From Dendrobates tinctorius (taxonomy: Eukaryota), in the NCBI RefSeq assembly GCF_039654945.1, contig NW_027361831.1, positions 10,416,001-10,480,000 of the forward strand: a stretch of 64,000 bases of DNA, in the 5' to 3' direction. Position 1 is the first letter of the stretch, and each line of letters opens with the position of its first letter. The translations under genes and the position numbers were made by a program. Of this stretch, positions 1 through 64,000 are shown piece after piece. The notes beneath the pieces are model-generated. The model saw only the letters and a list, made by a program, of their open reading frames with translations, ran no database searches and was not told where the DNA came from.

Positions 1-3000
1 TTCTCTCATGTCTAACAAGCTCTGATTTCTGGTTAAAATATCTCCCACATTCTGAACAAAAAAATCTTCTTTCCTCTGTTTGAATTTTTTGATGAGTAAC
101 AAAAGATGTTTTAAGGGAAAAACTTTTTCCATATTCTGAACATGAAAATGGCCAATTTTTTGTAAAAGAACTTTGATTCTTAGTTTCCCTTTTGTGACTT
201 TTATTTTCCTTAATAGTCTGAAATGAATAAGAAGGTAGGACCTCTTTAAAAGGAGCATATGACAGATCTTTGCTATGAAGGGATGATGGCATATCTGGAA
301 TAGTGGCATACACTTCAGTTACATCTTGTGTGACATCAAGGTCTTCTGATGTAAAAATTGAACATGCCAGCTGTACATTTGATGTCCTGGTACAGTCATC
401 TGCCAAAAATAAAATTACGGAATTATTTTTGAATAAAATATCTTTAAAAAGTATATATTGAAAACATTTTAATATAATATATCCACAAAAATTGAAAGTT
501 ATGTAGCAAAATGCAAATGTTCACTACTACAAAAACAGTTCACAATCTAAAAGTAGACCTCAGAGCAAGAATCTGCCTCCCAAATATTGGCACAAAATGG
601 GACCAAAACATTATGTAGTACAAAATTATACCAATAAGAACTTACAGTCATCGAGCAAAAACAAAAACAAGCCCTCATTTACAATGCTGCTCGAAAGCTT
701 GTGAACTCTTTAGAATTTTCCAGATTTCTGCATAAATTTGACTTAAAACTACATTAGATTTTTACACAAGTCCTAAAATTAGATAAATAGAACCAAACAA
801 ACCAAATGAGTTAAAAAATATTAGCCTGTCATTTTTTAAATAAGTAAAATTATCACATGTCTGAAAGTTGCGATAGTATTTGAACCTTTAGGATTAGCAG
901 ATAATTAGAAGGTGAAATTGGAGTATGGTATTTTCAATCAACGGAATTACAATAATATATGAGTGGGTGACCAGCTTTTATCTAAAGAACAGGGATCTGT
1001 CAAAGTCTGATCTTCACAACAGAAGGCAGGAACAAGATTTCTATGGAGCTCAGATGAAGAGTTGCTGAGGCTCATGAGGCTGGAAAAGGTTGCAAAACCA
1101 TCTCGTAAGCTATATGCCCACGATAAGGAAGTAGCAGCGCTTTGGACGCATCCAAAACGCTGCGTTCTATTGAAAGCAGGTAAATCCACATGTATTCTCT
1201 GACCCATGTGGATTTACAGCCTTTAATACATTCTATGGATTAAAGCGTTCCCGCAGGACAAATTGACGCGCTACATTCTTGAAAGACACGCCGCATGTCA
1301 TTGTCTGAGGGTGATTCGCAGGCGCACGTGCACGCATAGTGCACATGGAATTTCTTGAAATAAATACGCAGCGTCAAAACCGCAGCAATTCCTGATCATG
1401 GGCATGTACTCTAGAGAGTTTGGACTCTTTTTGAGATTTGCCAATTCCAAGTAAAACGTGTACAAAATTAGGAAATTCAAGGCCATATTACCCTTCCCAG
1501 AAGTGGTTGATCAGCAAAGTATTACTCCAAGAACAAGGCATATAATAACAGTGGGCAAGAACATGAAAAAATCCAAGGTAATTTCTGAGAATCCAAAGGC
1601 CTCTCTTATATAAGCTAATGTTATTCTTTACGAGTCCATCATCAGGACAATGCTGATCAATAGAGTCAAGCTTGAGAGAAAAATACCAACTGCTCAAAAG
1701 GAAAAAAAACATTGTTGCCCATCTACAGTTTACTAAAGATACAAAGCCAAAAGTAAAAAATGGTTCAAGACCAAGACCCAAAGAACACTGTTTAAGTTTT
1801 GGACCAACCAAGTCAAACTTCTGACCTTCATCCTACAGAAGTGTTGTGGAAGTACCTGAAGCGAGGAGTTCATGAGGGAAAACTTCCAGCATAACAAAGT
1901 TGAAGCGCTTTTTGTGGGGAGGAATGGGCTAAAATTCCTCCGAGCTGATGTGGAGGACTAATCAACAATTACTGGGAGGTTTAGATGCAGATGTTTTTGC
2001 TCCATAAGGAGGTCACACCAAATACTGAGAGCAAAGGTTCACATACTTTTTCCATTCAGAGATATAGACTGATATTAGATTATTTTACATATTTAAAAAA
2101 TTACAAATTTTAATATTTTTGACTCATTGGTTCTCTATCCACTTTTAGGTCTTGTGTGAACAAATCATGGAATTTTTGTTGTGGAGTGATGCCATGAAAT
2201 CATGCTTGCAAGCCATGCCAACACATCTCCTGTAGATGTGAATACATGTATATTAGAGACATCAACAATACACTGCTTATAGATACATCAAGGCACAGGT
2301 GTCAATTTTTTATTTAGTTTATTGCGAACTTCTTTGATGTTAGCAGATTATTTGTTCACAGAAACTGAAGTCAGGATACAGGGAACTATACAGAAATTCA
2401 CACTGAAAATGGAATAGCATCTTGATTACTAGAGCAAAGGTCCAGAAATACTGGACCTGCTCTTGTAGGGACCATATGCGCACATTCAGCAGCACAGAAG
2501 GGAGAGAAGGTAGATTCATCCAATAAGATATCAGGATTCTAGGAAGCCAAGAGCATCATTACCCTCCGCTTTTACAGGCCGATCGTAAAATTTTTCTTCA
2601 TATGATTTTCCAAGATGTCATCACATTCTACATATGCTGTCATTCTGTTTTTCAGTTTAAAGATATGAGCAGCTAAGGGTCAGCATGTTCAAATTCCAGT
2701 GGTATAGGATGGATCCCGTGATGCAAGCACTGGCTGAAACAGATCTCACTCCAACAGAAGGACTTCCAATACCAAAAGTAATGGGGTCAGTTTGAAGTAA
2801 AGGAGCATATGGTAGTCTAGGGGCAAAAGGGTAACCACATGATTGTGATATGGCAGGACTACACTGCTGATAAAGCAGCTACAGCCAGTGACTGAGAAGA
2901 ATCTATGAGTTCTCTGAATTTAGTGGTTACTACTCACCTAGGTGGTCATATGTGTAAATCTCCTCTTTACACTGCTCATCACCCCATATATATGTCTCTG

Positions 3001-3998
3001 TAGCATTAATATGGGTCAGATCTTCACCCTAAAACAAATATTGTAAAAGTCACAGACAGATGGAGAAGTCACATCTACAATCAGCTCTAATCCTCCATCT
3101 CCACCGTTCTCATTACACAAGTATAAAACATATAATACTGGTGGATAAAACAAGACTGAGCACAAGACCTTCACAGCCATCTACATATCATAGGGGAGAT
3201 CTCATGACACCTTCTCCATCTACCTGATGATCCTGAGGGACATTGGGATTTTCTTGTTTACAGTCCTGTGGAAGAAGAGGACGGGGACATCTCTCTGGTG
3301 TTGTCCTCTTACTGGATAGATCTGGAGGAGACACATACTGGGACTGAATTCATTCTCTACATACAGATAATTATAGGCCGTGTGTATTTAGTATTGTCTA
3401 TTACCTGGTGATATGAGGGGCTGGGGAACCTCCATCATGACGTCCTTGTACAGATCTTTGTGTCCTTCTAAATAATCCCACTCCTCCATAGAAAAATAGA
3501 TGGTGACATCCTGACACCTTATAGGAACCTGACACATACAATGATACCGTCATCCCCCCGATCCCTTCATAGCGTTACTTTATTATGTTCCAGAATTCTC
3601 AGAAGTGTCACCTCTCCAGTCAGCAGCTCAATCAACTTGTAGATGAGTTCTAGGATCTTCTGGTCATTGATGTCCTCATGAATCAGGGGGTGAGGTGGAG
3701 GTCCTGTGATTGAGCTCAGTGGTCTTCCCCATCCCTCAGACACAGGGTCCCGACAGCGCTCACTAGAGGTCTTCTTCACTACTGTGTAATCCTGGTTATG
3801 GAGAGACACATTAATAAATCTCACTACAGACACTTCCAGAGTCCTCACCTCTCCAGTTCTGTCCATCTGTTATTCCCATAGATAAGAATGATGTAATGTG
3901 ACGTCATCAGAATCTCTCACCTCTCCAGTAAGCTGGAAGAGGATCTCTAGGGTGAGGTGTAATATCCTCTCTGCCATCTTGTCTCTGTCCCTATCCAT
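1..3998 (-). CDS. KRAB-like C2H2 zinc-finger gene 1 (XlCOF/XlCGF-like), 3'-partial; coding exons 3998-3921, 3791-3612, 3528-3405, 3321-3224, 3028-2938, 399-<1
   Basis: All introns are GT-AG with matching phases. Spliced reading: [26 protein letters not shown]|DYTVVKK...LLTGE|[33 protein letters not shown] (KRAB-A-like)|[13 protein letters not shown]...|GEDLTHIN...|DDCTRT...[19 protein letters not shown], open to the window edge. Confidence 0.93.
681..2160 (+). mobile_element. Degenerate Tc1/mariner element in the last intron of ZNF gene 1, with a small palindromic MITE at about 1110-1410
   Basis: Tc1-type IR/DR ends (gctcgaaagcttgtgaac... and caaaggttcacatactttt) and decayed transposase remnants. 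Boundaries approximate. Confidence 0.6.
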
Positions 3999-4169
3999 CC
4001 TTGATGGGTAAATCTGGAAAATTCTCTTATACAGAAGATCTCCACTGAGAGGATCTGATATTGTAGGGACCTGAATGGGGAGTATATGAGCCGATTTAAT
4101 ATAACAAAGGACCCCATGTAGAAACACAATTACTAGAGATAATCAGGAAAAACATATGAGGAGATATAG

Positions 4170-5632
4170 TATATCACAAAAGTCAGTACACCCCTCACAT
4201 TTCTGGAAATATTTTATATCTTTCCATGGGATAACAATGAAGATATTACACTTTGATACAATCTAAAGTAGTCAGTGTACAGCTTGTATTACAGTGAAAA
4301 TTTGGTGTTCCCTCTAAATAACTAAGCACACATTCATTAATGTCTAAACTGCTGGCAACAAAAGTAAGTACACCCATAAGTGAAAATGGCCAAATTGTTC
4401 CCAAATTATTAATATTTTGTGTGGCCACCATAATTTTCAAGCACTGTTTTAACTTTCTTGTGCATGGAGTTCATGAGCGCTTCACAGGTTGCCACCGGAT
4501 TCCTCTTCCACTCCTGCATGATGACATCAAGGAGCTGGTGGATGTTAGAGACCTTGCACTCCTAAACCTACTGTTTGAAGATGCCTCACAGATGCTCAAT
4601 AGCGTTTAGGTCTGTATACATGCTTGGCCAGTCCAGTACCTTTACCCTCAGTTTCTTTAGCAAGGCAGTGGTTGTCTTGGAGGGGTATTTGGGGTTATCA
4701 TGTTGGAATAATGCCCAGCGGCCCAGTTTCCGAAGGGAGGGTATCATGCTCTGCTTTAGTATGTCACAGTACATGTTGGCATTCATGCTTCCCTCAATGA
4801 ACTGTAACTCCCCACAGCTGGCAGCACTCATGCAGCCCCCAAGCCATGACACTCCCACCACCATGCTTGACTGTAGGCAAGACACACTTGCCTTTGTACT
4901 CCTCACCTGGTTGCTGCCACACATGCTTGACACCATCTGAATCAAATAAGTTTATCTTAGTCTCATCAGTCCACAGGACATAGTTCCAGTAATCCATGTT
5001 CTTAATTTGCTTGTCTTCACCAAAGTGTTTGCTGGCTTTCTTAAGCATCATCTTTAGAAGAGTCATCCTTTTGGGATGCTAGCCATGCAGACCAATTTGA
5101 TGCAGTGTGTGGTGCATGGTCTGAGAGCTGACAGACTGACCCCCCACCACCCCTTTAACCTCTTCAGATATACTGGCAGCACTCATACGGCCTCTTGATA
5201 TGACACTGAGCATGTGCACTCAATTTCATTGGTCGACCATGGCAAAACAAGTTCTGAGTGGTCCAGGACTTGTTACACCACTCGAAGGTCTTGACCACTG
5301 TGCTGCAGCTGAGTTTCAGGGTGTTGGTAATCTTCTTAAAGCCTGGACTTTATGTAGAGCAAAATTCTTTTTTTTCAACTCCTCACAGAGTTATTTGTCA
5401 CGAGGCGCCATGTTGAACTTCCAGTAACCAGTATGAGAGTGTGAGAGTGATAATACTAAATTTAACACACTCGTTACCCATTCACACCTGAGACCTTGCA
5501 ACCCTAAGGAGTCACATGACACCAGGGAGGGAAAAACGACTAATTGGAAACAATTTATACATTTTCACTTAAGGGTGTACTCACTTTTTTTGGCCAGTGG
5601 TTTAGACATTAATGGCTGTGTATTGAGTTATT
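4170..5632 (-). mobile_element. Tc1-like transposon with pseudogenised transposase
   Basis: Minus-strand ORF fragments WTDETKINLF, TVKHGGGSVMAWG, FQHDNPKY, WPSMYTDLNAIEHL. IR/DR motif aaaagt(c/a)agtacaccc at about 4178 and 4360, with an inverted copy at about 5573. Confidence 0.88.
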
Positions 5633-6782
5633 TATTGTTGATTGAAAAATCCCTTTAATCTCTTCCTGAACTTTTTCTTTAAAACACAAAGGCAGTTGCC
5701 ACACTGAAACGTACTACTTTATCACACTGTGTGATGGGGCTATTTAACTCCTTATAGGCTGCTCATCTAGGTGGTTAACTAACTCTGATCCAGGCCATTT
5801 TCCTTGTAAATGGAGATGATACATAGGCTCCAGGCTCCATAGCAGAGATGACTGAGTCTCCTAGGACCCAGTAGCTACTGCTTCCTCTTTACACCCAGTA
5901 ATCACATGACCACTGGCTCCTGAGGAGGAAGCACTGGCAGTGATTCCTAATTTGTATACAATGTACTTGTTCAGCAAGGAAGGCAGATATGGTAATAAAT
6001 AGTCCCTACCTTCGCTGTGTCTGTCCGTCCCACACCCACAGCCATATGATTTCATGCAAGCTGCTTAAACTGCATTGATGTTTAAGAACGTCAGTACAGG
6101 GACAATTGTGGACCTCCAGGATATTTATAATTAAACATTACACGGGTATCTTGCTATGTGATCACTGGGTGTCGATTGTTGGCATGATACTTGGAAGAAA
6201 ATAAAAATAGTTCTGGTACAAAGTTATGACACATACTGTATTTCATTCCTGCATATGTGCTGTTTATGTTGATAAAGTCATAAAACAAAAAAAAACAAAA
6301 ACCCTCTATACCTATTTGTTATCACAGTAAGGGCTCCATCAAGTTAGGTTTTTTCTAGTATGAGCTTTATCCATTTTTTTTTAGACAGCACTCGTACTGA
6401 TGATAGTCTATTGGGTAGTTCATGTGTCTGTTTTTTTCCTTAGACTTAGTGGTCTGCACAAAGGCAAGGAGACTTGTCCACTATCAATCTAAGTGTCGGA
6501 TGAAACTCGCCAATGTAAGTCTATGTATTCATGAAAATAAACCAATAGTGACCGGATGCCATCTGTGTGTCCATTTTTTCATGGACTAATATATAGAAGC
6601 TGAAGAAACCTCCATCAGAATTTTTTTTTCACTTAACCGCTCTGATTAAACTCTGACGGTAAAAAATTGACACTGAGGAAACTCTGATGACGCTCTTACC
6701 AAAAACACTGATGAAACATGGACCATTATTTTGGGTATGAGAAGAAACATTGATGTCTGAATGAGTCCAAATTGTACATTTA

Positions 6783-8562
6783 CAGTACTCACAAAGAGTT
6801 ATGGAGATTTGGCTTTCGGGCGAAATTTCATGATGAACGTAAAATGCACTCTAACCTTTTCAGGTGAACTTAATGTGACTGTTTCTAAACTTTTGATTGC
6901 ACATGTCCAACTGTTCAATGTTTCAGTACTTTTTGCACAACTTGCTGTTCTCGAACAAGGAGCTAAATGGTAAAATTCGCAACGTATTTGATCCATGAGT
7001 CGGCCCCTAAATATTGGAGTTCAATTAGAATTGGTATTATACAGTCCTCCTCATCATGCTGTTCACATTTTCACATCATGAGACCAAGACGACACCTAAC
7101 AATAGATCAACAGTACCTCGCCATTGTGAGGCTTCAAACAGGATGTTCTTAGACGGAAGTGGCCACTGAGCTATGAGTGTCATCAGCAGGTTGCAACAGA
7201 GATACAGAGAGACTGGAATAGTCACAGAAAGGCAGAGAAGTGGACGTTCTCTGGCCACATACCTCACTAATGACGGCTTCATTGTGAACAATGCCCTTCG
7301 GATCTGGGTGATGAATGCAACATAACTTCAGGTTCACTTAAGGGAGGTGAGAGGCACCCAAGTGTCACATCAGACCATTCAAAACCATTTATATCAGCGT
7401 GGCCTGCGTGCCAGACGACCTGCTAGGGTACCTGACCACACCACCAGGCACAGGCATCATCTTCTTGCATGGACAGGGGAGCATTTACTTTGGACGAGGG
7501 ACCGGTGGTCCTCAGTGCTGTTCACTGATGAAAGTCGGTTAAAGCTGAGAAGAAATTATGGCCACCAAAGATGTTGGAGAGCACTATGCATCAGCCAGTA
7601 TTGTTACCAGACAAGTCTGTGGTAATCATGGTGTTACAGTGTGGACAGGTGTGTCTAGGCCAGGGGTGGGGAACCTCAGGCCCCAGGGCCATTTACGGCC
7701 CTCGATGACCTTTTATAAGGCCCCAGAGCAGATTCTCAGAGACCGCATTCTTGGGCAGGGAGCTGTATTTTGATTGCCACAAACTCATTAATTTCTTTTT
7801 GCTCTGTTAGCACACACACGCAGTGTTCACTACTGAACATTGAAGGGCATGCAATGCAAGATTAAGTCATGAAACCAGTGCCAGAGTCAGGATGTACTTT
7901 GAGGGCAGAGTTTGTATGGCCCCCGCAGGATGGTATAAATATCCAAATGGCCCTTGGCAGAAAAAAAGAGTCCCCACCCCTGGTCTAGGCAATACAGAAC
8001 TGCCCTACACTTTGTGAATGGTACAGTGACAAGCCCTTTCTAATTGAATAGCATCATTAATTCCGTCATTGTTCCTCTGCACGAACAGCACAGGCCTAAT
8101 TTCATCCTCATGGATGACAATGCTCCAGCTCATCGAGGTCATATCATTAGGGAATGGCTGCTGGAGATGTGGTACCTCAAACGAAGTGGCCTGCACTTTA
8201 TCCAGACCTGAATCCAATAGAAAATCTATGGGATCAGCTAAGTTGCAGCGTAGAGGTTCATAACTCTGCTCTCCAAAACCTCAATGACCTCAGCAGACAA
8301 TACCTCGGCTTGTGAACACCATGATGCGTTGTTGTCAAGCTGTGATTGATGCTCTAGGCCACATGACAAGTTACTGACATTTTTTGTTGGGGGTATGCCA
8401 GCGCTGTTGTCGACTTTTGTTTCAGTAAATTGAGATGAAGAAATTACTATTACACACTTCTACTTAAATGCCTTACTTTCATGGCGAAATTCACTGTAGT
8501 GGGAACGTTTTACGGTTTCCATAAATATTGCCAAAGCCAAACATCCCAACTATTTGTAGTGT
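6783..8562 (+). mobile_element. Tc1-like transposon with decayed transposase starting at about 7078
   Basis: MRPRRHLTIDQQYLAIVRLQTG, WSSVLFTDESR, MDDNAPAHRG and SPDLNPIE-like remnants; imperfect terminal inverted repeats. Confidence 0.85.
7661..7982. mobile_element. Non-autonomous hAT (Charlie-like) MITE
   Basis: TIRs CAGGGGTGGGGA...TCCCCACCCCTG; perfect 8-bp TSD GTCTAGGC at 7653-7660 and 7983-7990. Confidence 0.9.
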
Positions 8563-8786
8563 ATGTGCAGAAATAACAGCGCAGAGGCCTTCTGTCTTAT
8601 ATGCTCCAAAAATATGCGAATAAAACCCGATCAGATACATTATATGGAGCCGAAAATGGTGACAAAATGCAGAGGAAAGAGAAAGGTCCCAGCACTAGAG
8701 ATAAGAGAGGTAAAGGGCCCAGTAGTGTCAGCACTGAAGGGGTTACTGCCCCCTGTGCCCAGTAATGGGGGATCTCCAGCACCTAC

Positions 8787-8885
8787 CTCCAACTGCAGAG
8801 CCGCACTCCACATATATGGCTGCTCTGTGCGCACAGGACCTGTGATGAGGTCACAGGAGGGGAGGAGTCAGGGGTCACATGATCA
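8787..8885 (-). promoter_or_regulatory. Probable non-coding first exon and proximal promoter of ZNF gene 1
   Basis: Minus-strand donor GGAG|GTAGGT at 8787/8786; nearby TGACCTCA and GTCACATGA motifs; the first coding exon has a free acceptor at 4071. The link between them is inferred. Confidence 0.5.
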
Positions 8886-8989
8886 GGGGCCTCAGTGTAT
8901 GCAGGACTCTGCTGTGCTGGTTGTCATGGTGCTGGATGAGGGGAAGTTTCTGTGTGGGGTCAGGAGGGGTTTACAGGGTGGATGTAGCA

Positions 8990-9732
8990 GAGCCGTGTGT
9001 GTACGAGGTGTACGGAGCGGAGCCGCGTGTGTACGAGGTGTACGGAGCAGAGCCGCGTGTGTACGAGGTGTACGGACCGGAGTCGTGTGTGTACGAGGTG
9101 TACGGACCGGAGTCATGTGTACGAGGTGTACGGACCGGAGTCGGGTGTGTACGAGGTGTACAGAGCAGAGCTGTGTGTGTACGAGGTGTACGGAGCGGAG
9201 CCGCATGTGTACGAGGTGTACGGAGCAGAGCCGTGTGTACGAGGTGTACGGAGCGGAGCCGTGTGTGTACTAGGTGTACGGAGCGGAGCCATGTGTGTAC
9301 GAGGTGTACGGACCGGAGTCATGTGTACGAGGTGTACGGACCGGAGTCATGTGTACGAGGTGTACGGACCGGAGTCGGGTGTGTACGAGGTGTACAGAGC
9401 AGAGCTGTGTGTGTACGAGGTGTACAGAGCAGAGCCGCGTGTGTACGAGGTGTACGGAGCAGAGCCGTGTGTACGAGGTGTACGGAGCGGAGCCGTGTGT
9501 GTACGAGGTGTACGGAGCGGAGCCATGTGTGTACGAGGTGTACGGAGCGGAGCTGCGTGTGTACGAGGTGTACGGAGCGGAGCCACGTGTGTACGGAGTG
9601 GAGCGGTGTGCGTATGAGGTGTACGGAGCGGAGCCGTGTGCATACGATGTGTGTGGAGCGGAGACGCATGTGTACAAGGTTTATGGAGCGGAGCCACCTG
9701 TGTACGAGGTGTACGGAGCGTAGCCGTGTGTA
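8990..9732. repeat. CpG-rich minisatellite, about 25 units of 28-30 bp (consensus GTGTGTACGAGGTGTACGGAGCGGAGCCGC)
   Basis: Directly visible tandem array with variant units; it produces the many spurious periodic ORFs in this region. Confidence 0.97.
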
Positions 9733-9867
9733 TATTATTGTGTGTCCCGCATGTCACTTACAATTTTCCCCTTACAGCCCAATTTTTCTGATCTGAGCTC
9801 AGTCCCAGGTGTCCGGCGCTCTCTATATTATAGATTCGGTGCATATTGGTAGAAGTTATAATAATAA

Positions 9868-12800
9868 CACTGTGTTATCAAGGTTTTATCCCTCGGACAA
9901 TTTTGAGTGTTCCTGACACATTTTTTCATACTGATTTCAGAAATGACTTCAGATTTTTCCTATCACGTAAGGTTTTTGAGAAATGATACGAAGCATAATA
10001 TTCTGTTAAAATTCCAAAAACTCATATGAACTTTTTCTGAAACAGTATATTCTGAATTTTCCACTGAAATAGCTTAAATCTCTGATCTACACATATGCAA
10101 GCACTTATGATGCGAATTCCGCGCAGGTGCAGTGAATCATTCGGCTGACCATGTATGGAGCATACCACATCTCCTGGGCAGGGGAGGAATCAAAAGACAA
10201 TACTGACATAGTTAGAGCATGGCTGAATTGATCACAACCTTCAATGTCGTTCGATGTCCCAATAATATGAAGAGAGCAGAGAGATCATGTAACAGATTGC
10301 TACTTCTGCCTTATGAATGTAACAGGATATTCAGCAAAGAACAAGAAATCATTAGAATATCCTAATCTTCCTTCAGCAATAAGACCAATGCCACATGATG
10401 AAAGTCTTCGTGTTCCAAAGCCGCCCAAAGTATGGACAATGGAGGACAACGAAGATGAACTAACAATGTCAGTGGAAAATGAAACTGCTGCAGACCCAGA
10501 CTTTGAGCCTTCTACATCTAATCCACATCTGTTCAGTCAAGCTGATCTGAGTGACTTGGTCAGAGATTTGAAATTGTCAAAGAGGCAGGCAGAATTATTG
10601 GGATCAAGGCTACAAGGAATATCTTATTACCAGGAACAAGAGTTTCTGTTTTTCACAGTCGTCAAGAAGACCTTAATCAATTTTTCAACCATGTTGACAG
10701 TGTAACTTTTTGCAGTGACGTCATGGGGTTGTTTGGTGCTCTTAGATGCGAACATGACCAGAAGGAATGGCGACTGTTCATTGACTCGTCAGTTTTAAAT
10801 CTGAAGTCTGTTTTAGTACACAACAGAAATATCTATCCTTCTATACCTATTGGACATGCCGTACACATGAAAGAATCGTATGAGAATATGGAGTTACTGT
10901 TGACTCACATTAATTATTGAAATTATAACTGGAACATATGTGGTGATCTAAAAGTTGTTGCACTTCTTCTTGGACTGCAGCTTGGATATGCCAAGTATTG
11001 TTGTTGTATTTGTGAGTGGGACAGTTGTGCAGGAGAAATGCACTATTTCAGAAAGGACTGGCCACTCCACGAAAACATGGTTGCTGGACAGAAGAATGTT
11101 AAAAATAATCCTCTCGTTGATCCAGCAAAGATATTTCTCCCTCCTTTGCATATTAAACTTGGGAATTTTGTCAAAGCAATGAACAAAGAATCGGAAGCCT
11201 TTTCTTACTTGCGACAGAAATTTCCAAGAATACTGTAAGTGATGCAAAGATTAAAGAAGGTATTTTATTGGCCCACAGATCAGAGATATAATGAATGACA
11301 GTAGCTTTGATGGTTGTTTGCAAGGTGCTGAACAAGTGGCATGGAGAGCCTTTAAAGATGTGACCTTCAAATTCCTTGGCAACAGCAGGGCACCGAACTT
11401 TGAACAACTCGTGGACAACATGCTCACAGCATATCATTTGATAAAATGCAATATGTCACTAAAAATGCATTTTCTACATTCTCACTTGGACTTTTTCCCA
11501 GTCAATCTTGGTGCCGTTAGCAATGAGCACGGTGAAAGATTTCATCAAGACATTGCGCTGATGGAGAAAAGGTAACAGGGAAAGGAGTATATCAATACTG
11601 GCTGACTATTACTGGAATCTTATTCAAGAAGCATCTGACATGGATTATAAACGAAAGTCATCTGCAAAACACTTGAACAATTGCTTTTGTTACTGACATC
11701 GATGCACATGTATGTAGTGTCTTGGACGTCATAATTTAGACTATAAACTGTTGTTTCTTAACCCCTTACTGCCAGCTGACAGAATAGTATGTCAGCTGGC
11801 AGTATCCCCCTGCTTTGAGGTGGGCTCACCGCCATGTGCCTGCAATAGGCGTGAGAGGAATCGCGATCCGCCGCGCCTATTAAGTAATTAAATGCCGCTG
11901 TCAAACTCTGACAGCGGGCATTTAAATGCACTTCCAGTTGCTGGTCTGGAAATACGCGCAGCAACGATCCCCGTCATGTGATCGGGGGTCATCGCTGCAT
12001 TGCCATCACAACCAGAGGTCTCCTCGAGACCTGTATGGTTGTTGATGGCAGATTGCTATGAGTGCCATCCTGTGGTCGGCACTCATAGCAAGCCTGTAAT
12101 TCTGCTGCATAGAGGTTATCTGAGCTTCACCTCTATGTATCAGAGACGATTGCGCTATGGCGGCTTCTAGCTATTGAAGCATGCCAAAAGTGAAAAAAAG
12201 TGTTTAAAAATATCAAAAAAAACCTTAAAAGTTTAAATCACCGCCCTTTCACCTCAATCAAAATAAAACAATACAAAAAAAATGAAACCTACACATATTT
12301 GGTTTCGCCGCGTTCAGAATTGTCCGATACATAAAAAAAAAGAACCCGATCGCTAAACGGCGTAGCGATAAAAAAAATAAAACCGCCAGAATTACTTTTT
12401 TGGGTCGCTGTGACAATGCATTAACGGGCAATCAAAAGAACGTACCTGCACAAAAGTTGTATCATTAAAAACGTCAGCTCGGCACGCAAAAAATAAGCCT
12501 GCACCCAACCTGAGATCACAAAAAATGAAGACGCTACGGGTCTTGGAAAATTGCGCAATTTTTTTTCTTTTTTAGCAAACTTTGGAATTTTTTTTCACCA
12601 CCTAGGTAAAATAGAATCTAGACATGTTTGGTGTCTGTGAACTTGTAATGACCTGGAGAATCAAAGCAAAAAAGCCAAACAAAAAACAAGTGTGGTGCTT
12701 GCACTTTTTTTGCAATTTCACCGCACTTGGAATTTGTTTCCCGTTTTCGAGTACACGACATGCTAAAACCAATGGTGTCGTTCAAAAGTACAACTCTTCC

Positions 12801-13044
12801 CGCAAAAAACAAGCCTTCACATGGCCATATTGACATAAAAATAAAAGAAGTTATGGCTCTGGAAAGAAGGGGAGCGAAAAACTAAAACGAAAAATCGAAA
12901 AAAGCTCCGGTCATGAAGGGATTAAAAACCATTACGTGATACAGACTTTTGGAGCACATAATTGTGTTCAGCATATCAAAATCTATAAGATACAAAAAAA
13001 ATTTCTCAGGGGACAAGAACTTCCCTGAAATTTGTTACACAGTG
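9868..13044 (+). mobile_element. Chapaev3-like DNA transposon (transposase pseudogene at about 10250-11680)
   Basis: Termini CACTGTGT...ACACAGTG with 3-bp TAA TSD (9865-67, 13045-47). Motifs REQRDHVTDCYFC, YPNLPSAIRP, WRLFIDSS, MSLKMHFLHSHLDFFP..GAVSNEHGERFHQDI, with frameshifts and stops. Superfamily assignment is from recall of CAC termini, TWA TSD and these motifs. Confidence 0.8.
11762..12921. mobile_element. Non-autonomous piggyBac-type element nested in the Chapaev3-like element
   Basis: TTAA at 11758-61 and 12922-25; termini CCCCTT... and ...GAAGGGA. Confidence 0.75.
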
Positions 13045-13149
13045 TAATTTTATTTCTATAGCGCCAACATATTCCGCAGAACTTAACATTTTAGAGGGGA
13101 CTTGTACAGACCATAGACATTACAGCGTAACAATAACACATAGGCTTGG

Positions 13150-13420
13150 TATATTATGTCCAGTCTCGCTTGCAGTACAGAGTAGATCAATCATGGAACC
13201 AGTGGTGCAGCCATTTCTACAAATTGTATCAGGAGGTGTTTTTCAACACAGCAGTGAAAGGCTGATTGTTGCTCATTCTACTGTGAACAGCCAGTGTGCC
13301 CTAAGCCTGCTAACATGGTCTGCAGCGTCTCCAGATTTGTCTTCCATTGAGCACATCTGGGCGCAGTCAGCAGTGGACCTTGATGATTTGTCCAACTGCA
13401 TTGAATGGCAGAATACACCT
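13150..13420 (+). mobile_element. Tc1 transposase C-terminal fragment
   Basis: GGVFQH...LTWSAASPDLSSIEHIW in ORF 13193-13423. Confidence 0.7.
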
Positions 13421-13422
13421 TA

Positions 13423-13608
13423 GACCGGGATCACACATGCGAGGAATACGGCCTAGTCTCGCATGTTAATACCCGGCATTGCCGCCGGCACTCAGGAGCG
13501 GAGCGTGCAGCTCCATGTATTGCTATGCGGCCGAACGCTCCGCTCCTGGCAATGCCGGGTATTAACATGTGAGACTTGGCCGTATTCCTCGCATGTGTGA
13601 TCCCGGCC
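13423..13608. mobile_element. Palindromic Harbinger-type MITE
   Basis: Near-perfect foldback G(A/G)CCGGGATCACACATGCGAGGAATACGGCC; flanked by TTA/TCA. Confidence 0.8.
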
Positions 13609-13884
13609 TCACACTAATAGTCTCCGTGAGAGTAGCTAAGGTGTCCATGTGCATGTATTTCTGAACTTGCCACTCATTCACAATACTGAATTAATAAGGA
13701 TGTTGGATGTTTTTTCAATCTTGCTTCCATTTTTTCAGCACATAGTTAACATGTTTGTACAGTATATTGTTCCAGTGATTTCCATAATATCACAGCTTTT
13801 ATTCTTAGTGTTGCAATTTCAATGTTGAGGAATGTATTAGGCTTGTTTTCTCAAGCATTCAGAACCCACCATATAACTATGGAG

Positions 13885-15505
13885 GTAGGAAAGCATTCAG
13901 ATCACTTTCATTTTTTTCACTCTTTGTTTCATTGCAGCCATTTGGTAAATTCAAAAAAGTTCATTTTTTTCTCATTAATGTACATGTGGCGCCCCTGAGG
14001 GTTCAGTTGCCACAGAGGTACTGCACCTTCTCCTGAGGTGTGGTGCCCCACCATCCAGGTAGGTTGGAGGCTCCTGACCACGCTCCAACACTTGCATCCC
14101 ACACAACACAGTAGTTCAGCAAAGCCACATTGCGGCTCCCTGCTTGGAGTGTAGCAGAGCACCTTTGGTGGCTCCCTGCTTGGAACACGAAACGTGCTGG
14201 GAGGCGGGTGGAGTTGGAATACATAAAAGAGCGGGAAGGTTTAGAATTTCAGTCAGGCAGTCAGTCAGTGAGGGGTGAGGAGAGAAGATCCCTGGGAGAG
14301 GGATGGAGGAAGGAGGTGCCGCAGCAGATCTCAGTGACCTGGGTCTGCTGGCACGGGAAAGGAAAGGAGAAAGACATTGAACAGAAACCTGATCTTCCAT
14401 AAGAAGGAAAGACTAGTACAGAACGTAGGAGTAAAAGGGAACACAGGACGTGGGTTAGGAGAGAACCCTGCCTAGAAGTTTCAAGCGCAAGGCCGGGGCC
14501 CGGTCCCCAAGGTTGTATGGACACTAATGGTCCTGCAGCAGACACCGGAGAAGTAGTGGGCTGTAAATGCACTACTCCCAACTCAGACTTGGGGGCACAA
14601 CAGCAACTTTGATAGTGAGCCGGGACTCAGGAGCAAGGAGTCCCCGAAGCAGGCTACAGCTGTCTGCCGTACAAGGAAAGTTCTTGGGAACATCTGCCAG
14701 GAGGAACTCCAGTGTAACTCAGTACTTCACTTAAAGGTGCTATAAGAGGAGACGTTCAGAAAGGCACATGTTGGCGGAGTGTTGGAAGGGAGCATTCCAT
14801 CTGACCTGGAGGTTGACTGAGTCCCTGATCCGGGGGGACACAGCACAGAAGCAGGCACCTGTGTTTGCTACAGACTGTGAGTAAAGCTTTGGAACTACAA
14901 GGCCTCGTGTCCTCCATTTATTCCTGCGCCAACACACCCTGTACCACTACATCTGGGTACCAGCTTCTACACCGCCTGTGCCTCTCCTCTACCCCTACAT
15001 CTACACTGCCCTGGGACTACAGCTCCACCTGTGGGGAGCTTCACCATCTTGGCTGCAACACACCACCAGTCCCAGAGGATCTGCATGCAGCGTCGGTTTA
15101 ACATCTCACTTGCCGAACACCACAGGTGGCGTCACGAACTATTCATTCCATTAACCACATTCCACCATTCGATCTCCCCTATTACTTGGGCACCCAGGGC
15201 CACGGACCGGGTCACTGCTGCTGTGACACATCCCGCTGATACCGGCCCGGTACCGAGTACCCCACAGCCCTGGGAGGGCGACCCATACACTCTGCACCCC
15301 ATCTTGACTGAAAAAATCAGAAATGTAGAAATTTTTGCAAATTTATTAAAAAAGAAAAACTGAAATATCACATGGTCATTAGTATTCAGACCCTTTGCTC
15401 AGTATTGAGTAGAAGCACCCTCTTGAGCTAGTACAGCCATGAGTCTTCTTGGGAATGATGCAACAAGTTTTCCACACCTGGATTTGGGGATCCTCCGCCA
15501 TTCTC
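13885..15505. mobile_element. Tc1 terminal fragment interrupted by a solo LTR
   Basis: aaagcattcagatc... and agtattcagacccttt IR/DR motifs; the sequence rejoins as aatgtaca|ctctg once the LTR is removed. Confidence 0.7.
13985..15285. mobile_element. Solo LTR (Gypsy-like), 1301 bp
   Basis: TG...CA ends (TGTGGCGCCC / GGGCGACCCA) and 4-bp TSD TACA (13981-84, 15286-89). Confidence 0.8.
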
Positions 15506-15620
15506 TCTGCCATGAGAGAAGCAGAAGAGAAAGCTGGTGGTATGTGATTGTTTCTATGCAATTAGCATATGGACCAGTAATGTAATGAGCTCAGAGAGTG
15601 TGAAAACAGCCAAATCCCAA

Positions 15621-15815
15621 GACCATTTGCACATGTTGAGTATTTGGTGAATTTTTTTTTGTCTCAGTACTTATAATACAAAGCCAGGAGTGGGTGATAA
15701 ATACAGAAGTTTTGACGTGTTTCTATTATACTTTTCTCTGATTGTTCCACTCCTGGTTTTGGCTGACAAATACTGAGGTAAAAAACTCACCAAATACTGA
15801 ACGTGTGAATGTGGC
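15621..15815. mobile_element. Short palindromic MITE
   Basis: Inverted arms agtatttggtga/tcaccaaatact and agccaggagtgg/ccactcctggtt. Confidence 0.65.
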
Positions 15816-16272
15816 TTAATATTAGGTAATGTACTGTTAGGAGGCAGAGTGAAATCCTACAACTGTACTGGACACCTCACTAAGGCTGCGTTCACACGAT
15901 CAGTTATTTTCGCGTTTCCGCGGCGGTATTTACCGCACGTTTCTGCCGCGAAATCGCAAAAAATAAGCATCCCATGCAATCCTATGGGATTCCGCTTTGT
16001 TGTGCTAATGCTGCGTTTTTTTCCGCGGCGGAATCGCATCGCGGAAAAAAACGCAGCATGCTCATTAATTTTGCGGATCCGCGGCGATCCCGGCCCCATA
16101 GGGTTGTATGGGATCGCATATAAACCGCATTTTTACATAAAACCAGCATATTTTTCGCGGTAAATACCGCATGCGGCCAGGAAATGTCATCTAGCCCATC
16201 CCATCATGCCATGCAAGGACCATCCCATACAGGAAGAAGGAAATCCCATAATCCTTTCCTTCTTCCTGTATC

Positions 16273-17175
16273 ATGGCTGGCACTGCAGGCATGGAGTGGT
16301 ACGACCGGATGGAGCTGAATGTCCCCTTCATGATAAGCGTGGTGAGTGTGTGTGCGTGGTGTCTGTGTATGTGTCAGTGTGTGGTGTATATGGCGTGGAT
16401 GTGGTCTATGGGGCGTCTGTGACCGCTGCTGAGCCTGCTCTCTGGCATAGGCCGATAGGACTACTAGTCCCATCGGCCTATGTCTGTTCCCATACAGTAG
16501 TGCCAGCAGGCTCAGCGCGATGGGAGCAGTATTTCCCATTGCGCCGTTCCTGCTGTGAATATTTTTTTATTTTCCCTGTCCCCCGCCAATATTTAATTTT
16601 AGGGCCCCCATTAATGCGCCTTTTTAATTCCTGCCTCCCCCCCATATATATATTTATTTATCATTTTTTCCCCCATCAGCCTTTATTTATTTTTTTTTTT
16701 AAAGTGTCAAATAATTTTTTTTCATTGGTGGCCAGTGGTTACCTGTGGAAAAAAATTATAATTACCTGTCCCCGACGTCGCCACCTAAAAAAAAAAATAA
16801 AAATAAAAAACCCATACTCACCTCTTCTGCTAATTCCCCGAAGACCATGCTCAACCTAAATAAAATTGTAAAAAAACAAACCACAAAAATACCTACCCTC
16901 CGCAGCATCCCATAAAAACGAGTGTCCCACGAAGATCTAAAGTTTAGAGCAGCCACATAACATGTGGCCGCTCTAAACTCCCGACGCCGCTACAATGAGC
17001 AGGGCCGTAAAGCGCCCCGGCTCATTGTTTACCGACTTCACCCGAAGTCAGCTCGCGCTGCTCGGGTGAACTCGGGCGGTCCGGTCTGCGCATGCGCAGA
17101 CTACCATGCTGTCCTGAGATGAACTCAGGACTGTGGGAAAATTTCTCACACTCCTGGGCTGATCTCAGGTCAGCA

Positions 17176-17210
<35 letters not shown>

Positions 17211-17913
17211 CCCCTCTTTCTTCAATGGATGGATTGGGCGAGAAATAAACAATGGTCAAAAACAAGTTGTCTTATTTTCAATAAAAATGTTTAAAAATAT
17301 TGTCTGTGTTAATTTTTTTAACCCTTCATTAATATATGGTTAATGGATCGGCGTCTGATTGACGCCTATCTGTTATTAACCCGGCTTAATGTCACATTCC
17401 AATTGCAATGTGACATTAACCCCTTATTACCCCATATGCCCCTGCATGATGGCTGTGGGAAGAGAGAGGGTTAAGTGCCATAAAAGGCGCATCTTACAGA
17501 TGTGCCCTTTAATGGGGTGTCTGTCGGCAGATTTTTGTAGCCGGGGGGGGCCAAAAAAATGGTCCCTTCTTAGGCTATTTAAATCTGCCGTCACTCACCT
17601 GCTTTTCCCTCTCTGGTGTCTAAAATTGCGCGGGAGCCCATGCCAAATTTTTTCTTGATTATACACCGAAATTGAACCCCTAAATTAGAAAAAAAACATT
17701 TAACACCATTAATAAACAACATAACATTGATGACTTCATGTCAACCATATTTTTAATTTTGTGTATATATTTTAAAATCAAGGGTCAGGCATTGGATTCG
17801 GTGTTAAATAAAAAAATATATTGTTTCTAGGGTTGCATTTCGTGCGCGTCCATGCACATGCGTTCTGCATCCCTATGTTTAATTTTTTTCAGCATGGTGT
17901 TGCGCACATACCA

Positions 17914-17945
<32 letters not shown>

Positions 17946-20104
17946 GGTTTTTGAACAGTGCGCCATGGCACAGCGTACGCAAACGGTATTATTTTTCCTC
18001 CGCCTCACCTGTGTTTTTTTTAAAAAAAAAAAAGGTCATTTGTGCGGCAAGAACACGCTGTAGCGTGGATTGCCATGCGCACGTCAGCTTTTTTAGTATC
18101 ATGCCTGAACATGGTTATAGAATAGTATTAACTCATGCGTCTATAATAAAAAATCAAAGGCGCTACTGTGAAACTCGCCTTAGCCATGGAGAATTGGTGT
18201 GGTGTTTGGGAAAGCGTATAAGGCCTTCCTTGCCGTATCTTTTGTTACACAGGTGTCATACAGAGAGTGTGGGGTTTGTCATTGTGTTAGGCCTAGGTGT
18301 GGATATATATCTCTACATGTGTTGACCAAATTATAGAGATAAAACGGACTTTTGTATTTCACATTACTTTGAAATAACACGTATTAACACGGAATTTTCA
18401 CTTTCCAGATAGAGAAACATCCTGAAGTGTGGGACCGCGCCAGCGAGGCATACAAAGGAACATACAATAAAAGGGATGCTTGGCCAGCAATTGTGACGGA
18501 AATATATCCGCAGTGGCCTGACCTGCCAAGAGCTGGGAAAAAACAGATTAGTAAGTTAGTATTATGAGTACTAAGTTGGCCTGTAATTTTTGAAATTAAA
18601 GTAATGTTTTTATTTGATTTCATTGCAGTGGATGATGTTAAAAATCGTTGGCGCTCCATAACAGACAGGCTGGTAAAGTCTATGAAAACACCAAGCGGAA
18701 GTTCACCTCCTAGAAAGAAGGTTCCATTTGCAGATCTGCTGCAGTTTGTTTTAACCAGCAGGAATTTGCGGAGGTACATTGCGCTTTGATAACTGGGGTT
18801 GTATATGGCTGTTGTCAAAACAATGGATATACGCTGCCTCTAGATGATGACTGGACATTTGTAGTTGTTGTCGTAGGGCGGTGTGTCTCTTTGACAAAAC
18901 AATGGGGGAATATTGATTTTTGGTAAGCGGAAGTTGAGACTCTGTTGAAAATAGACAAATGAAAACGTAAAAAAAATTAAAAAGTAGCACAAAGGTACAA
19001 AATGGCCACATAAGATGGTAAAGATATAATGATCCTTGTTTTGGCTCCAAAATGCTCCATAGATTCTTCCCAAATATGCTAGGCCATAGACTATGTCCCC
19101 ATATGCTGCTACCCATCTTTGATCACTTGCTTATATTCCGGGAGGTATACTTGATGCTCCAAAAAAGACCCTAAAATCGCATGTCATTCCCGAGTGTATC
19201 CATGATTTATTTATATATATTTATATTTCTGCTCAGTTATAAAGTTTGACTCTTGTTTTTTGGTGTATAATAATTTAGTTGTTCTTCCTTCTACAGAACG
19301 GATGGAAATATCAGTCCCGGGACGTCAATGGACACTGAACAGAACAGCCCGGAACAGGGTCTGGCCGAGGAGGTGCAGGACATGTCTTCCTCTCCAGGTC
19401 CTCCGAATGACAGGCCCTCTTCAGCCATTTCCTCCACAGCATCCGAACCTTCTGGTTGTGATTCCTGTTTGGACACCAGTGTGTCCTCTGTCGTGGAGGA
19501 GGCGTCTGGCTCCACTGTTAACGCTACTGCATCTGCCGCTAGCAGTACCCCAGGTGGTGGTGTGTCAAGGCGCACTTGGATACGGGCAGGTTCTGGCCGT
19601 CCCGTGTCATCGACAAGGGCAGGCCAAAAAAAAGGGACAACAACTGAGACTTCCGCTAGTGCAATTCAACAACTCACTAGCAGAATCCTCAGTCTTATAG
19701 ATAATGTCAGATATCAAGATGAACTAGACACTTTTGGGGTAAACATAGCCAGCCGCCTGAGGTCCATGACACGGGACCGTCAGAATTTAATAATGTCAGC
19801 TGTACATGTACTTATTATGTCTGTTGACACAGCATCAATTCCACCACCTTCCAATGACATAATCACTGGGATTATGAACCTTTGTAATCCCCGCAGTGTG
19901 CCACCACCACCACCAGCAGCAGATGCATCGCAGCGGTTTGGGCCCGCGCCATCCTTTCGTCCGGAACATCCAGATTCATTGGTTTATGGCCGCCCAAATC
20001 CATCACAAACTGTTGGACAACATGGAAACTCTCCAATGAGTCAGGTGTTGTCTCAAAATCTATACCCCTCGTATAGCTACGATCCAGACTACCAACAATT
20101 TTGA
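16273..20104 (+). CDS. Harbinger Myb/SANT (MADF) DNA-binding protein, 387 aa; exons 16273-16341, 18409-18550, 18629-18773, 19297-20104
   Basis: GT-AG introns in phases 0, 1 and 2 give an uninterrupted ORF: MELNVPFMISV|IEKHPEVWDRASEAY...RDAW...|MDDVKNRWRSITDR...|...DELDTFGVNIASRLRSM (BESS-like). Confidence 0.88.
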
Positions 20105-20854
20105 TGCTTGGTTAATCAATAAGTAATTAGTCTGGTCCAAAAACCTCCGTAGCCACCAGACACCTTGCCTGTCCTGTTGACAGGGTTACATTATTCCGAC
20201 AATGTTTGTCGTTATGTTGTAGTATGTTTCATACTGTTTTTTTACTTGTGGTTTATACAAGTTTGTTACTGTTTATATAAAAAATAATGGTTTCAAGACT
20301 CTGTGTGTGTGTATAAATATATTTTCAGTGCAAAAGACTACTCACTGTAATGAAGCAATAAACACTTGCATTTAGATGAGTCCTCTCCTCTACTAGATTG
20401 CCCAACGTGACATACTTTGTTTTTTAATTATACCACAAAAACAGTTGAAATTTTTGGTTAGTCATTCATACACCCACAACGGACAACGCAAACTTCAACA
20501 AAATCAGCTGTGGACCTAAACTCTACTCACAACACGCTGCATCCTCACTACTATTGGAGCTAACAGCTCAACCAACCACCGTACTGCTGTGACACCCCAA
20601 ACTACTGCCTCCTTTGTGTACTGTAGTGATATTTGGTATGTTACCCCTTGTAAAGTAACGCACCATGGGCTATATGTTTAAATTAAAAGCAATTATAGTA
20701 TATATGTTCTGAAAATTGAGTGTAGTGGAAAATGGTGGTGTGTAAAGAATCGATTTTCACAGAGGCAAGATTACTGTTTAACAACCGAAAATTTTATTAA
20801 TTTTTAACATTTTGGCAAAAAATTTTGATCAACATAGAACTCGGTTGCTTGGGA

Positions 20855-23583
20855 TCAATCATCATTTCTTCTCTCATGTACAGGCTGATCAACACCAGCA
20901 CTGGAGTATTGCCAGTGCACGGCACCTTCAGGACTCATGAAGTAGTCTGTGAAGGTTTCTCACACACGCACCCCCGAGTTAGAAAGCCTTCCATGACCCG
21001 AGGTTTCGACTGCAACTAATTCAGACACCTGTGACTCCTCATCTACCTCTGTTCTGTATTCTTGAAGGTAGTTGTGGAGTACACAGCACGCCTTAATTAC
21101 AGTGTCAACAGTGTCAGTCTCTAACTGGATGGCTGTGTGAAAGATACGCCACTGACTACACATGATCCCAAAGGCGCATTCCACATATCTTCGTGCACGG
21201 CTCAGCCGATAATTAAAAATCCTCCGCCGGTCATCCAGTGTCCTTCGTGGGTATGGGCGCATCAGGTTGGTCTTTAAGGGAAAGGCCTCATCCGATACCA
21301 TCACAAAGGGCACTGGAATTGTGGAACCTGGCAAAGGTCTTGGGGCTGGAAGCGTTCCGCCATGTTGAAGAATTTGCAGTCCGATCTGAGATGATCGCAA
21401 AACCCGAGAGTCCCCAGTACTGCCATAGGCACCAACGTCGATGGCAACAAATTTGTAATGTGCATCAGCCACCGCCATCAGGACCACTGAAAAATACTTC
21501 TTATAATTAAAGAAGCGTGAGCCCGATCGTGGTGGCTTCTGCACTCTCACATGTTTACCATCAACTGCACCAATGCAGTTTGGGAAATTGGCCACAGACT
21601 GAAAGCCAGCTGCGACCTGCAACCAAGTCTCCACGGTCGGCGATGGCATGACGATGGGCTGCAACTTCCGCCAGATGACGGCACATGTGCACCTCACAAT
21701 TTAAGAGATGGTGGATTTACCAACCCTAAATTGGAGGTGCAGTGATGTGTAGCTCTCTCCTGTGGCCAAAAACCTGGAAAAAAAACAAAGAAAAACATGT
21801 TTCATTGGGATCTTAGGGGTTAAATGTGTATCCAAAAAAAATATATATATTACCGCAAGGTGATGAGCAGCCTTTCCTCAGCAGAGATGGGTCTTCTCAT
21901 GACTGTTTCTTGATAATTTAACTCGGGGGAAAGAAGGTCGAGTAGGCGATCAAATGCTGGTATTGTCAGCCGGCAGAAGTTGACAAATTTTTCTGGATAC
22001 CTGAAACAGGAAACAAAATAAAAGGTAATTATTGAACATGATTTGAACAAAAAACCAAAAAATTAACATTATATTTGTTGGTCAATGAGTCCAAAAAACA
22101 TAAGTTGCCCTACTATATCTTACTTTCTTAAATCCTGGTAAAGAAGATTGAAGTGGCCCTTGTCCTCACGCTCTTGAACTATTGGGTGGACCCACATTCT
22201 TTTGGGAGCTGTCCTCCTGTTCCTCACCCTTGTACGACATCGCTCCTATGGGAGAATTTAATGTGAGTCCCAAAAACATCTAAATGATCTGATAAGAACT
22301 ATACAGACATTAAGGCCGGGGTCACACTGGCGAGGAATACGGGAGAGTGAGAGGCGCAAAAAGCACGCATTAGACACGGACAAATGACTCTCTATGGGGT
22401 CACTCGGACCAGCCGTATATTTCTCCTCCGTATCCTCCGCTCCGTGCCACTCGCAGCATGCTGCGATTGTCAGCGTACTACGCCCGTAATACGCCAATGC
22501 AAGTCTATGGGTGCGCAAAAAATACGGATTACACACGGACCACACATGTGACTTGCGAGAAATACGCACCCGGTGTCTTTTAGCAAAGCCGGCAATTCAG
22601 TGCGCTATACAGTAAACTCACACTGACAGGTTTAATAAAGAAACAAAAGAATAGATATATACACATAGAATACATATATATATACACATTCTATGTGTCT
22701 ATATCTATTCTTTGGTTTCTGTTAGAAACCCTGTCATAGGGCTCCATTATATGTCCATTTTGCAAGCCTGTGAGAAAATCTCACCATACGGATGCCATAC
22801 GGATTACATACGGATGCTTACATGCGCAAAATACGCAACCACACCTTGATTACGGATGACATACGGAGCACTATTTAGTGGTGATTCATCCGTATTACGC
22901 ATGTAAAATACTGACCGTATTTTGCGCTGGTTAGTGTGACTCCAGCCTAATGCTAATTTGCAGCATTTTTTATTTTGGCGCATTGTGTTACCAAAAAACC
23001 AATGTAATATATAACTAGTTGCACATGCTTGCATTTTGTAAGCGCACTAACAATCTAGTGGTAAAACACAGTTTATACAATTCTGTCGTCAAAAAATGCA
23101 TGCGCACTATAACGCAAAACAACACATGTACATCGAGGAACAGCAAACAAGTGCGTTCACCAACGCAACCAAAAGATGGCAAGCAGCGTTCAAGGGTGCA
23201 TCATTATCGCCTACTTGATAAAACATTGCGATTTGTACATGCCTTATGATGCATTTTCATTGCGGGCAATGGCGGACTAAGGCATCCTTAACATATTGCC
23301 ACTATGTAACGTATCCAGCAGAAAATTGCCCCTAATGCAATGTGAACCCTGTGAGTGCACCCGAAAGAGAAATGCATATTAAACACAGGAAAAGTCAAGA
23401 ACATGTGCACGCCATGCGCATAGACGCGGACAATGACACGATAGATGCGGTACGTGAAAAAAAAAAATAATGTGAATCCAGCATTACCTGCTCATTAATG
23501 TGGTGGTGCAGCAAAATCAATGTTGTAAGATGCAAAATAAGCGCAATTTCTGGGGTAGAACACAGGCTCTGCAATGGAGGCAT
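20855..23583 (-). pseudogene. Harbinger DDE transposase; exons 23583-23488, 22245-22124, 22000-21854, 21773-20855; two nonsense codons
   Basis: RMWVHPIV, ISAEERLLITLRFLATGESY, FPNCIGAVDGKHV, NYKKYFSVVL, SDEAFPL, FNYRLSRARRYVECAFG. In-frame TAA at 21703-21701 and TGA at 20962-20960; the reading continues ETFTDYFMSPEGAVHWQ to the stop at 20857-20855. Confidence 0.9.
22314..22947. mobile_element. Harbinger-type MITE in transposase intron 1
   Basis: GGCCGGGGTCACACT...AGTGTGACTCCAGCC with TAA on both sides. Confidence 0.85.
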
Positions 23584-25094
23584 CTTGCAATTTGCCAAAA
23601 ACAAGGAGAATAGGGTTTGACCAGGAAATGACTTCATAAAGCCTTTTTTTTTTTTCTCTTCAGTCAACTTTGTTAAAGTAGCAAACGCTGACAAATCGTT
23701 CAAAAAACGCATTAAAAAAAACGCGTGAAAAATGCACAAAAACCGCACCAAAAACGCATACAAACCGCATGGAAAACCGCAAAAAAACCGCGACCGGTTT
23801 CTGGGAGCTGTACCATGCGATTTTTATCAGGAAAAATATGCACAAGAAATGCAACGTGTGCACTTAGCCTAAGAGTAATTTGTCATCTTGAGAAACTATC
23901 TATCTGCTGATAGGTCAATAATTGGTAATTAGTGGTTTAAGCCTGGTTAGTTGGCTTTCTGGAAAAGCGTTAGCTACAGGGAGAAAATTACATTTTCTTC
24001 TCCCTGCTGCCACTTGTTTCCTGTCATAGCATCTGTGCAAGGAGATGTTGCAGTCACCGCTCACTACAAAGTGACAGTACAGTAATAACATCCCTGCACT
24101 TTGATTGTGATGTTTTCCAAGGAGCCCAAGCTGGGCTTCATAGAATGACCAATATGGCAGCAACACATGGCCACCTATCAGCATCTTGCAACTGCGCCAC
24201 AGGGGGCTGATGGGAGCTGGTGAGTGCATGCCACTGTCAGTGATTGAAAAGGGCATTTAAGTACTTAAAACAGCAGCAATCAAGGCAAGCTCTGATCACT
24301 GCTGCTACAGGCAGACGCCGGCTGTGTAGCGCTTCTGACATCTGCCTGGTATGGAGGAGGCTCAGCTCCTGGACCTGCTCCTCACAATCACATCCCTATG
24401 GTGTCATAGCTATGTCAAAATGTGAGATGAAATTTATTTCACTTGTCTGTTCCTAAACTTGGAAATGCAAAAGGAATTCCCTAACATGTGAAACAGTAAT
24501 ATTTTTACACACCACAATGTACTTACATACATTCATCTTACAAAAATACATAAAATTCCAGATACACAAAAACATACAAAGACATGCGCTCACACAGTAC
24601 ACAGACATCAGTACATGAATACAATACATCAACTACCATCAGTACATTGTGCATCAATTGTAATATCAGATCAGACCTACAGCTCTGGCAAAAATTTGTC
24701 TGATTTTTCTCTTTATAGGTATATGTTTGAGCAAAATGTAAACTGTTCTTTTAGTCTACAAACTTCTGACAACATGTCTCCGAATTTCCAAGCAACACAT
24801 TTTTTTTTCTGAAAAGGAGAAATGGTCAAAATTAAAAAAAAAACAAAAAAAAAAACAGTGCTTTCAGACCTCAAATAAAGAAGGGGGCTGGGGAAGGGCA
24901 CAGCCTAGGGGAAGCCCCCCATGACTGCCATGGGTGGGAAGTTTTAGAACTGGTGTTGTGCCAGTTTGAAATAGTTGGCCGGGACGGGGGCCGGGGGAGG
25001 GGTTTAAGGAGGGGGCAGCCTGTATTAGGGAAAAAGTGCGGGAAAAACCGCACTCACCAGCCAGGAGCAGAGGAGAGAAGTCCCACCTGAATCA

Positions 25095-27305
25095 ATGGAC
25101 GACGAGCAGCAACTTTTCACCAGGCTGCAGGATGTGGCCAGGTCCAGGAGGGGAGGATGGCTACAGACCCAACTTTCCTCCCTCCTCAGCGCTGCGGAGC
25201 AGGGATCCAGCCGGCGTGGAAGGAGGACCCGTCCCCCCGAAAGGCTGTCACCGGAGGTGTCAGCCCGCAGCAGGCGGCGGCTGCGGAGCCCCTCCAGGGA
25301 CCCTGCGGGCGGCGCAACAGTTGGGGCTGCATCCCCTCCCTGCGCCCGTCCCGGCAGGAATCCGCCCAGCCGGCCGGTCAGCACGGGCGGCAAGCGTGTG
25401 GGAGCCGGACAGGAACAGCAGGCCGGACCGGAAGTGTCGTCGCGGGCAGGAGCCGAAGAGTCGCGCAGCAGGGAGGAGAGTGAAGGCCGCGGCAGGCCCT
25501 CACAGCGGCGAGGCCGGCGGCGGCCGGCGCCGGGCAACACAGCGGCGAGAGGCAGGATCGAGGGCGCCCCCGGGGATGAGGACCGCTCGGGGGTGTCTGC
25601 CAGCCAGGGCACCAGACGTGGCGCGGCGGGCAGGAGGGGGCATTGCGGCAGCACCCTGCCTGGCCCCACCGTCATCAGAAGGGCCGGAGGTGAGGCGGGC
25701 GGGAGGGTGCCGGTTGCTGCCGCCCTGCCTGCCCCCATTGCAGTCCGTAGCGAGAGAGCTGCGGTCGGGAGGGGGCAGCACGAGGACGCCCTGCCTGGTC
25801 CCAGCAGCACGTGGAGCCCCGACCGATCGGCGGACGGGAGGGGGCTCAGCGGGGACGCCCTGCCAGGTCCTAGCAACGCGTGGAGCCCGGAACGGTCGAC
25901 GGGCGGGAGGCGACTTAGCGTGGTCGCCCTGCCTGGCCCCTATACAGCAGACGGGGCACCAGGCACCTGGGGGCATTTATCCGGGAGTCGCCCGGAGGGT
26001 GCTACGGACCGGCCAGTCGGGCACGGGTCCAGGGACTGTCACAGGTCCCGTTCAAGCGCGAGTTCTCGGGAGCGGCGGGTATCGCATGCTCGGGTCCCCC
26101 CTGGTGACGAGGAGGCCAGGGGCGCGGGCCTGGAGCAGCGGAGCCTGCATCAGGATCATCGAGGACGTCAGGATTCCGGATTTCCAGCTGGCAGGGACAC
26201 AGCACCCGCGCAGCTATGTGAGTATGGCTCCATGTCGTGTTTGTCGCCCGCAGGGGCTGTATTGCAGGATGATGGGGGCAGGCAGGGAGATGGTAGGGAG
26301 CGGATGGGGCGTAGCGGGGCTGAGGTGCCGGGGCTAAGGGACATTTTGGCGAACATGTCGCAAATATTGAGGAGACTGGAGGGGGGGGTAATTGGGGAGG
26401 CAGCTCCGTCCCCAGCGGGGGCATGGTTAGTGGGTCGCGGTTCGGGCACAGAGTCGGGTGGTGACGTGTTACGTGCGGTAGAATGCGATGAAGGAGCTGC
26501 GGCAGGAGTGTCTGTTTCAGTGCAGACAGAGACGGATAAGGGGGATAGGATAAAACTGGACGATAGGGCTAAGGGAGAGGTTTATGTGTGCTTTGAGGGG
26601 CCGCTGGGGGCCCATTTAAAGAAAGAAGTGAAGGAAAAGATTTGGCGGGACGAGTATGTGGAGATATTTTCATTGCTGCCGTTGGAAAAGTTTAACCTGG
26701 ATAAGGGGAAGAAGGACGATAGTAAAAAAGAGGAGGAAGAAAAGAGGAGGTGGCGTCTGATCCCGCAGACTTTTGTGAATTGGATGCAGGCATTCGCTAT
26801 TTTGGCTAGTGTCATAGGGGAGAAGTCTCCGGATAATTGTTCTGGCCTTTTTTGTTATTTAGATGCTATTGGGGAGGCGCATCGTATTTATGGGGGCCAG
26901 GCGTGGCTGCGATACGACGAGCAGTTTAGGCAGAGGAAGGCCGTAAGGCCAGAGATAAAGTGGGATCAAAAGGATATCGGGCTGTGGCTGAAGGTGATGG
27001 CCCCAGTGAGGTATGGGCAGTCCTTTCACGGGAGCGGGAGCAGCGGCAGTCAGCAAGCAGGTCAGGGGAGCAGTGGTCAGGCAACCCAGGGAGGAAGAGA
27101 GAAGTCGGGGGCGTGCTGGCAATTTAATGACGGGCAGTGTAAGTACGGGGCGGGCTGCAAGTTCAAGCACGTGTGCTCCCACTGCAACGGTAGCTCACAC
27201 GGCGCTTCCAAATGTTTTAAGAAAGGGAAAGGAAAGCCAAATGTGGGTGCCGGTCAAGGGGGAGAGCCCGGTGAGGGTTCAAGAGATGGCCCCCTTTCTA
27301 AGTAG
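25095..27305 (+). CDS. Ngaro ORF1, Gag-like, 736 aa, with C-terminal zinc fingers
   Basis: WLRYDEQFRQR motif; CWQFNDGQCKYGAGCKFKHVCSHCNGSSHGASKC. Confidence 0.9.
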   Translation: MDDEQQLFTRLQDVARSRRGGWLQTQLSSLLSAAEQGSSRRGRRTRPPERLSPEVSARSRRRLRSPSRDPAGGATVGAASPPCARPGRNPPSRPVSTGGKRVGAGQEQQAGPEVSSRAGAEESRSREESEGRGRPSQRRGRRRPAPGNTAARGRIEGAPGDEDRSGVSASQGTRRGAAGRRGHCGSTLPGPTVIRRAGGEAGGRVPVAAALPAPIAVRSERAAVGRGQHEDALPGPSSTWSPDRSADGRGLSGDALPGPSNAWSPERSTGGRRLSVVALPGPYTADGAPGTWGHLSGSRPEGATDRPVGHGSRDCHRSRSSASSRERRVSHARVPPGDEEARGAGLEQRSLHQDHRGRQDSGFPAGRDTAPAQLCEYGSMSCLSPAGAVLQDDGGRQGDGRERMGRSGAEVPGLRDILANMSQILRRLEGGVIGEAAPSPAGAWLVGRGSGTESGGDVLRAVECDEGAAAGVSVSVQTETDKGDRIKLDDRAKGEVYVCFEGPLGAHLKKEVKEKIWRDEYVEIFSLLPLEKFNLDKGKKDDSKKEEEEKRRWRLIPQTFVNWMQAFAILASVIGEKSPDNCSGLFCYLDAIGEAHRIYGGQAWLRYDEQFRQRKAVRPEIKWDQKDIGLWLKVMAPVRYGQSFHGSGSSGSQQAGQGSSGQATQGGREKSGACWQFNDGQCKYGAGCKFKHVCSHCNGSSHGASKCFKKGKGKPNVGAGQGGEPGEGSRDGPLSK

Positions 27306-28856
27306 GTACCCGGCTCGGGCAGAGGCCAGCGTGCTTTTGAATGGTTTTGTTGACGGTTTCAGGATTCCATCTCCTGGCCATGTGGTTCCTTTTTCTGTTA
27401 AAAATTTGCGGTCGGCAATAACGCATGCGGAGGTAGTAGATGAGAAGTTAAAAAAGGAAGTGGATTTGGGCAGGATGGCCGGTCCGTTCCCCACGGCTCC
27501 TGTTGCGGGCGTGATTGTTTCCCCGTTGGGGGTTGTGCCTAAGAGGGAGCCGAATAAGTTTCGTTTGATTCAGCATTTGTCTTATCCAAAAGGCTTGTCA
27601 GTTAATGACGGTATCGATAGGGAGTTGTGTTCTGTGGAGTATACCTCTTTTGATACGGCGGTTAAGTGGGTGCGACGTTATGGGTCAGGGGCTTTGTTGG
27701 CAAAGACAGACATTGAGTCCGCTTTTCGGTTACTACCGGTTCATGCAGATAGTATCCCGCTGCTGGGATGTTTTTGGAAGGGGAATTTCTACCTCGATAG
27801 GTGTTTGCCGATGGGTTGCGCAATTTCTTGTTCATTGTTTGAGACGTTTAGCACTTTCCTGGAGTGGTAAGGGATGTTACAGGAATGCAGTCGATCATTC
27901 ATTATCTGGATGATTTTCTTTTTATTGGCCCCCCGGATTCGCCGTTGTGTAGGAACTCGTTGGCAGGCATGGTTTGGGTGGCGGAGCATTTTGGGGTGCC
28001 GCTGGCATCTGAGAAGACGGAAGGCCCTAAGGCCGTTATAAGTTTTTTGGGCATAGTTGTCGATTCGGAAAGGATGGAGTGTCGGTTACCAGAGGTCAAG
28101 TTGGCATTGTTGAAACAGGAGGTGGAGAGGATTTCGAAGTTGCGCAAAGTGACCCTCAAGGAATTACAATCCCTATTGGGGAGATTGAACTTTGCCTGCA
28201 GGATCATGCCTATGGGTCGAATTTTTTCTCGTCGTTTGGCTAGCGCGACGGCAGGGGTGAAGGCTCCGCACCATTACGTTCGCTTGACGAAGGAGCATAG
28301 GGACAATTTGATGGTTTGGCAGCGGTTTTTGCGGAATTACAATGGGCAGTCGCTGATGCAGGAGGAGACATTGAGCAATTTTGATTTTGAAATATTTACG
28401 GATGCAGCAGGCAGCTCTGGTTACGGCGCCTACTGTAAGGGAAGGTGGAGTGTGGGGCGGTGGCCTCAGGCGTGGAAGTTGTTGGGCCTTACCAAAAACT
28501 TGGCACTATTGGAGCTGTTTCCTATCGTGGTAGCTGTTTTGGTGTGGGGTCCCATGTTCGAAAATAGGAGAGTGCGCTTTCATTGCGACAACGCGAGTGT
28601 TGTAGCGGTCATTAACAGTTTGTCGGCCTCCTCTCCCCCCGTAGTTAGATTGGTTAGGGTTTTGGTTCTTCGATGTCTGGATTTGAACGCAGGGATTTCT
28701 GCAGTGCATGTGCCCGGGGTTACGAATTCAATAGCAGACTCTTTGTCTCGTTTTCAGTGGGGGCGTTTTCGAGAATTGGCGCCAGGAGCGGATGCCACGG
28801 GCGTGGAATGCCCTTCCTTTCTGTGGAAGGTGATTACGGAAGAGCAGGAAGACTGA
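27241..28856 (+). pseudogene. Ngaro ORF2, reverse transcriptase/RNase H, with one frameshift at about 27865
   Basis: SPLGVVPK, FRLIQHLS, KTDIESAFRLLPV, LPMGC, then in another frame HYLDDFL, FTDAAG, LELFPI, HCDN, ADSLSR. Confidence 0.9.
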
Positions 28857-29719
28857 TTCGGGAATCCTTATCGCAGCAGACATGGTCGGCCTACGATTCT
28901 TCATGGCGAGTATGGCAGAGTTGGTTGGCAGAGTGGGGTGGGGTCGAAAGTGATGAGGATAGGATGTTGGCGGTATTGTTTTTAATTGGGAAGGCAGCTG
29001 ACAGCGGTTGGTCTGCTGCTAAGGTAAACAAGTTTGTAGCGGGTTTAGCTTTCGGTTTCAAGTTGCAAGGGGTGGGGGATGTTACGAAGAGCTTCTTAGT
29101 GAGTCAGGCGTTAAAAGGGTTTCGTAGGGGTAACAAAGCCGGCGACAAACGAAGGCCTATTTCGTTTAGTACGTTGGAAGGCTTAGGCAGAGTCCTTGGG
29201 GGTATTTGCACGTCAGTTTTTGAGTTGGCCCTGTTTCGGCTGGCTTTTTCTTTGGCCTTTTTTGGGGCAATGCGCATTGGCGAGGTGGTGTCAGGCAGCA
29301 GGGTTTCGGCGGGAGGGGTGTTGGCAGAAGATGTGGAATTTTGGGCAGGGGGCATTGTTTTTTGGATTCGGCGTTCAAAAACTGATCAACAGGGTAGGGG
29401 CAGACGGGTAGTTTTGGGGCGAGTTGAAGGGGCATTAATGTGCCCACGTGGCTGTTTGGAAACGTATTGGGGCGTATGGGCGGGTAGGACGGGTCCTCTC
29501 TTGTGCCATGCGGACGGCACCTATTTGTCTCGGTTCCAGTTCATTGCGGTTTTGAAGAAGGGATTGGTAGAGTTGGGCCTTCCCCAGGACATGTACGGGT
29601 CTCATTCATTTAGGATCGGTGCTGCGACCGAAGCGGACAGCCTTGGGTTGGGGGCTGATGCGATTAGGAGAATTGGCAGGTGGCAGTCGGATCGGTATTT
29701 ACTGTATGTTCGGCGTTAG
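28673..29719 (+). CDS. Ngaro ORF3, tyrosine recombinase (true start uncertain)
   Basis: AFFGAMRIGE, RRSKTDQ, HSFRIGAAT, GRWQSDRYLLYVR carry the catalytic R, H-x-x-R, W and Y residues. Confidence 0.93.
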   Translation: MSGFERRDFCSACARGYEFNSRLFVSFSVGAFSRIGARSGCHGRGMPFLSVEGDYGRAGRLIRESLSQQTWSAYDSSWRVWQSWLAEWGGVESDEDRMLAVLFLIGKAADSGWSAAKVNKFVAGLAFGFKLQGVGDVTKSFLVSQALKGFRRGNKAGDKRRPISFSTLEGLGRVLGGICTSVFELALFRLAFSLAFFGAMRIGEVVSGSRVSAGGVLAEDVEFWAGGIVFWIRRSKTDQQGRGRRVVLGRVEGALMCPRGCLETYWGVWAGRTGPLLCHADGTYLSRFQFIAVLKKGLVELGLPQDMYGSHSFRIGAATEADSLGLGADAIRRIGRWQSDRYLLYVRR

Positions 29720-29728
29720 CTGTGTGGT

Positions 29729-30373
29729 TTGCATGTCCTGGGATGTGTTTTTTCTATATTCTGTTGTGTTTTTTCAGGTGGCGGCCCCTTTCTTGCCTGG
29801 ATATTCGGACACTCTTACGTTTATTGGGGTGCGCTACGAGCCGACGCGAGGCCAGATGGTAGGCAATTGGGCTTTGGGAGGGAGCAGGTGCTGGTCCGTT
29901 GGTTGGGTTTCCGAGGCATGGTATGGAGCAGGGTGCTCCTGGAGTTAACCAAGTCCGCTCGCTTGGATAGAACCCCCGACATTATTGTTTTCCATGTGGG
30001 GGGCAATGATTTAGGGGTCAGGCCGGTGAGAGAATTAATTAGGGACATACGTTCCGATTTTTTGAGGTTGTGGACATCGTTCCCGAACGTGGTGACGGTA
30101 TGGTCGGATGTAGTACCCAGACAGAGGTGGAGGCAAGCGAGATCGTTGAAAGGGATTAACAGGGCAAGGGTAAAATTGAATCGTGCGGTGTCGGCATTTG
30201 TGTCCAGGAATGGGGGCATTAGTGTTCGTCACTTTGAATTGGAGACAGGTGCCGGTAATTTTTGGTTGGCCGATGGGGTTCATTTAAATTCTATTGGTAT
30301 TGATTTATGGGCACTGTCAATACAGGAGGGGATCGAGAGGGCCTTGGTGGTTTTGGGGCACTCACGAGCCTGA
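29729..30373 (+). CDS. Ngaro ORF4, SGNH/GDSL hydrolase (probably entered via a splice acceptor at 29777/29778)
   Basis: FGHSY (block I), HVGGNDLG (block III), DGVHLN (block V). Confidence 0.88.
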   Translation: MHVLGCVFSIFCCVFSGGGPFLAWIFGHSYVYWGALRADARPDGRQLGFGREQVLVRWLGFRGMVWSRVLLELTKSARLDRTPDIIVFHVGGNDLGVRPVRELIRDIRSDFLRLWTSFPNVVTVWSDVVPRQRWRQARSLKGINRARVKLNRAVSAFVSRNGGISVRHFELETGAGNFWLADGVHLNSIGIDLWALSIQEGIERALVVLGHSRA

Positions 30374-33015
30374 GGTGGTCAGGGCTGTTCGTGGTTGGCG
30401 GGGGTGGGGTTCTTGGAGTTGACGGTGATTGGTCGGGGAAGGATTTGGAAGTAACATTCCCGACAGTTTAAAATGGTATGGGGGATCTGGCTTTTGGGTA
30501 TGGGCTCTGGACGGGGTTTTACCTCGGGAGCTATGGTGGTTGGTCTCCCAGAAGGGGAGTTACGGTGCCCTCGAGCTGGGCTGGACGGCTGGGGGTAACA
30601 TGGTGGAAATAAGTTTATAGCCAGATCTTTCTAGCTCCAAGAACCCTCCCCTCATAATTTTGAATTATTTAATGTTTATTGTTAATGTTTGTTAATAAAA
30701 TTGGCCGCTGTGGCCAAAATTATCCAAAGAATTTAAATTGTACCTTGTCTTATTCTCAGGAGAAGGGAAAGAGGGGGATGATAGGAGGCGGCGAGGTATC
30801 GAGGAGAAGGTAAAACTGAAGTCGCCATATGCGGTCAAGAAGGGGGCTGGGGAAGGGCACAGCCTAGGGGAAGCCCCCCATGACTGCCATGGGTGGGAAG
30901 TTTTAGAACTGGTGTTGTGCCAGTTTGAAATGGTTGGCCGGGACGGGGGCCGGGGGAGGGGTTTAAGGAGGGGGCAGCCTGTATTAGGGAAAAAGTGCGG
31001 GAAAAACCGCACTCACCAGCCAGGAGCAGAGGAGAGAAGTCCCACCCACCCTCCCTGTTTTGGGAGCATGTTGGGGGCTGCTAGGGGATGTACGTTTTTA
31101 AAAAAAAAAAAAAAAAAAGTGATCGGTATATAGATTCTTGTCAGGGTCTATATGAGGCGTTGTTGTTGCTGTTGTCACAGTGGCTGTGGGGCGGGGGGTG
31201 GGGTTCTTGGAGTTGACGGTGATTGGTCGGGGAAGGATTCGGAAGTAACATTCCCGACAGTTTAAAATGGTATGGAGGATCTGGCTTTTGGGTATGGGCT
31301 CTGGACGGGGTTTTACCTCGGGAGCTATGGTGGTTGGTCTCCCAGAAGGGGAGTTACGGTGCCCTCGAGCTGGGCTGGACGGCTGGGGGTAACATGGTGG
31401 AAATAAGTTTATAGCCAGATCTTTCTAGCTCCAAGAACCCTCCCCTCATAATTTTGAATTATTTAATGTTTATTGTTAATGTTTGTTAATAAAATTGGCC
31501 GCTGTGGCCAAAATTATCCAAAGAATTTAAATTGTACCTTGTCTTATTCTCAGGAGACGGGAAAGAGGGGGATGATAGGAGGCGGCGAGGTATCGAGGAG
31601 AAGGTAAAACTGAAGTCGCCATATGCGGTCATGCAAAGAAAACAAGTTCATAATCATTCAGAAACAAAAATACTAATGTTTTTACTCGGGATGAATTCAG
31701 AAATCAATATTTTGTGGACTAACCATGATTTTTAAAAACAGCTTTCATGGGTCACACTGCTTCTTGCACAAAAATTTAATCAGCTCTTCTTTGTTTGATG
31801 GCTTGTGACTACCCTTCATCCTCTTGATTACATTCCAGAGGTTTTCAATGGGGTTCAGGTCTGGAGAATGGGCTGCCCATGACAGGGTTTTGATGTGGTG
31901 GTCTCTTAATTTTTTCCAGAGCAAAAATATACATTTGTATTGCATAAACCTAAAACTCCCAGTATGTCCTTAACAATGGTAATGATATACTGGGAGCTGT
32001 TGTTACCAATCATTATCAACATGGGTTTACGGGTGACCATTCCTGTCAGACTAATCTGATAAGCTTTTATGAAGAGGTCAGTTCCGGACTGGACCAAGGG
32101 AATGCAGTGGACGTGGTGTACATGGACTTTTCAAAAGCTTTTGATACTGTGCTACACAAAAGATTGATACATAAAATGAGAACAATGGGGATAGGGGAAA
32201 ATATGTGTAAGTGGGTTAAGAGCTGGCTCAGGGATAGGAAACAAAGGGTGGTTATTAATGGAGCACACTCGGACTCGGTCACGGTTAGCAGTGGGGTACC
32301 ACAGGGGTCAGTATTGGGCCCGCTTCTATTTAACATGTTTATTAATGACCTTGTAGGGGGCATGGAGAGTAGAATTTCAATATTTGCAGATGACACTAAA
32401 CTCTGCAGGGTAATCAATACAGAGGAGGACAATTTTATATTACAGGAGGATTTATGTAAACTAGAAGCTTGGGCTGATAAATGGCAAATGAGCGTTAATG
32501 GGGATAAATGTAAGGTCATGCACTTGGGTAGTGCGACCACACTTAGAATACTGTGTACAGTTCTGGTCTCCGGTGTATAAGAAAGACATAGCTGAACTGG
32601 AGCGGGTGCAGAGAAGAGCGACCAAAGTTATTAGGGAACTGGGGGGTCTGCAATACCAAGACAGGTTATTACACTTGGGGTTATTTAGTTTGGAAAATCG
32701 AAGGCTTAGGGGTGATCTTATTACAATGTATAAATATATGTATAAATATATGCGGGTGCAGTACAAAGACATTTCTACTAAAGATCTTTTTACTCTTAGA
32801 CCTGTGACGGGGACAAGAGGGCATCCTCTACGTCTGGAGGAAAGAAGGTGTAAACATAATCACAGACACGGATTCTTTACTGTAAGAGCAGTGAGACTAT
32901 GGAACTCTCTGCCATATGATGTTGTAATGAGTGATTCCCTACTAAAACTTAAAAAGGGCCTGGATGCCTTTCTTGAAAAGTATAATATTACAGGGTATAT
33001 ACACTAGTTTCCTTA

Positions 33016-33305
33016 GGGTATGTGCACACGGTGCGGATTCTGCTGCGTTGTACAGTACCTTTATTTCCTATGGAAATTAAAAAACTCTGTGCACATGTTG
33101 CGGATTTTTCAGCGCGGTTTTGCTGCGGTTTACAATCCGCAGCATGTCAATTGTTTGGTGCAGAAACGCTGCAGTTTTACATCTCATCGATTATGAGGTG
33201 TAAAACCGCAGGGCAAAACCACAGGCAAAACAAAAGTCCTGCGGATTTACCTGCGGTTTTCTCTCCAAAATCTGCACGCCAAAAAAACTACATGTGCACA
33301 TAGCC
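33016..33305. mobile_element. Harbinger-type MITE
   Basis: GGGTATGTGCACAC...TGTGCACATAGCC; TTA TSD at 33013-15 and 33306-08. Confidence 0.85.
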
Positions 33306-33394
33306 TTAATATTGCGTTGATCCAGGGAGCTTGTCTGATTGCCGTATGTGGAGTCCAAAAGGAATATTTTTTCCCCAAAGTGAAGCCTACTGTT

Positions 33395-34122
33395 TGCCTG
33401 TGATGCTTCAGGGATTTGGCAGCGTCCGAGAGTGGACCCTCTGGGTCGCAGAACTGAGGCCCCCGGGGCGAGCGCACCAAGTGGAACCGACCCCTATACA
33501 GGGACCATTAGGGGCAGACCCACGGGGATCAGACACCGCGACAGCTGGAACCAAGAGGGGCAGCTCGAAGGACCGGAGTGACCACGGGCAGGAGCGGGAT
33601 ACCAAACAGGAACCAAGGTACGGGACTCCGTGCGGTATGCGCAGAGAGAGAACGGAGCGGTTAACACCAGGAGCGATTAGGACCATAGATGGACAACAGA
33701 CAGGAGAACTGGACAAGAGGCGGGACAGACTCTGGAGGACGGAACGGAGACGGAGACCAGAGGAGACAAGGCTGTGGGACAAGGACCAGGCAAGGCGGAG
33801 GACAGACAGGGAGGCAGGAGAAGGTTCACAGTGGCAGAGACAACAAGACTGGGCCAGAGGAACCACGAGACAGAGGCAAGGAATGTAAAGTAGCTAAGGT
33901 GGCCAGATAAGTGCAGGTAAGACACACGATAATCCGGCGTCCTCCCCTTATGGGAGACACCTGATATATCCCCTGCTAGCAGATGATTGGCTGGCCAACA
34001 TCCAGCAGCCGCCCACCGCAGGGTTAAATTAACAAGGGGGCGCGCGCCCGCGACCTAAGGCGCATGTGCGGAGAGGAGCGCAGCAGGCCGGGTAAGGAGA
34101 AGCAGCGGCGGGACCCGATGCT
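33395..34122 (-). mobile_element. LTR-like fragment inside the CR1 3' UTR
   Basis: GC-rich foreign segment separating the two parts of the CR1 UTR, with CCAAT and TATA-like motifs on the minus strand. No TSD resolved. Confidence 0.4.
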
Positions 34123-37100
34123 GGAGGATATGGGTTGAACTAGTTGGACTTAAAGTCTTCCTTCAACCTTAATAACTATGTTACTATGCATTAGACCATA
34201 CAGTAAGCACACTACTCATGAGAATTAGTATCACAAATAAGCATTTACATCCAGGTACCTTAAAGGTGACATCTTCTCTAACTAGAGTTTTCCTGTTAAT
34301 ATTCTTCTCCATCTCGTTCAGAAGCCGTGATAACTTCTCACATCTGCATCTCGTCTCTGCAGACTTTCCTCTTCTCTGATCTTCTGCAGCACATCCCGAC
34401 ACTGCCCTTAAAAATAACAGTAATGGACTTCTGGTTCCGGCTCTGACCATGGCAGTCGTGTAAGGAGAGAGCTCCCATAGAACCTCCGCAAAGCTGACAA
34501 TTACAGACCCTCCTGGGCCCGCTGAAGATCCAGCAAGACGGCGGGTGGCCTCCGTTAATGAAGAGGTCATGGAGCAGTACCTTTTAAAGGAGCCCATCAT
34601 CAAGAGAAAAGGCTCGGGTAATCGCGAGGGAGAACTGCAGCTGCAGACACCGAGATCTAACATGGCACCGGCGGGGAAGACGCCCCGCCTCCCGCCAGGA
34701 GACGCTGGCGAAGCTGCAGAGAGGTGGCAGGAGGTGAAGAGACAGGAGAGCCATGCATGGCAGGAGATGGACGATGATAAGCTCACCTCAGATGGGATAG
34801 CAAACACAGAGCAGAGGCCTGGTGAGGAGGACATGCAGACAGAGCGCGGGCCGTCAACTGAAGAGAATGTGGGTGGAGAAAGGGGAGGCATCTCAACAGC
34901 AGGGCCAGCAAGGAGAGTGGGGGCAGCAGTGGGGACCCCTGCACCATCAAAACTAAGCATGGCATCAGAACAGATAAGCTAGAGAGTTTTCATGCACACT
35001 CTGGTGAGAAATATGGCAAAGGGGACTCCAGAAGTTCCAGCTGGGAAAGCAGAGACAGGAGTAAGTGGCGAGGAGCAGGCCAAAAGAAATCTGAGGGGCA
35101 GCAGGTCCACCATTGCTTCATAGACTATTTACGTTTGGCAAGTGAGGTAGCGACGCATTTGGCAGGTGAAATAAAAGGAACCATCGAGTCTGCTATACAA
35201 AGGACTGAGTAAATTAGAGGTGAAATTAGAAGATCAAGACAACAAAATTAAAAAAGGCCGAACAGAGGATATTGGATGCTGAAGATACACAGAATAACAG
35301 CATGCATGATTTGATGGCGATGTCAGATAAGCTGTCTGAAAAAGTGGACGATCTAGAAAATCGCTCTAGGCGTAGTAACCTGAGAATTGTGGGTCTCCCG
35401 GAAACGGTGTCGCCATGGCAGCTGTATGGCTCATGAGAACGCGAGCTGCCGCAGGCACTAGGGCTCAACCATAATTGCAGGGTGAGAGAGTCCACAGATT
35501 GGGCCCGCTAAGGGAGCATGCTGGCCACAGAGAGAATGCCAGGAGCGGTGAACAGGTGTCGACACTCCAGCCTAGACAGGTCATAGTCAAGTATTTGGAC
35601 TACAAACATAAGGAGGAGATTCTGAGGGCTTTTAGAGAAAGACTCCAATCGCTTCAGATCAAAGGCCACAAACTTTTGTTATTTGGAGACGTAATGAGAA
35701 GGAGGAAAGTCTTTAGCAGAGTGTGTATGGCTCTTTTCCACAAGAAGAAAAGATTTCAACTCTTGTACCTGGCTACATTGAAAGTGCGGCGGCCTGATGC
35801 CTCATTTGCTTACTAGTGTCGACTGCAGAGAGAAGGGAGGGGATGAAGAAGAGAGAATCACCATGGGAGAGGAAGCAGCTCACCCGAAGCGGCGACACGC
35901 ATCGAAAGTGGGGAAAGGTCACCGGATGACAGGAGAAACGCAACCTAAGAGAACGGTCTCAGGGGAGACCGTGTAGAGAGAGACTGAAGAAGAGAACTTG
36001 ATCAAATTTTGTAACTATGGTTCTTTAGTTGGTCATCAGGTGCACAATGTAATCTCTAATATCACAATGCATATTGGATGCCTTCTCCATGCGGGCATTT
36101 GCAAATATCTTTGCCCCTCCCCCCTTTTTTTCTCTTTTCTCTTTCCCTATCTTTCTTAGAATCTACTGTATATGGAAAATGTGCTCTAATGTTAAAAAAA
36201 TGGCAGTGGACGGGGGCTGTGAGGGAGGGTCAACTCCCTGAATTCTCTGAATTGGTGGCGGATAAGGGCGCAGTGTTTGATTGTAAAGCTGCTTATGGGG
36301 GGAATGGGTGAGTGTATGGGATGGTCAGGTTAAGGAAAGTCAAGAAAAAGTTTGTACAGGAATTTTATTTCTTGGGGGAGTTTCATGTTCGGGTTCAAAC
36401 AGTTGAAGAGGGGAGAGGGGGGATGGGGAAAAGGGGAAGGGGTTGTGGGTCAAACCGGATAGCAGATACAATAGCCAACGGAAACCGGTTGAGATCAGCT
36501 AGTGAAGCCAACATTATGTTCGACAATGGTTAAGATTGTTTCATGGAACGTTAAAGGTCTGCGATCGCCAGGAAAGAGGTCCATGGTTCTACGACACTTA
36601 AAAAGGTTGGGAGCAGATGTTGCTTTTACAGGAAACACACTTTGGTTCACCAACTCAGGGCAGGAAAGCAAGAACCTTGATCTTAGTTAGTAAACACTTT
36701 AATCGCTCTATATTACAAGAGGAACATGATTCTGAGGGGAGGTGGCAGCATCTGGTGGTTATGGGGCCCGCAGGTAGATTCAGCATACATAATGTTTACG
36801 CCCCCAAATCTTTTCAGGACGCTTTTTTCAGGGATCTGAGAGATAACAGGCAGGTAGTGGGGGGAATTTCAATGGGGTCCCGCATTATTTGGAGGACAGA
36901 ACCCAAAAGGGAGTGGGGAACAGGAAGATGGGGAAGGAAGGGAGCAATAGATGCATATTAGAGGAGGATTTAGGACGTATAGTGTCTGCACCATCCAAAT
37001 GACAGAGCGTATACTCATTACTCCCACCGCATGATAGTTGGTCGCGTATTGATCAGGTCTGAATGAGTGAGAGTTTAATACCTAGAGCGAGAGAGAGTGT

Positions 37101-40100
37101 GATAAAGAGTATGGTGATTTCAGACCATAGTCTGGAGAGTGTGTAGCTGTGTGACTCTGTCCAAAGAGGAACAGACATCTTGTGGAGGCTCCTGACATTT
37201 CTAATCAGAGATGAGAACTTTCATAGGGTACTGAGGGAGTGGTGGGAGGACTTCAGATTAACAAATGGGGAACACGAACAAGACCCAATGTTATTTTGGC
37301 AGACGGCCAAGGCGGTTCTGAGGGGTCATCTGCTGGGATACACAGCTATGCTCAAAAGAAAGATAAATGAGAAATACTCTAAGACTAGCGAGCTTTTGAG
37401 GAAGGCGTATACTGCGTTTCTGGCTGACCACTCTCCATTAGAGAAAAGGAATTGGATAGAAGCTAAAAGTAACTTTGATTCATGGGCAGATAAGAAAGAG
37501 CAAATATATAGGTCACAGCAGGAAGTGGCGCTCCATAGATTTGGGAACAAGGTGGGAAAGATGCTAGCCAATTTGGTAAGGGGAAGGATGCAAGCAAATT
37601 TAATTTTGAGTCTGAAAAAGAAAGATGGGTGTTTAACTTCTGATCCTAGGGAAATAAATAGGATTCTGGTGGACTATTATAGAGATCTTTACGGGGTGTC
37701 ACAGGATGGTATCGGGGGGGAGGAGCGGTTACAGAAAATGCCCCACCTTACAGAATAGGAGGTAGAGGTTCTGTATGCTGAGATACATGTGGATGAGGTA
37801 AAATCGTCAATTAAAGGTCTTAGTAATGGCAAGGCACCGGGCCCAGATGGATTCATGAGTGAGTTCTATACGGTCCTAAAGGATCAGATCTCCTCAGCAT
37901 TGACAGATATCTTTAATATGTGGATGGTGGGAGGGGGCATCTCCAATCATTGTTAAAACTGCTTATATAAAGCTGCTACCAAAAGGGAATAAGAATCTGG
38001 GAGACCCTGCCAGCTACTGATCAATCTCGCTTATCAACCAAGACTTGAAATTGGTATCCAAAATTCTGGCAGATCACCTGGCCATGGCCTTGCGTAGAGT
38101 GATAACGTCGCACCAGTTAGGTTTCATAAAAGGTCAAACGGTATCCAGTATCCAATATTAGAAAAGCCATGTTGATCATGGATGAGGTCAAGTGCGAGAA
38201 GGAGAATGTGGTGGGGTACCCAGCCTTTGTTACTTTGGATGCTGAGAAAGCATTTGATAATGTGAGTTGGTCGTGGCTGGAATTGGTTCTAGATAGGATG
38301 GGGTTGAAGGGTAGGTTGTGCAGTTATATACAAATGCTTTACTCGAATCCTCACGCGAGGGTCTATACCCCGGGATTTTTATCAGACGTGTTCCCCTTGA
38401 GAAAGGGTAGGCGTCAGGGCTGCCCGTTATCGCCTCTACTTTTTAATACAGCCATTGAACCTCTGTCAAGAGTTCTTAATGATATGGACAGTCTTGAAGG
38501 AATCAAAATAGGAGATAGAATGCTGCAGTCGGCATTGTTTGCAGATGATATTGTATTATTTATGCGTAACCCATACAGGGATTTAGGCCACACTTTATCC
38601 CTTGTGGAAAAATTTGGGGCGTTCTTGAGTTTCAAGCTTAATAAGAACAAATGTGGGTTATTGTTCCTAAAGAGGGGGGATAGACCACCAGGTCAATATC
38701 GACAAACTGAGATTTTTGGGATCCCGATTGCGAAGGGCTTGATTAAATATTCGATATATGCCTTGAACTATCATCCACTTATCTCAAAAATTGAAGCACA
38801 GTTAAAGGGATGGAGTGAACTGCCATTGCCGTTGCTAGCAAGAAGTCATTTGATAAAGATGATCAGCTTCCCTAGGCTGTTGTATACCTTGCAGACGATC
38901 CCCTTACTACTTAAACATAGGGACATTTCCAGGATTAATAGAGCCTATGCTAACTTTCTCTGGGAGGGGAAAGAAATCTAGAATAAAACTGAGTACTCTT
39001 ATGTTCTCTGTAAAAGAGGGAGGGATTAGGTTTCCTAATGTTAGGGGGTATAACCTTTCTTGTTTGGCAAGACACATGGTTGACTGGCTGCGTGGGTCAA
39101 GTAGACACTCGGATCTGGGACTGGAATGTGAGTTTTTCAAGCCCTGGGATCTGGTTTCGGTGCTACACTCTCCTTTATCCTGTTTGAGCACAACTATTCG
39201 AAATTTGATAGTATGTAGGGACACAATAGTGACGTGGAAGATGATACAAAAGAAAGTGGGTTTACCATGGAAGGTTTCTAAGTATCTTAATCCTTGGGCA
39301 CTCCCGAACTTTCGTTTTGGTTTGGGAGACAAAAGTTTATTCAGAGTGTGGCAGGAGAAAGGTGTCAAGAGAATGAAAGATTTAATGCATGAAAGTGAAA
39401 GAAGGTGGATGAGTGAGGCAAAGGTGGTGAAGTTCAACCTTAGCAAGTTTCAAACTCTGCAGTATGCGCAAATAAAAAACTCCATTATGCGAGATTTGTT
39501 GAATGTATCCAAGTAGTTGCATGAAAATGAGTTTGATGGATTGTGATCTCTCCAGTCTGAATGTGTCAAGGATCTATGGTATCATGAGAGAGTGGCTGAT
39601 CCCAGCAGGGAATCAGACTTGTGCTAAAGGGTGGGTGAAACAGATGGGGGAAGTGGATATCATGGATAAGATTCTGCAGGGCTGGTGTTTACTGAGAAAG
39701 AACATCACTAGTGAGAGTTGGAGGGACACCCAGTTCAGGATTATGCACAGGGCTATCTACGGGTTTAACCTGCCAGTGCTCTCAGTGTGTGTGGGCAAAG
39801 TTCAGAAATGTCCAAAGTGTGGGACAGATCGCACTGATGTGTTTCATGGCCTGTGGGGGTGTGAGGTCTTTCAAAAGTTCTGAAAGTCGGTCTGTAATTT
39901 CAACCGGGAGATAGGGGAGACAGATTGGGAACTAGACCCGATGTTGTGGGTTTTTCATTTTGTGTGAGAAGGAGTCAAAAGGGGGGATACGATATCACTC
40001 TTGCATGACATAGCAGTCCTAGATAAAAAGTCTATTTTAAGACAATGGATTACAGCGGAGGCCTCGACTGTGAGTGAGTTATTAAACAACATGAAATAGT

Positions 40101-40653
40101 TGTTACATCTAGAAAAACTGGAAGCTGAAAGAGACAAGACCAAGCAAACGGAAACATTCTTCAATAAATGGAGAAGGTTTATTGAGAAGAATTGCTCTCA
40201 GGAGGAGATCAAGCTAATAATGACCTCCTTCCTGCATGCTGACTGGTACCTAATGAATGATTTGCAGGGTTCATTGGTGAAACTGAAGGTCCAAGGATCT
40301 TGACTGCTGTAACTTCACACTGAGCGGGAGGTGCTATTCGGTTCAAGGGTGGGATGTTGAAGGGGGGTGGGAATAGAGAGAATTTTGAAGATGCTCATTA
40401 TGCATGGGGTAACAGTTGTGTTACCTTTGTGTTACCTACAGTTGTGTTGTACCTTTTTGGTACATATGTTTGGTGTTATGTAAAATTTGAAAACTAATAA
40501 AAAAGATTTGATACTTCCGGTTCCGGCGCTGTGATGTGAGGACGCGGGAGACAGAGCTCCGTGCAACCCTCAGCTACAAAGACTGGCATAGAACACCCCA
40601 CTGCCGTGAGAGACAGTGGAAAGTGAGAGGCAGGGAGCAGGAGATATCGGTGT

Positions 40654-41826
40654 ATGGAGCGGTACCTTCTCCGGAGTGGCGGCAAGCACTTAAAGCAAGG
40701 AGCTGCAGAGGGAGACCACACAGCACGAGACCATAAAATGGCGGCAGCCGTGGGAAACAGCGGTCTGCAGGAAGGTGAGCAGAGCCCGGTGGAGGAGGAG
40801 GGGGAGAGGCAGATCGAGGAGTCGGCAGCCCAGCAGAGCAGCCAGATAACAGGCATGCATATAGACTATGACCGTTTGGCTGGGGCAGTGGCAGCGCACC
40901 TGGCAGACAGGATAAAAGAGTCCCTGGAGGCTATGGTGGGGGCTGCGCTATCCTCCATTAAAGAACAGGTCACACAGCAGGGAACCAGGATGGCAGAGGC
41001 GGAACAAAGAATATCAACCGCAGAGGACGAGGTGATAACATTAAAGGAGCAGTTGAAGGAGATGGTGGAGGGCTCCCAGGCTATAAAAGACAAACTGGAA
41101 GATTTGGAAAACCGATCAAGGAGGAGCAATTTAAGGCTGGTGGGGTTGCCGGAATCTATAAACATGCGACAACTGGATAACATTTGTGAAATAGAGCTCC
41201 CCAAGGTGCTGGGTCTGACACATAAGTGCAGAGTGGAAAGAGCGCACAGAGTGGGTCCTGTAAGAGAGAGTCCAGGCATGTGGAGAACGAGCGGGAAGGA
41301 AGACAACGTGGGGACGACTGGCACAGCCTGACCGCGCCAAGTCATAATAAAATACCTGGAATATAAGGACAAAGAAGAGTTACTGCGAGCATTTAGAGGA
41401 AGGAGGATCCCATTGTTTTTACAAGGACATAAAGTATTGATATTTGGAGATTATTCTGCAGAGGTCACCCGGAAAAGGAAGACCTTCAGCAAGATCTGCA
41501 CTACACTGTACCGCAAAGGTATAAAGTTCCAGTTGCTTTACCCTGCCCTACTGAGAGTGACAAGACAAGATGGATCTTTTTTTGTGACAAAGGACTTGAA
41601 AGAGGCGGAGAGAAGGATGGAGGAGGCAGTGGACAGTGACCAGACAAGAAAATCTTCGGGGAGGAGGGATGGTCGATGTGGGGAAAGTGAGGGGGAGGTT
41701 CGAGAAGAGAGACAGAACGAATGGAGGGAGAGGAGAGAGGAGGGGACGGAGCTCCATACGAAGAATCCCAAGGAAAGAAGATCGCCGTCACGCAAATCTG
41801 GAGACCGAGGCAGAGGAGCGCCTTGA
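40654..41826 (+). pseudogene. L1-B ORF1 with a single in-frame TGA at 41329-41331
   Basis: LEDLENRSRRSNLRLVGLPE, VERAHRVG, *PRQVIIKYL, IFGDYSAEVTRKRK, LLYPALL all in one frame. Confidence 0.9.
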
Positions 41827-42486
41827 GAGAGATTTTAAGGAGAAGATATATCACTTTGGACCGAACTGGGGGACCGGTGGGGGGGGTGAATGATGGAAAG
41901 TAGAGGTGTACACCTTTTTTTTTTTTTTTTTCGTCCTTTACTTGATCCACCACTTCGGTTCTCCCCTGCTGTATGGTCTCTATGGATCCCGAGATCCTAC
42001 GTACTTTGGGAGGTGGAGGAGCTTTGGCGTTCATGGGGGTCCTGGCTTCTCTTCCGAGTCTCTCTATTGGGTGCTGGGAGGACCATACCGGTAGGAAGGA
42101 GAGGGAGACTGGGTTCGGAGGCACCGAATAAGGTGTATGGGAAAGGAGGGAGGAGGTATTGTATGTTGATAAGAATAGTGACCAAGAAGGCCTTGCCTTG
42201 ATATGGTGGGGAGCAGAAGAATGGGGGATAGGCTATGGGTAATTACTAATCAGTGAGCTGAGAGGGATTTGCGGAGCCAGGAGCATCACAGAAAAAATGG
42301 AAGTGAAGAAACGACTGACTGTAAAGGGGGGGATAGTTGAGGGGTTGTTAGTTGATAATAGACTTAGGATGAGCAGTTGGGTTCAGGGAAAGCAACGTTA
42401 TGGACACACCGAATGCTTGGAGGGATCACAATACCATACATATGAAAGACCACATGTCGACGTGAAATACTTGAGAAATTGGGACA

Positions 42487-45400
42487 ATGGTTAAAATAGT
42501 GACATGGAATGTGAAAGGACTGAAGTCACCACATAAGCGCATGATGATATTGAGACAACTCAAAAGACTGAAAGTCGATATAGCATTACTACAGGAGACA
42601 CACCTACCCCAGGGGGATTTCTTCCGTATGCAGAAACTATGGGTGGGAAAAGTAGTTGGGTCAGGCTCCCTGGGACGAAAGGCAGGGGTGATGATTCTAA
42701 TTAACAAAAATTTTAATCACACGATAGTATCTCAGAACAATGATGAAGAAGGGAGGTATATTCACATCAAGCTTACCAGTCCACAGGGAGAGTTTGATAT
42801 ATATAACATATACGCCCCTAACAATGAACAAACTTCATTTTTTAACTTTATCACTACTGAACTGGGAAAAGACACAGAACTCAAACGGATAGTCGGAGGG
42901 GACTTTAATGCAGTGGTTTCAAGGGGGGAAGATAAGAGATATAGTAGAGATGACGGCAGACCGATTAGGGAGGTAAAAGGATTAATGGTCAAGCTTTTGG
43001 AGGACACAAATTTAAAAGATAGTTGGAGAATGCTTCACCCAAATGACCGGGAATACTCTCATTACTCGCATCCACACGAAGCGTGGTCTAGGATTGATTA
43101 CATTTTGGTAGACCAATTTCTGATGCATAGGGTAAGGGATGTGGATATTGGAGATATGGTGATATCGGATCACAGCCCGGTGCTTCTAGAAATTACTGAT
43201 ACAACACTGAGGGGGACGGACTACTTGTGGAGGTTTCCGTCGTTTCTACTTAGAGACAAGGAATTTGCCAAAACACTGAACGAATGGTGGGAAGACTATA
43301 GCAGAAACAATAGTGAACATGAGGCGGATATAATGTTGTTCTGGGAAGCAGCAAAAACAGTATTAAGGGGAAGATTGATGGGACATGTAGCTAAACTTAG
43401 GAAACATACCCACAAACAATATCAGGCTGCAAGTGAGATCCTCAGAGAGAAGTATACATGGTATCTAGAAAACAAAACACAAGAGGCAAAGGAGGAGTGG
43501 AAAGCAGCAAGGCAGGAATTTCAATCCTGGGCGGGGAAAAGGGAGGATCTGGTACGATCACAGCAGGAAGTTGATTTGCACAAATTTGGCAATAAGGCAG
43601 GGAGACTGTTGGCCAATCTGGCAAAAGGGCGACGACCAATGACTTTGATAACTAACATGACTAGACCGGACGGGAGCAAATCCACAAGTCCACAAGAGAT
43701 TACTGAGATTCTGGGGGATTATTATGCAAAATTATATAGTAAGGGGGAAGAGATGGTTGGCAGGGAAAATGACTGGTTGAAAAGCATAAAACTCACACAA
43801 ATCAATGCGGAAGAGCTGTCTAGATTGAACGCAGAAATAACATTAGAAGAAGTACAGATGGTAATAGGGGATCTGAACGTACACAAGGCACCAGGACCTG
43901 ACGGGTTTAATGGGGAATTTTATAAAGTAATGAAAGAGCAGGTGGCACCGATCCTGACTAGAATGTATAACAAAATAATGGGAGGAGGGGGAATTTCGGG
44001 ACACCTTAACACTGCGTACATAAAATTGATTCCCAAGGGGGACAGAAATCTAGATAACCCAGCAAACTATAGGCCAATTTCATTGCTAAACCAAGATCTC
44101 AAAATCTTGGCCAAATTGATGGCCAATAGATTGGCGGAGATCATAGAATCATAGAATCATAGAATCATAGAATCGTAGAGTTGGAAGGGACCTCCTGGGC
44201 CATCTGGTCCAACCCCCTGCTCAAAGCAGGATTCGCTAAATAATCCCAGTCAGATGTCTGTCTAGCCTCTGTTTGAAGACTTCCATTGAAGGAGAACTCA
44301 CCACTTCTCGTGGCAGCCTGTTCCACTCATTGATCACTCTAACTGTCAAAAAGTTTTTTCTAATATCTAATCTGTGTCTCCTCCCATTCAGTTTCATCCC
44401 ATTGCTTCTAGTCTTTCCTTGTGCAAATGAGAATAAAGTTGATCCTTCTACAATGTGACAGCCCTTTAGATATTTGTAGACAGCTATTAAGTCTCCTCTC
44501 AGTCTTCTCTTTTGCAAACTAAACATTCCCAAATCCTGCAACCTTTCCTCATAAGACAGGGTTTGCAGACCGGTCACCATTCTGGTCGCTCTTTTCTGAA
44601 CTTGCTCCAGTTTGTTGATGTCTTTTTTAAAATGTGGTGCCCAAAACTGGACACAATATTCCAGATGAGGTCTGACCAAAAGAGGAGTAGAGGGAAATAA
44701 TGACTTCACGTGATCTAGACTGTATGCTTCTGTTAATACATCCTAGAATTGCATTTGCCTTTTTTGCTGCTGCATCACACTGTTGACTCATATTCAGTCT
44801 GTGATCTATTAGTATACCCAAGTCTTTTTCACATGTGCTGTCACTTAGCCCTATTCCTCCCATTCTATATATGCTTTTTCCATTTTTATTGCCCAGATGT
44901 AGTACTTTGCATTTCTCCCTGTTAAAAACCATTCTGTTAGTTGCTGCCCACTTCTCCAGTTTATTTAAATCTTTTTGAATCCTCTCTCTCTCTTCTCTAG
45001 TATTAGCTATCCCTCCTAGCTTTGTGTCATCAGCAAATTTAATCAGTTTACCCTCAATTCCTTCATCTAAATCGTTGATAAAGATGTTGAACAATACAGG
45101 GCCCAGGACAGAGCCCTGTGGTACCCCACTTGAGACATTCTTCCAACTGGATGTGCAGCCATTTACGACCACTCTTTGGGTCCGATCACTAAGCCAGTTA
45201 TGAATCCACCTAACAGTTGCCTTGTCCATTCCATACTTAATCATTTTTTCAATAAGGATTGTATGAGAGACTTTGTCAAATGCTTTGCTGAAGTCAAGAT
45301 ATACTATATCTACAGCATTTCCTTGATCTACCCAATCAGTGATACCGTCATAGAAGGAAATTAAGTTAGTCTGACATGACTTATTAGTTACAAACCCATG

Positions 45401-48400
45401 CTGACTCTGTTTAATCACTTCATTCTTATCCAGGTATTGACATACATGTTGTTTAATAATTTGTTCAAAGATCTTTCCTGGTATAGAAGTCAGACTCACC
45501 GGCCTATAGTTACCTGGGTCCACCTTCTTCCCCTTTTTGAAGATAGGAACAACATTTGCTCTTCTCCAGTCTTCTGGCACTTCTCCTGTTCTCCAAGAAT
45601 TTTCAAAGATTATAGAGAGGGGTTCAAAAATTTCTTCTGCTATCTCCTTCAGTACTCTGGGGTGTAATTCATCTGGACCTGGAGACTTGAATTCATTTAG
45701 GCTAGCTAAGTGTTTCCTCACTATCTTTCTGTTTATAGATATCCTGGATTCTTCTATTCCCTTAATAGGACAGTGAATAACAGTTGATGTTACATTTCCT
45801 TTCTGAGAGAAAACAGATGCAAAATAGGAATTTAAAAGTTCAGCCTTCTCAACATCCTGTCTTACCATTTCATCATTTTCATCCTGTAAAAATCCTATAG
45901 CATCTTTGACTTTTCTTTTACTTTTGACATATCCCCAAAATCCTTTATTATTGCTTTTGACATCTCTTGCAAGCCTCAATTTATTTTCAGCTTTAGCTAA
46001 TCTGATTTGTGCCCTGCAGGTTCTGCAGACAGCATTATATTCTTCTTTAGATATGCCTCCCTCTTTCCATTTTATAAACATTTTTTTCTTCCTTTTTAGC
46101 ATGTGCTTAAGTTCTGTGTTCATCCATCCTGGTTTCCTTAAATGCTTCCTATTCTTCCCTCTTTTCGGAATTGTTAACAACTGTGCTTTGAGAATTTCAT
46201 TTTTCAAGATTTCCCATCCTTCCTGGAAATTTTTGTCTTTAAGGATATCCAGCCATTGGATCCCTCCAATTCTCTTTCTGAATCCCTTAAAATCTGCCTT
46301 TCTGAAATCTAACCTTGATGTCTGAGTCTTCACAGGTCTTCCGCCTCTAGTTATCCAAAATTCTAAAATAGCATGGTCGCTACCTCCTAGGGTCCCAGCC
46401 ACTTTTTCCTCCTCAACCATTTCCTCCCTGTTTATAAGGATTAGATCCAAGGTAGCAGTTCCCCTTGTTTTCTCCCTTACCTTTTGGAAGATAAAGTTGT
46501 CAGCAAGAGAGGATAAGAATTTCCTTGACCTGTTAGTTTTGCCTGAGAGAGATTCCCAACAAATGTCTGGATAGTTGAAATCTCCCATGACAACTATGTC
46601 ATATTTTTTGGAGAACTTGGCCATTTGATGCATAAAGAGTTCATCCATAGCTTCAGCTTGCACAGGCGGCCTGTAGTAAATGCCTACAATGGTGTCCTTT
46701 CCATTGTTCTGTCCTTGTATTCTTACCCAAACAGTTTCCACAGAACTCCCAGTCTCTGAAGCTTCAATCTCTGTGCAGATATACGCGTTTCTAACATACA
46801 ATGCGACACCCCCTCCTCGTTTATCAAGTCTGTTTCTTGCAAATAAGTTGTATCCTTCTAGTCTTGTATTCCAATCATGTGTATTGTCCCACCAAGTTTC
46901 AGTGATTCCAATGACATCATATTTCTTTTCCTGTGTTAGTAGTTCCAATTCTCCTTGTTTGTTGCCCATGCTTTGTGCATTAGTATAGAAACATTTTAGT
47001 TTGTGATTGGTTTCTCTTTCTCCAATATTTTTATTAATTAGATTCTTTCGTCTTTGTTCTTCCTTTCCACTTCTAATAGCAGAGTTCTCAATAGCATTTG
47101 TCCAGTGTATGGCTTTTTCTGGTCTTTTGCTTCCCTTCCCATGTTGTTCTAGTTTAAAGCTCTCCTTACAAGTGTAGCAAGGCGACTTCCAAATACATGC
47201 TTACCAGTCTTCGTAAGGTGCACCCCATCTCTAGCAAGTAGTCCATCGTATAAGTAGTTCACTCCGTGATCCAGAAATCCAAATCGTTGCTGACGGCACC
47301 ATCGACGTAGCCAGTTGTTCACCTGCAGAATCTTATTCCACCTCCTTGTTCCATGTCCATCCACTGGGAGGATGGAAGAGATACTACCAAACTTAATATC
47401 ACCGGCACAATCAGGGTTCGTTAAGGGGAGGGCAGCGGTGACGAATGTGCGGAGGGCTATGCTGGTAATGGATGCCATTAGACATAGGGATCTTCAAAAG
47501 GAGGAGTGTCCAGCCATGGTCACACTTGATGCCGAGAAAGCGTTTGATAGTGTGGGGTGGTCATGGCTGGAGACGGTACTAGACAATATGGGGATACGGG
47601 GAGCCTTTCGTACATTCATAGGGGTATTGTATGCAAATCCTCAGGCGAGGGTGGCGACGCCCGGGTTCCTGTCGAGATCTTTCCCATTGAGCAAAGGGAC
47701 TAGACAGGGATGTCCACTGTCACCCCTCCTGTTTAATCTGGCCATTGAGCCTTTGTCTAGACTATTAAATGAAGGAGATTGTTTTGAAGGTATTAGGGTC
47801 GGGAAGGAACAATTGCGTTCAGCCCTATTTGCGGATGATATCATACTATTTATGAACAATCCTCAGAGAGATCTCCCAAAAGTGACACAACAGATAGAGG
47901 AGTTTGGGGGATTATCAGGCTTTAAATTGAACAGAGCAAAGTGTGAAATTTTGTTTCTGTGTGAGCAAAAGATGAAACTGATGGTTGCCGAGGGAACAAG
48001 AGATGGCATCTCTGGGATACCGATAGCATGGTCTCACCTTAAATATTTGGGAATACAGATGGGACGTACAACAGCGTCAATATACGAATTGAACTACAAA
48101 CCTTTGATACAAAAAATAGAACGGGAACTAAAGATGTGGGAGGGGCTGCCGCTATCATTACTAGGTAGAAATCATCTTTTGAAGATGATGAGTTTTCCAA
48201 AATTACTCTACCCAATGCAGACAATCCCTATGTTATTGAAACATACAGACATAAATAGACTGAATAAAGCATTCTCGACATTCTTGTGGAGGGGGAAAAG
48301 GCCGAGAATCAAAACGGAAAAATTAATGCAATCTTTGGAAAAAGGAGGCATTAAAATGCCAAATATTAGAGGGTATAACTTGGCATGCCTGATGAGGCAC

Positions 48401-49651
48401 GTCATAGACTGGTTAAGAAAGACAAACGGACACTCAGACATACGTTTAGAGAGTGAGTTTTGTAGACCCTGGGATTTGGGGGCATTACTTCACACGTCAT
48501 TGGCTAACATACCGAAGAAAATCAAACACTCACTGGTATGTAGAGATACGGTGATGGCTTGGAAAGCAGTAAGAAAAAAATTCGGTTTGTCCTGGAGAAT
48601 CTCCAAACATCTAAATATATGGAAATTTCCAGATTTCCCAGCGGGAAGGGACAATAAATTATTTTCAGAATGGAGGAGTAAAGGGATAGAAGGGGTGACG
48701 GATTTATTACATGAAACGGAGAGCAGGTGGCTGACATACCAGGAAATAGTGACAAAATATGGACTATCCACATTCCAAATCCTTCAATACAAACAGATAG
48801 AAAAAGGGTTAATGTCACAATTGAGGGATGTTAGTATGGAACAGGTGACAAATGACATGGACCGAATTATTATGAAAGATAGACATGAGAATACTATTTC
48901 AGCTTTATATAAGGCTATGAGAGAGGTTTTGATTCCAATATGCCCAGAACAAATCTGGAGAGCATGGGCAAGACAATTAGAGGACGTCGAAGTGGGGGAC
49001 AAGATATTGCAGGGGTGGATGACAATGAGGAAGGAGGTGATTAATGATACACAATTCCGGTTGATGCATAGAGCAATCTATGGTTTTAATATCCCAATCA
49101 CACAACAGATAAGCAGAGTGATCCATTGTCCCAAATGTAAATGGCCAAAAACAGACCTGTTTCATGGGATCTGGCAATGCCCAGAGAGCCAGAAATTCTG
49201 GAAAAGATTGCAAACATTTAGACAAAAAGTGGGGAGTGTGGAAGTCGAAATGGACCCATTGCTGTGGATCTTCCATTATAGGAACAAGGGGCAAATAATA
49301 GCAGGAGGGGGTGACCAGAGGCCCAAATTACCAAAATTGTTTCATGGAGTGGCTATGATAGGCAAAAGGGCTTTATTGTCCAAATGGCTGGAAGGAAGTG
49401 TGCCGTCAGAGGAAGAGGTGTTGAGGCAGATTAAATCATTACTCAGAATCGAACAGCTGGAGGCGGAAAGGAATAAGGAGGGCCTGACGGGTAAATTTTT
49501 CAAAAAATGGAGGAATTTCATAGTGCAACAGTGCGGTGAAGAGGAAATAAGGAAAATAGTAACTCCCTTTAAGTATACAGAATGGTATATATTGGAAGAG
49601 ATCCATGGCAATTTGGGGAAATTGAAGGTGATTAATGAAGGTGAGATGTAA
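42487..49651 (+). pseudogene. L1-B ORF2 (APE endonuclease, RT, Cys-rich C-terminus), split by the CR1 insertion: 42487-44141 plus 47383-49651 gives 1307 aa
   Basis: Removing the CR1 and one GAGAT copy restores MANRLAEI|LPNLISPAQSGFVKGR in frame with no other stops. Confidence 0.93.
44142..47377 (-). mobile_element. CR1 LINE, 5'-truncated within ORF1 (esterase C-terminus); ORF2 near-complete with one frameshift at about 44680
   Basis: (ATTCTATG)n 3' tail at 44142-44173; GAGAT TSD at 44137-41 and 47378-82; ORFs 46969-44627 and 44709-44236; ORF1 end ARDGVHLTKTG...RALN. Confidence 0.95.
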
Positions 49652-50471
49652 GGTCTGGGTGGGGAAGGGGGATAAAACATGTGATGCTATATCACAGAGG
49701 TGGTGCTTATAATCTGTGTTTTCCAAGTGGTCTAGGCATAAAGTGTGTGCGAAGTTGCGAGGGGGGTTACCGAAAATGTACGATGACTAGGGTTTGCTTA
49801 AGGGAGGGTTGGATGGGAGGAGGATAGGCTATGTTATTGCCTGTTTATTGGAAATACGTTTTAATATATGAAACGGTGCATTGCTAATGAAAATTTGAAA
49901 ATTTGAAATAAAGTTTGTGTTTAAAAAAAAAAAAAAGATTTGATAAAAAAAAAAATAACAGTATTATTATTATTATAATACTCCTTAATAAAAAAAAATC
50001 TGTCTTATGCTGAGCCCCTAAACAAATTTTTGCCTCTCACTATATTCCCTTCACAAAAAATATGATGCCACGTTCTGTCCCTCTAATGGTACATGCGGTC
50101 CACACTGCCCTCTCCTTTCCATACTGGGCCCCCTTTTCACACTGTTCTCTTACAATGTGTCCCTTGTATACTGTGCCCCCTCATCTTGCCCTCCTCCTCA
50201 GCATACTGTCCCCCCATGCTACCTGTCATGAACTGGGGGTGTTTGGTTGCCCCCAGTTTGTCAGGGGATTTATTATATCCCACTTTCCAGTTCCGGTTTG
50301 GAACTTGAAACTCTCTGGCGCCCCCTTATCATCAGGTCCATCAGGGAACTACACCTAGGATAAGTAGTCGCAAGGAGGGCCGCCTTGTGTACTGGCCATT
50401 GGGAGCGCTGCAGGGAGGGCGATATAACTACTCCCAGTCTCAGGCGGGAAATACACTTATAAATCTCCGCC

Positions 50472-51678
50472 CGTCACTGCCAGAGTCTCCCCAAAAGCCC
50501 AGAACACTTGGCTGCCACCAGCTCCTAGTACTTATGATTAATTTCAGGTCAGGAGCCAACCCAATCAGTAGCATTGATTTAGTTCGGAGGACATGGCAAT
50601 AAGTTATTAGAGCAAGGAATACAAAACTAGTAAATCAAAACCAAAAAGAAAAACAAAATACAAGATCTCAAGTCACTAAGTTTATAGGGCTACTAGTATC
50701 ATAAAAAAAAGCCCAATAAGTGGAACATTAACCACAATAAAGAGAGGTTTTTAATAAACAATATCAAATTTTATTGCACATATATATATTAAAGACATAT
50801 ACAGTGTAAATAGTGAGGTAGATAGAATAGCAGCTAAGAGATACTGGCAAAATAAAGATGGAAGTATAGTGCCAAACAGAAAAACGTCTCAGCGTGAGAG
50901 TCTGCAAAAAGGCAGGATAATAGCAACAATAGCTCTGAGCATAGTTGTAAAGTTAATCATATGCGAAAATAGAAACAATCCACCGAAAGATAGCAACTGA
51001 TAAGTTGACAATTGTAAACTTGAACGAAGTGTTATCTCGGTATGCTCGAATTATTCCAAATAGAGCTTATAATAGGATAACGATATAGTTCCGCAAAAAA
51101 TATAAACACTAATAGATTGATAATTATTAAGTTTGAATAAGCGGTATCATCTCAGCATGCTGTAAGTATTCAGAATAGAGCAATATAGTGGAATAATGAT
51201 GTAGTCTGTTCAGTTATGCCCCATGGCTATAGAAGTATAGAGCTCAAGATAAAATTGCCAGAGAGTCCATAGATCATAGATAGTAAAGTAATTATGCCTC
51301 AATATGCTCCTTAACAAGATCCGAGGTTAAATTAGATTATACGTGACCCCCGACCAGAGGCAAAATACATCGCCATACAAGAAAGTGAATACTAGCGCTC
51401 AGAGAATTTTATGTTAAGGTAGATTACCTTGTGACATGGTCCTGGGTGGATGCAGAGACACCTGTGAGACGCGCTAAAGCCCCGACGCGCGTTTCGTTTC
51501 ACTGCCCTCGGTTTCGTCACTGCCAGAGTCTCCCCAAAAGCCCAGAACACTTGGCTGCCACCAGCTCCTAGTTCTTATGATTAATTTCAGGTCAGGAGCC
51601 ACCCCAATCAGTAACGTTGATTTAGTTTGGAGGACATGGCAATAAGTTATTAGAGCAAGGAACACAAAACTAGTAAAT
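50472..51678. repeat. 164-bp direct duplication (50472-50635 and 51515-51678) flanking an 879-bp insert
   Basis: Copies align end to end with about 6 substitutions. Confidence 0.92.
50636..51519 (-). mobile_element. Penelope-like pseudo-LTR fragment with a truncated hammerhead
   Basis: Minus strand TGACGA...CGAAACGCGCGTCGGGG, then a donor CAAG|GTAAT and AATAAA. Confidence 0.5.
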
Positions 51679-52797
51679 ATTATAGCTTTTACTCCAAAAA
51701 GAAATAGTCAGTGTTTACAAAAAGTACATAAAAGATGTCACAAATGAGACAATTACAGTATGAACAGGCAATTGTAAAATAAAGATGAATTAAAGATGAG
51801 CTAACACGTCTCAGTTACTGGCACGCCATGCGGAGATGATTGGTGGGGGAGGGAAACTGTCCCAATTCATCAAGTCACAATGCACAGCCTCTAATAGTTG
51901 TATCCCCGGGCAAAATACACCCTCTTCATTGAGCTTCATAATCTTATACCTGCTGTTCATGACCTCACTGAGTGGACGGGGCTATGGGATGTACTCCACT
52001 TGTTCAACAGTTACTAAAACTCAATCGTCATAACTCGGGCTGCGAGGCTCATAGAGGCGGCAGAACCATCTTTTTTCTGAGCATGAAATTGTCATTCTTT
52101 TAAGTCTAAACATGAAGTGGCTGTATGACGGTTAAGTAGAAATCCATTTCTTGGATTCTGCTGGTGCCGCAGTTTAAAAAACTCACTGGTGGGTGGTTCT
52201 ACCGATGCACGTGCCAAAAATGTATTTGTCCTACTTCCAGGCCTAATCTGCGTGATCATATACCAGTTTAAAGGAACAAAGATCTGAAGCCATGTGCTCC
52301 TACTTTTTACTTTCAGTTTCCCAGCTGTATGCAGGAGGGAGGGGAATCACACACACATTCCGGAGGGAGGGGGGGAAAGAGGAAGAATTACACTCAGGCA
52401 AGTAGAGAAGGAGAGCTGGAGCTTGTGCAGGGGGGGAACTGTAAGGGGGATCATTGCTGCAGCATGTAGACTTTACACAAACCTAATGGGGGAAGGGAAG
52501 CATGTGTGTCACAGTAAACAGTAAACAGTGTGTTGCAGTGGAAAGTTCTCGAAGTGTACTTAGGATATGAGCATATTCATATATTATCGTGACACTACCC
52601 CTTTTCTATACTGTTTCTCCACACTACCCAGTCTCTTTTCTGTGCCTTCTCACACATTTCTCCCCACATACAGTAATGTCCGCTCACCCATATCCCTTAA
52701 TAGTCTCATCAAGTATAATAAGCCTTCGTACACAACACTCATGCACGCAGACACGCACACATACATATACATGCATATGCATACAGACTATGCATAA

Positions 52798-53016
52798 TCT
52801 GTCCAATTACTTTTGGTCCCTATAAAAACAGGGTGGCACATGTTAAGGAGCTGAGACTCCTAAACCCTTCATCCAATTTTAATGTGGATACCCTCAAATG
52901 AAAGCTGAAAGTCTGAACTTCAACTGCATCTGAATTGTTTTGTTTAAAATTCATTGTGGTAATGTCTAGAACCAAAATTAGAAAAATGTCTGTCCAAATA
53001 TATATGGACCTAACTG
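52798..53016. mobile_element. Isolated Tc1 terminal IR
   Basis: tgtccaattacttttggtcc ... tgtccaaatatatatggacctaactg followed by TA. Confidence 0.7.
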
Positions 53017-53881
53017 TATATGGCACAAAGAGATTGTATATATATATATATAAAGGCACCACCATCAAGGGTCATCAGTATGCCCTGACATTCACAATAA
53101 GATAAAAATTATCCGTGCCTAAAAAAGAAAATTTCATCAGTGATCAAAAAAATAGGTGAAGTATGTAACCATAATAATCATGGATAAGTAAAGTCCATAA
53201 CAGTGCCACAAATTAGACAGTCATAAATCAATAGAGTCCATATTATAACAATGCCACATCTTAAAGGAATATAGTGTATGTTAGACAAAAGGCGCTCAAA
53301 AATACAAAGATGTCAGTAATAACAATAGAGGTGTAAAACAATAGAAACCAAGTGGAAAGTGCTCAAATATTCAGATATCCCTAATAACAGTAAAATGCCC
53401 AGTCACAGTCCTCCAAATCCCAAGGTACGGGAGCAGCAATAGAGGAAATAAATATTAGGGCAAAGTTTTTACCTGGTCATTTTCTTTCAAACTCATTATT
53501 GCGGTGACGTCTCCTTTGTGAGACATCCTTTTTTTTTATTTTATTGTTCTTTATTTTAAATGTTGAAATAAATTGGATTATTTTACTATTTGGATCTCTT
53601 CTTTCTGGAGTACAATCTATATTCCAGTTTTGCATATATGTAGTATATGAAGTGTCATTTTTTGATTTTGCATTGGCACAATTGTGATTAATCATTATAT
53701 AATTTCAGCAGACAGGGCCGTGTCTGTTAGCTCTGATGCGGCCAGGCCGGCACACAAACAAGATTTAAAGGCGCAGTGCTGGCCCGGTGGAAGAAGCAGC
53801 CGGTCTTGTGGCCCTGCACAGCTGCTGCAGGAGCGGCCCGATCCAGCCCACCCCTGGTACATGGACAGTAAGGGCCACATA

Positions 53882-54414
53882 CAGCTCTGGCAAAATTTAA
53901 GAGCCCACCACATCGAAACCCTGTCATGGGCAGCCCATTCTCCAGACCTGAACCCCATTGAAAACCTCTGGAATGTAATCAAGAGGATGGTGGATAGTCA
54001 CAAGCCATCAAACAAAGAACTGCTTAAATTTTTGTGCCAGGAGCAGTGTGAAAGACTGGTGATAAGCATGCCAAGACGCATGAAAGCTGCTTTTAAAAAT
54101 CATGGTTATTCCACAAAATTGATTTCTGAACTCTTCCCAAGTTAAAACATTAGTATTGTTGCTTCTAAATGATTATGAACTTGTTTTCTTTGCATTCTTT
54201 GTGGTCTGAAAGCAATTTTTTTTTCTTTAATTTTGACCATTTCTACTTTTCAGAAAAAAGCAGCAAAATTTATTGCTTGGAAATTCGGAGACATGTTGTC
54301 CGAAGTTTGTAGACTAAAAGAACAATTTACATTTTACTCAAAAATATACCTACAAAGAGAAAAATCAGACAAACTGAACATTTGGAATTGGTCTCTTAAT
54401 TTTTGACAGAGCTG
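53882..54414 (+). mobile_element. Intact short non-autonomous Tc1 element
   Basis: TA-CAGCTCTGGCAAAA...TTTTGACAGAGCTG-TA; retains WAAHSPDLNPIENLW. Confidence 0.9.
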
Positions 54415-54539
54415 TATAATTCATAATGCCAAATTACCTAAAGCTCGCTTTTGCAATTTGCCTGGGTCTGAAACGACCAAGAAAGAATGTTAAAGAATGA
54501 AAGAATGTTAACGAAAGTTTACGGAAAGGTCATAGGCAT

Positions 54540-56020
54540 CCTTCCTCCTCCCCAGGAGATGTTTCTTTATAAATATAAAATATGAGAGTCTCCTCCTTGC
54601 CTTGATTTCCGAGAAATAAGCAAAATGACGGTTAAAAATCTTTACCCACTTCCATTTTTTCCTGACTTATATAATCAGCTTCTGGGGGGCTTGATGGTTT
54701 TCTTAACTTGATCTTAGAGAGGCTTACAAACTGATATGCATCCGGAAGGGGGATGAATGGAAAACGGTGTTCTTAACGCCCATTTATTTTAAAACCTTGT
54801 CATGCCATTTCCATTATCTGATGCACCTTCTGTTCTTCAAAATTTTATGAATGATATTTTCACTCAATGCATTGGAAGGTATAGTGTGATTTACCTAGGT
54901 GATATTCTAATTTTCCCGCCCGATTTGGTCTCTCACCAGGAACATGTCCGTATAGTATTGCAAAGGTTGATGGAGAACTTTGTTTGCTAAATTACAGAAA
55001 TTTGTTTTTCTGTTCATAAAATTTCATTGTTGGGGTTTATCTTGTGAGCAGGCAGGTTTAGGTTGGACCCTGGGAAGGTGAAGGCCACAATTGTTTGGGC
55101 TCAACCTTGTGATCTTAAGGCTTTGCAATGTTTTCTGGGATTCACCAACAATTATAGGAAATGTATCAACTGATTAGGATTACCTAATGCAGAGACACCT
55201 CTTCACATCCCTAACGTGTTCCATAAATCCCTATTAAAGGAGTTGGTCCATTTGGCAGTGTCTCCTTCATCCCCATCAACTCCAGATTCTGTCAACAGTG
55301 GCTTGGATTACGAGGTTCAGAGGGCTGTGGATTCTCATAGGGTCTGAAATTTCCTCCAATACCTCATGGACTGGAGGGAATACGAACCAGGGGAGAGAAT
55401 TTGGGTCCCAGCTCGAGATGTGAAGGTTGAAAAGCTAGTCAGAACCTTCCATCTAAAATATCCTGGGAAACATGAGGGCCCAGTGGCCACCCTAGAAGGA
55501 TACTGTCACAATTCCATTCTCAGTATGTCTGGGATACAGTTATTGAAGGCTTAGCTGTCCAATCTGGAACAGGGGTGTGCTGAAGCTGTCAGTGCTTTGA
55601 CAGCTCAGTGTCCAGTCTGGTGCAAAGTCGGTGTTTTGATTGACAGTTTGGCCACCCAATCTGAGACTCAGAGGTGCTGGGCTGTCTCCAAGTGTTCATT
55701 GTCCCAGGTGATTGCCCTACTTCCTACCTGGGCTGTTATTTCCAGACCTCTGACAGACGTAGCTTCAGCTAAGTGTGTTTGGTTTTCTCTGTGCCTAGTG
55801 TTTTGCTTGCTGATATTTCATTTTCTAACCTTGGACCTCATTGAGACCCTCTATTTAATTTTTGTGCTGTTGGGCTATCCTCCTGGTATTTTGACCTCGG
55901 ACCGTTTCTTGACTACGCTTTTGTCTCTTCCCTGTTTATGACGTACCCTCCTGGCTTTTTACCTGGGACTCCTTGATTGACCCAACTCACGGCTTGTCCA
56001 AGAGAAGTGACTCAGCATCA
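54540..56020 (+). mobile_element. Gypsy chromovirus relic (RT fragment, deletion, chromodomain, probable 3' LTR from 55504)
   Basis: [38 protein letters not shown]; IPNVFHKSLLK, YEVQRAVDS, QYLMDWREY..ERIWVP; purine tract followed by TGTCACA. Confidence 0.8.
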
Positions 56021-56829
56021 GTTTCCTTACCTTACTACTGAGACTAGTGTCTTGTTGCCCTACTCACTAGATAGAGCTAGCTCAGGGTCAGTTAAAGATT
56101 AGGCTTGTGATTGTGCACATCCTTTGGTTTATTATAGGTAGCATTAACCAAGGGGTAGTAAAACAAATACAGCCCTCTGGGCAAAACAGAAAAACAAAAC
56201 AAAATGGTAGCACAAAGCACAGTCCTTCTGAGAGCGGGGTTCCTCTTGCTCACCACTAGCAGAACACACGGTTCAGGTTGGTTCCAGCACAACCACTTCT
56301 CTGGAGTGTTTCCTCTCCAGACACTGTACCCTGTTGCATTTGAAGGCCAGCCACTTAAGCTCCAGACCACCCCCTGGGGTGGAGATAAGGTAGACATCCT
56401 CCCACCCACTCTATGGATGTCCACTTAAAACGCAGCCCCTTAAAAATGTTAGCTGTAACTCATCACTACACTTAGTGTGCTGAAGGAAAATCTTTGGCTT
56501 TTATATCACTGACGCCACTAAGCGTAGTGAAACATATCTCCCCTCCAGCACTTTACCAGTGACTTTGTCACAGAGTAGATTTTTTTTTGATGTGGGGGTG
56601 AGCGAGTGTCGGAATCTTTTGTTCATACAGTGTGTATATAAAAATATAATACAAAATATTCAATGCACATAGAATATTGCTTTTTATTTACTTTTTTAGA
56701 TATATATAATAGTAGCTGCTTTTATTTTTAATTCCAATGTAAGTTCTAAATTCTTTTTCCTTTCACATTATCTTATTTTTCTTTACTTTGACTGTCTTGC
56801 ATTTTTTTTCAATAACATATATAGTTTCT

Positions 56830-57980
56830 CTCTGTGTGAGTTTTTCAAAATAAGCTATAAAATGATTCTCCAATAAAACATTTCTCACATTCTAGATATG
56901 ATAATGGCTTCTTCCTGTGTGAGATTTTTGATGTTGAAAAAGATGCCATTTGTGGGTAAAGCATTTCACAAATTTTCAACATGAACATGGCTTCTCCCCT
57001 GTGTGAGTTTTCTAATGAAAAACTAAAAGTGATTTCTGGTTAAAGAATTTCACACATTCTGAAAATGAAAAGAGTGAGCTTTCTGGTGTTTAAAGGAAAT
57101 CTATCAGTAGAATCAACCCTCTTAAGCCATCTTTATCAGCATGTAGGTAATAGAAAGTTGAATAAAATGATACCTTGATATATGAGATTCAATATCTTAT
57201 TCCAGGGAAATGTCCATTTTTCTTAATATGTAAAGGAGTTAAGATCTATGGGCTTTACACAGATCTTCCTGATAATCTGCCTCAATAGCTTATTTTAAAT
57301 AAAAGTGGGAGGTAACAGTGAGAACTGACTGTCATAATCATATACAGCTCTGCAGTGAGATCAGAACTAACAGTACAGCAGAAGTGAAATTTGTCTCATT
57401 ACAAACATTTGCAGCAGGAATGGCAGTACAGCAAAAGATGATAGTTCTTTCAGAAGGCAACTGAGAATCTGCTTGTTTTGTTTGTAATGAGACAAGATTC
57501 ATCTCTGCTGCACTGTGTAATCACATAAGCACAACTCTGCAGCAGAGCTGTCAACACTGAGAGGACAAGTGCCTCTGCAAAAGTTTGTATTAACGCAAAG
57601 CTTATGCTGTACTGTTTCAGCTGTGCTATACTGTTAATTCTGATCTCACTGCAGCGTTGTGTAATTATGAATGCAAAGTATCAGTTACATGTCTCAAAGT
57701 GGCAACTCCCCTTTTTTTAAATAAGTTATGGAGCCAGATTATAAGGAAGATCTGTGTCCGGCCCATAGATCTTAACAGCTCATTTGCATATAAGTAAAAT
57801 CTGGGTTTCTCTGCAAAAGTCATCGAATAGCAGATATCAAGGTATCATTTTATTCAACTTTCTATGACCTGCATACCCATATAGACAGTGTAGGAGCTTT
57901 GCTCCTACTGGCAGATTCCCTTTAACACAACTTGATTTATCTACATAAAATTTCCCACATCCTGTACAAAAGAAAAATCT
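56830..57980 (-). pseudogene. Relic zinc fingers downstream of the ZNF gene 2 stop codon
   Basis: After the TAG: CTGCGKFYVDKSSCV|KHQKAH (split by the MITE), then further decayed TGEKP-type units. Confidence 0.75.
57094..57921. mobile_element. T2/Kolobok-type foldback MITE
   Basis: TTAA TSD at 57090-93 and 57922-25; AGGAAATCT...AGATTCCCT termini; long imperfect inverted arms (e.g. atagaaagttgaataaaatgataccttgatat). Confidence 0.85.
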
Positions 57981-59575
57981 CTACTCTGTGTGAATTCTCT
58001 GGTGTCTCACAAGATTTGATTTATCTGCATAACATTTCTCACATTCTGAACATGAAAAAGGCTTCTCCCCTGTGTGACTTCTCTGGTGTCTCAGAAGATT
58101 TGATTTATCTGCATAACCTTTCCCACATTCTGAACATGAAAAAGGCTTCTCCCCTGTGTGAGCTCTCTGATGTAGAATAAGATGCGTTTTCTGGTTAAAA
58201 TATTTTCCACATTCCGAACATGAATGTGGCTTTACTCCAGTGTGAATTCTCTGATGTGTAACAAGATACGATTTATCTGCAAAACATTTCCCACATTCTG
58301 AACATGAATATAACTTTTCTCCTGTGTGAGTTATTTGATGTCTATCAAAATGTGATTTAATCGCAAAATACTTCCCACATTCTAAACATGAAAAAGGCTT
58401 TTCCTCTAAGTGAAATTTCTGGTGATTAACAAAATTTGATTTCCTTGCAAAATATTTCCCACATTCTGAACATGAATATGGCTTTTCTCCTGTGTGAATT
58501 ATGTGGTGTTTAAGAAGACTTGCTTTCTCTGCAAAACATTTTCCACATTCTAAACATAAATATGGCTTTTCCCCTGTGTGAGTTCTCTGATGTGTAACTA
58601 GATGTGCTTTATCTACGAAACATTTTCCACATTCTGAACATGAAGCAGTCTTCAGCCGTTTCTTCCCTCTGTGAATGCTCTGGTGTTTATATAGATACGA
58701 TTTCTTTCCAAAATACTTTCCACATTCTGAACATGAATATGGCTTCTCGCTTGTGTGAGTTTTTTGATGTTCAACAATACTTGATTTCTGTGTAAAACAT
58801 TTCCCACATTCTGAACATGAATATGGCTTCTCAGCTGTGTGAATTCCCCGGTGTCTAGCAAGACCTGATGGTCCTGTAAAACATTTCCCACATTCTAAAC
58901 ATGAATATGGCTTCACTCCTGCATGAGATCTTTGATGTGTAAAAAGATTTGCTTTATCGGCAAAACATTTCCCGCATTCTGAACATGAATATGGTTTCTC
59001 TCCAGTGTGACTTCTCTGATGTCTAAGAAGATGTGATTTCTGATTAAAATGTTTCCCACATTCTGAACATGAATAAAGCTTCTCTTCTGTGTGAGTTCTT
59101 TGATGTCTTAGAAGATATGATTTATATGCAAAACATTTCCCACATTGCGAACATGAATATGGTTTCTCCTCTTTGTGAATGCGCTCATGTCTAAAAAGAT
59201 CTGAATTCTGGTTAAAATGTTTCCCACACTTAGAACAAGAAAATATTTTATCTTCTGTTTGAATTTTTTTTTGTGTAACAAAAGCTTTTTTGAGGGAGTA
59301 ACTTTTATTTTTTGAAGATGCAAGTTGCTTTTTTTCTGTTGGAGCATGTTGATTTTTAATGTCCATATTATTACTTTTATTTTTCTTAATCGTGTGTGAT
59401 GAATTAGGAGATAGAACTTGTTTCAAAGGATCAGATGAAAGTTGTTTGATGTGAAGGGTTGATGATATATCTGGAGTAATGACATTCACTTCAATGGTAT
59501 CTTGTATTATATCAAGTTCATCTGATTTAGATATTGAAGATGTCAGTTGTCCCTCTGATCTCCTGTCACCGTCAT
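57981..59575 (-). CDS. C2H2 zinc-finger gene 2, terminal coding exon with 15 fingers (upstream exons not found in the window)
   Basis: Acceptor ttggcag|AT at 59576/59575, homologous to the last exon of gene 1; 15 CxxC-x12-HxxxH units with TGEKPY-type linkers. Confidence 0.95.
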
Positions 59576-61093
59576 CTGCCAAGAATAAAACATCCTTAAA
59601 AATAATAATAATTTAAAATATTTCTAGATAAAATGTCCATAGAAATGGCAAGTTATTTGGCAAAATTCATGATCTATTACCAGAAAAACAGTTCACAATC
59701 TAATAGACGACCTCAGAGCATGGACCAGTAGAGCATGGTGTAAAATAATGGAATAATAAATCACCAAAAATGTTATGTAGGCTAAAATGATTCCAATAGA
59801 AACTTCTCATCCAGAAAAAAAAGGCCCCACTCAGGTCCATCATTTGTCAATGGAAAAGTCTCAGTTACTAACCGCTAACAGGATTTTTCAGAACCCATGA
59901 CTGCACCACAAGAGAGGGGATCTGTCCACCAAGAACCCAAAACCTACAAACTAAAAAGGGTGGCACCTCTCTCCTGCATCTGTTACAGACCATGAGAAAC
60001 CTCCAATGGTTATGACAACAACATATTTTATTTTTTCCCCTTTTTCCTTCCCCCCCCCCCTCTTTTTTACCTATCCCTTCTTCTTATTTATTAACCCGCT
60101 TTTCTTATCTTTCTTTTTCTTCCCCTCTACTTCTTTTTTATTTATTTACACATTTCCAACTTCATTCCTTCCTCTCTCTCATTTATCATAAACTGTTCTC
60201 TCCCCTTCTCACCCCTCCCTCTACTACTGAGTCTCTCCTTCAACAGTGCAGGTACTGCTCTGAGCGACCACATGACTTCTTCCAAACACACACTGCCCTC
60301 AGCCTGACCTCCCTCTGCTCTCCCTCCCTATGCTGCAAACCCCATACAGACGCCAGGACGCTCTAGCCACGTTGGCTTTATGACGTCATCATCCTGCACC
60401 TTCTTAATACACATATATAGACCGTGCTTTCTTGAGCACACACTTACAACACCGCAGGTCCAGGCTGCTCCCATGCCATCAGGTCAGCTCTGCAGCACCA
60501 CCTGGTGCATAACATCTCCTTCTGATCCATTTTTTTCTTCTCCACATTCATTTCTCATGTTTTCTCCTACAGCCCCTGTTTGGGACTTCTGAAAATGCTC
60601 TAATTAATCTTTTCCTTGACACTACTTGAGGTTAGTACTCAGTATATCTGCCTTATTTGCCTGCCTTGTGTTTCCACCACCCCTGTTATTTCATCATGTA
60701 CAGAGACAATACTATAATATGTCTCATCTAGGTCTGCTGCTTATCCCCATTGTTACTCCTGATGCCTAGAATGTTAAAATTGACTTGTGGCCAATAGTCT
60801 CTCTAGCACTTGCTTAATTTAATTTTTTTACTCTCTATATGACATTTTCCTAATTGCCCTAGGGACCTTTATGTTGTTGTGCTTAAATTTGTATAGATAT
60901 ATGTTTCGCCTTTAGGGTTTTTTTTGCACTACTTTTCTGTTGTGCTTTTTTTGTTAGTATTTTTTAAAAAAAAAAAAAATATTTTTTAAAAATTTTTTTC
61001 ACATTTCTCTCATGTTTATTTTTTCTTTTCCAGCTTTCCGCGAGTTTGTCGTCCATATTCATTGTTGTAATTGCTTTTTATTTTATTTTTCAG

Positions 61094-61137
61094 TATGGTT
61101 TGAGAAAGGCCTCCTAGTAGGTCGAAACGTAACCATA
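61094..61137 (+). ncRNA. Minimal type I hammerhead ribozyme (U3-A8 variant) in the PLE pseudo-LTR
   Basis: Stem I TATGGT/ACCATA; core TTGAGAA(A); stem II GGCCT/AGGTC; GAAA; loopless palindromic stem III ACGT; GUA cleavage triplet ending at 61131. Confidence 0.8.
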
Positions 61138-61423
61138 GTATACTCATATCCTGGATTACGATATTATACCCACATTTTGGATACTTCTTTTGTCTGCGGT
61201 GTTACACTATTTGATGCATTTGAAATAAAATAAAAATCCAAAAATTTCACAAAATCTTCAAGATTTTTTGCAAGATTAATCCACACTTGAGTGCGACTGT
61301 TTATCTACTGACTACTGTTTGTGGACCCTCCACGTACAGTCAGCACCTATCTCCTCCACAGCAAGAGTGCGCGTCTTTCTTCTTTTGCTCGGCTTTTTGT
61401 TGACGCTTGCACCTGCACCCTAA

Positions 61424-62221
61424 ATGTCTCGGAATACCTTTGCCTTTGACGACACAACAACTACTCGGATCCTGTCCCAGGTTACCTCTTCAGGGGACTT
61501 CTTGAAAACCCCTGCTCAAGAAACCCGCACTAGAGACTACGAAAGGGAACGACGACGACTACTGGCCTATGATCTACATGCTACCACTCTGGCGGAGTAT
61601 CATAAATTAGATAGAATTCCACGGGGCCTGCGGAGCCATCTCCGACCTACCTTATTCTCAGACAAACCTGAGTTCTGTGAAAGATTCCAGCAAATACTTA
61701 ACAAATGTTCACTTGATATTATTCTGTTAACAATTGATTTTCTCTACACAGCAATTACCGAGACATCCACGAAAATTGCTTCTATAGAGGAACAACTTAG
61801 CTCCACTCTTTCTAACAGCGATTGGCAAAACCTTAAAACCAAAATGGACAAGTCCCTTGACGAAAACCGTAAAACCCTACAAGACAGAAAACGAGCCAAA
61901 TTCCAAAGGGACGCAGACGACTATACCAACGACAGGGTCTACAGATGGCACGACTCCTCCTCTACGGGCTCTGGGCGAAGGAACTACAATCAAAGACGCA
62001 CAGGCGCTTACCACACCGACAGCGACAGCTCCACTGGAAGCTCATCTCACAATCGTTTTTTAGCCAGGCGTCAACCTTCAAGAAACAACCATCAACAGAC
62101 GGCAGGAGAAGACCGACCCGGAGGGCAAGCCGCAAACTACGCAGAACGTATGACAACCAGATCTCAGGTAAGCCCACCAACTCGGTCTTCAACATCTCAT
62201 CCTACACCCTTAGCCCGTTAG
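61424..62221 (+). CDS. PLE ORF1 (N-terminal IPRGLR / coiled-coil domain), 265 aa
   Basis: TLAEYHKLDRIPRGLR, ILNKCSLDIILL, KRAKFQRDADDY...VYRW. Confidence 0.85.
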   Translation: MSRNTFAFDDTTTTRILSQVTSSGDFLKTPAQETRTRDYERERRRLLAYDLHATTLAEYHKLDRIPRGLRSHLRPTLFSDKPEFCERFQQILNKCSLDIILLTIDFLYTAITETSTKIASIEEQLSSTLSNSDWQNLKTKMDKSLDENRKTLQDRKRAKFQRDADDYTNDRVYRWHDSSSTGSGRRNYNQRRTGAYHTDSDSSTGSSSHNRFLARRQPSRNNHQQTAGEDRPGGQAANYAERMTTRSQVSPPTRSSTSHPTPLAR

Positions 62222-64000
62222 AGCTGTCTGTTCTTCAAAAAGGCTTATCATTCTGTCCCACCCCTCCGTGGGATAAATTCCAGCTATCACAAGATCTACA
62301 GAACTTTTTTCGGACGATTCGCCTTAAAACACATTTTGGACTGGAACCAGTCACCCCAGGGAACAGGGCCCCTCCAATTGGGGGGAACCCCATTCCCGAT
62401 TTATCCATCTCTTCCCTCGGTCTACGCAACCCCAGTAACTTCTCTCCACCACACACCTTTCATGCTGTTGAGGCTTTTATTGATGTAGTCCAGAAAGACA
62501 TAGAATACATTTTAGCTGAACATGAAAAAGGTTTATTACCTACACATAGTAACATTACCCCTATAGAGAGACAAGCCATTGATTCCCTAAAGAATAATAA
62601 ATCAATAATCATCAAACTGGCTGACAAGGGAGGAGCCATTGTCATCCAAAATTTCTCCGACTATATGGATGAAATTTCACGTCAACTTTCTGATTCCTCC
62701 ACATACCAGAAAATTTCCCGTGATCCTACACCACGCATTAAGCTCCTAATTGACGAAGTCCTTGACAGGTATCTGACCCTAAAAACCATTGATTCCAAAA
62801 CCGTCACATTTCTCAAAAATTCTAACCCAGTCATCCCTGTATTCTACACATTACCCAAAATTCACAAGTCTCTACTTAAACCTCCTGGCCGCCCTATCGT
62901 TGCCTCTACTGATTCAATCTTCTCCCCAATCTCCACCTTTTTAGAAAAAATCTTGACCCCTCTTACCAAAACTACCAAGTCCTTAGTCCTAGATACAGGT
63001 CACTTTCTCTCCTTTATTCGACAAATTGACAATATCCCTCCGGAATGTCTCCTAGTCACCCTGGATGTCAAAAGCTTATATACTTCTATAGATCACGACC
63101 TAGGGGTAAGTGCTACCAAAACCCTCCTTGAGTCCTCTGACCTTTCCCACAACTCCATTCAGCTTTGTATTGATCTCCTGTCCATCATCTTGAAAGAAAA
63201 TTTCTCTCTCTTTGGGGACCAATTTTATCTACAGTGCCGCGGGACCGCAATGTGCGCTAACGTAGCACCTGCTTACGCTAATGCCTACATGAATGATTTC
63301 GAATGTTCCTATGTCTACAATAATACCCTTTTCAAAACATACAGCCAATGTTGGCTACGATATATCGACGATATTTTTTGTCTATGGCTGGGTACCCTCG
63401 AGGACTTACTTTCCTTCACGGAACATCTTAATTCTATCAGACCTGAATTACAGTTCACCCTTAATTGCAATTCTTCACAGATCTCTTTCCTGGATACACT
63501 AGTAATCAAGTCCTGCACTGGTACACTCTCTACTGATCTATATGTTAAACCCACCGACTCCAACAACCTTCTTCATTACACAAGCTGTCACCCTGCCTCT
63601 ACCAAGGATAGTCTCCCCCGTTCTCAGTTCACACGCGTTACTAGAATTGTCACAGACCCTACTCTGGCTCCCATTCGCCTCAATGAAATGTCAGACAAAT
63701 TCAAAGTAAGGCATTATCCCACCAAACTTCTTGAAAGTGAAACACGCCGTGCCCTGGAACCTTGCCCTCTGCAACCATCTCAACCCAAAGGCGAACGTGT
63801 CACCTTCGTACACACCCACCATCCTGTTATGCCCAAAATTTATCACATTATCCACAAACATTGGTCAATTCTACCTAGATCCTATCCCCACATTGAGGCA
63901 TTTAAAACACCAGCACTTATGTGCAAACGCCGTCCTAGAAATATCCGAGATGAGCTGGTCAGAGCCGATATTGGTAGTCTAACTAGAACTCCTAGACAGA
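62062..64000 (+). CDS. PLE reverse transcriptase ORF in the -1 frame, open to the window end (absent from the supplied ORF track)
   Basis: Manual translation without stops: VFNISS, KGLSFCPT, KLADKGGAIV, YTLPKIHK, GRPIVA, LVTLDVKSLYTSI, GTAMCANVAPAYAN, WLRYIDDIF, ISFLDT, YVKPTD, SCHP. Confidence 0.93.

Follow-up and report, generated by a model that had tools for sequence, protein, structure and literature searches.

Conserved splice sites suggest alternative splicing of a Gag-like first exon onto the recombinase and esterase of an amphibian Ngaro retrotransposon

The analysed window, a stretch of 64,000 nucleotides of Dendrobates tinctorius DNA, carries a Ngaro retrotransposon in whose transcript, we propose with considerable confidence, a single phase-1 donor in ORF1 is joined by alternative splicing to both the tyrosine recombinase (YR) and the SGNH esterase. 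Unspliced RNA would yield Gag and would also serve as the replication template, splicing to position 28758 would yield a 694-aa protein of exon 1 and recombinase, and splicing to 29778 would join the same exon to the esterase in a protein of 572 aa. In some families the hydrolase splice would run via a short cassette that begins at the recombinase acceptor. That the sites exist, stand in phase 1 and are conserved is established, as is the presence of corresponding gene models in other species; that the family of the window is spliced like its relatives we infer.

The element and its splice sites

By its repeat layout, its ORF order and the absence of a DAM-like methyltransferase the element, which lies on the forward strand, is an ordinary amphibian Ngaro. 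Its split direct repeats follow the order A1 ... B1 A2 B2: A1 (24878..25087) and A2 (30837..31046) are identical over their 210 nt, and B1 (30400..30836, AATAAA at 30694) and B2 (31194..31632, AATAAA at 31488), each of about 438 nt, are 99% identical over the 300 nt compared. The Gag-like ORF1 (736 aa, 25095..27305) is followed by the RT/RNase H ORF (27010..28856, conserved ATG at 27287), whose pol frame stops at 28856 right after RNase H, by the YR frame (28658..29719, core from about 28850) and by the hydrolase exon (29778..30373), open to a TGA at 30373. By comparison with sister copies, a small deletion near 27860-27870 has broken the RT/RNase H ORF of the window copy into two frames. Pfam support over the five frames of the element is weak (zf-CCCH, E 0.011; RVT_1, E 0.021), with no match for the YR frame and none to a DAM-like methyltransferase domain; homologues of the YR frame, with identity up to 54%, include PF00589 proteins. 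The same four ORFs (gag-like, RT/RH, YR and SGNH hydrolase) and the same split repeats are described for Xenopus DIRS-53_XT and DIRS-54_XT (bioRxiv 10.1101/2021.08.05.455354). The family is young and abundant, its top 40 genome matches being 99-100% identical.

ORF1 contains a conserved N-terminal helix pair of about 32 aa, an RRxRPPxRLSP motif, an Arg/Gly/Ser-rich region, a Gag core and a CCCH finger. The coding part of exon 1 (25095..26217, 374 codons plus one base) is basic and hydrophilic, with 17% Arg and a net charge of +24, and ends in phase 1 at T|GTGAGT (26217|26218, within 26215..26223), where the preliminary description had placed the donor. The weakness of its exonic side, already suspected there, is real: position -1 is T in 29/29 matched copies of the window family, whereas most other Ngaro families have G. 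A donor in a single copy is within chance, the probability of at least one GTRAGT per 1 kb being about 0.3 in shuffles; what lifts it above chance is conservation across families and the gene models of other frogs. GTGAGT occurs in phase 1 in ORF1 of all 11 family representatives checked, which together hold 12 such hexamers against 4.5 expected, and the amino acid at the junction differs between families (Gly, Cys, Ser) though the hexamer is constant. Four families of the D. tinctorius genome carry a phase-1 GTAAGG donor, which matches models ending in ...TWxAY|G. The families are related by descent, and these conservation counts, like those below, are of non-independent events.

The predicted 3’ end of the intron is the spacer between YR and hydrolase (29720..29777), a U-rich tract plus CAG that tolerates indels of 1-2 nt among sister copies. 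There TTTTTTCAG has its last base at 29777, the first position of an ORF4 codon (phase 1), so the acceptor proposed next to FGHSY is indeed present. It lies 20 nt upstream of the Trp in WIFGHSY and is the T-richest of the element's 234 YAG sites (14/20 T). With 197 hydrolase codons downstream of it, the arithmetic bears out the 572-aa open product. Our survey covered 41 copies of 15 families in the D. tinctorius genome, with hydrolase identity down to 41%; a pyrimidine-rich YAG stands in phase 1, exactly 20 nt upstream of the Trp codon of the hydrolase, in 37 of the copies and 13 of the families, and a 14th family has its YAG at -11, again in phase 1. The conservation check called for earlier thus failed to refute splicing, donor, acceptor and phase being conserved across the Ngaro families of this genome. 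No yTnAy branch point was found within 55 nt of the acceptor in the window family, nor a consensus branch point in the sister family L078.

A further phase-1 acceptor (28757|28758, within 28737..28758), overlooked in the preliminary description, is encoded within the RNase H motif ADSLSRFQW and continues in the recombinase frame; from it the 694-aa product is predicted. A phase-1 YAG occurs 92 or 86 nt before the YR core in 33/37 copies, and in five copies of two families the YR leader has no ATG. A synonymous-codon test of this acceptor is weak by itself (P 0.03-0.08 for six close families and 0.10-0.63 for the distant copies). A candidate internal phase-1 donor (28829|28830, within 28827..28835), which is not kept in all families, would delimit a 72-nt cassette exon. 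The two-protein scheme of the preliminary description is supported as regards the hydrolase fusion and was too narrow in scope: the recombinase, too, would draw on this donor, and three-exon forms exist. In close families phase-1 YAGs are also present 89-95 nt upstream of where RT starts; among the matches listed, distant families keep neither their place nor their phase. RT is probably initiated at the conserved ATG of its own frame.

Gene models, RNA and alternative explanations

The evidence from other species consists of gene models. Database models from no fewer than 13 frog species encode a fusion of the ORF1 start to the hydrolase; fusions to YR are also found in frogs, and fish models, zebrafish among them, carry a similar one. 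The ORF1 N-terminal helix is present in 130 of 391 fetched proteins, a set whose scope leaves aside fusions to RT, and continues into hydrolase in 73, into YR in 34 and into Gag in 20. A junction codon of the form G|GT or G|AT should encode Gly or Asp, and one of these two residues stands at the expected place in 52/69 scored hydrolase fusions (background 15%). Pairs with identical N-termini diverge exactly at the junction, into Gag or YR (P0028/P0112, P0033/P0108, P0040/P0106, P0054/P0124) and into YR or hydrolase (P0094/P0018, P0100/P0078, P0111/P0270, P0116/P0272, P0128/P0342); no direct two-exon pair of Gag and hydrolase was found among them, three such pairs running via the cassette. At Bufo bufo LOC121003196, isoform X1 is the YR fusion (XP_040290783.1) and isoform X3 the hydrolase fusion (XP_040290798.1). 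The Phyllobates protein P0007, considered as a domesticated host copy and set aside, aligns to the D. tinctorius genome only over the hydrolase in the 112 scored matches.

Could the fusions be gene-prediction artefacts that spread between annotations, and the sites by-products of coding constraint? Mixed chimeric models do exist: 6 of 23 matches are Ranitomeya imitator models in which the hydrolase is fused to different partners (YR, RT, Gypsy), which shows that predictors can be loose in their use of its acceptor, and the YR acceptor sits in a conserved RNase H motif. The hydrolase acceptor, however, lies in a non-coding spacer, the same junctions appear both in RefSeq models (XP_) and in annotations by submitters (KAE8630892.1, KAE8586426.1), and loci have several isoforms, which to our knowledge RefSeq lists only when alignments back them. 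We consider an artefact very unlikely. Two other routes to the hydrolase seem about as improbable. Readthrough of the recombinase stop, giving a YR-hydrolase fusion, would suit the window, where the YR TAG (29717-29719) directly precedes the open hydrolase frame, and the spacer is in frame in 39/44 family copies; it is already largely refuted by frame-shifting spacer indels in the other 5/44 sister copies, by an offset of 0, 1 or 2 and a stop of TAG, TGA or TAA across families, and by in-frame stops in the leader of six families. We give equally little credence to a hydrolase that stands alone with its own promoter and start codon, for which one may cite the fewer than 100 residues that precede the domain in 39/141 new proteins. 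An in-frame ATG in the open ORF4 leader is found in 3/15 family representatives and missing from 12/15, the first in-frame ATG of ORF4 in the window lies at 29918, past the catalytic Ser, and the conserved YAG at a fixed place would be left unexplained; the own-ATG test thus does not overturn splicing.

The rival to which we grant somewhat more weight, while still holding it unlikely, accepts splicing in the relatives and supposes that it is decayed or rare in the window family, the 572-aa protein being seldom made. T at donor position -1 and the want of a consensus branch point in this family and in L078 speak for decay; the youth, abundance and near identity of the copies, an intact hydrolase in which no catalytic residue is lost, the retained GTGAGT and the strongest U tract speak against it. 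No junction match was found among the joints listed for two presumed RNA runs, whose contigs cover only 10/30 and 3/30 bins. Nor was any genomic copy lacking the intron found for the window family and its nearest relative, where 241 unspliced matches stand against none: the long open frames of L032 and L096 proved to be deletions with ends off GT-AG sites, and three C6 copies, L097 and L098 retain the intron.

Relation to known systems and a possible role of exon 1

In the literature searched, with the key Goodwin/Poulter papers outside its scope, we found no account of Ngaro exon-1 splicing. The amphibian Ngaro study presents the ORFs as distinct frames that overlap and the hydrolase as without proven function, and contains 0 occurrences of 'splic' or 'intron' (bioRxiv 10.1101/2021.08.05.455354). 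How YR retrotransposons express overlapping third and fourth ORFs is likewise not described in the literature covered; if our model is true, splicing accounts for expression of the recombinase and esterase genes, and the real proteins are fusions of 450-750 aa, not the bare ORFs cloned for biochemistry or genome engineering. Many frog database genes called collagen-like, IF-2-like or SRRM-like would then be spliced Ngaro products. The exact junctions given here can be checked against existing Xenopus and zebrafish RNA-seq.

Retroviral and gypsy env proteins are made from spliced subgenomic RNAs, and the strategy had been called env-like. The label fits in that a downstream ORF is reached by splicing and fails on the short shared leader: env shares a short leader at most, whereas Ngaro would graft a 374-aa exon, most of a protein, onto two enzymes. 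Signal peptide, membrane anchor and little or no shared Gag, the hallmarks of env, are not features of the hydrolase fusion, so that the likeness is one of expression only. In plant Ty1/Copia, splicing to shGAG sets protein-making RNA apart from genomic RNA (PMC5580714); there splicing yields Gag alone, whereas in Ngaro the unspliced RNA would give Gag.

By its sequence motifs and predicted fold the hydrolase of the window is an SGNH esterase. Its match to PF13472 (E 1e-6) falls just under the curated cut-off, and its AlphaFold model (pLDDT 93) is a soluble alpha/beta domain that matches GDSL/SGNH folds. S12, G43, G75-N76-D77, D165 and H168 are invariant in 16 aligned hydrolase sequences and supply what we take to be the SGNH blocks: Ser (I), Gly (II), Asn (III) and Asp-x-x-His (V). 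The model matches 4c1b in fold (E 3.9e-7), and a PDB sequence search returned 4c1b weakly (E 0.085); bacterial GDSL enzymes outrank it, and common descent with 4c1b is therefore not established. In ZfL2-1 ORF1p, whose esterase binds acidic lipids and liposomes, and in the esterase ORF1s of CR1/L2 LINEs, a helical self-association domain and an Arg-rich linker likewise precede the SGNH esterase, although ZfL2-1 is a non-LTR element with one unspliced ORF and a five-heptad coiled coil at its N-terminus (PMC3905857). The common layout of helix, Arg-rich linker and SGNH domain suggests convergence.

By analogy with ZfL2-1 ORF1p, where the esterase follows a coiled coil and an Arg-rich motif, we tentatively suggest that the shared helix pair and Arg-rich tail may be a handle for self-association and RNA binding, by which the recombinase and an esterase that binds membranes are drawn into the Gag particle. 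More speculative is the thought that exon 1 is a general Ngaro hub from fish to frogs, perhaps protists, its helix pair and basic tail being spliced onto recombinase and esterase, loading both into the Gag particle and tying the particle to membranes; the spliced RNAs would stop at the poly(A) signal of B1, near 30715, and lack A2/B2, and would therefore not be copied back into the genome. A likeness of residues 1-70 to parathyroid hormone (ESM Atlas, 0.91) was dismissed as a mere resemblance of helix plus basic tail.

The element and its predicted hydrolase junction

A complete Ngaro-type element lies at 24878-31632 with A1, four ORFs, B1, A2 and B2 in order. ORF1 (736 aa, with a CCCH finger) comes first and RT/RNase H second, the latter interrupted around 27860-27870 in this copy; the tyrosine recombinase (YR) and the SGNH hydrolase are encoded by the third and fourth frames. 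The hydrolase has a predicted GDSL/SGNH fold (pLDDT 93), and its catalytic residues are invariant in an alignment of 16 sequences. A copy search of the genome gave 907 candidates, and the best 40 of the 907, which were scored, are all at 99-100% identity; judged by sequence, the family is young and large. Near-identical copies are clustered (L093-L095 on contig G000:C6 at about 525-753 kb, G000:C227 at 485-647 kb, and contigs G000:C68 and C76), probably within segmental duplications or arrays.

The preliminary description had the N-terminal half of ORF1 spliced to the hydrolase, and the proposed donor at 26217|26218 and acceptor at 29777|29778 are indeed both in phase 1, giving a predicted product of 374 + 1 + 197 = 572 aa. 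This acceptor tops all 234 YAG sites of the element in T-richness, and the first in-frame ATG of ORF4 does not precede the catalytic Ser. As the chance of at least one GTRAGT per 1 kb in a single copy is about 3 in 10, conservation was taken as the deciding evidence.

Conservation of the donor and of two acceptors

Forty further copies were fetched with diverged hydrolase queries. With the window copy included, the 41 sequences group into 15 families at a threshold of 88%, and the representatives share 45-87% nucleotide identity. Whether the sites and their phase are kept in relatives was decisive for the earlier proposal, and they are: a phase-1 YAG stands 20 nt before the Trp codon in 37 of the 41 copies and 13 of the 15 families, and GTGAGT is found in phase 1 in each of the 11 families with a retrieved Gag region, 119-470 nt upstream of the Gag core (L107 and L110 were phased by their upstream open frame). 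The copies without YAG at -20 are L073 and L096 (deletions), L111 (decayed) and L108, whose family has its acceptor at -11 with phase 1 retained. GTGAGT occurs 12 times in these 11 families compared to 4.5 expected, counts that measure conservation and not 11 independent trials, the families being of common ancestry. The residue encoded at the donor differs (Gly, Cys, Ser) while GTGAGT is constant, which points to selection acting on the RNA. A yTnAy branch-point match is present in 12 of the 15 representatives and absent from the window's family. In distant families (the L100-L109 group) the YR stop TAA doubles as the core of the branch-point match (TTAAC or CTAAC), some 20 nt upstream of the acceptor for the hydrolase.

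The predicted exon 1-hydrolase fusion is supported, yet the plan as proposed was too narrow, as the same donor would also serve YR. A pyrimidine-rich CAG at 28755-28757, inside the RNase H motif ADSLSRFQW, is in phase 1 to the YR frame, and joining it to the donor predicts a protein of 694 aa. A phase-1 YAG lies 92 or 86 nt upstream of the YR core in 33/37 copies; in two it is displaced by small indels and two have no site. No conserved RT acceptor was found among the copies compared; the conserved ATG of RT falls within the end of ORF1. We consider it highly likely that one donor has three uses, in which Gag would come from RNA read through the donor unspliced, the recombinase from splicing to 28758 and the esterase from splicing to 29778. 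The element itself is of a known kind; the splice plan, predicted for D. tinctorius, is on this comparison real and conserved.

Deletions have altered some copies. In L073 and L096 they take out the YR end and acceptor tract, and the YR frame of L096 continues directly into the hydrolase. L032 (G000:C86:16749133-16752729), a copy of the window's family, has lost RT and YR through a deletion flanked by a pair of short similar sequences, which fused nearly the whole of ORF1 in frame with the hydrolase at a junction that is not GT-AG.

Alternative routes and fusions in other species

The hydrolase could instead be made by readthrough of the YR stop, which in the window copy is in frame with ORF4. 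However, the frame offset from YR to hydrolase is not conserved across families, frame-shifting spacer indels occur in 5/44 sister copies and six families have leader stops. Translation from a separate ATG, named in the preliminary description as the outcome contrary to splicing, fares no better, an in-frame ATG being present in only 3 of 15 family representatives.

Gene models of other species are consistent with splicing from a shared exon 1. A search for longer hydrolase relatives returned 23 proteins, 16 with a low-complexity ORF1-like N-terminus and hydrolase, one with a YR piece between the two and six mixed R. imitator models. A further 141 proteins came from an unfiltered HMMER search, and 32 of these combine the ORF1 N-terminal helix with the hydrolase alone. 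Over all searches, named records with helix and hydrolase come from 13 species (two Bufo, two Xenopus, Dendropsophus, Hyla, Engystomops, Eleutherodactylus, Rhinoderma, Hyperolius, Phyllobates, Rana and Spea). Of 69 scored fusions, 52 have Gly or Asp at the position of the predicted junction codon. Among the 120 matches listed for longer YR relatives, many are frog gene models fusing the ORF1 start to YR, and long low-complexity N-termini occur also in cyprinid fish, lizards and a caecilian. Identical N-termini that diverge at the junction were seen in four pairs of Gag and YR models and in five pairs of YR and hydrolase models. In fish, QILS is followed by EI in the YR fusions, and LILS or QILA by GAD in Gag-containing models, which would fit the same phase-1 switch. 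Three-exon models also occur: those of Bufo and Xenopus insert roughly 27 residues, starting at the YR acceptor, between exon 1 and the hydrolase, and others ending in TWxAY agree with a GTAAGG donor, again in phase 1, that four families of the D. tinctorius genome carry.

Six fusions (P0007, P0151, P0230, P0286, P0343, P0347) begin with a region that is acidic and less repetitive (MSAALEELL); they may represent a family of their own or a domesticated copy. Eight very long unnamed proteins of 949-3112 aa (P0212, P0222, P0240, P0253, P0263, P0287, P0335, P0349), most with several tandem copies of Ngaro hydrolase, are possibly host genes derived from it.

Products, precedent and surrounding sequence

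The shared exon encodes a conserved 32-residue helix pair, the motif RRxRPPxRLSP and a basic low-complexity region. Within the exon, five diverged repeats of 66-69 nt (25616-25940) encode an 'ALPGP' unit. In ZfL2-1 ORF1p a coiled coil that dimerises and an Arg-rich motif accompany an SGNH esterase with affinity for acidic lipids (PMC3905857), and the predicted spliced Ngaro product has the same layout of helix region, basic part and SGNH. We tentatively suggest, as an idea somewhat short of even likelihood, that the shared N-terminal part brings recombinase and esterase into the Gag-RNA particle.

For this family and its nearest relative, no intron-less copy running into either exon was found in the D. 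tinctorius genome, compared to 241 matches continuing into the intron, which removes a possible DNA proof of splicing and suggests that spliced RNAs are not copied back. We infer a possible reason in the AATAAA at 30694, within B1, as transcripts terminated by this signal would not include A2 and B2.

The 2004 abstract of Goodwin and Poulter reportedly names spliceosomal introns in some YR elements, and for this reason an earlier remark on Ngaro may exist. Ngaro ORF splicing is not described in the portions covered of bioRxiv 10.1101/2021.08.05.455354 (term search included), whose supplementary ORF tables may bear on novelty, nor in those of PMC6681497, PMC7192593, PMC9341512, PMC4157794, PMC3905857, PMC13343379, PMC3266345, PMC4495291, PMC3783388, PMC8547959 and PMC5580714.

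Elsewhere in the window, a forward-strand LINE (42475-49651; endonuclease 42475-44154, RT 47294-49651) is interrupted by a second, reverse-strand LINE at 44627-47200, and further RT fragments lie at 31954-32580 and 38130-38981. The reverse strand also carries a C2H2 zinc-finger array exon (57981-59612) and a Harbinger-type DDE transposase fragment (20960-21700), and a minisatellite with a 28-30 nt unit occupies 8937-9764.

Follow-up and report, generated by a model that had tools for sequence, protein, structure and literature searches.

At the end of the window, by which we mean the whole 64,000-nt stretch of Dendrobates tinctorius DNA analysed here, lies a young endonuclease-bearing Penelope-like element (PLE), probably of the Neptune type, in which ORF1 is followed in the -1 frame by a reverse transcriptase (RT) with a GIY-YIG endonuclease (EN) (Table 1). 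The original prediction of a two-ORF PLE joined by a phased -1 slippery site holds, and both the offset and the phased heptamer are conserved across copies. Its reading of the junction was also correct: CGT TTT TTA (62054-62062, with CGT as codon 211) places TTTTTTA in phase, frame 0 stays open for 52 codons past the heptamer, against an estimate of about 50, and the -1 frame, open from 61873 to the window end, runs without a stop into a full RT whose ORF ends past the window. A Pfam search of ORF2 matched RVT_1 and GIY-YIG, and two cysteines can be read from the sequence between the GIY and YIG equivalents of the endonuclease. The RT-EN linker motif CLGCACC has the CX2-5CxxC form of the Neptune clade, a motif given in the account of PMC8557442 as common to Neptune and Nematis; the CxxCxxC linker thus points to a Neptune/Nematis type. 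The direct repeat is the pseudo-LTR that characterizes endonuclease-bearing PLEs. A hammerhead pattern match was found here and in 18 of 30 families, in the form of the U3-A8 variant already described in PMC4209133, and an Rfam search of 59600-64000 gave no match, hammerhead included. Canonical endonuclease-bearing PLEs are termed single-ORF in the overview of PMC8557442, whereas two ORFs at -1 were found here in 236 of 304 distinct copies; the GIY-YIG domain likewise sets the element apart from Athena/Terminon, a group defined as having no endonuclease. The window copy is young but slightly damaged. The GTAMC and KLADKG changes that had been flagged in its RT are indeed near-private damage (1 of 23 and 2 of 25 readable family copies), and its extra ORF1 Met is seen in 1 of 28.

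Table 1. Features of the element in the window; window-equivalent positions lie beyond its last base
Feature	Position	Strand	Remarks
5' pseudo-LTR (copy of element 3' end)	60024..61389	+	98.5% identity over 1373 nt to window-equivalent 64945-66314
Minimal hammerhead-ribozyme motif, U3-A8 core variant	61095..61136	+	Pattern match
ORF1, 265 aa	61424..62221	+	Coiled-coil helical core (about aa 1-175) and disordered S/R/G-rich tail
Conserved RT-frame AUG and stop-free 37-codon leader	61945..62055	+	AUG formed by ORF1 xxA-TGG
Phased U_UUU_UUA slippery heptamer	62056..62062	+	ORF1 Arg211-Phe-Leu213
Dual-coding stretch	62056..62167	+	ORF1 frame, RGG-like tail; RT frame, arginine-rich motif
5' splice donor CAG/GTAAGC at ORF1 TRSQ	62165..62173	+	Predicted intron from 62168
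ORF2: RT, linker CxxCxxC, GIY-YIG endonuclease	62062..64000	+	-1 relative to ORF1; continues to window-equivalent 64461

The element directly adjoins a 543-codon C2H2 zinc-finger exon on the minus strand (57981-59612), and since the 84-nt finger repeats have further matches at 1-151 and 56924-57074, the insertion lies within a zinc-finger gene cluster. Many of the copies are arranged as closely spaced inverted pairs on a single contig, among them L002/L011, L008/L012, L015/L016 and L007/L017, which is the usual PLE insertion geometry. Elsewhere in the window there are a 28-30-nt tandem array (8937-9764), a 66-69-nt GC-rich repeat (25624-25940) and near-identical 210-300-nt duplications (24878-31493).

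Searches of the frog's own genome yielded 363 loci, 353 of them with both anchors, of which 304 copies were distinct and were grouped at 80% identity into 43 clusters. For family-weighted tests, the 27 clusters containing copies that passed the offset, heptamer and donor filters were taken together with three in-frame clusters; these tests are hence conditional on the heptamer, and the families, being related by descent, are not independent draws. The query P0059 rewards in-frame copies, and the remaining 220 copies were taken as the unbiased set. That set has 209 copies at -1, 11 at +1 and none in frame. Outside the in-frame clade described below, 236 copies are at -1, 13 at +1 and 29 in frame, all 29 having been fetched by P0059 alone. 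A phased run of six T's is present in the approximately 200-nt junction of 225 of the 236 copies at -1; by comparison, such a run occurs anywhere in 390 nt of ORF1 core in 20 of 244 copies, and the 26 copies of the in-frame clade have no run of six T's, phased or unphased. Examination of other genomic copies, which had been proposed as a check, therefore finds both the offset and the phased TTTTTTA conserved.

Base 7 of the heptamer is A in 207, C in 16 and G in 2 of the 225 copies, and AG follows the run of six T's in 200. The codon that supplies the first T varies among eight common codons, all ending in T (TCT, CGT, CCT, CAT, ACT, TGT, AAT and GGT). Cross-species support from other frogs comes from protein sequences only: FL is found in the tails of 152 of 181 ORF1 homologues (shuffles, mean 10 and maximum 18), the tail being otherwise unalignable, and in 73 of 86 fish-type ORF1 tails, again far above shuffles. 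Residues whose codons cannot end in T (K, E, Q, M or W) precede FL in 0 of the 152 and 0 of the 73 proteins, against a background of 0.147. Divergence at four-fold sites drops from 0.478 in the ORF1 core to 0.398 between AUG and heptamer and 0.226 between heptamer and donor, so that synonymous constraint increases at the heptamer and not at the AUG. Downstream of the heptamer the -1 frame is open (14 stops in 12297 codons), and it encodes an [RKP][TS]RR motif in 20 of 27 families. A young family with copies 98-99% identical (L231-L250) has T TTT TTC in place of T TTT TTA and is at -1 in 17 of 19 distinct copies.

One nested clade has replaced the heptamer and the AUG by a continuous ORF of about fusion length. 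It comprises three subfamilies and 26 copies, all with an offset of 0, and its ORF of 1004-1017 aa comes near the predicted 1012-aa fusion; heptamer and AUG are both gone and the donor has been kept. In an RT tree the clade is monophyletic (100/100) and nested among the -1 families; five distant loci served as the outgroup of this tree, which omits nine of the 30 families and three distant loci for short open frames and holds no reference Neptune sequences. The clade represents one evolutionary event, and hence one control. Its members (L051-L078 except L074 and L079, and L309-L312) form a natural copia-like derivative.

RT-EN lies in a predicted intron, with its donor near the ORF1 end and its acceptor past the stop of ORF2. 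The donor AG/GTR at the ORF1 motif TRSQ is present in 294 of 304 distinct copies, and in the window element the predicted intron would run from 62168 to window-equivalent 64620 (2453 nt). Joining the donor to pyrimidine-rich acceptors past the ORF2 stop would make ORF1 end, just before its stop, in IH (window family), AGKGSFSET or TR, and these are the ends of the NCBI models P0001 and P0088 and of several TRSQTR proteins; for model P0063 the acceptor filter recovered no acceptor. Both the sequence signals and the NCBI gene models agree with a predicted copia-like, splice-gated ORF1. We consider splicing out of RT-EN very likely, with ORF1 protein probably made mostly from spliced RNA that lacks the RT-EN ORF. 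There is also an acceptor-like site, T-rich and with a CAG ending at 61093, immediately before the hammerhead motif (region 61080-61136), and a further donor after window-equivalent 64657; by analogy with other PLEs these probably delimit a UTR intron.

The original prediction mentioned an in-frame ATG, placed at about 61944, as a caveat of alternative entry. It exists, one base further on at 61945, and is more than a side caveat, since it is conserved and under selection in the frog clade. The AUG is formed by ORF1 Tyr-Arg/Lys-Trp, and the RT frame is kept open exactly back to it. Of 25.3 Arg/Lys codons preceding the Trp, in family-weighted counts, 24.0 end in A, compared with a frequency of 0.50 in the ORF1 core. 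In the leader, third-position T has a frequency of 0.03, 0.06 and 0.09 before AA, AG and GA but of 0.39-0.52 before GG, AC and AT (0.42-0.52 for AC and AT), an avoidance that is absent in the ORF1 core and in the in-frame clade; dinucleotide bias was rejected as the cause of the stop-poor leader, as T before AC, AT or GG is not avoided. In the RT frame, the codon preceding the AUG is a stop at a frequency of 0.33, and beyond the AUG this frequency never exceeds 0.06; from AUG to heptamer there are 42 stops in 8190 codons, mostly private, as compared with 0.10 per codon for the core. A slip further upstream, near the Trp codon, was likewise rejected, given that a stop often stands directly before the AUG and that the surrounding sequence is not slippery. 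Families 8 and 25 have partly lost the AUG, and in 8 of 8 of their copies the RT frame extends open over 88-92 codons to a different AUG upstream, probably through one event.

The ORF1 start is weak in the -1 families, with a pyrimidine at -3 in 18 of 24 versus 0 of 3 in-frame families and a Met frequency of 0.005 versus 0.018; about four AUGs lie between it and the RT AUG, and about ten in the in-frame clade. FL proteins show no difference from non-FL proteins in Met count (1.56 vs 1.65). The amino acids of the leader are unconserved, diverging at 0.424 versus 0.437 for a non-coding frame. One copy (L121) has intact ORF1 and ORF2 despite leader stops, and one leader stop is common to four of nine family-7 copies. 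It is probable that AUG 61945 is a second entry to the RT frame in the frog clade, and since this AUG is under selection there, frameshifting is probably not the sole RT entry in that clade. In many families the ORF1 Lys-Cys motif (about 61703) also creates, through AAA TGT, a short RT-frame upstream ORF (M-F/L-x-stop), which could serve reinitiation or could be a by-product of coding.

The strongest evidence that the heptamer is a frameshift site comes from distant relatives, because six of them keep it without an RT-frame AUG. Eight distant metagenome loci, with 30-35% ORF1 identity and related to named teleost proteins, were compared. Six have a -1 offset and a phased T TTT TT(A/G), and in the same six a stop interrupts the RT frame 3-17 codons upstream of the heptamer and no AUG intervenes, so that the RT start of its own that is present in the frog clade is absent from them. 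Two (L367 and L369) have an intact ORF2 with no Met ahead of the first conserved RT motif. In L364 and L365 there is a downstream Met where ORF1 has TGA, and it is absent in their sister L369; in L368 the two ORFs share a frame and ORF2 is broken, and L370 is a locus outside the parsed set. The heptamer reads T TTT TTG in four of the eight (L365, L366, L368 and L369, of which L368 is the one in frame), and this form falls outside the consensus as set out in PMC3542737, where Z is A, C or U. Two distant loci have TTA TCC and lack AG after the run of T's.

As originally predicted, there is no obvious stimulatory hairpin: the fold of 62063-62170 has z = +0.66, whereas a canonical -1 site is accompanied by a stem-loop or pseudoknot 5-9 nt further on. 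When 70 nt downstream of the heptamer were folded, without pseudoknots, none of 27 families reached z < -2, and 1-2 of 27 did so in other windows; over four window sizes nothing was conserved, and of seven distant loci only L366 folded. That locus has a hairpin 6 nt downstream of its heptamer (z -3.0), which possibly compensates for the poorer T TTT TTG. A G-starting codon follows FL in 127 of 152 ORF1 proteins, with Gly in 78. The slip rate is probably low, as no stimulator was seen; shifting may be weak, or it may be aided by a protein or nascent-peptide signal.

What is conserved at the level of sequence is the offset, the heptamer, the donor, the acceptor, the AUG and the constraints on the open frames. 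We regard the junction as real and deeply conserved, frameshifting at its heptamer as likely, and its AUG as likely functional too. The picture of abundant ORF1 and a rarer ORF1-RT fusion made by slippage is therefore supported as regards the frameshift, through the AUG-less distant loci, and not as the whole picture, as splicing and the AUG have to be added. We suggest, with reasonable though not full confidence, three routes of expression. Spliced RNA would give ORF1 alone. On unspliced RNA, ribosomes slipping by -1 at U_UUU_UUA would produce an ORF1-RT-EN fusion of 1012 aa. The in-frame AUG, presumably reached by leaky scanning or reinitiation past the weak ORF1 start, would give a separate RT-frame product, predicted at 838 aa. 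The slip would be the older route, common to the fish-like relatives, and the splice and AUG appear to be additions of the frog clade.

Several other explanations were weighed against these three routes. It also counts against a slip that Phe-Leu in ORF1 and Phe-Phe in the RT frame could by themselves fix the six T's, and that the frog-clade AUG lets RT be made without shifting. It is accordingly conceivable, though we think it unlikely, that RT-EN in the frog clade is made solely from AUG 61945, in the manner of hepadnaviruses, with the run of T's a relic or a by-product of the two residue pairs. The A-ending codon before Trp, the rarity and mostly private nature of leader stops, the frame kept open to another AUG in families 8 and 25 and the weak ORF1 start all agree with this, as does the young T TTT TTC family in keeping F-F-R in the RT frame. 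However, six distant loci keep the heptamer without the AUG, the residue before Trp cannot form an AUG in 21 of 152 and 14 of 73 FL proteins, and the first Phe of the RT frame is never replaced by Leu, Ile or Val; the leader, moreover, diverges as a non-coding frame does and contains stops both in the intact L121 and, in common, in the family-7 copies. A further reading that we rate as doubtful, and lower still, has the AUG on spliced RNA make an arginine-rich, Rev/Rec-like RT-frame protein of about 80-100 aa while a stimulator-free U6A slip makes the fusion; the small protein would bind unspliced RNA and set the ratio of spliced to unspliced RNA, as in a complex retrovirus. The AUG does occur only where the donor exists, and the [RKP][TS]RR motif would fit such a protein, but that motif belongs also to the RT linker, the leader and post-splice tails are unconserved, and the in-frame clade, which has no AUG, splices as well.

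Polymerase slippage, adding a U at the T run in some transcripts and so fusing the ORFs, would make an RNA stimulator unnecessary, and seven T's are found in 5 of the 220 unbiased genomic copies. Shorter runs are as common or more so (five T's in 6 and four in 3 of the 220), as one would see with homopolymers generally; the codon phase of the run is constant, which slippage has no need of, and base 7 obeys the ribosomal rule in frogs. All of this makes polymerase slippage improbable. Still less credible is that TTTTTTAG is a 3' splice site opening ORF2: the element already uses splicing and AG comes next in most copies, but AG is missing in 25 of 225, among them families that have ATC or ACC and the young family whose site reads T TTT TTC GAC, as well as in the two distant loci with TTA TCC; C is never tolerated within the run, and NCBI models treat the site as exon and read through it. 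As for a homopolymer indel in the window copy or its assembly having broken a single ORF, the existence of a genuine single-ORF sister clade lends it some colour, yet it is refuted by the copy counts and its probability is negligible. In the window element's own family 38 of 39 distinct copies are at -1 and none is in frame, so that the predominance of one continuous ORF, which had been named as grounds for abandoning the prediction, is not seen, and the 29 in-frame copies outside the sister clade all come from one in-frame-selecting query.

ORF1 has 133 homologues at E<=1e-5 and matched no Pfam family above the cut-off. The predicted structure is a confident helical bundle over residues 1-175 with a disordered tail. 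Foldseek gave no match at E<=0.001 and the Atlas no usable one; structure comparison gave generic helical-bundle matches only (best Z 8.5 at rmsd 6.2), and no fold was assigned. ORF2 had no solved relative by sequence, and viral contigs yielded no relative. From its position and its basic, RGG-like tail, we infer that ORF1 may be an RNA-binding particle scaffold.

Athena/Terminon elements likewise have a coiled-coil ORF1 ahead of a PLE RT, and it is presumably to Athena that a figure legend on PLE frameshifting with a pseudoknot refers. According to that legend, a PLE ORF1 can be set apart by such a frameshift (PMC8557442, Fig. 1 legend). Athena/Terminon are characterized in the same review as endonuclease-less and telomeric (PMC8557442), whereas the frog element has a GIY-YIG domain, is dispersed and shows no hairpin or pseudoknot. 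It resembles Neptune PLEs as portrayed in PMC8557442 and, for Fundulus Neptune, PMC12602865: an RT with C-terminal GIY-YIG, a zinc-finger-like linker motif, pseudo-LTRs and a minimal hammerhead. In Fundulus Neptune, too, there are two long ORFs, and its ORF1 resembles nothing known, but the main description has these as non-overlapping, with no mention there of an intron or splicing (PMC12602865), and the frog ORFs overlap. Unlike described Neptune, the frog element has an internal AUG, a slippery site that is conserved and a predicted intron that takes in RT-EN.

Drosophila copia, an LTR element with one ORF, makes its structural protein from spliced RNA without pol. This layout is exactly that of the in-frame sister clade, and the -1 families would add the shift and the AUG to it. 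The Pol of hepatitis B virus (HBV) is not known to require a frameshift, whereas the frog AUG coexists with a slippery site. On the HBV core/Pol RNA, as presented in PMC10497612, an RT ORF with its own AUG stands behind several AUGs on the structural-protein RNA, as here, with leaky scanning or reinitiation as the presumed means of access to that AUG. HIV-1 gag-pol has the identical U UUU UUA heptamer in the treatment of PMC4373837, and the GGG intercodon given there is echoed by the G-starting codon after FL. In contrast to HIV-1, the frog element is of non-LTR type and is without a downstream stem-loop, with the splice and AUG as extra routes. Two-ORF Neptune elements and frameshifted PLE ORF1s are already published, separately, in the accounts cited above. 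In a literature search whose scope was the running text, rather than Repbase entries, figures or supplements, we found no account of a frameshift, intron or AUG in vertebrate PLEs.

PLEs are the sister group of telomerase, and how their RT is expressed and packaged is largely open. In a very large vertebrate clade, for which each ORF1 query gave no fewer than 12,000 first-look candidates in the D. tinctorius genome and which counts 2043 ORF1 representatives at 50% identity, there appear to be a Gag-like ORF1 that has gone unrecognised and, inside 230 nt, three switches open to testing. The junction would also supply a natural U6A frameshift that apparently has no stimulator and is conserved in fish-like as well as frog elements, and an intron over the whole RT-EN ORF bears on why self-copying PLEs retain introns. 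Many "uncharacterized" frog proteins of 240-255 aa ending in TRSQ would be explained as transposon ORF1 products. Among the ORF1 proteins, P0056, P0057, P0076, P0086, P0135 and P0195 are without FL; two of these, P0135 (1065 aa) and P0195, run on into RT in the same frame, which suggests further independent fusions.
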